Shown here piece after piece: positions 1 to 64,000 of a stretch of 64,000 nucleotides of DNA; the first letter of the stretch is position 1; the number at the start of each line of letters is the position of its first letter. Both the position numbers and the translations under genes were made by a program. Below the pieces are notes generated by a model, which was not told where the DNA came from, made no database searches, and worked only from the letters and a program-made list of their open reading frames with translations. Source of the stretch: Nageia nagi (taxonomy: Eukaryota > Plantae > Pinophyta); assembly GCA_050084985.1 (NCBI GenBank), contig JBITNC010000001.1:203794001-203858000 (forward strand), in the 5' to 3' direction.

Positions 1-2420
1 TGTGTACTTGTTGCATGGTAAGGTCAGATCTAGGGAGTTGGCTGACGAGAGATATTTGGGGCAAAAGAATACCCCTGTATGGCGAGCCTACCAAAAGTGG
101 TGGTATCAAAACAAGTTCCAGCATTTCTGTGAGAGGAATGATTAGCGGGAGTATGATATCTACAAGGATATCAAAGGAGAGTCTGTGGTGAAGAGGATTT
201 CTGATGCAACTATCCAAGTTCTTAGTGTACATGCAAATTTCTTTTTGCAATATGCTGATCGTACATACATCAGAGTCTATGGCTCAAAGGACCGACCCCT
301 GCTCATGCCAAAATATGCCAGTGACAGGTTGATCCTCATGGAGTTTGCTAGGTAGCTTTTTTTCTTGAAGGAGAAAGTCTGGAAAAAGAAGAATGCAACA
401 ATCAATTTGCCTATCTCTATTGCCAAGTATGTGTGTCAGACGTGGGTGGAGGCAGCCAACATGAAGGAGTTGCAGCAGTATGCCTTTTCCAAGGAGGCGG
501 TTGCAAGAAACTATGATCCAGGTCCTAGCAAGCGTAGCGCAATCATAAATGATCTTAAGGATGCTGGCTATCACGCCCTCTTCTTGGATGTGCTGGATGA
601 TGTAGTGGGTTAGGCCTGTGCAAGTGATTCACCCACGAGGTAGTACCTTCCAGACTTACTCATTCTCCTTGATGCAGGGAGAAAGTCCACCCTTTACAAC
701 CAAGTTCTAGTTTTGAACATTCCACTTCTTCTAATGAAGAGACTGACGAAGAGCCTAGTCGTACAGTGGAAGATTTTGGAGAAGAATCGAAAAGCCATGG
801 CGGAAGAGAAAAAGAAGAAGAAGATGATGATGATGATGGTGCTACCGGTATTCCTAAGCAAGAGGATGTAGCTGTAGGTGCCTTTGCACCCGATGAGATG
901 GAGATTGAAACTCTCCCAGATGATAATGAGATAGTGGACGTTGGAACATATGATGATGACATCCAGATCGTTGGAGAAAAATGTGCCAAAGAAGCAGGTG
1001 CCTCCAAACCCCCTCCTACCGAGCATAGGAAGAAGTCCCCTTCCACATCACATAAGTCCTCCACAAAGAGGACGAGCCATGAGAGATCTCCCTAGCCATG
1101 GAAAAAGGGTATATCTATAGGCAGTAATGGAGGAGATGAAGAAGATGAAGGAGAGACTAAGGAGCAGAAGAAAAGAAGGCAGGAAGAGCACCAAGGTAAC
1201 GAGATCACCATTGTTCAGACCACTCCAGCGAAAGAGGTCAAGAATATTGACAATGGATGGCTGTTGGTTTAGAGATTTCCTCCCTAGCCAACAATCGAGC
1301 ATCCAGACCTTGACCTGGATGCTTGCCTTTGAGCCCTCAGCATGAGCACGACTCATGATGAAGATATAGATGAGGACCTGCACTCTGACGATGAGGAAGA
1401 ACTCTCAGATGGTGAGAAGATTCGAAGGGTTGACATTTTTGTCTCCACTTCTAGAAAAGAAATCTCCATCAACCATTGTTATTCGAAGGAGAAACACCTT
1501 TAGAGAGCAGAGGATTACGTCCTTGAGACATTCAAGATGCTTGTGAAGCTGGGACTGATAGCTTGAAAAACATAGTCACGCAGAGTGCTGCAGTCATGGA
1601 ACAGGAAGGCTATGAAGCCAAAAATGAGGTGAAGAGATTAAAAAGGGAACTCATGGCTAGTAGGAAAATCATTAAGGAATTCCAAAAGGTTAGTACCACC
1701 CCCTTAGATCTGTAGAAGCAGACCTCCTTCCATGAGGGTTGGGAAGTGATGAAGGAGTAGCTGAAGAAGGAAGTGATGGAGGCCATCGAGAGACTATCTT
1801 CTCAAATTTACAAGCTCCTTGCTCAAGGTGTAGAAATCAAGGATCTGAAAGCACAAATTTCAGCACACCTTGGCACCATGAATGGTCATCTTCCCAACAT
1901 CCCCCATTTGCAACATATTTACGTTGACAGTCCTGAAAAGCTAGTCTATTGCCATGAGTTCACCTATCATCATGATTGGTTGAACCATGCACTTGAAAAA
2001 TGCAATACGGCCTTGAAAATTTGAATCCCCTTGAGAAAGGAGGTCGAGGAACAAATGAGTGAATATGTCCAACTCAAGTTCCAAGGGGAGGACACCAATG
2101 TAAGGAAGGAGACAATATTGGCAGAAGCTCAGAATCTGTTGTAGGAACATCTTGATATCAATGATCTTAGCTTGCTGAAGGCAGGGCATCCTATCTTCCA
2201 TGAGAGGCGGATGGTCATCTGGAGGCACTAGATGCAAGCTATGTCGAAGAAGATAGATGATTATTTTCGGCATGATGGTAGCACCGTCGGCATTATTTCC
2301 AAAGGCACGCGGAAGGTTGTGGCATTCTTGGAGGAGACCATTGAGTCGTACGATCTTACCGGCGAGGAGTGGAACTCTTCCAGTATCGGATCAGATTTGG
2401 CCTAGGACTGATCCTCTCGC
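1..2420 (+). pseudogene. Decayed large ORF of unit A (unknown TE-associated protein)
   Basis: Fragments YIRVYGSKDRPLLMPKYASDRLILMEFAR, KEKVWKKKNATINLPISI, an acidic tract, and HLPNIPHLQHIYVDSPEKLVYCHEF are collinear with the ORFs of B and C. Multiple stops and frameshifts. Confidence 0.8.
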
Positions 2421-3120
2421 ACGCTTTACTTGCGGTATCTTTTCCATTTTGTTTAATGCATACTTGATGATGGTTGTTATCTTAGACTTTATTTCATTTG
2501 ATTTGACTAGTGTAGGAATGAGTTTTGCTTCTACCAGATCAGATCTGTAAGACTTATTTATGGCTCTGACTAGTCCAAGGATGTGGTTTTTGCTCCTACC
2601 TATTTAGATGTCAGACTTGTCAGACTTTTATTGTATATCTGATTTACTTTTGCATGAATTAGGAGTAGATTAGATGCATTTTGACGTTGGCATTTATATT
2701 TTGTTAGCTTTTAGATGCTACTGGCATAGTTTGGTGTAAACAATTTGATTTTGTATTGGTGTGAGTATTGCGTGTGTGCACACCATATAAGATTTGATGC
2801 CTTTAGGGAAACACTTCTAGTGGCTTATTTATACCCCATTAGGGCCATTTAGAAGGGGATTTTGACACTAGGGATTTTTGCATTGGATCTTTGCATATAG
2901 GATATTCACATTGGGGGAATTATGCAATTTTTGGACTTGGACTACTACATTTTTTTTTTTATGTATTGTTGCATGTGTGAGACTTTGTACTGAATGGAAA
3001 TATTGCATATTAAGGCTCTTACATCTTTGAGATTCTAGCTATAATTTTTTATATATGTAAATTTTTTTGAGCCGTTGCATCCTTTAGTATTTGCATTCCA
3101 TTGCATAGAGGTTCGTTGCA

Positions 3121-4341
3121 TGTGATGACCTAAAATCACCCTTAGCAAAAACAACTCCAACTACGGTAGTCAAACCCTCAACTAATGAAGGAAACACACC
3201 CACGTTGGGCCCCTAGGGCACCCAAGGACACTACAATGCAGACGTGAGCCTCCCAAGGCCTCCACGCAACCCCTACACCTTGATGTCAGCCGTCTAGGGC
3301 ACACACCAACACTTGGCACCTCAATGAATGCCTCACAGATGAATATGCAATGCTTGAACACCCACGAATGCAATAAAGCTTCCAACACCAGTATACAAGA
3401 GATACATGCACATACATAAACCATGCACAACACAATGGAGAGAGAGACACAAGTTGTATTTTATTATGGAATGGTATGGAGTACAATGAGGATCTCAATA
3501 TCCATATCTAGGGTTCCAAACCCTCTGCTAGCCAAACACCACAGGAAAGACTCACTCCCTCAGACTTCGAATCCTCTCCTATGAAGGAGCCTCCTCGAAC
3601 CTTGGCAACCACTGAAGGTAGAAGCTCGCCCTCAGAATACCACTAGATGGAATAGGTGACCCACCTAAGTCGTAGAATGCTAGGTTCCCAACCCTGTCAC
3701 TCCTCTAGACACCATCTAGGAATAATGCTTGGCACCGCCAAGACTTGTCTACCTGATCAGGTTCTCTATAGAAGAAGTATAATCAATAGCTAATCTCATC
3801 ATGGAGCTCCTTCCTCATTATATAGCCTCACGTGTCTATCCATTATGCCTCATTATCATCCCAAGCCAAGACTATTCCAACGTTGGGGTCAATAGGTCAA
3901 CCATGCCAACGTGGGGGTCATATTGCCCCAATATGCTAATGTGGGGGTCCCATGGGCCTAGTGTGCCAATGTGTGGGCCATAAAGGCCCTCAAGGTTGAT
4001 GTGGGGTCTAATGAGCCTCCTTGAGCTGATGTGGGTGTCTAAGTGGCCTTATAAGCCAACGTGGGGTATGTGGGCCCTTTCCAACGCTGGTATGCTCCTC
4101 TATGCACCTCTGGACTATACAAGACTCATGCCTATCTAGGGATTCGCACAATCTGGGGTAACCCATTACAAGTTAACACACACACTACTCAAGGGGAGAC
4201 ATCCCATTACTGGGCTCACAGTGGGGTTCGCATACCATAAGCTCCTGCTTGAGTTACACATGTACAACATGATCATAAACAAACACTAGATTAGAAAGTG
4301 ACCATGACACATTTTGTCAATGGTCCAAATGGAACGTCACA
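3121..4341 (-). mobile_element. Solo LTR S1 (1.2-kb gypsy LTR family) inserted in unit A
   Basis: TGTGATGACC...GGAACGTCACA; TSD TTGCA/CTGCA. Shares CCAACGTGG repeats and the terminal CCCAC...AGTGGGG motif with the LTRs of D-H. Confidence 0.85.
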
Positions 4342-5077
4342 CTGCATAAGGGGTTCTATGCATGTTCGTTATTGAATATCCTCATGAATGTATTTCCTTT
4401 GAAGGAATCAGATTATAAAGTTTATATTGTGAAGGATATCATTTGTGGGATTACGCATATTTGAATGATTCTCTCTCCTTGAGTTACATATTGAACATTC
4501 ATTTGGATGGTTTGAGTTAATTTTTTGCATGGTTTGCACGCAAGTGAATGTATTCTGAGGCCTATAGCTTGTCTTTATACCATTCGGTTAGGTCCTTGTA
4601 CTCACGTCGTCACCTCATTTATACCCTTCCATCGAGTCTTCCACCAAGACCCAACAGCTTCCTGCTCTCGTTTGGTAGTGATTTGAGCATATTTGCTATT
4701 TGCTGCCCGGCTTGATAGTGAGTGTATCGACGTTAATGAATCTGAAGACTTGCGGAGACACTGCATTGCTGGTGATACCTTCATAAGCCATTTCTTTTCT
4801 TTATATCTCTTTGCATTTATCCTAGTGTTTGTCCCTACAGTTGTTATCTTTTTTCGCTTTTGTTCACATTTGTAGTCTTTCCTTATCGAGGAAAGGAACT
4901 CCGGCGTTGTATTTTGCTTGTATACGGTTAACATCATGCATCTTTGACTTCTGAGCCTTAAAGACCATATTCCATGTGAGTGCTTGGGGTAACCAGTCCT
5001 TTCAGGCTAAAACAAGTAACGTTGTTTCCTCCAAGTCTTGTGCATGTTTTAGACTAGGAAAGAAAAACATACCAACA

Positions 5078-5769
5078 ACGTCCAAGGGTGCTTGACATCA
5101 CCAAGTCTTTAGTTGCTCCAAAGAGAAGGGTTTCAATATAATAATCAAGTCTATCTCAGATATGAGGCTCCTCAGCCTTATAGAGCTCTTACTGGATGTG
5201 GATCTCACCTTGGAGTCATCCCGAACCTCTCAATCTCAACGTTGGCCTTTTGGAGGCCCAAGAACTCCAATGTGGGTGCCTAGGGGTTAGGCACGGTCAA
5301 CGTGGGTACCCAGGAGTCATAAATGCTCAACGTGAGGTCCTAGGGTGCCTGCATGCCACGAGGGGGTCCAAGGTGCAACGTAGGTCTAAGAGTCATGCAT
5401 GGGTGCAAGGGAGTCATCATGGGCCAACGCGGGGGTCTAGGAGTCTCCCCAAGGTTGGCGCATGTGTAAAAGTGCTCCCAAGTCCAACGTTGGGGCAAAT
5501 AGGTATTTATAAATGTGCTAGGTGCTATACAAGCCTTGGGATTCTCACAATCATCTTTGGGATCTCCAAGTACACTAATTAATAAATAAAAGAACATATC
5601 CTACATTGGGAGTAAAATGTCCCTAATGGGGCTGACAAGTGGGTCCAATGGACCTTAATAATTCTATCCCAAGGAATTAGCAACGATTATTTGAGAAGGT
5701 AAATATTTACAAAAAGGGAATCTTCGGGATTCCAAAATTAACTACTTTTTACAAAAAGGGAATGTTACA
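5078..5769 (-). mobile_element. Partial 1.2-kb-family LTR (S2) interrupted by unit A
   Basis: Begins mid-LTR right after the unit A terminus, contains family motifs, and ends ...AAAAAGGGAATGTTACA. Confidence 0.75.
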
Positions 5770-6031
5770 TATCGGCCATGAAGGAGTTGCTGCATTCATT
5801 CTTGCACATCGCATATGGCAAAGATGCTCATTTTTAGAATATTTTGACTTAGTTACCCCATCCATGGAGCTTTCTTGTGGAAACCAAGCCAAAAGGGGGC
5901 AATGAAGGAGCTGCATCAAAAGTTCAATCTACTGTATAAGAGTTCAAAGTTTTCAAAGATTTGCTATCTCTTGTTCTTCTTTGGAAATTTAATTCCACTT
6001 CTTTCCATCACACCTCCAAAGAGAGGCAAAA

Positions 6032-7270
6032 TGTAGATTCTTAAAAATGAATTCCTATTTATTAAATAATTCATTTTTATGGCATCAATGGATATTATTG
6101 TAAAAAAGGGTTAAAATACACCCTATGCGATGTAATTAATGTAAAGGGACCACTAAATGATGTAAATGGTGTAAAAAATCAAGAAGGCACCACAAGCTAT
6201 GTAATACATGAAGATTCCAAGAAAAGTAAAGGACGAAGACATTTCTATAAAAGAAGATCAGAAGCAAATGATTTCCTATCTTATAATTGGATATTAGATA
6301 GGTCGACATACGAGCATCACATCATTCAAACAACAACGATGTTTTGTAACACCACCTATCTGAGAATCTGTTATCCACTCTTCGTTATGCTTCACATTTT
6401 TTAATTTCGATATTAGATCTTGTATCTTTTACGACGTTTATGCCGCGCCAGTGTTGAGTTTGTGGCGCCCACGTTGTGGTTTTGGAGTCGAGAAGCGCTG
6501 AATCCGGATGACGAACTTTGTTTACGATTTGAGGTCTAGGATCTGACGAAGAGGAGTGTCTGATCATACTGCCACCACATGCATATTTTCATAAATACTT
6601 CAGTAAGTATATTGTAGAGAAATAGTGCTTTGTTTTATTACAATACCATTATTTTTCATCTATAGATAGTATTGATGATGTGGTTAAACATGATACTGTT
6701 CATGAGAATTTTGGTGATGTAACCTCCATTGTGTTCCTTCTATGATCAAGGATGATACTTGTAGGAATATTTCTTCTTTGCATGTTTAAGTGAATGATAT
6801 AGTTATAGATCCTCAGGATTACACTCGTTACAATATAGTTCATGTTGATGAACATATGGTTTTTGGTTACGACTCCTTATGTGGTCTATATTGGTTACAC
6901 TTTATGTGGGGTTGATTCCTTTGTTGATGATATCATATAAATAAGAGCACATTTAATTATCATAATTATAATTTGAAAAATCATATCTTTAATGCCCATT
7001 GCAAATATGTGAAGACTTTGGCCTTTCAAAGTGGCTTTTGGAGACTTTGCGCTTTTGAAGTTGCTCTCATCTTTGGACTTCTATTGCTTTAATATTCTGG
7101 ATCTGGCTACTGCGAGTTATTCTTTAATTGGCATTGCATTGTAATGATTCTGTAGTTTGGTATAATTGAGATATTATTTTATTGACTGGTTCGTTATAAA
7201 AATGATGTAATTTTCAACTTCATAATGTTTAGATTATGAAGTGAATTTTATTCACCAAATGTGGACCTCA
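6032..7270 (+). mobile_element. Old, decayed LTR-like fragment (boundaries uncertain)
   Basis: Purine tract CCAAAGAGAGGCAAAA precedes TGTAG at 6032. Segment ~7035-7140 is similar to ~29460-29560. Confidence 0.3.
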
Positions 7271-8114
7271 TCTAAATCTAGTTAAATTTTTTTGTTTAAA
7301 CATATTGTGAATCAAAACCAAGACAACTACCTAATTATCAAGTCACTTTATCATTTGGTCACTGATAGTCTACAGATTCTTGTTAGAATCATAACAAGCC
7401 CTCAATTTGGTGCATTATAAGGGAAAAATAGTGTAAGTTTGAGCATATATGTTGATGCCTTGGTTGTACACGAGGAATTGTTTGTATTAGTGTACCATCT
7501 TGGACTGATGATGTAGGAATTGTATATGAGCTGGGCATTGTTGAAGTCATATATCCATGCCATGATTTTTATATGGATGTATGCATCAATGATCTGTTCC
7601 CTACAAGACTCAGTTTTTATTGGAAAAATATAAAAGATTAACAATCAGTAATGATAATCTTATGAAGCCATATTATTACTCTCAATAAATGAGAATCTTC
7701 TATTTACAATTTGATTTGCGTTTTTGTAATAGCAAAACTGTAAATGAGTTTTCTAAAAATTTTCAAAACTCAGTCTAATAGTTTTTTCAATGTTGAAGTA
7801 TAGGGATCAGAACCTGACATGATCCTTCCGATATTTGGTATGGATTATCACGTTTGGTATTATTTCTATATTTATTAGAAGATAAATCAACTTGTTGAGA
7901 GGTTTAAGAGTAAACATTTGTTTTTTCTTCTTATCTATTTCTGTCCAAATGGTAGATTGTGTGGCATCTACTTTTTTTATGTGGTTCTGCATAGCCAATA
8001 GTGGGTTGTTTGTCATGAATTTTAGCTTGTATTACTCGATGCTAGATGTCAAGATTTAAACTAGATGGTATAATTGTGTCTTTACTTTGTCTGTTCTAAC
8101 TTGTGTACATACAG

Positions 8115-8179
8115 GTGTGACCCTTGAGAGAAATTGTGCAGCTGGTTTTGGCACTTTTGTTGATGTGGGTCTTACAGAG
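8115..8179 (+). CDS. SPOUT1: Internal exon of SPOUT-class RNA methyltransferase (SPOUT1/C9orf114-like); peptide (G)VTLERNCAAGFGTFVDVGLTE
   Basis: Preceded by a T-rich tract and tacag acceptor; ends GAG|gttaga. Phase 1 start, phase 0 end. GVTL...GTxVDVGL matches the C9orf114 family as I recall it, and it splices in frame to the next exon. Confidence 0.9.
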
Positions 8180-9202
8180 GTTAGACTCATAACTTCATTC
8201 CACTAAGGTTTTATTAAAATTTATTGAATGGGAGTTATCCCATCAAAATCATGTCTCGACAGATTTACAAAAACATACAATATGATGAAGTTGAAATAAA
8301 CTGCTTGAAATTAACAGGAAAAACTCACACAAGCGAAAACGTTAAAATCAATTCAAGCTGTCCTAGAAAACTTCATGGCATTTATGAGGCCAACTTATCC
8401 TAGAAACGTTATAAGAACCTGTTCAGAGAGAGAGAATGCAAATTGATCTTCTTGTGAATTGGAGAACCAAATTCCAAGATGGCTGATTTGGATTTTCAGT
8501 AGTTTAAAGGAATCTGTGGTACACAGATTTACAATTTTGGTCTATTTGAATGAATCAATCAGTTCTCTGTTTTTGTTCTAATAGTTAAACCCTTTTTTAT
8601 ATTTTGAAGAAGGGTACTGAAAGTCCATCCTTGCTATTTCATTTTGCATAGGTAGTGTTAAACCATTAAACTGTGGGAAGGACATTGGATTTCTAATTCG
8701 GACATCCACTATGGAAATTACCCACTTTACGAATCTGCCTTTCACAGGCAGGCTACCGATCAGTTCTGATTTCAAAATTAGGTTCATAGTTGAAAATTAA
8801 AGCTACATGGAAAAAAATATCTACCTTGGGAACTTGATTCATTGAAATTGGCATTTTGTCACTTCCCAATCATGATAACTTTAGCAATGTATGAAGATGA
8901 ATAGTTTCCATCTTTAGCAACACCAAGGTGGAATCATTGTTGGAAAACTTGGATGCAAAGAGTACTTGGCAGGGCCATTTTGGAAGATTGCCTAGGAACT
9001 CAGAAAGAACTTGGTTAAAAAACCTCAAACATTTTATTAAAAAATCATACAAAAAACTATTTAAATATGGAATTATAACCATTTTTTCTATTGATACAGA
9101 GTTGATTGAAGTATTTATATCTATGTTAATATTATGTTGAAGATTTAAAATTTCTATAATTTGTAAATAAAAAGATAAACCAATTACAAATTAAAATATA
9201 TC

Positions 9203-9340
9203 AGGGGAGTTGGAAGACAAGTGAGGTGTGAAGGCATCCACATTGAAGGTTCAAAGTTCAACTCCCACCACCTACATTGGTGATTTAAAAAAACTCTTGA
9301 TAGGTCTTACAAACCAATAGGTTTAAAGCACGTTAAATGT
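9203..9340 (+). mobile_element. Possible degenerate tRNA-derived SINE
   Basis: Weak A-box-like TGGAAGACAAGTGAG and B-box-like GTTCAACTCC, followed by a (TA)n tract. No TSD identified. Confidence 0.25.
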
Positions 9341-9342
9341 TA

Positions 9343-9407
<65 letters not shown>
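9343..9407. repeat. (TA)n microsatellite
   Basis: About 32 TA units with one interruption. Confidence 0.95.
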
Positions 9408-9411
<4 letters not shown>

Positions 9412-9633
9412 CTATTCCTCTCTATATTTTATTTTTAAATAAAATAGTTTTATAATGTAAACAAATTCAAATTATAAATCTTCCTTCGAGATAAACTAAA
9501 TATTCTATTAACTACATTTATTTTAAAAAGCTAATTAATACCACACACAAGTCATTAACAAGAGTTATATTTGAAATGTCTACACACGTTGTACTCAATA
9601 TATAGGAAGAAATAAATTATATTTCACATATCA

Positions 9634-11146
9634 TGTTTGTAAGGCCCATTATGAGGATGCAAATCCAAAATAGTATTAACTCCAAAAAGACAAGTTACAT
9701 TCTAAATGACAAGCATAAAAAGAGGAGAAGAATAAGTAACTCCTTCAAGAGAATATCAAAAACTCTAAAAACTCCTCATGACTCTTCAACTTCCTAATGA
9801 CACTTGGGACTTATTAATGACATGTGAAATTTCTTCAACTTACAAATATGGAAGTATAAAAAACTTTTATTTCACCTACACACATAACACCTAAATCTAA
9901 TAATTACATCAAGAGGCGTAACTACTATGGCAGCCAAGGGGGTGGAGAGACAAAATGTTGCTTCGTCTGTATGTCCGTCATCAACATAACTATATTAGTT
10001 GTATATAATTTAATATATTTAAATACATTGGTTATTTTAAATTTATACATTCTTTGTTTCAATTTATTTATAATTTAATATTATGCTGCCATAACTATAT
10101 TAAATTGTTAGTGTTCAGATTATACAATGCATTCGTTTTTTTAAATATGTAATTATGACGAGAGGCATAACTACAATGGCAGCCAAGGGGGTGGGGAGTG
10201 GGAGCCAAATTGTCGCTCTGTCTGTATGTTCGTCATCAACATAACAATATTAGTTTTATATAATTTAATATATTTAAATACATTGGTTATTTTAAATTTA
10301 TACATTCCTTGCTTTAATTTATTTATAATTTAGTATTATGCTGATATAACTATATTAAATTGTTACTGTTCAGATTATACAATGCATTCGTTGTTTTAAA
10401 TATGTAATTAAATACATTTGCTGTGTATTCAAATATGTAATTGTGACTGTTTATATTATCTAATACAATCGTTGTTTTAAATACAATTGTTGTATATTCA
10501 AATAAATATATTTAAATGCATTAACTTTTTTAAATTTATATATTTTATGTTTTAAATTTATACATTCATTGTTTTAAATTGTTTATATACAGTTGCTGTA
10601 AACATTAGTTTCTAAATTATTATATTGTCAATTGTGAAATAGTTTATAATCTATATTATTAATAATATAATAATTTTGAGAAATAGTTTCATAATTATTT
10701 GAGAATGATATCTTTTGGCGTTTTTTGATATATATAAGGGATTATATCAAAGTTAGTTAAATACATTTGTATGTATTCAAATATGTAATTGTTACTGTTC
10801 ATATTATATAATACAATCTTTGTTTTAAATAAATTTGTTGTGTATCCAAATAAATATATTTAAATGCATTAGCTGTTTTAAATTTATATATTTGATTTTT
10901 TAAATTTATACATTCATTGTTTTAAATTTTTTATATACATTTGCTGTAAACATTAGTTTCTAAATTATTATATTATCAACTGTGAAATAGTTTACAATCT
11001 ATATTATTGATAATATAATAATTTTGAGAAATAGTTTCTAAATTATTCGGGAATGATATCTCTCGATGGTTTTTGATATATATAAGGAATTATATCAAAG
11101 CTAGTATTACAATTAACTTTAATCCTTAAGGATTAGGTTTCCAACA
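9634..11146 (-). mobile_element. Probable short Copia-type 3' LTR (~300 bp) split by a Helitron
   Basis: TGTTTG at 9634 ... TTTCCAACA at 11146, followed by TTCCCCCCTTAA (minus-strand PPT TTAAGGGGGGAA|TGTTGG). Left end tentative. Confidence 0.45.
9896..11104 (+). mobile_element. Non-autonomous Helitron-like element, AT-rich, with internal tandem duplications
   Basis: A|TCTAATAATT start; 3' hairpin TTTGATATA-N10-TATATCAAA followed by CTAG|T; no TSD. ~250-bp duplication (~9900-10400) and ~350-bp duplication (~10410-11104). Confidence 0.6.
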
Positions 11147-13443
11147 TTCCCCCCTTAATTTGAAAGGGATTAAAACAGAAATAAAACAAAAAATTGTGCC
11201 TCAAGGTGTGTAGAACATTTTTCACCAACAAAAAATAAGCAATCTCCTTAAAAGATCTACCTCAAGGATTAAGCCCAATGTTCTGTACCTTAATCCGAAG
11301 GGGTAGAAATGCTGCAACATAAGTCTTATTCACAAGAGCATTGACAAAATGTCTCCATCCAAACAAGAGTAGTAGTGGATGGAGTTTGGGAATAATGAAG
11401 TGGAACCAAGTCTCCTCCATGAAACCATAAAGAAAGAATTTTCTTCAACATAGGTCATTCCAAAGAAGGTGAAAGCTCCACAAATAAAGAACTTGAACCA
11501 ATCACCAAAAAATCTCTTCCGAATGAAGAGAAACAAGATGTGAAGAATAATATTCTCCACCATGAATACAAAAGATGTGCAAAAAGAATAAGAAGAATAA
11601 AAATGGTTAGAGTATCTTGCACTCATTATAATAGTAATGGGTATAAAGAATAAGAAGAGGATCTAATGATGAAGAATAATACCTTTCAAGGAGTTGGTCG
11701 TTGTGATTCAGTAAAAAAAGCACAAGTGAGATATGATCAATCAGAATATGCTTCATCTTTTAAGCATGATGATTATTTTGGGAAAGAAGAGGATTCCATA
11801 TATGGTCTATTTGAAGCTAATTCCTCCATGCATACACAAAATTCAGTTAATAATCTTGGTAGACAATCATAAGTGGCTAGTCCCATTGGTACAAAAGTGA
11901 AAACTACTCATGAGCTATGCTCTGATGCAAATTTCTATAATAGTTCACTTTCTTAATTTGTCCTTGATCAACACTCTTTGGACCATGAGGATTTGATGAT
12001 CATACCTTTTTCCATTTGGATCAATTACTTCTTTGAAGAATATTAGTTATTAGAACATCATTGAGGAATTTTTCTTGGGTAATAATATTAAAGAACCTCT
12101 CACAAAAGTTGAAAGAGACGTCTAGTGTGAGATCCCTTCCATAATTGAGGATATAAGTTTATTGAATCATTATTTTTAACAAGACATTTTATCTTCTTTC
12201 AATAATAAAAAGAATTTCCAAGTATAATATATTGGGTCTTCTACTTATAGCAAAAGTTTATTTGTCGAGGAATGTAATGGAAGATACAAAATTGTGGTAC
12301 ATAAGCCTATTGATATGCATGATGAGATAACCATTCATAATACTATAGAGAAGTAATGTATAACTCTTATCTCTACTACATCAGAAAATGGGTATATCAA
12401 GTATAAGGTTGTTGATAAGAGCACTACATTCAATGATGCTTTTGAGTCTTTAGTTCATCATGGAAAAGGAGTATCAAATTATTTTCTTAATGGATGTCCA
12501 AGATGAGGTTCACATAACTAAATTTGCTTACAATTGGGAGCATAATGAAATTCATGGTAACATTCTTTATGATATGTTTCACTTTATTGATCATAGAAAT
12601 TTTCTTCATGATGAGGTTCCAAAGGTTGAGCATGTAATTCATGCAGATTTTTATGATTAAACCCTATTATATTCCTTCTATGCTCAAGGATAAAAAAAAT
12701 TGGGCTATCTTTTCTTTTCATATTGAGGTGGGTGATATGGTTATAGATCCTCATGCTTACAAGTCTTATGATGGTATTCATGTTGTTAAATATGTGATTT
12801 CTCATGGGGATCTTTGTCATAAGTTGCATTATTCACTTATAGATGCCTCTTACAAATCATTTGAACATGTGAAGAGAAGATTTCAAGTTGATTTGGCTAT
12901 TTTACTAGCGTATAGATATGGTCCTCTTTTAGATGGAAATATCTTATTTCATATGGATCTAGGTGGAGGTTATGAAGGTTTTGGTAAACAATTATTTTCC
13001 TATAAAAAAGAAAATGAACATACTTTCATTTGGACTATTCCATGGAAATCTAACACTATCACTTATTCACCTATCATTCTATTTAGAAAGGATTGCCATG
13101 GTTAACCATCACTTATGCCCTTTTCGAGATGTCATGGATATGATATAAATTATAGACTAAATGCTTTTGGTGTTTAGGTGTCAAGAAACTAATTTTTTTA
13201 TTGTACAAGGACTTGTTGGTATGTTTTTCTTTCCTCGCCCAAAAGATACACAAGACTTGGAGGAAACAATGTTACTTGTTTCCGCCTGAAAGGACTGGTT
13301 ACCCCAAGCGCTCACATGGAATATGGACTAGGGCACAGTGGTCAGAGATGCATGTTGTTAACCATATACAAGGGAAATACACCATCGGGATTCGTTTTCC
13401 ACAAAGAGGAAAGACTGTTGATGTGAACGAAAGCGAAGAAATA

Positions 13444-14688
13444 TGTGATGATCCAAAAATCAAATTTCCCATTTAGCTAGCAATACAGGATAGGCTTCCA
13501 ATTCACACATTCAAACCCTCAAGCATGCAACATTAGGGTTAGAGCATTTACCTTCAACATTTAGATACCCAAAATGCCAACGTCTAGCATATGTAAGCAT
13601 ACATCAATGAACACAACCTTAGAATGCTAATGTCTGGCTCATACATGCATAATCCAAACCCTAACACATTAAGATGCCTCTGAATGATAAACACAAGCAT
13701 ATACAACCATCAAGATCCAACGCATGCATAAGATGAAGCAATACAATTAAAGCATGAGATCCAAGTGCCCTCTGGCTATACGAATGATATACAATGATAG
13801 CAAGTACAATACCAAGTCCAATTGGCAATCGCTGGCCTCCAACGAGCCAACTAGGGCACAACAATTCGATCTCTCCAATATTGAACAATTTCGGAACCAT
13901 GTTATTGATTCACTCCCTCAGATCCCGAATCCTCTCCACTGAAGGAGCCCTCTTCGAAACCAGGATAACCGAATGAACGATAGAAGTAAACCCTCAGGAT
14001 GCCACCGGATGGGCAAAGGTGCTCCACCAATGCCATAGATAATTAGGATCACAATGGCTGACTACCTTTTAGATGCTCCGCCTAGGAATGGAATGCTTAG
14101 CATCACTGAGACTTTTGTTTGAAAGACTGAAGTAGTAGTAATGAATAATAATGGCTATCCAGTAATGAAGGTTCAATGTCTATTTATACATTACTTGTGT
14201 CTGGAACTCACCTAGGTGTCATCCCAGGCCCATCTAATCCAACGTTGGGTATTTGGGGTGATTTAATCACTGAAAGTGCCAACGTGGGGGTCATGATCAC
14301 TCATAATGCCAACGTGGGGGTCATGATCACTTAATGAGCCAACATGGGGTCCCTAGCCCTAAAAGTGCCAACATGGGGGTACTGGAGTTCTCATGAGCCA
14401 ATGTGGGGGTATGGGACCCTCCTCAGTGTGGCGCTAGCATGTTGGTGGCCATCCAACACTCTAATGCATAAACATACCTTGGGATTCCCACAATCCGGGA
14501 TCTCCAATGCAAAACATGCCTACTCTACTACTTCGGAGGGAGACGTCCCACTTGGGGCTCACAATGGGGTCCATTAGACCCATTAAGTCTCCTATCCTAA
14601 GTTACATAATGCAAATACAAATAAATCAAATAAATATAGTACAAGATGGCCAAACTGGTCCCACTAAAAGTACAAGGGGGATGTCTAT
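13444..14688 (-). mobile_element. Solo LTR S3 inserted in unit B
   Basis: TGTGATGATCC...GGGGGATGTCTAT (degenerate end); approximate TSD AAATA/AAAGA; family motifs present. Confidence 0.8.
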
Positions 14689-16464
14689 AAAGATCACAAA
14701 TGCAGGGATAAATGCATAGGAATATCAATAATGAACTTACGAAGACATCACCAGTGATGCAATGTCTCAGCAGGTCATCTCCGGATTCATTAAGAAAATG
14801 TATTCACTTTATCAAGCCGAGTACCAAATAGCAAAAGGCTCAAGTTACTGCCAAACGAGAGCAAGAAGTTGTAGGGTCTTGGTGGAGGATTGGATGGAAT
14901 AGGGTGAAGGGAAATGACCAACATGTGAATAGATGAAACTAATTGAATGACATAGAGATAAGTTATACACCTTAGAATACATTCAGTTACGTACAAACCA
15001 TGCAATGAACAACTTAAATCACTTCTAAAGATATTCAATCATATTTTCTTAAAATTTGTAGTTTTCAAAGAAAATGAACTTAAGCAGTAAAAATCATTCA
15101 AACCAGCAAGAGAGTCTCATAGGATAATATGCATTATCCCACAAATGATAATCTTTACAATATTAACTTTATAGAACTATTCCAGAAATAAATAAACTCA
15201 CATTGATATTCCATAACATGAACAAAAGCATTCCTTTCTTGATTGCAATGATCTCAATATGTTAATCAACATGAAACAGAGATACGACAATATACATCCA
15301 TGATATGCAAAGAATCCCTTATGCAACAAATCCTTATGCAACCATATGCAAAAATCCTCAATTTTAGTGGATGCAATAGGCTTATGTGATCAACATTATG
15401 CAAAATCCCTTTCTAAATTGCTCGAATGTAGTATTAATAGGCCATTAGAAGTGTTTCCCTAAAGGCATCAAATCTGATATGGTGTGCACACACGCAACAC
15501 ATACCGATACAAAATCTGATTGTTTACACAACAATATGCAAGTGGCATTTCAAAGCTGACAAAATATAAATGCCACAGCCGTAATGCATTTAATCTATCT
15601 CTAATCTATGCAAAAGAAAATCAGATATTCAATAAATGTTTGGATTATGAACTGATGGGAGCAAAACCTCATCCTTGCACCAATTAGAACCATAAATGAG
15701 TTTGACGGATTTGATATTGTGGAGCAAAATCTCATCCCTACACCACTCAAATCAAGTAAATGAAGTTTGACATAAAAACAACAATAACAACCACCATCAA
15801 TATGCATTGAATACTAGAAAGGATGATTGCAGACAGAATTTGCGAGTAGATTAGATCTAGGCGATATTTGATCCGGTACTGGCAGAGTTCCACTCGTTTG
15901 TGAGATCGTACGACTCAATGGTCTCTTCCAAGAATGCTACGGTCTTCCGTACTCCCATGGAAACCATGTCAATGATGTTGCCATTCTACCTTAAGTAGTC
16001 TCTAATCTACCTGGACGTAGCCTGCATTTGGAATCTCTAGATGACCATCTACCATTAGTCGATCATACGATGCCCTACCTTCAACAAATTGAGATCTTCG
16101 ACATTTAAATGATCCTGTATTAGGTTTTGGGCCTTTGCCAATACCGCTTCCTTCTTGTGCACGTTGTTGTCTTCCCTTTTGAAATCTGAGTTGGTATACA
16201 TACTTACTCATATGCTCCTCTACCTCGTTTCTCAAGGGGATCCTGACTTTCAGAATGATATTACACTTCTCGAGTGCATTCTCAACTAGTCCTGTTGATA
16301 CATAAACTCATGGCAGTAGACCAATTTCTTGTGTCTGTCAGCGAAGATTTGCTATAGATGGGTGACGTTTGGGAGATAACCATCTAGCTTCTCGAGGAGG
16401 CTATACATCTGAGAAGATAACTTCTCAATGGTCTCCATCATCTCCTTCTTTAGTTGGTCCTTCA

Positions 16465-17722
16465 TGTGATGATCCAAAATGGATCTCAAACCAAATATTA
16501 GTAAACGATAAACAAAGACACCAACCAGGGTTTCCAACACCCTCAAAAATGGAAACCCTACACCATCGTTAGACCTCTAGGGCACACAACACTACAAGCT
16601 TGACGTCAGCCTCCTAGGGCTTTCAATCACACTAAACACCCAACGATTGCTCACAATGATGAATTAATGAATTACATACATCCACAATGTCTATAGTGGA
16701 AAACCAACATAAACAAACACCACAACAATGCCACATGTACAAATAAGGAATCAAGATGCTCAACGATGTCACTAGAATAGAATTGATAACACAAATATGA
16801 AATCCAATTCCCAACGACTTGTATTATGATAGGAAATGAGCTGCAATACAAAACCTTTCTCCAAGAGCTAGATGTTGGCCTCACAGGAGCCAACTAGGGA
16901 AAAACCACTGAGAAATCCTCATTACAATCTACCGAACCACAAGATTAGATCCACCTCCTTAGACCTCGATTCCTCTCCATTGAAGGAGTTCTTCTCAAAC
17001 CTTGGCGACCAACTGAATGGTAGAGATGTATCTTGGAAATGCCACCGGAATGGGCTTGGTGACCCACCAAAGCCGTAGATAGTCAGGGATCCCAACGCTT
17101 GCCTACCCTCTAGACGACCCACCCAGGATGTGTTGCTTAGCACCGTTAAGTCTTCTACCCAAAGCTCTGGTATCAAGAAATATAATCAACAATCTACCCT
17201 AGCAATGAGGCTCTCATGTCTATATATACTTTTGTTATGTCTAGAGCTCACCTTGAAATCATCCCAAGCCCCTTTTAATCCAACGTTGGGGTCAATATGG
17301 TCAAACCAGCCAACATGGGGGTCATAATGGCCCAATGTGCAAATGTGGGGGTCATAAAGGCCCTTTATGCTGATGTGGGGTTCATAATGGCCCAAATAGC
17401 TGATGTGTGGGTGCTGGAGTGCTTAAGTGCCAACATGGGAGTGTGGGACCCTCCCCAATGTAGTGCAATCATGCTGAAGTTTGTCTAACCTATAAACACA
17501 TATATAGACATCAGGATTCCCACAATCCGGGATCTCTATACAACTCACAAGCCAAAACTACTACTCGGGAGGGAGACGTCCCACTTGGGGCTCACAGTGG
17601 GGTCCATAGGACCTATTATTATTCCTGTACTGAGTTAAAATGAAGTACATGAAAACACACTATACTGATATAATACAAGATGACCCAATGGGTCCCATTA
17701 CATATTCAAGGGGGACGTCACA
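16465..17722 (-). mobile_element. Solo LTR S4 inserted in the ORF of unit B
   Basis: TGTGATGATCC...GGGGGACGTCACA; perfect TSD CTTCA. B coding sequence resumes on both sides. Confidence 0.92.
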
Positions 17723-18168
17723 CTTCATCAACTCCCATTCTTCATGGAAGGAAGCTTGTTTCGTCAGGTTGATAGGGGTGGTGCTAACGGTCTAGAACTC
17801 TCTAATGATTTTCCCGCTAGCCGTGAGTTCCCTTTTTAGCCTCTTCACCTCCTTCTTGGCTTCATAGCTTTCTGTTGTGCCCTACACAACTCACCTCAAA
17901 ATTTCACAATTTTGGGGACCCTCTGCAACTAAGACCCGTCAAGCGTCCAATCAGAACAACCTTCCCTCACCTCCAATGGACTCGAAATAAAGCCTATCAT
18001 TCTAGCATCAAAGTGTAATCATCTGCCAAGTCTTGGTTGTGTCACATTGAAGACTACAACCCTTGAAAAATGACTAAGTCTGGAGAGTTTAAGTTGAGTC
18101 TAGGTGGAACTCGGAAGCCTGAGTCAAGTGGAAACCAAGCAAGTTGGATCGGGGCCTATACCAGGCCT

Positions 18169-19021
18169 GGCGCATGTTCTAGGAGGACAAAATGTTCTCT
18201 TTGTGGGACGTGCACTCGGGCTAGGAGGACACCTAGTTTCAAGGTAAAGTTCGAAAACTCAAATTGGGTCAATCCTAGACCCAACGCATGCCATGAAAAG
18301 ACAATTTTGTGTTTTTGGGGCATGCACTAGGCTCAGGAAGAGGCTTAGGATAGAACGAAGGCTTGAAAAGGACAATATAGCACATTTGAAGGCTGTTGCA
18401 TGCCTCAAAAAGACAAAATCTTGTCTTTTGGGAGCATGCGCCAAGCCTAGGAAGGTTTATAGATGAGACGAAACTGAAAAATTGGCTAAGGCATGGAGCC
18501 TAGAAGCCTAGACGTCGCTCTAGTGTGACCAGAGGGGCTGGCGCATCCCTCAAAAAGACAATTTCATAACTTTTGGGAGCATGCGCCTTGCCTGGGAAGA
18601 CACCAGCACAGAGCAAGCTTGAAAATTTGGTTAAGTCCCGTGAGCAAGAGACCAAAGTAAGCTAAATCTGGCCATCTACAACCCAACACATGCCTCATGA
18701 AGATAGGATCATGACTTTCTGGATCATGCACCCAGACTGGAAGAACCGGAGGAGTTGGAGCGTGTTTCAAAAAGACAAAATCTTGTCTTTTGAAATCATG
18801 CGTCAGACATGGAAGGGTCCTTGGGTCGAGTCGTTTGAGAAAAATGGGCAAGTTGGACCCTAGGGAAAGTGAGCATCAAGCAAGATCAAGTCTTAGGACG
18901 GAGCTCTAGGATCAAGTTGGATGGACAGGAATGCAAGGAAGGCCAACGTGGGGAGTGCATTCACCCCAAGGTTGGCGTATGTTTCAAAAAGACAAAATCT
19001 TGTCTTTTCTAGGCATGCGCC
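18169..19021 (+). repeat. Array of 7 palindromic ~48-bp repeats with non-repetitive spacers in unit C
   Basis: Consensus about GGCGCATGYYTCAAAAAGACAA-AATC-TTGTCTTTTGRGGCATGCGCC. Copies start near 18169, 18283, 18395, 18540, 18685, 18758, 18974. Confidence 0.85.
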
Positions 19022-19177
19022 AGGCTTGAAGACACTCCAAAACCCCACGTTCGGTCTTGGTTGGTTGGGAACAAAGTTTTATGGTGACACGCATCTCGAG
19101 GCCGGCTATCTAGATGATTGGGATGTATTTTTCTCCTTCACCCAGCCAACTAGGGTTTGAAGGAAGCCAACCTCAGC

Positions 19178-19185
19178 TATAAATA
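19178..19185 (+). promoter_or_regulatory. Candidate TATA box for the unit C ORF
   Basis: CTATAAATAC between the hairpin array and the ATG at 19398. Confidence 0.5.
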
Positions 19186-19397
19186 CCAACATGGGGACCT
19201 CATTTTTCTAATTTCAGATTGCACTCCTCTTCTACACTTGCGCCAAAATTGCAGAATTTTGAGTTTGAAATTCGTCTAGTTGCTTGAGAAGGCTTTCGTA
19301 AGGGACTAAGAAGGCGAGGAGGGAGACGTGGAGGTCATAGGCTTGCAAGAACACCAACGCATCACCTTGGAAGGTCCTCGCCACTCGCGACAACATC

Positions 19398-22300
19398 ATG
19401 GCTAGTTCCAAAAGCAATTCGGCTAAGGACTATGCACGTGATTTGGAGAATATCAAACAAGAGTGCATCATCATTATATGCGAGCGACAAGACTCCTTGC
19501 CTCAAGGGGCTAAGTTCTCTAAGAATGGACTAGCCACTGTTGAAGACACAGATTGGCAGAAGGTGGACCCGATGCAAATGAGGGAGAAGATCAGAAACAT
19601 GCCAATTAGCAAATTGAAATAGGACATTGTCTTCTTCTCTGGACTCTCAAATTGTGCCTTCTTCCCATTCACAGCCCTATTCCCAAAGTTGTGCTTGGAA
19701 GTTGGCCAACATTGGAAGAAAGGTGAGAGAGTACTTCGTGACATCAAAGGCAACATCATTGTGGACTTCAACCTTGAAGCCATCAAGACAACATTTCAGT
19801 CGACTTCGAAGGGCAACTTTGAGTACACAGGAAAATTTGTTGGCGTGCTATCGAGATACCAATAGGGTAGCCACGACAATCAAGAGTTGGATGTTGGACG
19901 AACACCATGGCTTGAAGGGCAACGCACTCATCAATGCTTGTCGCTACCACTTCTATCCGTCTATGGAATTAATGATCCTCATGTTGTCGCGAGTTCTCGG
20001 GAAGGAGGATGCGATCAAATTCTGGAAAGAGTTCTTTGGCTTCATCATGGAGATAGCTAGGGGGGAGAAGGTCAAGTGGAGTAAGGTGTTGAGTGATAGC
20101 ATCATGGACCAGTTGTCATCAGTGGGGACCAAACACAAATTTTAGCTCTAGTCATATTTGGTATACCTGCTGCTTCATGGCAAGCAAAGGCCTACAACTT
20201 TGGGGGAGGCAAACTTGATTGAGAAGGGAACATATATCATAAGGAAGTGCTACCCTAAGTGGAAGATCGAGAAGAGATGGGAGAACTTCATGATGAAGAC
20301 TGATGGATGGGAATATGAGATCTACAAGGAGCTTAAGGGAGAAATCACTGTTGCAAGGATCTCCAACTCAGCCCAGGATGCATCGAGGAAGGATGGAAAC
20401 TTCTTCATCCATCACCAACACTACTCCTAAATTCGCCTCTATGGATTAGCTGTGGAGCCATATCAATTGCCTTGGTATGTGAGCAATAGGATGTTCTTGA
20501 AGGAGTTGATGAGATAGTTGACCTACTTGCATGAGCACGTTTGGCAAAAGAAGTCAGCCACTTCCAATTTGCCGGTCATAGTGGGGGAGTATCAGTGTAG
20601 AGCGTGGGTGGATGTGAATTCCGTGATAGAGGAGTTGGGAAAATACAACTTCCAGAAGATGCCAATTGCTAGCCAGTATGATCCTGAGCACCGGATCCAC
20701 GACTTCTACATGAAGGAAAGGAAGAAAGCCTACGAGCATAGGCCACTTACAGAAAAGGAGCCATTTTGATATGTCAACACTGAAGTGGAAGTGAAGAAGA
20801 TTCGTGCCAAAATGCAAGAAGAGGCTTAGAAGCAACAACTGGAAGTAGAGGCATCGATTGATAAGTAGTTATCTCAATTGGGGGGAAAGAAGCCACAGGA
20901 ATGTACCTCTAAGGTCACGCAGTTTCCATTGACGATTGAGGAGCCCGTTGGATAGTATGCGTTCATGCATGGGAAGAATCCTGTTGAGCAGGTAGTGCAA
21001 CAGGTCAGAAATACAGTCTACGAACATGATGTGAGGGAATTGGAGCGTGTGGCGACTAACAAGGTGGTGAGATGTGTGAGGAAAAGAAAAGCAGATTCAT
21101 CGTGGCCCCAAAGGCCACCAAGAACAGCGGTGTCACATCCATCTTAGACCATCCCATCGTCAGTATCAGAGTGCTCGGGCTGTTTGTACGAAGTTGACAA
21201 CACCCCTGAGAAAGAACAAGCAGAATAGTAGGAAGAAAATGATTGTTAGAGCATGCTTGCAAATGAGGAATACGAGAGCATACCTGAAGATGATTTTGAT
21301 GAAGAGCCAGAGAACGAGTATGTAGCTAGTACTGTTCCCGGGGGAGATATTTAGGATGTGTAGGGTGAATAAGAGCCATCATTGGAGATATTGAAGGAGG
21401 TCCATAGCCATACCATCTTAGAACCTTCAACATCTCGAAGGAAAGACAAAGACCCTACCCTCGAGTCAATACCAAGGAGAACTCAATTAAAGAGGGGATC
21501 TCAATCTAGATTATTAGGCACACCTAGGAAAGGTGCTGGACAAGAAGAGAGGCCTTTGAAGAGAATCAAAGAGAACTCCATCATTGTCGCTGAAGCAGTT
21601 ATTGAGACCCATTAGCCATCGCCTAATCATGAGTGGGGCATAGATATGGATGAGCCTTGATGTCTTTAACATGGATGTCGGAGAAGAATTCAGACCTAAA
21701 GGAGCAGAAGATCAGATTGGGGAGAGTTCCACTCGTTTGGGGAGGAGTCAGACTTATGTGCACATGATAGATAATGCGGTATGCATTAAGACTATAGTAG
21801 CTGACAAGGAAAACACTTAGGGCCTTGGAGACTTGAGGCAAATAAATCAGATCATCAACATAGGCCCCATTGGTGTGACTAGTAGAAAACATGTGATCAT
21901 CTTGATAAAGAGTTTAAAGAAAGAGATAAAGAGTTTAAAGAAAGAGTTGGCAGCCTAGCGAAGATTGACTCGTGAGCTTGAGTCAGCCAAGGTGCCTACA
22001 GAAGAGCTTCGAAAGGTGAAACCCCTTAGAGAAGGCATGATGGCAGTGAAACAGGAGGTAATGGATGAGATTTTAGCAATGTCAAGACAATTCATTATGG
22101 CCCTTCACAAAATTTCGTTTGAGGAAGACCAGTTGAAGTATGTTGTCACCGAGAGGTTCAGGTTGCACAGGTTTTTGGAATCCCAGAAACCCATGATACT
22201 GAGATTCGAGGTGACACTGGTTCTATTTGGACATAAACAATCAAGTACTCACCCGCTTCCAGTAGACAGAGGAGGTGATCGCAATCAACGACAAGGCCCA

Positions 22301-22640
22301 CTCATGTATGGAGCAGATGGACTTTCAGGTACAGTTTTTGGAAGAGAATACCACCATTTGCGAGGCCGATGAGTTAGTGTTGGAGGTTAGACACCTTCTT
22401 CACATCTTGATGATGACATAGGATGTGAACTTTTACCAGTCAGGGAGTCATTTGAGGCATATGTGATGGGCTCATGCGTGGAAGGCTGAGATGTAGAAGT
22501 TGGTGGACAAGGTCGAGGATAGCATGCTTGTTAGCAGATCGAAGTTCTCGGAGATGTTGCATGGAGTTGAGTCTACGGTAAGATTCTTAGCCTAGGGCTT
22601 CGAGGATTGAGTTGCGGGCTTTGGCCCACCATTGGCTTAG
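19398..22640 (+). pseudogene. Decayed ~1000-codon ORF of unit C
   Basis: MASSKSN...VEDTDWQKVDP...LCLEVGQH...LSRVLGKEDAIKFWKEFFGFI...VKWSKVLSD...SYLVYLLLHGK...YQLPWYVSNRMFLKELMR aligns by eye with unit B. Premature stops and frameshifts; 3' end approximate. Confidence 0.8.
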
Positions 22641-25600
22641 CTATTGTTTTGCATTAGATTAGTTTATTTTCATAAAACGTTTTTATTTTCAAGCTAGATC
22701 TTTTTAATATTATTTTATTCCCAATCTCGTGAAGGATGAGGACTTGCTCCTACGAGTTTGGAAGAAACTTTGTAAGTCCATGTGGCACATTTTCATTGAA
22801 CCTCACTTTATCTCTTGATACTTGTGATTAGGGTTAGGGCAACACTGTTGGTTGCTCCTAAAACTATTTATACCCCATTTTGATTCATTTCTAAAGGGGG
22901 GATTGACATTTTGACGACTTAACAAGAACTTTGCTGGACCAAAATTGCTCTTAAGTGTTAAAAATGGTGTACGTGGATGCTATTGTGATTATATACTTGT
23001 TCATGTTGGAATAGTGGATGTGAATGAATGTTAGATAGTGTTATTTGTGTTTATTCTATCATTGCTTGATGTTATTTCAGTTGACTTGGTGTAGCTCGTA
23101 AATTTCATTGAAGTGGACGAGAGCTTGCTTGCATACCCTTAGAAGTAGTTGATTGGTATCTTGTGGATGATATTTCACTATTTGCAATATAGGTTTGGTA
23201 ATCTTGGGATGTTTCACTAATGTTGTTTGCCGCAGGAACTTCACCCAAGTCCTTCAGTTCTACCCTGGTCTCATCCTATGTCATTGCGCTAGCTTCACGC
23301 TGCATCCATTCAGCTATTTTTGTTGTTGGTTGGTGGATTGGATAATGGGTGCTTGGAACCTGCATCGAACCCAAGTGAATCGACTTCCGAGAGTCCTTAC
23401 CAAACCTGTGAGCTTGTATGCCCACTTTTGCATCTGATTCCCATAGTTTTTCCAACATCTTTTTTTCTTTTATTTTACTCCTTTTTTCCACGATTTTCAC
23501 ACCTAAATTTCCCTTTCAGCATTTATAGAAACAACCTCATTCAAGTCCAAATACAAAACTTAGAGTCCCTTGATCCCACACATGATATTCATGTTGGTGG
23601 CTGCTCTAAACATCTCAACTACCTCTTGGGTTATTCTCGCATAGCCCGCGAAGCTAACCTTTATGATAACTAGTCCCCCCATAGCGGGAGGGAGTAACGT
23701 CCCTTTACCTGAGGTGTTTGCGTTTTTTCCACTACCTTTTGGGTAGGAAAGAGAAACACCCCAACAATTTCCTGTTCCATGAAAGCATCATTTTGAGTTA
23801 CAATGTGCTTCTGGGCTATCAAACCTAACTTAACGGACATCTTAAACATCTCGATCATACAGTTGTCGGGCCTCTGAGGATGTTTCTCCGTGGAGTAACA
23901 GTGGTTGATGGAGATCTATTTTCGAGAACTAGAAACAAAAGTATCAACTCTTCTAACTTTCTCTCCATCGGAGAGCTCCTCTTCTTTATCCTCAGATCTC
24001 AAGTCCTAGTCAATTTCTTCGTCATGAGCCATACTTGTGCTCAGGGCTCTAAGGTAGGCATCTAAGTCAATATCTGGATGTTCGGTTGTTGGCTTGGGAG
24101 GGAGCCTCTGCACCGGCACTCGACCTCTGTAGATCTTCTTGACTTCTTTGGTTGGATTGGTCTAAACAAGGGCAACTTCGTTAGTTTGGTGCTCGTGCTT
24201 TCTCTTCTTCTTTTTGTTCTTCGGTCTCCTTTTCATCATCTTCATCTTCACCACCGCGACCTATTGATATACCTTTCTTTCGTGGCTGAGGGGATCTTTC
24301 ATGGTTTTTCCTCTTCAGAGAGGGCTTTTGAGAAGACAAGGGCGACCTCTTTCTGTATTCGGCAAGAGAGGGTTTGGAGGCACCCACCTCTGTTGTACAT
24401 TTTACTTCGACGATTTGGACTTAATCATCATAAGTCCCAATGTCTATAATTTGGTCATCATCATCATCCGGGAGAGTTTCAATATCTATCTCATCAGGTG
24501 TAGAAGCACCTATAGCTACGTTGTCTTGGCTAGGGTACTCTTGATTAGTAGCATCATCTGCATCATCATCATCATCTTCTTCTTTCACCAAGACTTTCCT
24601 CGTGACTCTTTGTCTCGGAGTCTTCTACTGTATGGCTAGGTTCTTCATCATTTGCTTTATCAGAAGAAGAAGTGGAGTGTTCGGAAGAACTGGAACTTGG
24701 TTGTAGTGGGGTAACTTTTTCTCCACATCTAGGAGGACGAGTGGGTCTAGAAGGGGTTTCTTTAGTGGGTGAATCACTGGCGCAAGCTTCCTCTAGAATA
24801 CTGAAGGGGACAATGCAGTAATCAACATCTCTCAGGTCAGCCACCAGCACACGACGTTTGCTAGGTCCTGAGGCATGTTCCCTTGGCGTTTCTTGCCTTT
24901 TCCCCATGGGAAGGAAGGACTTTTTGACTTGTGGAGGTACATTGTTTCCAGAAGGAGGGGATGTTTTGATCCTCAATGGGACCTCTCTAGGTCTTGCCTT
25001 TACAGTTCTGGGTCTCTGAGGCGTCCTTTCTCCTTGGAGGGGAGCCTTATTCCTTCTCAAAAGAGCATCTATCCTCGCTATCTCCTCCTCATCTCACACA
25101 TTTTGGTACTTCTCCACATTCCCTAAAAATTTATGCTAGTAGGTAACAGGTTTTTGGAATGCGATGCTGTAGAAATGAGCAATCACACCTTTTTGATCAT
25201 AATTTCTGGTCGCCATCTCCTTGAAGAAGACGTATTGCTGCAACTCCTTCATGTCGTTGGCCTCATTCCAGATTTTGCAAACATAACTTGTGATTGAGAT
25301 GGGCAAGTTGATGGTTTTATCCTTCTTTCTCCATACTCATTCCTTCAAAAACAATAATTGCCTAGCAAATTCCATGAGGATGAGTCTATCACTGGCATAT
25401 CTGGGCAGGAGCAGGGGTTGTTCTTTGGAGCCATAGACCTTGATGTAAGTATGATCAACATACTGCAGATAGAAATTTGCATGTACACCGATGGCCTGAA
25501 TAGCAGCATCAGAAATCCTCTTGACCATCGATTCTTCTTTGATATCTTTGTAAATGGAGTAGTCCCATCGATTGTTCCTTCTCATAGAAATGCTTGAACT

Positions 25601-26920
25601 TATTATGGTACCACCACTTCGGGTAGATCCGCCACACTGGAATGCCTTTATGGCCTAAATATCTTTCATCTGCAAGCTCTCTTAATCTGAGCTTGCCATG
25701 CAACAACAGGTACACAAGATAGGATTTCATGTAGAACCTTTTGCGGGAGCCAAAGTAGGCTAGCTAGTGGCATAAGGCATCATTGATTACCTTGCTCCAT
25801 CTGATGGCTCAATGTAATAAATCCGACGAACTCCTTCCTATATTTAGAGTCATTTTCCTGACCTATGACTCTGGAAAACAAAGTGATCAACTTAGAAACT
25901 ATAGGAAGGAACTCTTCCCTATGGGCGTTGATCAATCTCTGGCCCGAGATGCCCTGGTAGTCTTCATACAACCATCTTCTTATATAATCTCCAGGTCAGG
26001 CAATAGAATCATGGAATTGCTTTGAATTGATTAGTGTATAATCATCTCCATATCTTCTCCATCCAAAAGCGGTTTCGATCCCTTTCGGAGAGAAGTTCAT
26101 GATCATGTTTCATTTGGTGTCCAAGAGAACTCTTTTATCATATTTGCATCGTTTGGCTACCTCATAGCACAACTCAAGAAATGGGACAACAAAAGGCATC
26201 ATAGTGGCGTTGAACAACCCACAAGAATGGATGATTTCATCTGATAAATCCTCCTTGCTGATGGAAGCAGTGGAGGCTATAGTCTGGATGGGGTCAACAT
26301 TTCCCCAATCTATGTCTCCGACGAAGATGTATTTCCCCTTGAATTTGGCTTCAGGGAGCTCTGGTTTTTCTCTCTGTTGCAACTCTATTTGAAACTCTTC
26401 TAAGAGTCTTTTCATCAAGTCCCTTGTGACATGTCTTTCAAAAAGTTGTCCCTGAATGTTCTTGGCCTCTGATGGGGGAGGCCTCACCTTAGAAGTCATC
26501 TTAGATCCTAGAAAGTGTGGAGAAACTTGCAGAAAAAGGATTTGAAAACTAGTTGAGAATACCCCAGAAATGACTAAGTATCAAACTGAATGTGCTTCAA
26601 AGAATGCCGCAACAATGGCTAGACATGCAGGTCTAGGTTGCAAAATATCCCTTAAAAATGAACTGGGACTGCCCTCTTTTCTAGAAGATGCATGGAGGGT
26701 TTGTGCATGGCACAATGCATGTATGCCACTTGTCTTCTTGGTCTTTCAACTCCTGGCTTCTTCTGTACTTAGACAATTTTAGGTCACAGATCCTAGGACA
26801 CATGGATTTGGATGTGTGCTTTTTCACTGTTTGGAAAACATACGATTGGGTTCCTGATGAGCAAAACACATCACTTACTCAAATCTAGGCGAACAATAGT
26901 TCATACCACCACTTCTTATT

Positions 26921-28507
26921 AGGGTGCATGAATTAGGGCACATGCTTTTTCATGTTCCATAGAACATGTGCCTTGAATTCTTATGCAAAAATGAAAGGAG
27001 AATGAAATGCACCTGGCAATGATGTATACTTAGCCAATTTCTTGGGTTTGGACTTGGGCGCACCGTTTAGGATGAGTCCTTGGAGCATTAGTGAGAAAGC
27101 ATGTGCATAGGTCAGTTTAGGTTAAGTCTTATCAAAAGATGTAAAATGAAGTATAGAAAATGGACCTTGAGGTCCAGCTTACCCTCTTCAAAAATGGCCA
27201 CTGGTAGTCTAGATGCCTTTCAAACCCTTATCTCTCCTAGGCACATCGATTGAGATGAGTCCTTAAGCATGTTTCAAAAAAGGTGTGACTGGAGGATTTG
27301 ATCCGAAATGAAGTGGAAAAATGACAAAGGGGTGACTTGATATATATACTTTTCAACTTGCCATGTGTCACCTTCTGATTGGGCTTAAATAAGGTCAAAT
27401 GATGGAGCTGGGATGATGGGCGCATCGATTAGAGGACGTGCAAAAGCATGTCCAAGAATGCATGCGCCAGCCAACTTGTACACCTTCAATAGTTAGTCAA
27501 TTTTCATCATGCTTGCAAGCTCTTGCAAATTGGTTGCATCTTTTGAGAGGGGTGCATAAGCATGTACCTAAAAACATGTGCCTGGCCCTCTTCCACTTGG
27601 ATTTTATACTTTGACTTAGTCAAATATGCTCCTCGCTAGGATGTCTGGAAATGGGTGCACCAATTTGGGTGAGTTCCTAAGCACACTCCAGAGACCATGC
27701 ACCTAGTTTGTGGCACACTTTCCAATGCAATGGATTAAAAATTATAAATTAATGAAAATGACCTTGAAATTTTCAATCCAGAACAGGGCGCATCGTTTGG
27801 GGGATGTGCTTTCTGGACTTAGCTATGCACAATGCTCCGAATTCAACCAAACAAACTGAATGCTGAGACTAAGCTTCCTTTTATAGACTTGCTGGGGTGG
27901 ATAGGTGTCATGCAATGATTGGTGTGTGTGAAGGTTCAGTGCATGTGGACACACTTGTCTTCTTCTCAATAAACGCCTAGGCCCAACACTTAGCCAATTT
28001 TATGTCTTGAAATAGGGCGCACTGATTTGGGGACATGCAAAAGCATGTACCTCAAAACATGTGCTTGGCCTTCCTTGAAATTTTTCCCCAAAAATGACTA
28101 ATTGTTGAGATACTTCTTCAGCCTGCGTGCATCGATTTGGGGACATGCAAAAGCATGTACCTCAAAACATGTGCTTGGTTCCTTTTTTACACTTCCGTGA
28201 AATTTTCTAAGTATTGAGGATATCTCTCCTTCCCTAGGTGCACCGTTTAGGGGATGCGCAAAAGCATGTCCCTCAAAAGTTGCACTCAAGTAGGAAAATG
28301 CAAACTTTCTTCCAAAATGACCAGAATGAACCTTGATAACATAATGCAAAAGAGGGTATGCAATTTCCACAAAATGACCAAGTGTAATGAGTCATGAATG
28401 ATGCAATTCAAGGCTGAAAATGCATGACTTAAGCCAAAATTATGTAGTATGAAGGAGGGGGCACGTGTTAGGGTACATTCAAAAGCATGTCCCTCAAAAT
28501 CTGCTCC
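26921..28507 (-). repeat. Array of ~11 palindromic ~50-bp repeats with non-repetitive spacers in unit B
   Basis: Plus-strand consensus about GGGCGCATCGATTTGGGGACATGC-AAAA-GCATGTMCCTCAAAACATGTGCC. Copies near 26921, 27056, 27239, 27418, 27531, 27652, 27785, 28015, 28125, 28236, 28457. Confidence 0.8.
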
Positions 28508-29789
28508 ATAGTTGAAATGACACAATTTCGACTTGTTTCTATCATGTGGTGCAAATTCGTCATATTTTCTTCTCTATCCTCTAAGATGCATGCATTTACT
28601 TAAAAAAAATTCCTTCATGCCTTTATGTTTCAGTACAATGAGGGTCCTTAAAAATGCAATTTTTTGGGAGGTGTTGTGCAGGCACAACAGGACTATGGTA
28701 TTTTTACCTTAGAGAAATAAAAAGACTCAATAATATCTATATAAATTTCTATATCAAGGAACCATTCCAAGAAAGAAGAAAATTGTTAACAAATGGGCAC
28801 TAAGCGAAGGGTTAAACATCATGACCATAAGAGCAAGGCATCATAACAAATGCATAAATGCAAGACTAAAGATGAGGAATATGTATCAACTATTAGAGTG
28901 GTGTAACAAAAGTGTGGCAAACAAGGAAAATGTGTTGAAGGACTTCAAGGACAAGCCAAGATTTAGGAATTTGAAATAACTTGGAAGAATATCATACGAC
29001 TTGAGAATGTGATATGGTAATTTAAAGCAATCTCAAGGATTCTAAAAAAGTGGATGGACTGTGACAAGCTATCAAAGAACGATGTTCGTGATCAAGTTCA
29101 TAGCATGAAAGCATCACAATATTTTGAAGACTTCGAGAGATATAAAAGCTCCAAGGACAAAGCTTTTGAAAAGGGAATGGTATGTAATGACCCCTTATTT
29201 GGCATACATTGGTGACATATTGACATCCTTATGTGGGCTCAAACGATTATTAGAAATAATATCATATAAATAGAAGCAAATGTAATTCTCATCATCATCA
29301 TTTTATTTGGAGATGATACTACATACTATTTCTTCTAATCTTGTAATTCATACTACATAATTTTGGGTTAAATCATTCAAATGATGATGATGAAAATGCA
29401 TGACTTAACCCAAAATTGTGTAATTTTTATCATCATCATATCTTATTTGCTTAATCACAATATTTGGAGACCTTCCCTCTCGAAGTGGCTATCATCTTTG
29501 GACTTCTGTACTTTGGTATTCTTAGTACGACTACCATGAATTATTCTTTGATTGATATTTATGGTGATATATTTCTTCTATCACTCTTCAATTCTGTTAT
29601 TTTGAGATAATATTCTGTTATTTATCATTGGGTTCATTAAATCTCTACTCTTGAATATCATTCTATTTCTTTCAAGTCACATATTTGAGCATACAATGTC
29701 ATGCAGCTTCACATTTTTTTCAATCTCCTCACTCTTGAATGTCACCTCCTATTGCGTGATACAATTCATTAATTTTCCATTTACAATCA

Positions 29790-32350
29790 GATGCATTTCA
29801 AAATTTTCGATAATCCACTGCCATATATCTAATGAAAATTGACAATGTAGTAAGAGATGATCCACAGTCTCCCTCCTTTTTGCAAAGGCCACACCTCAAT
29901 ACACCACAACTTCCTCCTTTGATCAGGTTGTCCCAAGATAATATTTTCCTTTGACAAACCTGCCACAAAAACATTTTGACCTTAGCTAGGCCCTTGCCTG
30001 GCAAGATATGATCCGAATGGTCTGATTAAACTATCTTTTGCTAGGATATTAGCTTGTAAACACTAGCAATTGTATTCTTCCCAAGGTAGATCTGTTTATA
30101 TCAGCTCATGTTCCTCTTTATTTGGGATAAACTGAAAAAATATCTTGCTCTTCATGTGTTCGTTTGCCATTTGGTCCCTAAATTCTTCAAAAACCTGATA
30201 AGGAAAACAAAGTTGCCTATGCCAAAATATGCCAAATATTCTTCCATGTTACTGAAATCATCGCAGTTAGACCAACAATAGCTCCATGCCATGAGAGGTA
30301 TGTGGAAAAGAGAATGTTATATTCTGTTTGAACTTAAGGATAAAAAAATTCTAGCATTTGTCCATCACCAAAAAACATGTCTACGACTTTTCTCTTTTCC
30401 GTAAATTGTACATAGATTATCTGAGATTCCCATTTGCCACAACTTACTTTTAATTATAAAGAATTAACCAAATAAAACACTTGTATTGAAACACATTCTG
30501 ACTTTCCAAATTGTATGATGTCGGTGATGATAAGACAATTCGGTATCATTGAGGCTTCCACAGTGATCAAGTCTTATTGCTGTTGTAGACATATATCTCA
30601 CAAATTTGTGCAAATCTTTGGTTGTTTAATTGAAAAAATTTCTTTCCATCACTCCATTACCATTCTCACTAGAATGGTTACAAACACTTATCATTTTTGA
30701 AAAGCTGAGACTCATGAATCTATATATACAACTCTTGTAGAATGGTTTTATCTATTCAGTTCAATATTTGAGTTCAATTTATGCCAAAAATCCCATTGTT
30801 GAGTATTCCTATTCCATATATCACCCCAAGCCAAAAGACTTCTTTGTGATAGTCCTTTTCCTTCATGAGAGGTTAAAAGGCCAAGTTGATTCAATGAATT
30901 GAAAAGTCTACATTAGCCTTGTAGTGAGATGACAAGCCTCTCTTGGTCTATGACATAACCAAGACAAAAATTTAGAGACAATTTGTGAAGAATTAGAATC
31001 CATTTTAATGGATTGGAATTGGAAACAGAAAAAGCTTCGAACTATTTAGAATACCAATTAGTTGGAAAGAGCCTCTTAACACCTTTAATATGACAAGTTG
31101 CACAAATACTGTTACAAAATTCAAGAAGAAGCTTGTTTGAATATGACTCTGTTTTCATTAACCAACAGAGGATTTGCAAGGGGTTTCTGTGGATAACATG
31201 AACAATCTATTGAAGAAATGTACTTGATTTAGTATATGAGATATTTAAACTACGAGAATACACACATCCCTTGCTCCAAAAAGCAATCCTTTTTTCCCTC
31301 CTCATTCACTTAAAAGAAAATGCCGGAGTATTTCTTCTAATCTTGTAGATGATACCATTGATGGAAATATACACAAAGATTATTAAAGATTATGGGTTGC
31401 TACTATCTTGTTTAGAACAGTAACTTTGCGATGTAGGAGAAGATCCATAGTATGCAATATGAAAGTCTCCTGTGAATAATTTTCCTAATATACCTCCACT
31501 ATTAAGGAATACACCCCTTAATGCCAAAAGGGATCCTTAGGTATCTAACAATGTTTCTACGTTCAATGATTTTCTGTGGAGGGTTTATCCTTTCTAAGGG
31601 TCTATTTTGCCAAGGGATCCTTAGGTATCTAATAGTGTCTCTTGGTTTCTTATGCAGTCAAGACTGAGAAGCCCAATTAAGGATGCTCAGCCTTGAAGCC
31701 CAAAACGCTCACACAAGATCAATAATGCCAAATATTGAGACCAGCCATAGAAATTAGCATAAACAATTTATATTAAGCTTGCCAATAGGCTTACACAATC
31801 AAAATATCTACATTAAAACAATAATCTATCCACCATAATGAGTTTTTTGATCTTCTCTCTTGAATCAGTTCATACATCTCACTCTAAATGAGCCTCTTGG
31901 CTGCAAATATCAGTTTTAGTGGCGAACATTCTTAAAAATGCTAGTCAAGCTTTTTGAGGGTTGAATTATTGAAATGGGAAATTGACAGTATTTTTAAAAT
32001 AAGAGAGAGGGTGGTTGGAGTTGGAAAATGACCATGGTAGGTAGAGAACGATGTTTTTTTAGATATATTTAGATAAAGTCAATATCTGGACTTTTTCATG
32101 CAATCATCTCTTCAAATGCTATTGCTGTTAAATGATAGTGCTCCAAGCTGTTTTGTCATGGATAGAAAAAGGCTTAACATTTGGTGTTGATTTGATTGCT
32201 ATTAAATCATAGCACTCTAGGTGGTCTGACATGAGTAGACAAACGTCTAAAGGTTGTGTTTTTATGGTTATTGGCATAATGGTCGGGTTGGTGACAAATT
32301 TTTGGTGTCTACACTTGTTAATGGGGTTCAGTCTCTTTTCCCTATTATGT
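29790..32350 (-). mobile_element. Decayed L1-clade LINE remnant
   Basis: zf-RVT-like KVKMFLWQVCQRKILSWDNLIKGG...RCGLCKKE (29798-30004), RT-thumb-like remnants ~31000-31180, and an endonuclease-end-like SDH...PF segment ~32130-32260. Confidence 0.7.
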
Positions 32351-32809
32351 GTCATTTACTTTGATATTCCCAACGAGTTGGTCAAGCATTTGTTGTTTGG
32401 GGACCTGTAACTGATTTTGTCAAGTGAAAATGACAAAATCTAGCCAAGGAGAGTTGTGAAATTCATTTGTGCTCAAGTGTAGGAGTTAATGACAGTGTCT
32501 CTTAATCAACTTGCATTTACTAGTATGTAAGTAGAAGGAATACCCAAGTCAATGCTGTAATTGTAGACACTTTTGCTTGAAACTAATGGAGGCTTGTCCT
32601 GTATTTCAGAAGAGGATGTTATCTATGATAGAAATAGTTACTCTATCAGGTTAGAAACTAATAGAGGCTTGTCCTGTATTTAAAATGCAGGTACTATGTA
32701 TGTAGTCAATGATGTTAGAAACTAATGGATTCTTGTCCTACGTGTCAAATGATACAATAATATTCAGTTAAACAACATGGATTTAAATAAGGAGAACTCG
32801 TTACATTCA

Positions 32810-33822
32810 GGTTACTTGGGTCTCTCCTCTAGAGCTTCTCAACTCTAAGTTGGCTTTCTACACCAAACATTTCCTCCATATTACGAATGGTATCATCTTC
32901 TTTGCCACTTGTCTTCAACACCATTGGTCCCATGGCTTGAGGATTCTCCTTGGCCAATTGTGAGTTTGTTCCCATTAGCTCCATGTTGAGACAAATTACC
33001 ATATTCCTCAATCTGCTAGGACTTGTCGACTTTTCTCTCTACAAGGGGTAGAGAATGAGGAGCACTTGATATTTTGCTGCCCTACATATTATGAGATCTG
33101 GGAATGATATCATTGCCTATATAGGGAGTCTGGAGGATCACTGTCTACTTTCTTCAGTTATCCCAACAAGAGATGCTTGGCCGTCTTCCTACGAGAGGTC
33201 ACTATCTTTAGGCGTAGCGCTCTATAGCGATCGACAAAGATCCTCAGACCACTAGGCTGATCAGCTCCTTTTTCCAGCCAACTTCAGACTTTGCAGGCAG
33301 GAAACATCCCTCAGATAGCACCGTTCAGCATGCCCATGGAGACAAATTGACTTGACGCTGCCTAGCCTCATAGACAGTTACCAATCTTCCCCCACTTGGG
33401 CAACAATTATATATCACCAACTTTCTTTCTTCTACAGACGATTCCTCGGCCTTGGATGCTAGGAAAGATTCTTGAGATATCTCTCTCTTGACTCTTCCAG
33501 TTCAAGACACTCTTGCTTAAGGTGATCAAATCCGCCATTGGATCCATCATTTATGATAGACGATGATGATGATCACGTATCCTTGACCTCGTAATGGACA
33601 TGACCGTCTACTGCTCGTGGTTTTCCACCCAATAGGCATTTCTCCCACAAATGCTCTTCGACCTTTCTTTGTGATTCCACTCTAGATTATATTTGTTTTA
33701 TAGCACTTTGTTATTCCCTAGGGTCTCTAACCCTAGTACTTTCTTTTTTTTCATTGGATTGTACTGTTGAGTCCCATTGACCTATTTTTGATCACTTGTG
33801 GACATTAATATCTATTCTATCT
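32810..33822 (+). mobile_element. 5'-truncated RTE/RTEX-like LINE 3' end
   Basis: ~32930-33130 reads LGQL*VCSH*LHVETNYHIPQSARTCRLFSLQGVENEEHLIFCCPTYYEI, matching the SHxLxIET...CxxC...ExExHxxxxCxxY C-terminal motif. Short (TCTAT)n-like tail ~33808-33822. Confidence 0.6.
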
Positions 33823-34271
33823 CCTGTTTTATCTCTGCCATGTTGGTATATTATCTAGCTTATGTTATGTGCTTTTGTCTTTTTAATGGGTTTCTGTTTG
33901 TTTTCCCAACTGGGTGCCCGTTGTCTTGGTATTTTGAAAGATAGAGGTCAAGCATTTGTTGTTTAGTGGTTTGTAACACATTCCGTCTCGGTGAAAATAA
34001 CAAACGATAGTAAAGAAGAGTTCTGAACTTTATATGTGCTTACTATACAAATTCATGGAAGTGTCTCTTTGTCAGCTTGCATTTTAGAATGTAAAAATAG
34101 CTAGTGCAATGCAAGAGATAAGTTTTTGGAGTATCCTTAGGTAAATTTGAATTTTCAAGTAATTTTATACCATTTAGGGATTAGTATCATTACAGGATGC
34201 TGAAAAGTGTGTCTGTTATGTATGACTTCCCTGTGGTATCGTTTCTTTTTACACTCTTGAAATTTATGCAG

Positions 34272-34350
34272 GCTGTGTTGATTGAAGAAACTATCAATCC
34301 TGGATTGCGTGTGACTGTTGCAATGGGATCTAATAAGAGTTTGAAGGCTG
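34272..34350 (+). CDS. SPOUT1: SPOUT1/C9orf114-like exon; AVLIEETINPGLRVTVAMGSNKSLKA(D)
   Basis: tttatgcag|GCT ... GCTG|gtagga. Phase 0 to phase 1, matching both neighbours. PGxRVTVxMG motif of the family. Confidence 0.92.
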
Positions 34351-35002
34351 GTAGGATAATGTTTGTAGGTTTTTTTCTTGAAAAATATTCTCTTGCTGTT
34401 TTCTAACATAATTATCAGTTTTATGTGGATAAAGTCCCACAAATGAATAATTTTATGGTTTTAGATGTTGGGGTTGATTGACATAAAGACTTTAAAGATC
34501 AGTATTAGTCTGTTATATTTCTATATCATTGTTTGCTTTTCAATTGCTTGCTTGTTAACTTGATGTATTTTATTCTTTTAACTGTTTCACGTAATGTTGA
34601 AATTTCAGAAGATAAATTCAGAAATATAAAATCATACAAATCTGAACCAACAAGTGTAGCTTAAAACTTCAAAAATAGGAACTCAAAAACATGCTAACTA
34701 ACTTCTATAAAAAAAAGACTTCTGGAGTAGAAACCAGCAACCTATAGATGAGAAAAATTCCACAAATGTAGAAAAACTGGCAAGTATTGATAGCAGAAAA
34801 AACAGTGTTAAGAACAAATTTCTATGGAGACAAATCTGTAAAAATATAAATTCAAAAACTAGTACACTTGAGAGTGCCTTGGCTGAATTCTTGGGCAAGA
34901 AAAATCTCTTCTGTCTTTTCTAAAACTTTAATTACAATAGAGCAAGCATGCTCTTATATAGAGAAAAAATAAATTCTATCTTTAGATAACATACAACTTT
35001 GT

Positions 35003-35160
35003 GACTCACCCATCAGTGAGTAGTACATAGATACGACTCACCTGACTGTGCGAAGTAAATACATACAACTCATCCAGCCGTGAGCAGTAAATACTTAATA
35101 GATACAACTCACTTAACTGTTGGTGGTAAATATATACAAATCAACCAACTGTGAGTAGCG
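35003..35160. repeat. ~31-33 bp tandem repeat (about 5 copies) with ACTCAC...GTGAG hairpin core, inside the Copia LTR
   Basis: GACTCACCCATCAGTGAGTAG, ACTCACCTGACTGTG, ACTCATCCAGCCGTGAGCAG and similar. Confidence 0.7.
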
Positions 35161-36393
35161 ATTAAAACATTGTATCACACAAAATTTGGCTTAGTATTGG
35201 CATAAATGTGACGTCCACTTTTGCAAAATGTAATTAATTCTGGAATCCAACTGATTCCCCTTCTGTGCATATTTACTTATGTTTTATTAGTTAGTACTTG
35301 GGATAGAAGATTAAATGGGTCATAGGACTCCACTGTGATCCCCAAGGGGACGATTCCTTCCCAAGTGTAGATTAGAGTGTTTTAATGTACTTGGAGATCC
35401 CGATACATGATTGTGGGAATCCCAAGGTCTATTTAGTATTTAGTGGATGGATGAGCACTTAATGGCCCTAACATTGAGATTGGGAGCATTTGTACACATG
35501 CGCCAGCTTTAGGGAGACTTCTAGATCCCCACGTTGGCCCATGACACCCACATTCCCCCCTAGATGCCCACACATGTCTCCTAGATCCACACATGCATTC
35601 TTGGACCCACATGGAGCATGAGGGAGGCCCAGATACCCACGTTGGACCTGGAATGACTCCTAGTTGCCAATGTTGGGGCTTGAGCGGACTGGGTGATGTG
35701 ATTGAGGTGTAATCCAAATCCAGGAAAGCTATATTAGCCCTTGAGCCTCATTTGCTAGATATGTTGAATTGTTGATTATTGCTTATACTGTTCGGTGGAC
35801 ATAAGTCTTAGTGCAACGCTAAGCAAGATCCCTAGGTGTAGCATCTAGGAGGATTAGTAGGTTGGGATCCTGTTAGTCTATGGCTTTGGTGTAGCACTCT
35901 AGCCCATCTGCTGGTATTCCGAGGTTGAGCTTCTACCTTCAGTGGTTGACAGGATTTGAGGAGGGCTCCTTCAGTGGAGAGAAATTAGGTTCTGAGGGAG
36001 CAAGATTGTCCCATTCACCATTCGTCCATCCAGCAGTGAGAGACACATGTTGTGCCTAAGTTGGCCTCTTGGAGGGCAACGTCCAGCCCTGGGGGCTTGG
36101 TATTGTATCTTTGACCATCATTTATCTTGCATACAATTGTTGGGCACTTGTATCGCCATATTTGTCTTGTGTATGCTTTACTATTGCAACAGTGTGTTGT
36201 GATTGTTCATTCTTGCATATTGTAGCCATATGTTGGCATTGTGAGCTTGTATTTATTGATATCTGCTAGTCTTGTCCAGACGTTGGCAATATAGTATTGT
36301 TTATGCTTAATCTAGATGCCCTAGGTTAGACATTGGACCATACTTGTGTATTTTGAGCTATTTGCACTTGATTTTGTAATTGGATCTTTACAA

Positions 36394-36405
36394 TGGTATC
36401 AGAGC
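36394..36405 (+). promoter_or_regulatory. Primer-binding site (tRNA-iMet) of element D
   Basis: TGGTATCAGAGC one base after the LTR-terminal CA. Confidence 0.9.
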
Positions 36406-38440
36406 TTATATTTGGCCAGCCTTTGTGGTCAAGATATAGCCATAGACCAATTGAACTGGTGGATTAGGAGGCTTTGCATTTAAAAGTCATTTTCGGGGTC
36501 AAAACGATAGTTTTTTCGGAAGGATCTGAATTCCTACACTAAGTCGTCTAGGGTTTGGAAAATATATTTTCAGATCTGAAGGCAGGTATAAAAATTCTTG
36601 ATCTATTATCATGACTAGTTAGAAATATTTAACATGAAGATTTCAAATTTTGTGCTAGGTTTTTTTGAAGGTTCAACCAGATCTGCATGCTGCATGAAAC
36701 AATTAGAAATGGCACCAATAGAAAAAGATATTCCAGCGAGATCTATATTCCGCATAAAGAAATCATAATTCGGAAAAATTTTAGTGAAGAATTTGGTCAC
36801 CGAGCTAGTCGAGAAAAGTGTTCCTCACAATGAAACAAATAAACTATTATGGCATCTTATTATGTATTATGAAAGAGAAAGATGGAAGAAGAAAGGACTC
36901 ATAGGGAGTAAGGAGGAATCTCAAATTCCACCCCCACGACCATGGCCATACGAAATGCCACTAAGGATAAAGCTTCAACCCCAAATCTATCAAGGGAGTT
37001 GCAACAAATTTAGGGAACAAATAAGTTTTCAGCTTTATTTGGGTCTCTTGGGTCAAGGGGCATATGAGTTGGCGAAGGAGTTTGGGGAGACTTGGGAAGG
37101 TAATGAGGAGGCTAGGTCTAGCCCTACGGCCAAGATGGAGGCATCACCAATTGCTTGGAAAGAGAATGCACACTCTCTACAACATCCTTTGCATCATTGT
37201 CAGACTTGGATCAGTCATGTTGACACCCAAAAAGGTATGAAAGTAATTCTGATTTTTATGACAATAATTCAGAAATTTTGCATGGTGTTGTTGAAAGTAA
37301 TAACATTGGGAAGAAAGAGGAAAGAGCCATTGATGTTGCAAATTTGGTTTCCGGAAATAGTAATGAGGAAAATGAAGATGGCTTTGAGCATGGAGGAAGA
37401 TAAAGATTGCGAAGAGGAGAATGCTATTTCAGATCTTGGAAACTCAAAAATCATTGGCCAAGGAATTGCACCACTACATGAGGTATGTCTAGTAGAGCTT
37501 CAAAATGGTTCCTTTCAAGTACACTTGCTTACATATGATGGGAAAGAGCATGTGAATATTGGATTTTCCAGATTAGCTTGTGAAAACATCCACACTAGTT
37601 TCATGTCTTTGATTTTGAAGCGTATTGTATGGGAAATATCAATTCTTCATGTTAATCACAATACCTTTTTAGTTCCTTAGGATTCGGGTGTTTGGGTACC
37701 CAAGTATGATGAGGATATGAAAGAAGACTTCTTTTTTACAGTACCAACTTACAAGAAAAATATGACAACATTGTATGAGGATGTGGGATCATTTCTCACC
37801 CTTGGAGTGAGATCCATGAGTTTAGACTCTTGGAGGGATTTAGCACCATGGATCCATAGTGATCTAAGTTTAGAAAATGGGCATCTTGCCTTGGGAAGGT
37901 ATGACTTGTTCTTCAATTTTGTTTTGATGGTTACTAATATATTTTTTTGCATGAACAAAACTGCATGCAAAAGAAAAGAAAGATTGTTGTTAGCTACAAC
38001 TCTTGCACACCAATTGGAGGTGGTTTGGAATCCAAGATTGGATGTCCAGACTTGCTGATTTTTATGACAGAGCTGTACATGCATATTTGTCAGCTACATT
38101 GTCAAGAAGTGGTGCCTCAAAAGAAAATAAAATGGCTGTCTTTTTGAGAAGGAAGTTCGTGGTTGATGGGATGATTATTAGCTCACATTATTGCTTCAGA
38201 TTGTGCATTTTGAGGGAAGCATTAGTGACTCAGTTTTGCGGCAGACCTGTGTCACCTTTATTGGCTGAACTTGGATGGCCAGTAGGAGCTGTTTTACATA
38301 TGCCGTGGATTGCATACGTTGGTGCATTGGCTGTTGCTAATATCTTCACTGTTCTTGCATCCTTTTATAGCAATTTTGAAGGAAACGTCCAAGCATGGAG
38401 ATCATATTGTTTGTTGGTAATAGTAGAATTGTTATTGCAT

Positions 38441-41400
38441 AGTGATGATCCAAAAATGCAATCACAAGCACAAATTAGCACATTAGGATAATCCAACCCT
38501 AACGCATGGTCTAGGGCATAAAGAAATTGCATAAACAACACTATAAAGCCAATGTTGGAGCTAGGGCATCAAATACAAGCATTAACTACACAATAATGCC
38601 AACATTTGGCCAATACAAGTATACACAACAATAGGAATCCAACGCATGCACAAGAATGATATAGACAATACAAATGATGAGATCCAATGCCCTTGGCAAT
38701 ATATATATAATGCTCAATGAATACAATACCAGGCCTAGAAGAGCTGACATTGGCCTCTTAGGAGCCAACTAGGGCATAACACAATATCTGCTCTCTCTTT
38801 GGAAATTCTTTGGAACCATGGGACAGTACGCCTCCTCGGAATAAGAATCCTCTCCACCAAAAGGGCCCTCCTCAGATCTTGGATAACCACTGAAGGTAGA
38901 AGCAATACCTCGGAATACCATCGGATGGGCAAAGGTGCTACACTAGTGCCGTAGATAGACAAGATCCCTCAGTCTGAATGCCCTCTAGACGCTACGCCTA
39001 GGAAAGGTTGCTTAGCATCGCTAAGACTTTTTGTCCTCTGTACTGTGTAGAAGTAATAATAATCAAGGTATATCCAGTAATGAGATTCTAAGGATTAATA
39101 TAGCTTTCCTTGGTTCGGATTACACCTCAAAGCCATCACCCAATCCCCTCATGGCCAAACGTTGGCACCTAGGGATCAATCTAGGCTCAATGTGGGTATT
39201 TGGGCCTCCCTAATACTCCACGTGTACCCAAGAATGCATGGGTGGGCCTAGAAGGCATGCGTGGGCATCTAACGTGGCAACTTGGGTCTCATGGGCCAAT
39301 GTGGGGGTCTAGAAGTCACCCCATGGCAAGCGTAGGTGTCTAGGTGCTCCCAACCTCAACGTTGGGTCGTTAAGTGCTCATCCATCCAATACATGCTAAG
39401 TAAACCTTGGGATTCCCACAATCATGTCTCGGGATCTCCAAGTATGATAAATACACTTAATCTAACCTTAGGAGGGAGATGTCCCACTTGGGGCTCATAG
39501 TAGGGTCCATTGACCCATTAAGTCTCCTATTTTAAGTTACAATTATGAAAGTGCAAATACATAAATAAAGTATTTTACAAAGAAGAACCTTTCGGGCCCA
39601 CTAACTGAACATGGGGGACGTCACAAAGCTTCCCCTCTCGAATTGCTTTCCCTCAAGCAATAGTGGAAGACTACAACATATTGTCTTCCAAGAATCCTTC
39701 AGTCCTCGAAGATGGTGTTCAAGATGGTGGAATGCATCTTCAATATTCCTCACCCAAGGAAGCAATATGAAGTGCACTGCTGAAACTCCATGTCCATGTG
39801 TCCGTGCAACTGGCAAACACTCTGGTTTGTTGTAATTGTCACTCCTCATCGGATGCTCCAGAGCTATCCTCCATATACATGAGTGTATGCATTTAAGAGC
39901 GAAGGTGTACCTGCAAGAACCTTAAGAAAATCATATGTGAGTGTAAATAGGTAGAGCCTTTACTCCATGTGTGAGACTAGTACTCTTCAAAGCTTAACGT
40001 GGAATTCCCCAATCTCCCCATGGCTAGTGTGAAGCGAGAAACCATCTCATTCTCCAACGTAGGATATCCAACTACCAGTTGAACCCTCATCATGAAAATA
40101 GACCCCTCTAGGTCCAACATATCAGCACTGAACTCGAGTGCTTCGTGAGGGGAATGTAGCCTCCCTCATGCCCAGCATTAGGTAGCCATCATTACTGCTC
40201 CTCAACGTAGCAAACCCAGCCTTCCCAAGGCTAAACTTAGGGTGCCTGTAATATCCCAAATGAGATATTAAATCAAATATGAGTAACTTCAATAATATAA
40301 TGTACAAACTAGGGTTGTCAACACCCACAATAACACTTTCATGACACCAACGATGGGCCTTTAGGGCACCAAACGACACAAGCCTGATGTCAGCCCTTGC
40401 AGGCTTCCAGTCATGCCAATCACCCAACAAATGCTCACAATGATGGAAATACAACTAAATAACATCCACAATGGCAACATTAAAGAAAACCAACATAAAC
40501 AAATGCTACTGATACCAACGCATGCACAATAATGGAACAATGATGCTCAACGATGCCTCACACACAAATTGAATAATGCAATACTGAGATCCAATGCCCA
40601 ACGGCTTGTATTATGGTATGAGATGATAAACAATACAAACCCTAGCTCCTAGAGCTGGACATTGGCCTCCAAGGAGCCAACTAGGGCACAACAATATGAA
40701 ATCCTCACTCATATGCTGCCGAACCATGGGATAGATGCACTCCTTTAGATTCCGAATCCTCTCTACTGAAGGAGCCCTCCTCGAACCTTGGATATCCTCT
40801 GAAGGAAGAAGTGTATCCTCGAGATGCCGCCGAATGGGTTTGGTGCTCCACCAAAGCTGTAGATAGTCAGGATCCCAACGCCTACCTACCCTCTAGACGC
40901 TTTGGCTAGGAAGAGTTGCGTAGCATCGCTAAGACTTGTTGCTTGAAGGTTTGGTATAAAGTGTATAATAATCAAATGATAATGATCAGTGAGCCGTCAT
41001 GTCTATTTATATTTTACATCATGTTCGGAACTAACCTTGAAATCATCCTAGGCTCATCTAATCCAACGTTGGGGTCAAAGCGGTCAATGATGCCAATTTG
41101 GGGGTCATAATGGCCCAGTGTGCCAACATGGAGGTCATAAAGGCCCAATGTGCCAACGTGGGGGTCATAAAGGCCCATCAAGTTGACATGGGATCCTGGA
41201 GTGCTCAAGTGCCAACATGGGGGTGTGGGGCCCTCCCCAATGTTGCACAAGCATGCTAGTGTCCGTGCAATCCATAAATACATCAATACACCTCAGGCTT
41301 CCCACAATCCGAGATCTCCAACACTAGGAATCTATCCTACTACTCAGGAGGGAGACATCCCACTTGGGGCTCATAGTGGGGTCCATAGGACCCAAAAAAT

Positions 41401-44400
41401 TCCTATCCTGAGTTTACAACAATAAATTAGAAAGCACATGAAATAGATTTAATACAAGGTGACTCAACGGGTCCCATTACAGATTCAAGGGGGATGTCAC
41501 AGTGCCTAGGCTTGCAATAGCCTGACGTGGTATGCCTAGCTCTCCAGGTGCCCAACTTGAGGTGTCCAACTTCACTGAGGCTCAACATGGGGTGGCAATT
41601 CCCCCAAATGCCCAACGTAGGGTGAGACTCCCTTCCAAGGCCTAACGTTGGATGTCTTGCTCCCTCAAGACTCAACGTAGCCCCTTCTAGATTTTTGAGC
41701 TGTGACGTGGAGCATGAAAGCCCTACAATGCTCCCCATTACCTGTCGTCTCTTCTCTATTCCAAATATGACCCCATCTTCTGCTTACTCCTTCTGACACC
41801 ACTCAATCACCTCCAACCTCTTATTGTCCAATTGTGGACAATCATCTCTGATCCCCTTCAAGGTGTGAGTCTTCCCATCTATTTCGAAACTTATTGTGAG
41901 TTTTTGATAGTTGGTGTGGATATCACCCAAGTCAAATAGCCACTGCACTCCTAGAATGATATGACGATGTCCCTTCAAAGGATAGATGTAGAAGTCTTCT
42001 CTCATCTTACAACTTTGCAATCTCACACCAAACCTCTCAACGATTTGGTCCACCAACGTGAGCTTGCCATTGGCGTTGGAGACCTTAGATCCCTCAAACC
42101 CCTTGGTCTTCAGATTCTTCTTCTCTGCAAAGCCTGCATCAATGAAGTTGTGGGATCCTCCTTGATCAATCAACACCATTACATCCTGTCCACTTGCTTG
42201 TCCTACTATCTTCAACATGAGATACTTCTTCACCCCATGCAATGAAGCGATCATGCTCCCTAACGTGCCCTCAACTTGGGGTGAATCCTAATTTACAGTA
42301 TCTACCCCAATCTCCAAATCTGAATCATCGAACTCGCTTTCGAGAACACGTCTATATAATGCACCTACCCTTTTCCTTGACAACAGTGTCCTTGCTGCCA
42401 AGTCTTTTTGTAGTAAAAGCACTTGCCATCTTCTCGTAGCTTCCTCCGTGTGGATGTGTCTAGTTGGTTCGTTCTAGGCGGTGGGAAAGGTTTTGATTTG
42501 CTAGGCCCTTCCTTGTTTGCATATGCCTTCTTGGTGACTTTCCTCTATGCGTCTGTCCTCTCTTGAGAGATGTCACCATGGGCTTAAGATCATATGTTGC
42601 CTGGATTGCGTCGTCAGGGCTTCTAGGAGAGGATACCTTGACCATCCGTTGCAATGGCTCCATCAACCCATCAATGAAGAGAAATGTCAACCTCTCTTCA
42701 CGAATATGGTGAATCATGACAACAATCCTCTAAAACTTTGTTACATAATCATCCACCTCTTCTTGCTGCTTCAATGTGGTTAGATCTCGGAAGTAATCAT
42801 TCTCCTTCTTCTAGTCGAACCTCTTGACCAACCGTCTGGCAAACTCATTAAAAGAAGTAATGAGAGAATATCCTTTGTTGATCACTCCATGTTGCCACCA
42901 CTCTAAAGCATCTCCCTCGAAATGCACTGATGCGAAATGAATCACATCATTCTCCACCATGTTAGTGCTTAGGGTGAAATACGTTTATAATTGTTGCAGC
43001 CATGCCCTAGCTGTCATATTTTTTCCATCGAACATTTGCACCTTCATTTTACTGATCTTATGATGCAGATTCTTCTTGTCATCCCACGAACTACTGGAAT
43101 TGTGTGGGCCATGTAAGCTGCTTCCCTTCAACCCTAAAATCTACAGGTAGCCCTTGAAATTCACATCTCTCCTCAACCTTGGGTCTAACATGGAATATTC
43201 TTTGAAGATTTTATTGAACTCCAAAGGGCCAACAACTCTGTTCTTCGTCACCTCCTCAGACTTCTATGCAAACATGGGCTTGGACGGTTTTGGAATAATC
43301 GAATGCTCCTCTATCCTGCCAACATCCTCCTCCAGGTATCTCCTTAGGAGAGGGTTTGTACCATGAGGTGGTTGATCCCACAAACTTCGAGATCTCCTCA
43401 TGCTCGGCTCCGGATCTGCCCTATCCTCTTCATATGGCTTCTCTCTATCATCTCTGATATGAAGTGGGGCCTCTCTGTCACCCCTGGTGTGATGTGGGGT
43501 CTCCCTCTCATCCTATTGTGCGTCTCGATCATCTTTGACATGACGTGGGGGGGTATGTTGCCTCTCAGGTTCCTCAAGGACACCAAAATGCCTATCCATT
43601 TGCCGTTTCATGGACGTCATCACTTCGGCCATGTTGTGGATAGCCAAAATGAGCTCGTCAAACTTCCATTCGGGGGTGGATTCCAGAACTAGAGTTGAGC
43701 TCCTCCTCTTGGCGCCTCTCTATCTCTCTTCTTGTGCCTCCCCTTGACCTTCGATTTTCTCTCATTTGGCAACTTATTCATTCATGGCCTTCTATCCTCC
43801 TCATGGATGGATATATCAGGCACGTTTTCAGTGTGTGATCTTCCGCTTTTCCTAGCGGATGCCATCTCTCTCCGAGTGCTAGATCTGGTGTAGTAGCGGT
43901 GTACTACAGGTTTCATGCATAGGTTGGCCAGATCCAAGCTTTGATACCACTTATGATTATCCAAAAATGCAATCTCAAGCACAAATTAGCACATTTTAAT
44001 AATCCAACCCTGACGTTTGGTTTAGGGAATCCAAAAATTGCATAAACAACACTACAAAGCTAACGTTCGAGCCAGGGCATCAAAAACAAGCATTAACTAC
44101 ACAATAATGCCAATGTTTGGTCAATACAAGTATACACAACAATAGTAAGTCAACACATGCACAAGAATGATATAAACAATACAAATAATGAGATACAATG
44201 CCCGTGGCAATATATATAATGCTCAATGCTCAATGAATACAATACTAGGTGCAGAAGGGATGACATTGGTCTCTCAGGAGCCAACTAGAGCAGAATGCAA
44301 TATCTGCTCTCACTCTAGAAATACTTTGGAACCATGGGATAGTATGTCTCCTCAGAATAAGACTCCTCCCATCGAAGGGCCCTCCTCAGATCCTAGATAA

Positions 44401-45114
44401 CCATCGAAGGTAGAAGCAATACCTTGGAATACCACCGGATGTGCAAAGGTGCTACACCAGTGTCGTAGACAGACAAGATCCCTCAGCCTGAGTGCCCTTT
44501 AGATGCTACGCCTAGGAAAGGTTGCTTAGCACTATTAAGACTTGTTGTCCTCTGGACTGTGTATAAGTAATAATAACCAATGTATATCCAGTAATTTGGC
44601 TTCAAGGATTAATATAGCTTTCCTTGGACTGAATTACACCTCAAAGTCATCATGTAATCCCCTCATGATCCAACGTTGGCACCTAGGATTGGGCCTCCCT
44701 TATGCTCCACATGGACCCAAGAATGCATGCGTGGGTCTAGAAGGCATGCATAGGCATCAAAGGGGGCAAAGTGGGTCTCATGGGCCAATGTGGGGTTCTA
44801 GAAGTCATCCCATTGCTGGTGCAGGTGTCTAGGTGGTCCCAACCTCAACATTGGGTCATTAAGTGCTCATCCGTCCAATACATGCTAAATAAACCTTGGG
44901 ATTCCCACAATCATTTCTTAAGATCTCCAAGTATGATAAATACACCTAATCTAACCTTAGGAGGGAGATGTCCCACTTGGGGCTCACAGTGGGGTCCATT
45001 GACCCATTAAGTCTCCTATCCTAAGTTACAATTATGAAAATGCAAATACATAAATAAAGTATCTTACAAACAAGAACCTTTTGGGCCCACTAATTGAACA
45101 AGGGGGACGTAACA
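38441..45114 (-). mobile_element. Element E: gag+protease-only gypsy element (3' LTR 38441-39625, 5' LTR 43952-45114)
   Basis: TSD TGCAT/TGCGT; PBS GCTTTGATACCA (43938-43949, minus); PPT after 39625. Gag-like W..GV and aspartic protease VLIDQGGSHNFID (41784-42254). No RT, RH or IN. Confidence 0.9.
40247..41501 (-). mobile_element. Solo LTR S5 inserted in element E
   Basis: TGTAATATCCC...GGGGGATGTCACA; perfect TSD GTGCC. Confidence 0.92.
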
Positions 45115-45629
45115 TGCGTTAAATGCTGATAACAATGAGATAGTTGTTGTACTCTTTGCTCATGACTTTGGGACTAATATACGCTCAGTAAAGGCTGAAC
45201 TTACTGTTGATGCAAGAGGGACTGTTGAAGATGATATAAGGAACATTTTTCACTTGATAGGGGTTCCCTATGATGAGGGAATATCTGCTATCACAAGCAT
45301 AAATACAGGAACAAATTATGTTTGGATTTGATGTTTTGTTAGAAGCTGTATGTAGACAGAAAATAAGGTCTGCGTTTGATATTCAAAGACTAATGGTTAT
45401 TTGGAAATTCCTTTCCTCACTAGCCAAGGACATTTTAGACCCCAATGTGGGAGTCGAAAAGCTTGTCCTTAGTAAAGAGTATATGTCTACTACTTACACT
45501 AATAACTTCGGCCCCATGTTCCTGTTTGAAACCCCACACTTGCTGAGTTTTGTGATGGACTTGTCATTTTCAGTTTAATAGTTGATGGTGCCTTGAGGAA
45601 CCATAAAGTTGTTGTCCTTTGGTGCTCAA

Positions 45630-48600
45630 TGTGATGATCCAAAATGCAACTCAAGCTCAAACTAACAATTTTAAACCATCAATCATTGATGTTAGGCCTA
45701 GAGTATCAAACACAAGCATATAAACCCTTAAGATGGATATGTTAGGGTTAAGGCATCCAAATCAAGCTGACACAATGCAAACAAGCCAACGTGTGAGCTA
45801 GGGTTACAATATTAAACATTCACAACATCCAATCTCCAACGTCTAGCTAGTACATGCAATAAACAATAAATAATGCTCCACAATGCCAATTTATGGCCAA
45901 TACAAGTACACACAGCAATAGCAATCCAATGCATGCAGAAGAAAGGTATAGACAATACAAAATATGAGATCCAATGCCCTTGGTAGTATATTAAATGTAC
46001 AATGCTCAACAAATACAATACCAAGTCCAAGAGGGTTGACGTTGGTCTCTCATATGCCAACTAGGGCATAACACAATATCTACCCTCTCTGGAAATACTC
46101 TGGAACCATGGGATAGTACGCCTCCTCAGAATAAGAATCCTCCTTATTGAACGGGCGCTCCTTAGATCCTTGATAAGCATTGAAGGTAGAAGCAATACCT
46201 CGGAATGCCATTGGATGGGCAAAGGTGCTACACCAATGCCGTAGAAAGACAAGATCCCTCAGCCTGAATGCCCTCTAGATGCTGCGCCTAGGAAAAGGTT
46301 GCTTAGCACCGCTAAGACTTGGTGTCCTTTGGACTTTGTAGAAGTAAGAATAATCATTGTATATCCAGTAATGAGCCTCCAAGGATTAATATAGCCTTCC
46401 TTGGTCCGAATTACACCTCAAAGTCATCACCTAATCCGCTCATGGTTAAACGTTGGCACCTAGGAATCAATTCAGTCTCAACGTGGGTATCTGGGCCTCT
46501 TTGATGCTCCATGTGGACCTAGGAATGCATGCATGGGTCTAGAAGGTAGGTATGGGCACCTCTGGGGGTAACATGGGTCTCATGAGCAACCATGGGGTAT
46601 TGGCATCTAAGGGGGTAACGTGGGTCTCATGAGCAACCATGGGGGTCTAGAAGTCACCCCATGGCTGGCACAGGTGTTTATGTGCTCCTAACCTCAACGT
46701 TGGATCATTAAGTGCTCATCCGTCCAATACATGCTAAATAAACCTTCAAATTCCCACAATCATGTCTCGGGATCTCCAAGTATGATAAATACACCTAATC
46801 TAACCTTAGGAGGGAGATGTCCCACTTGGGGCTCATAGTGGTGTCCATTTACCCATTAAGTCTCCTATCCTAAGTTACAATTATGAAAGTGCAAATACAT
46901 AAATAAAGTATGCTACAAAGAGGAACCTTTCGGACCTATTAATTGAACAAGGGGGATGTCACAAAGCCTCCCCTCTTGAATTGCTTGCGCTCAAGCAATG
47001 GTGGAAGACTACAACATATTGTCTTGCAAGAATCCTTCAGTCTTGGAAGCTAGTATTCATGATGGTGGAATGCAACTTCAATATTCCTTGCCCAAGGCAA
47101 CAATATGAAGTGCGTTGCTGACACTCTACGTCCATGTGTCAATGCAACTGGCAAATACTCTAGTTTGCTAGTAGCGAAGGTGTACCTGCAAGAACCTTAA
47201 GAAAATCATATGTGAGTGTAAACAGGTAGAGCCTTTGCTCCATGTGTGAGGCTAATACTCCTTAGAGCTCAATGTGGAATCCCACAAACTCCCCATGGCT
47301 AGTGTCGAGCAAGAAACCATCTCATTCTCCAATGTAGAATATCCAACTGCTAGTTGGGTCATCAGCATGGGGATAGATTTTTCAAGGTCCAATGTGTCAG
47401 TACCTAGCTCAAGGATGCTCTACAAGGGAAATGCAGCCTCCCTCATACCCAACGTTAGGTAGCCATCATCACTGCTCCTCAACGTGGCTAGCCAAACCTC
47501 CCAAAGACTCAACATAGGATGCCTAAGCTCCCAAAAGATGGATGTGGCATGCCTAGCCCTCCAGATGTCCAATGTGGGTTGTGTATTACTCCTAGAACTC
47601 AACATCAGGTGGTCATCATCCGAAATACCCAACGTGGGATACCTACCCTCCCCATGGCTTAATGTCAGGTAACGTGTTCTAGATGCTTGACGTGGGGTGT
47701 CCATCCTTCTTGAGGCTCAACGTGAGATATGGGACCTCCCCAATGCCTCCCATCTCTTGCTCTCTCCACATGGACCCATCTTCTGCTTTCTCCTTCTCTT
47801 GACACCACTCTATCACCTCTAGTCTCTTATTGTCCATTTGTGGACAATCATCTTTGATACCTTGCAAAGTATGTCTCTTCCCATCAATTTCGAAACTCAT
47901 TGTAAGTTTTTTATAATTGATGTGGATATCACCCAAATCAAATAGCTACTACACTCCTAAGATGCTATGAGGATGTCCCTTCAGAGGATAAATGTAGAAA
48001 TCTTCCCTCACTGTACAACTCTACAATCTCACACCAAACCTCTCCAGTATGTGGTCCACCAATGTGAGCTTCCCGTTGGTGTTGGAAACCTTGAATCCAT
48101 CAAATCCTTTGGTCTTCAGGTTCTTCTTCTCAACAAAGCCTGCATCAATGAAGTTGTGGAATGCTCGTGGATCAATCAAGACCATCACATGTTGTGCTCC
48201 TGCTTGCCCCATGATTTTTAGAGTGAGATACTTCTTTACTCCATGTAGTGAAGCAATCATGCTTCCCAATGTACCCTCAACCTGAGGTGAATCCTGATCT
48301 AGGGTATCTACCCCAATCTCTAGATTCGAATCGTCTGATTCACCTTTTGAAAACACCTCTATATAATGCACCTGTCCTTTGCCTTGGCAACGATGACCTG
48401 GCTCCCAAGTTTTCTTGCAGTAGAAGCACGTGCCTTCCTCTCCTAACTTTCTCCATGTGGCTACTTTCGACTTATTTGTTCTAGGTGGGGGAGGGGTTTG
48501 GCCTTGCTAGGCCCTTCTCTATCTGTAATTGTATTCCGATTGATAGGCCCCATGTACGTCTACCCTTCCTTGAGAGATTTTACTGTGGTCTCGAGGTCAT

Positions 48601-51600
48601 ATGCCACTCGAATAGCATCATTGAGGTTTTTGGGGTAAATACCTTAACCATCCCCAGCAATGGCTCCATCAACCCCTCAATGAAGAGAAATATCTATATT
48701 TCCTTAGGAATATGGTGGGTCATGATGACAATCCTCTAAAAGTTTGTCACATAATGGTTCACGTACCTAGCTGCCTCAACGATGTAAGATCTCGAAAGTA
48801 GTCATTTTCCTTCTTCCTATCGAACCGCTTGACCAACCATTTGGCAAACTCATCAAAAGAGGTGATGGGAGAATACCCTTGGCTGATCACCCCATGTTGC
48901 CACCACTCAAAGGCATCTCCATCAAAATGCAACAATGCAAAATGAATCATATCCTCCTCCACCATGTTAGGGCTAAGGGTGAAATAGGTTTGCAATTGAT
49001 GTAAGCATGCCCTATCTGTCATCTTTTTTCCATCAAACATCTGCACCTGCATCTTACTAATCTTATGCTGCAGGTCCTTGTCATCCCCTAAACTGCTGAA
49101 ATTTCATGGGCCATGTAAACTGCTTCCCTTCACCCCTAAGATCTCCAGGTAGCTGTTGAAGTTCACATCTCTCCTCAACCCTGGATCTAGGATGGAATAT
49201 TCCCTTAAGATCTGATTCAACTCCAAATGGCCAAGAACTCTACTCTTTGTCACCTCCCCAAACTTCTACGCAAACATGGGCTTGGATAGTTTTGGATAAC
49301 TGGCTCGTCCTCTATCCTGCCAATGTCCTCCTCCAGGTATCTTCGTAGGAGAGGGTTTGTTCTTTGGGTGCTCGGTGTGAGTTGGACCTCAAGAATGTGG
49401 CCTTTGGATGTCCCATTGACCCATGGTGGGTTGACTCCTGATCCCTCAAACTCCGAGATCTCCTCATTCTTGGTTCTCGATCCGCCCTATCCTCCTCGTG
49501 TGGCTCCTCTTTGTCATCTCGTGTATGACGTGAGGCCTCTCTATCAACTTTGGTGTGATGTGGGGTCTCCCTCTCATCTCTCGTGTGTTGTGGAATCTCT
49601 TGGTCATCCCTGATGTGATGTGGTGCCTCCTAGTCATCCTTGGCATCACGTGGGGGGGTATGTTGCCCCTCAGGCTCCTCATGAATACCCAAATGCTTGT
49701 TTAACTGCCGCTACATGGAAGTCATCACTTCGATCATTTTGTGGATAGTTGAAATGAGCTCGTCAAATTTTCTTTCAAGGGTGGATACCCGAATTGGAGT
49801 CAAACTCCTCATCCTAGTAGTTTGTGGTCTCTCTTTTTGTACCTCTCCCTCATCCTCGAATGCTTCTTTTTTCGGTATTTCATCCATCCAGGGCCTTTGA
49901 TCCTCCTCCTGGACGACTCTAGAAGGTGCCTCTTGTGTGTGTGATTTTCCGCTTTTTATAGTAGATGCCATCTCTCTACGAGTGTTGGATTTGGTGTAGT
50001 AACGGTGTACTGTTGGTCTCAAATTTTCTTTCAAGGGTGGATACCCAAATTGGAGTCAAACTCCTCATCCTAGTAGTTTGTGGTCTCTCTTTTTGTACCT
50101 CTCCCTCATCCTCGAATGCTTCTTTTTTCGGTATTTCATCCATCCAGGGCCTTTGATCCTCCTCCTGGACGACTCTAGAAGGTGCCTCTTGTGTGTGTGA
50201 TTTTCCACTTTTTATAGCAGACGCCATCTCTCTACGAGTGTTGGATTTGGTGTAGTAACGGTGTACTGTTGGTCTCATGCACAGGCTGGCCAAATCCAAG
50301 ATCTGATACCACTTGAGATGATCCAAAATGCAACTCAAGCTCAAACTAACAATTTCGAACCATCAATCCTTGACGTCAGGCCTAGAGTATCAAACACAAG
50401 CATATAAACCCTCAAGATAACAACATTAGGGTTAGGGCATCCAAATCAAGCTGACACAATGCAAACAAGCCAACGTGTGAGCTAGGGTTACAATATTAAG
50501 CATTCACAACATCCAATCCCCAACGTCTAGCTAGTACATGCAATAAACAATAAATAATGCTCCACAATGCCAATGTATGGCCAATACAAGTATACACAAC
50601 AATAGCAATCCAATGCATGCACAAGAAAGGTATAGATAATACAAAATATGAGATCCAATGCCCTTGGCGGTATATTGAATGTACAATGCTCAACAAATTC
50701 AATACCAAGCCCAAGAGGGCTGATGTTGGTCTCTCAGGAGCCAACTAGGGCATGACACAATATCTACTCTCTCTCTGGAAATACTCTGGAACTATGGGAT
50801 AGTACGCCTCCTCAGAATAAGAATCCTCCTTACCGAAGGGGCCCTCCTCAGATCTTGGATAACCATCGAAGGTAGAAGCAATACGTTGGAATACCACTGG
50901 ATGGGAAAAGGTTCTACACCAGTTCCATAGACAGATAGGATCCCTTAGCCTGAATGCCTTGTAGATGCTGCACTTAGGAAATGTTGCTTAGAATCGCTAA
51001 GACTTGGTGTCCTTTGGACTGTGTAAAAGTAATAATAATCAATGTATATCCAGTAATGAGCTTTCAAGGATTAATATAGCCTTCCTTGGTCTAGATTACA
51101 CCTCAAAGTCATCATCTAATCCCCTTATGGTCCAATGTTGGCACCTAGGAATCAATCTAGGCTCAATGTGGGTATCTGGGCCTCCCTTATGCTCAATGTG
51201 GACCCAGGAATGCATGCATGGGTCTAGAAGGCATGCGTGGGCATCTAAGGGCGAAACTTGGGTCGCATGGGGCCAATGTGGGGGTCTAGAAGTCACCCCA
51301 TGGTTGGGTCAAGTGTTTAGGGGCTCCCAACCTCAACGTTGGGTCATTAAGTGCTCATCCGTCCAATACATGCTAAATAAACGTTGGGATTCCCACAATC
51401 ATGTCTTGGGATCTCCAAGTATGATAAATACACCTAATCTAACTTTAGGAGGGAGACTTCCCACTTGGGGCTCATAGTGGGGTCCATTGACCCATTAAGT
51501 CTCCTATCCTAAGTTACAATTTTTAAAGTGCAAATACATAAATAAAGTATATTACAAAGAGGAACCTTTCGGAGCCACTACTGAACATGGGGGACATCAC

Positions 51601-51601
51601 A
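45630..51601 (-). mobile_element. Element F: gag+protease-only gypsy element (3' LTR 45630-46963, 5' LTR 50314-51601)
   Basis: TSD CTCAA/CTCAT; PBS GATCTGATACCA (50300-50311, minus). Gag FDGKK...HFDGDAFEWWQHGV (48759-49052); protease VLIDPRAFHNFID (48021-48371). No RT, RH or IN. Confidence 0.9.
49763..50277. repeat. 256-bp near-perfect tandem duplication at the gag 5' end of element F
   Basis: Unit beginning TCAAATTTTCTTTCAAGGG occurs at 49763 and 50019, with few substitutions and TCA microhomology at the junction. Confidence 0.92.
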
Positions 51602-54600
51602 CTCATTGGAAAAAAAAAGGCTGCTGTTATGGATCATATTTCAGATCTGTTACGTATTGTGGAATGCATCATATATAGCCATTTGAGGGCTGTAAGTGGA
51701 GTACAAATCTCAGACGTTGATGCCTTTGACTGGATGCCATATATTCATCACTGTTCAGCAAATTAGAAGGCTGATTTTTGTAGGGGAACATTTGTTACTG
51801 ATTGGATGTTCATTATACCACATACTTGCTTAACACTGCATGGCTTGAGCACTGCATTGTGTGAGGAAAAATCAGCAACGATTGGAGAGATTGCCACCCC
51901 AAGTTCTTACTTCGTTTTGTGTTCATCATGCCGTAGAGGGGCTGCTGGTTTTCCAGTCCTGTTCAGTGACTTTGAGCACATGGGGAAGTTTACATATCCT
52001 TGCAGATTGATACTTGCTTGCATTTCAAATGTTAACATCCATGTTGGGGTGATGGGCTTGCCTAACTTTGAATATAATAGTTATGTTTTGAGGGCTGTTC
52101 TGTGCACTCTTGAGGCCGAGTTTGTTGGATGCATAGTTGATATGATTTCTTCACTTGAGCATGATGGACTCTATTCTTTGAGGTGGGTTTGGGACCCTGG
52201 ATTGTATTGTAATTGCTTGAGGGCAAGCAATCTTGAAAGGGGAGGCCTTGTGATGGCCCTTTTTGCAAAATCTAATTAATTCTGGAATTCAACGGATACC
52301 CTCTTTGTACATATTTAATTATGTTTTATTAGTTAGTACTTGGGATAGAAGACTAAATGGGTCATTGCCCCATTATGAGCCCCAAGTGGGATGTCTCCCT
52401 CCCTACTATAGATTAGAGTGTTTTAATGTACTTGTAGATCCCGATACATGATTGTGGGAATCCCAAGGTCTATTTAGCACTTAGTGGATGGATGAGCACT
52501 TAATGGCCCCAAATTTGAGATTGGGAGCATTTGTACACATGCGCCAACCTTGGGGAGACTTCTAGACCCCCATGTTGGCCCATGACATCCACATTTCCCC
52601 CCTAGATGCCCATACATGCCTCCTAAACCCACACATGTATTCTTGGACTCACATGGAGCATGAGGGAGGCCCAAATACCCACGTTGGTCCTGGAATGACT
52701 CCTAGGTGTCGACGTTAGGGCTTGCGGGGATTGGGTGATGACATTGAGGTGCAATCTAGTTCGAGGAAAGCTATATTAGTCCTTGGAGCCTTATTTGCTG
52801 GATATGTTGAATTTTTGATTATTGCTTATACCATCCGGTGGATAGAAGTCTTAGCATAGCGCTAAGCAATATCCCTTGGTGCAACCTCTAGGAGGATTAG
52901 CAAGTTGGGATCTTGTTAGTCTATGGCTTTGGTGTAGGACCCTAGTGTATGGCTTTGTTATTCCGAGGTTGAGCTTCTACCTTCTGTTGTTGATGGGATT
53001 TGAGGAGGGTTTCTTCGGCGGAGAGGAATCGGATTCTGAGGGAGCATGACTATCCTATTCACCATCCGTCTGTCCAATAGTGAGAGACACACGTTGTGCC
53101 CTAGTTGGCACCTTGGAGGGCAACATCCAGCCTTGGGGGCTTGGTATTGTATCTTTGATCATAATTTATCTTACATACAGCCGTTGGGCACTTGGATTGC
53201 CATATTTGTCTTGTGTATGCTTTACTATAGCAACGTTGTGGTGTGATTGTTCATTCATGCATATTGTAGCCAGACGTTGGCATTGTGAGCTTGTATTTAT
53301 TGATATTTGCTAGTCTTGGCCAGGCGTTGGCAATATTGTATTGTTTATGTTTAATCTGGATGCCCTAGGTCAGACGTTGGAGCATACTTGTGTATTTTGA
53401 GCTATTTGCACTTGATTTTGTAATTGGATCTTTACAATAAACCACATCTCGGAGTTAGTGACATCTTAATCTGAATATTGGTCTTTTAGAAAAACTCTAA
53501 AAATAGAAAAAATATATTTTACAATTTCTAAAAATAGAAAATTCATAATTTTGAAACAAATGTTGTGGAACAGAAACTAACACTCCCTGTTTGCAAGGAA
53601 TGTGTTCTTACCAAACCAAGCTTCGATTATGGACAACCATTTGGAATTAACTATTAATTTTCCTTGAGGTCTTGGAAGTTGGAATTATACTCCTCAACCA
53701 TAGCATCATGCCATACTTGCTATGAACTAGCCTCCTCAAAACTAGGTGGTTCTATCTCAAGAACAGAAGAAGTCATCAAAGCAATATAGTTTGGAAACGT
53801 TTTAGGTGGGTGATTCATTTTCAAAGAAGTTCAGGTTCTCCAAATTGCCCTTAAGCCTCTTGCAAGGTACGGGTAAATTATTTAGGCTTCTTGCCAGGTT
53901 TGGATAGAGCTGATGTGTTATCAACTTTACTAGAAGTAGGCTGATCGGCAATAGGGGCTGCTGTACTTTCCTGATCTGAACTTTGACTGACAAGTTGATC
54001 ATTGCCCTCAACCACTATGGGAGGCTCCTGAGGCTTGGAGGATCAAGCATATTCATCAAACTTTACATCCCTACTAACCAGGGTCTTCAGCTGTGCGAGA
54101 ACATAGATCCGGTAGAGATTTAAGTTCTGACAATAGCCAATGAAATTACTTTGATTCTGGAGGGCTCAAACATAGTCTGTTTCTCAATAGGCACATGAAT
54201 ATAAAGAGGATTCCAAAATCATGAAAATGAGATACTTGAGGCTTCTTACCAGAAAAGGCCTCCTTTGGTGTTTTGTTCTTTAAATATTTTGTGGTCACAT
54301 CTATTCAAAATGTAGATGACTGTATAACATGCTTATGCTCAAAGTAATATAGGGATGTCCATACTACAAATCATGATCTTAGCCATCTGAATGATAGATA
54401 TATTCTTCCTTTTTGTAACCCCATTTTGCTACGGGTTGTATGGTACTGTGAACTCCCTTGTAACTACTTCCTTGAAATAAGAATCAATCTTGTGAGGTAT
54501 ACTCTGAACAGATGAACAATCGTCTGTTGCTCATAGTTTTCTGCTGTGCTGATCCACCAAATTGGTTTTAGACCAAGTCATCAGATCATCCTGTGCAAAT

Positions 54601-55822
54601 AAGAACTAGATAATCAACACCAAGCAGATCACAAGACAAGCAAAGCAACATATTGGCATCCTAAATGCTAGTTCTCTATCACTAGAATGGCAGATTGGCA
54701 GAAAAGTTTCTTAAGTCTCTTTGAAAAAACAGTGTTTGATATGCGCAAACCCCAGGTTGAGCTCTGGGAGTAGAAGAGCTGCGAGGAGATTGACAACATT
54801 TCACACAGCACTATCAAGTTTAGAAGTATGGCACTAGTCAAAGCAACAGCACCAGCTGCAACACAAATGTGAGGTGTACTATGTGGCGTTCTAATGATCT
54901 TTGACTTTACAATGCTTTCTTCTTGTGCACGTGAAGGCCCAATTTCTGATGAACACCTTGTGCTAGAATGAGAGGATAACTCTCTTTTGGCCTCAAAGCT
55001 GGCTCATTTTGCTTAATTTTCTATTGCTGCTAGGGATAGATTTTGCTTGGTGTGCTGCCTTGATTGGCATGTCTTCAGATATTTTTATGTTGTTCCTTTT
55101 TATACTTGAACTTACTCACGTGCCCAATAGTTGCTGCTGCAAAAGTTACATTGACCTTTATCTTTTCTATTTGTTTACATCAATTCACTAATAAATGCCT
55201 CCATGTTTCATTTCGTTTCATTTTGTAAAAGGATTGGGGTTTTAAAATGTTGGTATCAAAGAAAGCAGGCATCTAGAATTTAAAAAATTAGAGTAGGGTG
55301 ACTAACTATAGGCTATTGAAATTTAGTTGATTCGCTATTGCTTGGATGGTTGTCAATCTGCAATTGATTGTTGTTGTCATGCTCTAGATGCTTTGCCAAT
55401 GAGCCCTAGATGTTTGCTGATGTGCTATACATGATTAGGTGAGCTCCTTAAACTTGTGCAATCTGCAAAGACAAAATATATCTTGCCAGTAACTATAGAG
55501 ATGTGCAAATAATGTGAGTCTGACTGGTTTTTGACTGATTCAATGCATGGGTAAATGCATATGGGTGTGTTTATGAAGTGAAGAGCCAACTCTACTTGTT
55601 TTGAGTGCCATGTTCAGTGATACTTGCAAGTATCTCAAATACCATGCAAGCCATTTTTCATTGATTTCAGGTGCTGGTAACAAACAAGATATTTAGAATG
55701 AGCATTTCTTTGGTTGAACATAGTTGTTGTGGCAGTGTTCTTCTGAAGCATGATAAGAGATTCATTTTGCTTCTGTGTAGAATTTTTTGTTTGCTAAACT
55801 AATTCTGTTTACTATTGTGCAG

Positions 55823-55941
55823 ATTGTGTACGGCAGGCAGTTAAACGTTCAGAGCCAAGAGAAAGGATGGGACTCTACTGGGGATATACTGTGCGGTATG
55901 CTTCTAATATTGGTGATGTGTTCAAGGGTTGTCCTTACAAG
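55823..55941 (+). CDS. SPOUT1: SPOUT1/C9orf114-like exon; (D)CVRQAVKRSEPRERMGLYWGYTVRYASNIGDVFKGCPYK
   Basis: tgtgcag|AT ... AAG|gtatgt. Contains the GxYWGYxVR..VF..CPY motif. Phase 1 to phase 0. Confidence 0.95.
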
Positions 55942-56057
55942 GTATGTGAAGATTATTGTATAGGTTATGAATAGATCCACTAAATGCTTTATAGCTTCAA
56001 TGCGTCTTCAGGAAGCTAGGTAATCTGACGTCATAATAATGCTTTGAATCTGTGTAG

Positions 56058-56137
56058 GGTGGGTATGACTATTCGATTGGAACTTCAGAGCATGGAGATA
56101 TTATAAGGTCTTCTAATCTTGTAATTCCAAAGTTCAG
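56058..56137 (+). CDS. SPOUT1: SPOUT1/C9orf114-like exon; GGYDYSIGTSEHGDIIRSSNLVIPKF(R)
   Basis: tgtgtag|GGT ... TTCAG|gtacc, after a 116-bp intron. GGYDxxIGTSExG motif of the SPOUT knot region. Confidence 0.95.
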
Positions 56138-56514
56138 GTACCAGGAAAATAATGAAGTGATGTAGATTGGAATATTTATGTCTTTGTCATTTAAATGGTT
56201 TAAAGTTTTATCATTTTCCTGCAAGTGATCCGTTAAGATTATGTTTATAAGGATGTAAAATACATTATCGATATAATTAAAGAAATGTATTTGATATGAT
56301 TATTGAATCAAATTGCATGAATGATTTTTATCAATGCATGCCATTAACCTAATTCGTAGGAGGGAAGAGGAGAGCTATTAGAACTGAAATTTGAACTCTT
56401 GATTCTTAGATGACAATGAAAATGTGAATTTTTCTCCTTGGTGGTGTTCCATTTTTATCTTTACAAATGGAAATAAGGTTGGTAAGTTATTCATTTCTTA
56501 TAATAGAGGCATAT

Positions 56515-56829
56515 TATAACATCCCCTTTTGATCAAATTAAAGAAATTCAGGATCCTTAGTGTCCTTTTTGTAAATAATTTATATTTGCATTAGTAGTAA
56601 CTTGGGATAGAAAAATAATAGTCCATTAAATCCATATTGTGAGCCCCAAAGTGGGACGTTTTCCTCCCAAGCATAGGATGAGTTGTTTTATTGTTATTTT
56701 TATGCACTTGGAGATCCTAAAGAATGATTGTGGGAATCCCAAGGCTTGTATTACACCTAGATAGCCAACGCATGGCATGGATGGACACCTATGACCCCAA
56801 TGTTGGACTTGGGGAGTTGTACACCTTTG
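56515..56829 (+). mobile_element. 5' part of a 1.2-kb-family LTR, interrupted at 56830
   Basis: TATAACATCCCC start (degenerate TGTAACATCCCC) and family motifs GAGCCCCAAAGTGGGAC and GATTGTGGGAATCCC. Confidence 0.7.
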
Positions 56830-57266
56830 TGTAACATCCCCTTTGATTAGAGATTCCCTTTGTAAATATTTTATTTATTTATCTATTTGTTGTTTGTTAG
56901 TTGAGATAAAAAGATAATGGTTCATTGGACCCACGTTGTGAGTCCCATGTGGGATGTTTTCCTCCCAAGCTTAAGATGTGTTATTTTATTAATCATAAAT
57001 GCACTTGGAGATCCTAAATTGATTGTGGGAATCCCAAGCCTCATGTAACATCCAAAATAGCATAATGCACACCTAGAACCCAACGATGGGCTTGAGCACT
57101 TGTGCCAGCCTTGGAAAGGCTTTTAGACCCCAACGTTGGTCCATGATGACACTCCACCACCCACGCATGACTCTTAGACCTTGTTGGCATGCATGGCAAC
57201 TTGGACATCCGTGTTGGCATGCGTGGCACCTTAGACCCCCACGTTGGCATGCATGGCACCTTGGAC
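56830..57266 (+). mobile_element. 5' part of a second 1.2-kb-family LTR nested in the previous one, interrupted by element G
   Basis: TGTAACATCCCC start, repeats the same LTR motifs, and has a CCACGTTGGCATGC repeat array. Confidence 0.72.
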
Positions 57267-60200
57267 TATAAAGATCCAATTACAATCTCAAGTGCAAATT
57301 AGCAAATCCAATTAAACAAACCCTAATGTTTGGTCTAGGGCATCCAAAAAATGCATAATTAACACTATAATGCCAACATTTGGCCCAAATTGGCAGATAG
57401 CAATATACAACAATGGAAAATGCCAATGTATGGATCATACAATTGCATACATGCAAAGATAACTCAACATTGCAAACATGAGCAAGTATACAATGTGAAA
57501 TGGAGATTGAATGGCCCAATGGCTGTATAATGATATGAAATGAATAACAAAACAATACCAAGCTCCTAGAGCTGGATGTTGGCCTCCAAGGAGCCAACTA
57601 GGGCACAACGAATATCCTCAAACTGGATGGACGAACGGGATAGTCTTGCTCGCTCAGAACTTGAATTCTCTCCACTGAAGAAGCCCTTCTACGAGCTTGG
57701 CGACCAACTGAATGGTAGAAGCTCAACCTTGGAATACCATTGGATAGGCAAGGGTGCCACACTAGTGCTGTAGACTAACAAGATCCCTCAGCTTGATAGC
57801 CCTCCTAGATGCTGCACCTAGGGGTTTGCTTAGCACCGCTAAGACTTCTATCCTCTAGATGACATCAAGTAATAATAATAATCAAGTATATTCAGCTATG
57901 AGGTTCCAATGCCTTTTTAGTCACTCAATTGGATCTGGATCTCACCTTGGAGTCATCACCCTGCTCCTTAATTCCGTTAGCCTCTTGGGGTCCCAGAATG
58001 CCCAACGTGGATGCCTAGGGGTAGGTATGCCCTACGTGGGTGCCTAGGTTCCATAAACGCCAATGTGGGGGTCTACGAGTGCAATGCATGCCCAACGTGG
58101 GTCTATGAGTCATGTGTGGGGTTGGGTGTCATCATGGGCCAATGTGGGGGTCTAGGGGTCTCCCCAAGGCTGGTGCATGTATACAAGTGCTCATCCATCC
58201 AAGTGCTAAACAGACCTTGGGATTCCCACAATTATGATTGGGATCTCCAAGTATGATAAAAACTCCTAATCTATTCTTGGGAGGGAGACGTGCCACTTGG
58301 GGCTCATAGTGGGGTCCATTGATTCATCAAGTCTCCTATCCCAATTATTAACTTAAAGTAAAATGCAATAATAAAATATATTACAAAAGAGAATTCATAA
58401 AATTTCATAATCAAATATAATAATACAAGGGGGACGTTACAATGCCTCCCCTCTCGAATTGCTTGCCCTCAAGCAATGGTGGAAGATTGCAACATATTGT
58501 CTTCCAAGAATACTTCAATCCTGTAAGCTGCCATCTGCCATGGTGGAATGCAACTTCAATATCTTCTCTCCATGATGGTAGTTTGGTACGAACTGTTGAA
58601 TCTATGTCCTCATGCATCAATAATGCATGCAAAAACTCTGATTTGCTATAACTGTCACTCCTCTTCAGCTATTTGATGGCCATTCTCAGAACACAAAGGA
58701 GTGTATGGAAGGCTCCAAAAAGATGTACCTGCAAGAACCTCAAGCAAATCATAGGTGAGTGAAAATAGATGAAGCCTTTGCTCTGTATATGAGGCCAGGT
58801 CCCCTCAAAGCCCAACATGGAGTTCCAAACCCCCTCAATGGCCAGTGTGAATCAAGAAACCTCCCCAACCTCCAACTTGGGGTACCAAACTGCTATTTGA
58901 CCCATCGTCAAGTGCAAAGACCTTCCCAAGTCTAACGTGGGGAGCCAACACTCGCTCAATCCAGTTATTGGGTCCTCAAGCCTCTCTAGGCCAAACGTGG
59001 GGTGTCCCAAACTCTCAATGCTCACCATCATGCACAAACATCCCTCAACCATCTATGCAAGGTGTATGAAGTCTCCTGATTCCAACGTGGGGTAACAGAG
59101 TTCCTTCAGGATCAACGTCCCACTCCCTACTTTCACGATGCTCCACGTGCGGGGTAGAAGCTCTTCCATGTTCAACGTTGAGTGACAAACCTTTTTGAAG
59201 CTCAATACCGGATGACAACCCTCCCCGAACCCCAACATTGGGGGTGGAAGCTCCTCAAGGTTTTACGTGAGGTGTCTAGCCTCTCCAAGACCCAATGTGG
59301 TGAACAAGAGGTCCCTCAAACTCCATGTCGCATGCCCAAGCTCCCTGATGTGCAACATGGGGTATAGGACCTTCATGCTGCTCTTCTCCTCATGTCATGG
59401 TCTCTTCATGTCTAACATGGCCCCATTTTCAGCTTCCTCTTTCTTTTGGCACCACTCAATCACCTCCATATGCTTGTTATATAACTATGGAAATTCATCT
59501 CAAATTCCTTGCAGTGTATGGGTCTTCCCATCAATCTCGAAACTCTTAGTGAGTTTCTTGTAGTTGGTGTGGATGTCACCCAACTCGAACAACCACTGCA
59601 CTCCCAAAATGATGTGAGGATGCCCTTTCAAGGGATAAACATAGAAATTCTCCCTTATAGTATAACTCTTTAACCTCACTCCAAATCTCTCACTATGTGG
59701 TGGACAAGTGTGAGTTTCCCATTAGCATTGGAAACTTTGAATCCTTCAAACCCTTTAGTTTTCAGGTTCTTCCTTTCTACAAAGCCCTCATCGATGAAGT
59801 TGTGAGATGCTCTTGGATCAATTAGGACCATCACATCGTATCCACTAGCTTGCCCCACCACCTTCAGTGTGAGGTACTTCTTCACTCCATGAAGTGAAGC
59901 GATCATACTACCCAAAGTGCCTTCTACTCTCGGTGCCTCTTGGTCTAACATGTTCATGCCAAGATCTAGGTTTGAATCATCCAACTCCTCCTTAGAAAAC
60001 GCCTCTATGTAGTGCACTTGTCCCTTGCCTTGGCAACGGTGCCTCAGCTCCCAAGTCTTCTTGCAGTAGAAGCAATTGCCTTCCTTTCTCAGTTTTTTCT
60101 GTGTAGTTGTGTCTAATTGGTTCGTCCGAGGTGGGGGGAAGGGTTTGGCCTTGCTAGGCCCCTCCTTTTATGTGTAGTCTTTCTTGTGGCCGGCCCCTTG

Positions 60201-60394
60201 TGCATGTGCCTTCCCTTGAGGGATTTCACTATCGGCTCAAGATCGTATGCAACCTGAATAACATCATCAAGATTCCTAGGTGAGGACACCTTGACCATTC
60301 CCTGCAATGAGTCCATCGATCCCTTTATGTAGAGGAATATCAACCACTCCTCAGGAATGTGATGTATCATAACTGCAATCTTTTGGAATTCCGA
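57267..60394 (-). mobile_element. Element G: gag+protease-only gypsy element (3' LTR 57267-58441), interrupted in gag by element H
   Basis: LTR TATAAAGATCC...GGGGGACGTTACA, PPT, 30-bp repeat tail, protease VLIDPRASHNFID (59676-60017) and gag C-terminal part. Collinear with E and F. Confidence 0.85.
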
Positions 60395-63300
60395 TGTAAT
60401 GACCCAAATAGGATCTCCAACAAATATCAGTCAATTATAATGCAAAAGCAATCAAACTAGGGCATCCAATACACAAACTCAAACCCTAAAGTGCCAATGT
60501 TGGGCTCCCACAAGCACAATATCCCTAAACAATGCCAACGATGGATCTTCCTAACACATACACACCTCATAATACGAACGATGGGCCAAATACAACAATA
60601 CACAACTCAACAATGCTCACAAAGCCAATGTCTGGCCTAAACATGCACAAATGCACCAAATGATGCCAAAAAAAGTATACAATGCTAAGATCCAAAGTGC
60701 CCACGGATTATATTATCATGAACAATGAGATACAACACATAAGCAAGCCCAAAGGGCTGATGTCAACCTCCTTGGAGCTGAACTGGGCTTAGACGAACTC
60801 TCTGATGATGTTGGACGGTCTATGGGACAACAACGCCTCCTCACAATCTTACTCGTCCCCACCGAAGGGGCCCTCTCCAGATCTGGATAACCACTCGTGT
60901 GGTAGAGACTCTGCCTTGGATACCATCGGATGGGCAATGGTGCTCCACCAATGCCGTAGATTGCCAAGATCCCTCATCTTGACAACCCTCTTAGGTGTTG
61001 CACCTAACGAATACACTTAGCGCTCCGCTAAGCTTTTGTCTATCGAACGTTGTAGAAGTGTAGAAGTAATAATAATCAAGCGTGTCTAGCAAATGAGTCT
61101 CTAAGTCTTCTTATATTCTCAATCAGGTCCTGGATCCTACCTTGGAATCATCACTAGGCTCTAAGGCCCCAATGTTAGCCTCTAAAGGGCTTGGGATGCC
61201 CAACATGGTTATCTAGGTGTTAGGCATGCCAACGTGGCATTTCTGGGTGCCATAAATGCTAGCATAGGGTGTAGGGGTGCCACGCAAACCCACGTGGGTC
61301 TTGGTGTCATGCCTGGAAGCCTAGGAGTCTGGGATGGCCAACATGGGGTCTAGGGGACTCCCCAAGGTTGGTGCAAGCATGTAATCCTCTATCCTTGCTA
61401 ATTAATGTAAACAAGCTCTTGGGATTCCCACAATCAGGTCCGGGATCTCCAAGTACATTAATATATCCTATTCTACACTTGGGAGGGATACGCCCACTAA
61501 GGGCTCATAGTGGGGTCCATGGACCAATTAATTCCTATCCCAAGTTATACAAAAACAACTACAAAACAACAAGATAACTTTTAAACAAACTACAAAAGGG
61601 ATGTTACAAAACCTTCCTCCTAAGATTGCTTGCCCTCAAGCAACCCCAAAGCAAGATATGAGAGAACCTCAACTCCTTCCCATGTTTAATCCTCCTCTGG
61701 CAAGTCATTCCACTTCACCAAATACTCCTGTAGTTGTCTTGATCTCAACTTCTAGGTATGAGTGTCCAAGATCTTCTCCAGATTCAGAATCAAACGTCCC
61801 TCATCATGCAATGGTGTTAGTGTAGGGGATGAAACATCTTGTTGTCCAATAACCTTCTTCAAAAGCGAGACATGGAATGTGTTGTGAATCTTACTCTTTG
61901 GTGGCAACTCCAACTCGTAAGCAGTCTCTCCAACCCTATGTAGGATCTTGTATGGCCTAAAATATTGAGTCTGTAGTTTCTCCATTGTCCTTTTCTTTAG
62001 GGAAGATTGCATGTAGGGTTGCAGACGTAGGTACACCATATCCCCAACCTCAAACACCCTCTCAGATCGGTTCTAGTCATAGTACCTCTTTTGCTGATTT
62101 TGAGCCATTTGTAGGTTCTCCTTTAGGGCAACCATGACATCCTGTTATTCTTGCAAGAAATCTTTAGCTTTTGGTGCCTCCCCAACATGGAGCCACTTGA
62201 CCCACTGTTGCCCTGTCACATAATGTCTCAAGTATGTTTCCACCCATTTGTTCACTATCTCAGTCTATCCAGCCGTTTGGGGGTGATTGCTAGTGCTAGG
62301 AGTTAGGCTGGTCCCACTCAATTGGAACAATTCTTGCTAGAAAACGCTCATGAACTTACTATCCCGATCACTGACAATCCTCCTAGACAGCTCGTGTAAT
62401 CTGAACATCTCTTGGAAGAATAGATCAGCCACCTATGCTGTAGTGTGTGTGGCTAAAATGGCAAAGAAATGGGCAAACTTGGTGAGTCTATCCACCACAA
62501 TGAAGATGCTGTCTTTACCTTGTATTTTTGGTATTCTTGTGATAAGTCCATAGATATATCCTCCCACTTTTGTTATGGAATGGGCAAAGGTTGGAGATCT
62601 CCTTTAGGCTTGGCACGTTCCTCCTTGTTTTCCTGACATCGTGGACATTCTAGGACATGCTTGTAGACGTCATCTTTCAGCTCGTTTTCCATGTTGAGGG
62701 GGGCGTTGTGTAGGATGTGGAGGATCTTTTCTCGAATTTTTGAATTTGGTACCAAGAGAACTCTATTCCACTTCAAAATCATACCATCCCTGATTACATA
62801 TCTCTTGTTCTTCACCACCTCACTTAGAATTCCAGTAGTAAACTCATCCTTTCTATACTCATCCATAATTGTCTTCTTCCAATCTGCTATAATAGTGGAG
62901 AGTGAATGGAAAGAAGGGTTTCTTGACAATACATCTGCTGCCGTATTCTTCTTCCCTGTAATGTAGAGAATCTCAAAATCGAAGGATTGTAGCATACTTA
63001 CCCATTGGTGCTGCTTTTAACTCAAATTTGTCTGGTTTAGGAAATATTTGAGACTATTATGATCACTTCAGATGATGAATGGCCCACAAACCAAGTATTG
63101 TTTGAACTTCTCCAACACATGCATGATTGCTAACATTTCCTAGTCATAGACACTAAAATTCTGTTTAGTTGGAGAGAGCTTGTAGCTCTCTAATGCAATT
63201 GGTTGTCCTTTCTGCATAATAACTGTTTCAACGCCCAATTTGGACGCATCACACTCAACCGTGGAAGGAACCAAGAAATCTAGTATAGCTAAGTAGGGGC

Positions 63301-64000
63301 ATGTGCACATGAGCTTCTTTAGTTTCTCAAAGGTCTCCTACGTAACTGGACTCCATACAAATGCATCTTTCTTTGTGAGTTGTGTGAGGGGGGCGGCTAG
63401 ATGGGAGAACCCTCGTATGAATCTCTGGTAATAATTACAAAGCCCCTAAAACCCTCTTAGCTGTGGTGGACGTAGGACCGACCAGTCCCGAATAGCTAGT
63501 ATCTTCTTTGCATCAACCGTCACTCCTTCATGGTTGATGATGTGCCCCAAATACAAGATCTCCTTCATACCAAACTTACATTTGGACAGTTTGGCGTAGA
63601 ACTGTTGTTCTTGCAATATTTTCAAGACCTGATCCAGATGTTGAAGGTGCTCCTCCCACATCCAGCTATACACAAGTATGTCATCAAAGAAAACTAGTAC
63701 AAACTTCCGCAATTGCTTCCTGAATACTTGATTCATGGCAGACTAGAATGTTGCGGGCGCATTGGTCAATCTAAAGGGCATTACTAAGAATTCGAAATGA
63801 CCATGGTGACATCTGAAAGCCATTTTGTGGACATCATCCTCCTTCATTTGGATCTCAAATCAATTTTTGAAAAATACATTGCCCCATGAAGCTCATCAAT
63901 GAGATCATCCACCCATGGGATCGAATATCGATTCTTTATTGTCTTCTTGTTGAGAAGCCGGTAGTCGATGCACATTTGCATTGTCCCGTCTTTCTTCTTA
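60395..64000 (-). mobile_element. Element H: chromovirus-type Ty3/gypsy element (3' LTR 60395-61608), continues past window
   Basis: LTR TGTAATGACCC...GGGATGTTACA shares family motifs; PPT follows; RT-RH-IN order on the minus strand. Confidence 0.9.
61640..64000 (-). pseudogene. pol: Decayed pol of element H (RT, RNase H, integrase, probable chromodomain remnant)
   Basis: RT VLVFFDDILVYS...SKCKFG; RH VECDAS...; linker KGDLQPLPIP; IN C-terminal FEVGDMVYLRLQPY...ETAYELELP..IHNTFHVSLLKK. Many stops and frameshifts. Confidence 0.92.

Follow-up and report, generated by a model that had tools for sequence, protein, structure and literature searches.

The locus at 13214..28689 of the window, a stretch of 64,000 nucleotides of the Nageia nagi genome, raises the question of what kind of element has the ends of an integrase product and a gene of more than a thousand codons, and contains no PBS, gag, pol or PPT by a motif scan, translations and Pfam searches of seven gene pieces, the preliminary description having already noted the absence of PBS, gag and pol. 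The reading preferred here, which is considered probable, is that the two complete units, B and C, are solo LTRs of Tat type in which a PMD/VANC-like accessory gene lies next to a likely binding array.

Units, nested insertions and boundaries

The units and the insertions within them are as follows.

1..5077, forward strand: unit A, the 3′ portion of an LTR of the B family, with the gene extending to ~2410 and the tail block at 2826
3121-4341: chromovirus solo LTR inside A
13214..28689, reverse strand (the LTR sense): unit B, very probable solo LTR, ~7.07 kb net, TG..CA, TSD GGACT/GGACT, in pieces 13214-13443, ~14691-16464, 17723-17872 and 23767-28689
13444..14690 (end ~14690), reverse strand: chromovirus-family solo LTR with degenerate ends, in the tail of B
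16465..17722, reverse strand: chromovirus-family solo LTR in the gene of B, TSD CTTCA/CTTCA
17873..23766, forward strand: unit C, very probable solo LTR, 5,894 bp, TSD CTTTC/ATTTC (one mismatch)

A, B and C have a common layout in which a palindrome array is followed by a TATA box, a broken gene of 1,060-1,160 codons and a tail. The order array, gene, tail had been recognized in the preliminary description, but its 1000-codon ORF is a pseudogene path and its hairpin array a set of dispersed palindromes. The ends that it gave for B (~7.1 kb) and C (5.9 kb), TGTTG...CAACA with TSDs GGACT and CTTTC/ATTTC, were confirmed: B starts with TGTTG at 13214 and ends with CAACA, the last base being 28689, with GGACT on both sides, and C lies in the opposite orientation with its insertion point in the gene of B. 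Three nested insertions interrupt B, namely C and the two chromovirus solo LTRs of ~1.25 kb, and none of them is present in A, a reverse-complement relative with 71-83% identity to B in blocks. The 3′ end of A abuts another LTR, with no PBS there. Solo LTRs of the chromovirus family are common in the window.

Exact TSDs alone are not beyond chance (2 pairs seen, 5.2 expected by shuffling, among 4,472 TGTTG/CAACA pairs). The boundaries hold nonetheless because of three other observations: the terminal motifs recur at unit ends, both being common to partial unit A, B and C; contigs from public runs join across the insertions at 13438>14689 and at 16459>17723 (the latter in 4/4 runs) and contain the empty-site joint of C at 17873>23773 (3/4 runs); and read depth at 13214 jumps from ~4-23 to 156-1,016 (4/4 runs). 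B is also colinear with A and with contig L013. The families of B and C are high-copy, and Rfam yielded no matches in the region 13000-29000.

The accessory gene and its predicted fold

15858..26499, reverse strand: broken accessory gene of B, ~1,160 codons net, interrupted by C and the 16465-17722 insertion
19398..22640, forward strand: broken accessory gene of C, ~1,060-1,080 codons

The gene of C comprises a predicted PMD/VANC-like N-terminal region, an acidic linker, a coiled coil and a C-terminal region. The gene path in the units is a pseudogene with many stops and frameshifts, the longest stop-free stretch within 13214-28689 being at most 175 aa. The dN/dS of the ORF, a measurement suggested in the preliminary description, is 0.08-0.22 in all six unsaturated comparisons (two further comparisons were saturated); the two non-coding controls gave 0.57 and 0.60, values biased low because their segments were chosen by protein score. 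By these ratios of aligned sequences, purifying selection has acted on the accessory gene, of which the present copies are broken.

The accessory protein has 83 homologs; the sole one with an organism name among ten looked up belongs to Taxus chinensis, where it is annotated as a 'hypothetical protein'. Homolog P0017 matches C with an E value of 2.8e-20 and B with a pairwise E value of 4e-10, and word-seeded protein searches found nothing beyond four proteins. Pfam detected no family in the seven gene pieces of the window, and matches to PMD (PF10536), Transposase_28 or Athila ORF1 numbered zero among 58 homologs as well as among the seven pieces.

Structure prediction covered the N-terminal 488 residues of P0017. 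When two models were compared by VIA-align with 48,161 chains, VANC21 (9lnk_A) was the only chain with Z of at least 5 for both (Z 8.7, rmsd 4.7, 248 aligned; Z 6.6, rmsd 4.6, 197 aligned), the next values being 3.4 and 3.0; sequence identity to VANC21 is 6-7%, and Z scores of 6.6-8.7 are in the range where the tool warns of a common arrangement. Foldseek gave no match for either model among PDB and viral models, VANC21 included, the ESM Atlas gave no usable match for P0017 or P0030, and a profile search of PDB sequences returned three rows only (E 0.7-2). VANC is reported to share structural homology with MAIN, a PMD protein (PMC13547354). On these models, the N-terminal region of the accessory protein probably has the PMD/VANC fold. 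The preliminary description had named a transposase or integrase fold as a possible finding in the ORF; the predicted fold is neither, and no transposase or RNase H-fold match was obtained with Pfam (seven pieces) or by structure comparison of the 488 residues.

Probable relationship to Tat retrotransposons and position within the LTR

In a metagenome contig, L007, the terminus common to the units lies 6 nt from a tRNA primer site (PBS), beyond which a reverse transcriptase (RT) is encoded. C is homologous to the LTR of L007 in the 3′ terminus and tail, and the palindrome array is also common to both; the accessory gene is missing from that LTR. The PBS-like 17-mer starts with TGG and is presumably of the tRNA-Asn type. 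The element lacks gag and protease, and upstream of RT it retains a putative aRH remnant of 12 residues with a 58% match to the end of an RVT_3 domain (E 0.11), the rest being deleted; Pfam gave no match for the remnant. Its RT shows 48% identity to the RT of an aRH-bearing element and 36% to the chromovirus RT. The succession of terminus, PBS and RT in L007 implies that the unit terminus is the 3′ end of an LTR, that the gene is in sense orientation and that the source lineage is probably TatII of the Ty3/gypsy Tat group. It is accordingly very probable that B and C are solo LTRs of an LTR retrotransposon.

Another gene-less relative has an LTR of 2.6 kb, and in gene-less LTRs the gene is absent between TATA box and tail. 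Gene-less and gene-bearing units agree in their termini, in the position of the TATA box and in the tail block, which favours the solo-LTR reading. A PBS adjoins none of five gene-bearing 3′ ends and one of nine ends overall, that one gene-less, and none was found at B-terminus loose ends among the 24 of 45 listed. Of 16 metagenome loci, 12 matched a 22-nt pattern only and were dropped as chance; scans of IMG/VR found no locus. The proposal of the preliminary description that the LTR carries a large accessory gene, so that each solo LTR keeps the cassette, thus gains direct support from the PBS and RT beside the shared terminus and from the predicted fold, but a gene-bearing paired element was not seen. 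The converse arrangement that it had considered, relatives with short LTRs and the gene outside them, is found by half: the LTR of the paired relative is gene-less, yet none of the relatives examined carried the gene elsewhere than in an LTR.

TatII elements are described as having a 5/4-bp TSD, an Asp/Asn PBS and sizes up to 18.1 kb (PMC6317226). The present elements resemble them (Neumann 2019, PMC6317226; Ustyantsev 2015, PMC4408406) in the 5-bp TSD, the presumed Asn-type PBS, the putative aRH-like remnant upstream of RT and the gymnosperm origin of the one named homolog, and two 5.9-kb LTRs with an interior of ~6 kb would equal the upper size of 18.1 kb (PMC6317226). A forward extra ORF is reported on the 5′ side in 23% and on the 3′ side in 26% of 27 TatII elements (PMC6317226), frequencies at the two ends that a gene in both LTRs would give. 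In contrast, the published accounts, where they describe that ORF, do not place it inside the LTR (PMC6317226, PMC4408406), and the treatment of lineage II by Ustyantsev 2015 gives no extra ORF (PMC4408406). The search of Neumann 2019 had an LTR length limit of 6,000 bp (PMC6317226), which excludes B-type LTRs. Extra ORFs of Tat elements are reported to encode a PMD plus a coiled coil (PMC4408406); those of TatIII/Ogre and the antisense ORFs of Retand, Grande and RIRE2 (PMC4408406, PMC7264820) are likewise large Tat accessory genes with a PMD-like N-terminal domain (here predicted), a coiled coil and their own promoter, but they are described as internal to the element, either ahead of gag or, in antisense, behind pol. 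The gene of B and C differs in lying between the LTR termini in sense orientation, surviving in solo LTRs and having no PF10536/PF04195 match. Solo LTRs are reported to be rare in Picea and Pinus (PMC5751070), a point against the solo-LTR reading, although other solo LTRs are frequent in the window. A full-text search of the literature found no description of a gene of such kind inside a plant LTR.

The position of the gene within the LTR depends on the following elements.

19178..19185, forward strand: candidate sense TATA box of C, at 1,306 nt from the 5′ end and ahead of an initiator-like pyrimidine tract
27341..27348, reverse strand: sense TATA-like box of B, 1,342 nt from the 5′ end
22835..22876, reverse strand: conserved tail block of C, of which the minus strand reads TATA box, ~20 nt, telo-box-like motif

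The tail sequence TATTTATACCCC was found in A and C (at 2826 and 22865) as the preliminary description had it, but its 'TATA' is a TATA box when read in antisense, and the motifs of the block make it a likely antisense promoter. The full block is present in five C-type units and a related block in A, B and the B-type copy of L013. Since the orientation is fixed by the PBS and the gene is downstream of the sole sense TATA box, the gene would by default fall in R/U5, where the preliminary description had U3 as probable. MMTV sag and other retroviral U3 ORFs are protein genes inside an LTR that persist in solo LTRs; the gene of B and C is ~3 times longer than MMTV sag, encodes an unrelated protein and would by default lie in R/U5, not U3.

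A serious possibility, if somewhat short of even, is that the gene lies in U3 after all, genomic RNA starting in the tail (TATTTATA in sense) and the upstream TATA box serving the gene only, as happens with MMTV sag; on this view, a shift of the polypurine tract would have brought a former 3′ extra-ORF cassette into U3. Because this is a variant of the preferred reading, the probabilities of the two overlap. No internal feature is better conserved between B-type and C-type units than the tail block, and its distance of 857-1,030 nt from the 3′ end would make R-U5 ordinary in length; strong-stop DNA of 4.6-5.7 kb and a long ORF upstream of gag would be avoided; moreover, the upstream TATA box is degenerate in L007. 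Yet the block reads TATA box and telo-box-like start region on the antisense strand only, and a gene-less LTR, that of L013, retains the upstream sense TATA box with its initiator-like tract at +1,250. It is improbable that the gene-bearing units are LTR-derived single-unit non-autonomous elements which a related integrase moves on their own, and that paired LTRs are restricted to the short gene-less form. That would explain why no gene-bearing 3′ end has a PBS, why both complete units are TSD-bounded singles and why the only PBS-flanked relative is gene-less, but the sample is small, solo LTRs of another family are common in the window, and no route is known by which a unit without PBS and PPT would be reverse transcribed into a full integrase substrate. 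The TatII extra-ORF statistics also fit a gene in both LTRs. Hardly credible is a DNA transposon of which the gene is the transposase or a Mutator-type accessory gene: the best structural match does stem from a Mutator-like element, but the terminal inverted repeat and TSD are 5 bp each, neither the seven gene pieces nor the 488 residues modelled gave a transposase or RNase H-fold match, and the junction of terminus and PBS in L007 largely refutes it.

Palindrome arrays and a possible counter-silencing function

18290..19030, forward strand: palindrome array of C, 5 copies with core AAAAGACAA..TTGTCTTTT, on the 5′ side of the TATA box
27100..28500, reverse strand: palindrome array of B, core GGTACATGC..GCATGTCC, unlike that of C, 7-8 copies

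Each array consists of 5-8 palindromes of 25-45 bp that are dispersed, not tandem; the 5 copies of C compare with 2 in shuffles, with folding z of -3.3 and -5.4. Three different cores occur in the non-coding DNA of the units, each specific to a family, and gene-less families still carry the array. The CpG observed/expected ratio of array versus gene is 0.45 versus 0.45 in C and 0.32 versus 0.41 in B, showing no excess in the array.

These features recall VANC21/VANDAL21 of Arabidopsis (PDB 9LNK; PMC5735166; PMC10398659), with which the units have in common the predicted N-terminal fold, family-specific short non-coding repeats in the same element and a coiled coil. VANC, however, is reported from a eudicot Mutator-like DNA transposon, where it binds 8-9-nt non-palindromic motifs in tandem repeats (PMC5735166; PMC10398659), whereas B and C very probably derive from a gymnosperm LTR retrotransposon with dispersed palindromes and a protein of 6-7% identity; binding and demethylation are proposed by analogy. 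By that analogy, the array may be the binding site of the accessory protein, and the latter may tentatively be regarded as an anti-silencing factor, at a little under an even chance. As solo LTRs of 6-7 kb, B and C would each be the product of recombination between the paired LTRs of a gymnosperm Tat element. Transcription of the gene would depend on the TATA box that lies ~1.3 kb inside the LTR. The gene product would bind the array upstream of that box, as a dimer in view of the symmetry of the palindromes, and would keep its own promoter free of host DNA methylation, in the manner of VANC in VANDAL transposons. LTR families of 2.6 kb, which have no gene and keep the array, would use the protein in trans. 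A still more tentative extension is that the LTR packs a full sequence-specific anti-silencing system (VANC-fold gene, promoter and target array), the solo LTR being a self-contained counter-silencing cassette, the gene-less short LTRs parasites, and the PMD-type extra ORFs of other Tat elements VANC-like factors.

It is possible, if rather doubtful, that these solo LTRs carry a PMD-family gene with another role, such as nuclear import, particle structure or protein scaffold, the palindromes being host-factor sites or RNA hairpins. The PMD proteins MAIN and MAIL1 are reported to promote silencing (PMC5418596), a common fold shows no function, and the array is kept in gene-less families and has no CpG excess; on the other hand, family-specific non-coding repeat cores beside a VANC-like gene are the pattern described for VANC (PMC5735166).

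The role of the extra ORFs in plant Tat retrotransposons is described as an open question (PMC7264820, PMC4408406), and the pairing of a VANC-like fold with palindromes specific to one family offers a direct test with one protein domain and one DNA probe. LTRs of 6-7 kb with a gene of 1,100 codons are at or above the survey limit of 6,000 bp, so that a survey can overlook elements of this kind, and their genes can end up as 'hypothetical proteins' of the host, as with the Taxus homolog. If the anti-silencing reading is true, sequence-specific anti-silencing, shown for Mutator-like DNA transposons, would reach the LTR retrotransposons of giant gymnosperm genomes.

Boundaries and nesting of the units

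In a self-comparison of the window, the partial unit A matches B in reverse orientation in blocks of 71-83% identity, which end exactly at the starts of insertions in B. Element B is a single element carrying three younger insertions, the third of which is unit C:

1-5077: unit A, partial
13214-28689: unit B
13444-~14690: solo LTR of a ~1.25-kb family, inserted in B
16465-17722: solo LTR of a ~1.25-kb family, inserted in B
17873-23766: unit C, inserted in B

The ends claimed for B and C in the preliminary description were recovered, with TGTTG ... CAACA termini alike in both units and the TSDs GGACT on both sides of B and CTTTC/ATTTC around C. TSD pairs of such kind arise by chance (two observed versus 5.2 expected), so the boundaries are supported in other ways: of the two terminal motifs, one recurs in all three units and the second in B and C, contigs from public runs span the joint of every insertion in B, and read depth at 13214 rises from ~4-23 to 156-1,016 in four of four runs. 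Therefore, B and C are copies of abundant, precisely bounded families. At two loci (window 17873-23766 and 7024-9610 of the metagenome contig locus L013), a C-type LTR sits within an oppositely oriented B-type one, at a different site each time; this repeated nesting could be chance or preference.

Other elements of the window are as follows:

9343: (AT)33 tract, ahead of the next feature
9901-11105: AT-rich tandem duplications, ~250 and 348 bp
35207-53436: chromovirus-family element of 18.2 kb, with TSD ATAAA, LTR identity of 87.5% and a tRNA-Met-type PBS at 36394
38443-45114, 45630-51601 and 40247-41501 (solo): stack of the same family within that element, in opposite orientation
36769-37680, plus strand: 303-codon stop-free frame behind the PBS at 36394, with no Pfam family
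61690-64000, minus strand: disrupted pol (RT, integrase SH3, chromodomain), adjoining a 3′ LTR of the 1.2-kb family

The pol with chromodomain next to this 3′ LTR types the 1.2-kb LTR family as chromovirus. The frame at 36769-37680 is possibly a further accessory gene, belonging to a non-autonomous derivative of a chromovirus; L013 has a related frame (692-3, minus strand).

LTR anatomy and lineage

The shared 22-nt terminus was scanned over metagenome contigs, yielding 16 loci, of which four hold plant repeats whose similarity to the window extends past the 22-nt pattern; the 12 that matched the pattern without further relatedness were dropped. At locus L007, a PBS-like 17-mer stands 6 nt behind the terminus; after another ~70 nt come a short aRH-like tail and, past a linker, an RT (RVT_1, E 1.3e-7). 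The 17-mer is presumably complementary to tRNA-Asn. The PBS-like site and RT behind it establish that a 5′ LTR has its 3′ end at this terminus, and so orient the gene in sense direction.

In this sense the order along the LTR is palindromes, TATA box, gene where present, and tail. The first ~1.3 kb contains 5-8 dispersed palindromes with a family-dependent core, and the sense TATA box stands at these positions:

+1,306: C
+1,342: B
+1,250: gene-less L013 unit

The LTR of L007 and the 2.6-kb L013 unit are gene-less: their array and TATA box are separated from a tail of the same kind by ~300 nt; L013 additionally holds a B-type and a second C-type gene-bearing copy. At 857-1,030 nt from the 3′ end, the tail has a conserved block that had been taken as the LTR TATA site, which would place the gene in U3, but this TATA box reads on the antisense strand (followed after ~20 nt by a telo-box-like motif), and the one sense TATA box lies upstream of the gene. 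Together with the PBS orientation, that position would assign the gene to R or U5 by default. The gene would lie in U3 if genomic RNA starts in the tail, which we consider somewhat the less probable case.

A PBS was found at one of nine 3′ ends inspected and at none of the five gene-bearing ones; loose ends at the B terminus are heterogeneous, with no PBS among the rows listed. A paired element with gene-bearing LTRs is supported indirectly by TatII elements (the gymnosperm Ty3/gypsy clade of the Tat group), of which a sample of 27 showed a forward extra ORF at the 5′ side in 23% and at the 3′ side in 26% of cases, and sizes up to 18,138 bp (PMC6317226 supplement 5); the LTR length limit in that survey was 6,000 bp (PMC6317226). 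According to excerpts of the same paper, aRH ahead of RT is the TatI/TatII order, and the gymnosperm clade is TatII. The lineage is likely, not proven, to be TatII, since the aRH remnant of L007 (E 0.11) is too short for significance and this copy has neither gag nor protease.

In L007 (6270-5700, minus strand), the PBS stands almost directly before the aRH end and RT, and gag and protease are absent; they may have been lost from this copy in a single deletion, or the family may be gag-less. A nested element in L007 (1-5300, minus strand), in apparently gymnosperm DNA, carries aRH behind RH and ahead of integrase; this Ogre/Retand arrangement has been described for angiosperms (PMC6317226, excerpt).

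The accessory gene and its predicted protein

Of the ~1000-codon ORF previously ascribed to each unit, a long coding path stands in A, B and C, but all three are broken, with ~25 stops and two or more frameshifts along the path traced in C:

before base 1 to ~2410: gene path in A, broken
26499 to 15858, minus strand: gene path in B, ~1,160 codons net, broken
19398 to ~22640, plus strand: gene path in C, broken

Between the genes of B and C, identity in the N-terminal region is 35-43%. Natural copies compared in pairs gave dN/dS values of 0.13, 0.18, 0.22, 0.20, 0.08 and 0.15 (two additional comparisons were saturated), versus 0.57 and 0.60 in two non-coding controls, indicating that purifying selection acted on the gene while the families spread. 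Pfam has no family for seven window pieces and 58 homologs scanned; a full HMMER search returned 83 homologs, the longest of 488 residues, and among ten looked up, the one with a named organism is a hypothetical protein from Taxus chinensis; the host is probably a gymnosperm.

The natural homolog P0017, which aligns with the window gene pieces from the N-terminus onward, was modelled confidently (pLDDT 82, pTM 0.76). Foldseek found no match for this model, and capsid, integrase and transposase folds were unseen in the modelled region. A wide VIA-align search of 48,161 chains gave one strong match, VANC21 (an anti-silencing protein of Arabidopsis Mutator-like transposons) bound to its target DNA, with Z 8.7, rmsd 4.7 and 248 of 362 residues aligned (next-best Z 3.4). 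VANC21 was again top for a domain-only model (pLDDT 74; Z 6.6, rmsd 4.6, 197 residues aligned; next 3.0), for which Foldseek had no match; these Z scores are middling, and the two models, from one query, are not independent. The match gains weight from the structural homology of VANC to the PMD protein MAIN (PMC13547354, excerpt) and from the PMD and coiled coil encoded by Tat extra ORFs (PMC4408406, excerpt). The C-terminal third of the gene product has a coiled-coil-like segment, scoring 1.40 in C and 1.50 in A versus maxima of 1.38 and 1.45 in 100 shuffles each.

A possible anti-silencing role

VANC proteins bind short repeated motifs in the non-coding parts of their own transposon and bring about methylation loss, and protein and motif co-diverge between families (excerpts of PMC5735166 and PMC10398659). 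The predicted VANC-like gene is located directly behind a family-specific palindrome array in the LTR promoter region, so that both systems place such a gene beside family-specific repeats in non-coding DNA of its own element. By this analogy, the most likely working model is that the accessory protein would bind the palindrome array of the LTR. Against an anti-silencing role, the array has no CpG excess, host PMD proteins promote silencing (PMC5418596, excerpt), and fold does not give function.

The extra ORFs described from plant LTR elements are located ahead of gag or in the stretch from pol to the 3′ LTR (PMC7264820, excerpt), whereas the gene here is inside the LTR. The literature searched, whose coverage excluded some key papers and one supplement, has no description of a comparable gene within a plant LTR or of a VANC-like role for one; anti-silencing use of a captured PMD by MULEs was already speculated in Ikeda 2017 (PMC5418596, excerpt). 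The LTR-with-gene architecture is well supported; the occurrence of such LTRs as pairs around one element has indirect support, and the function of the protein is a proposal. Under the working model of array binding, the bound protein would keep the LTR promoter active, gene-less LTR families would keep the array to use the protein in trans, and recombination between two gene-bearing LTRs would give rise to B- and C-type solos that retain the whole cassette.
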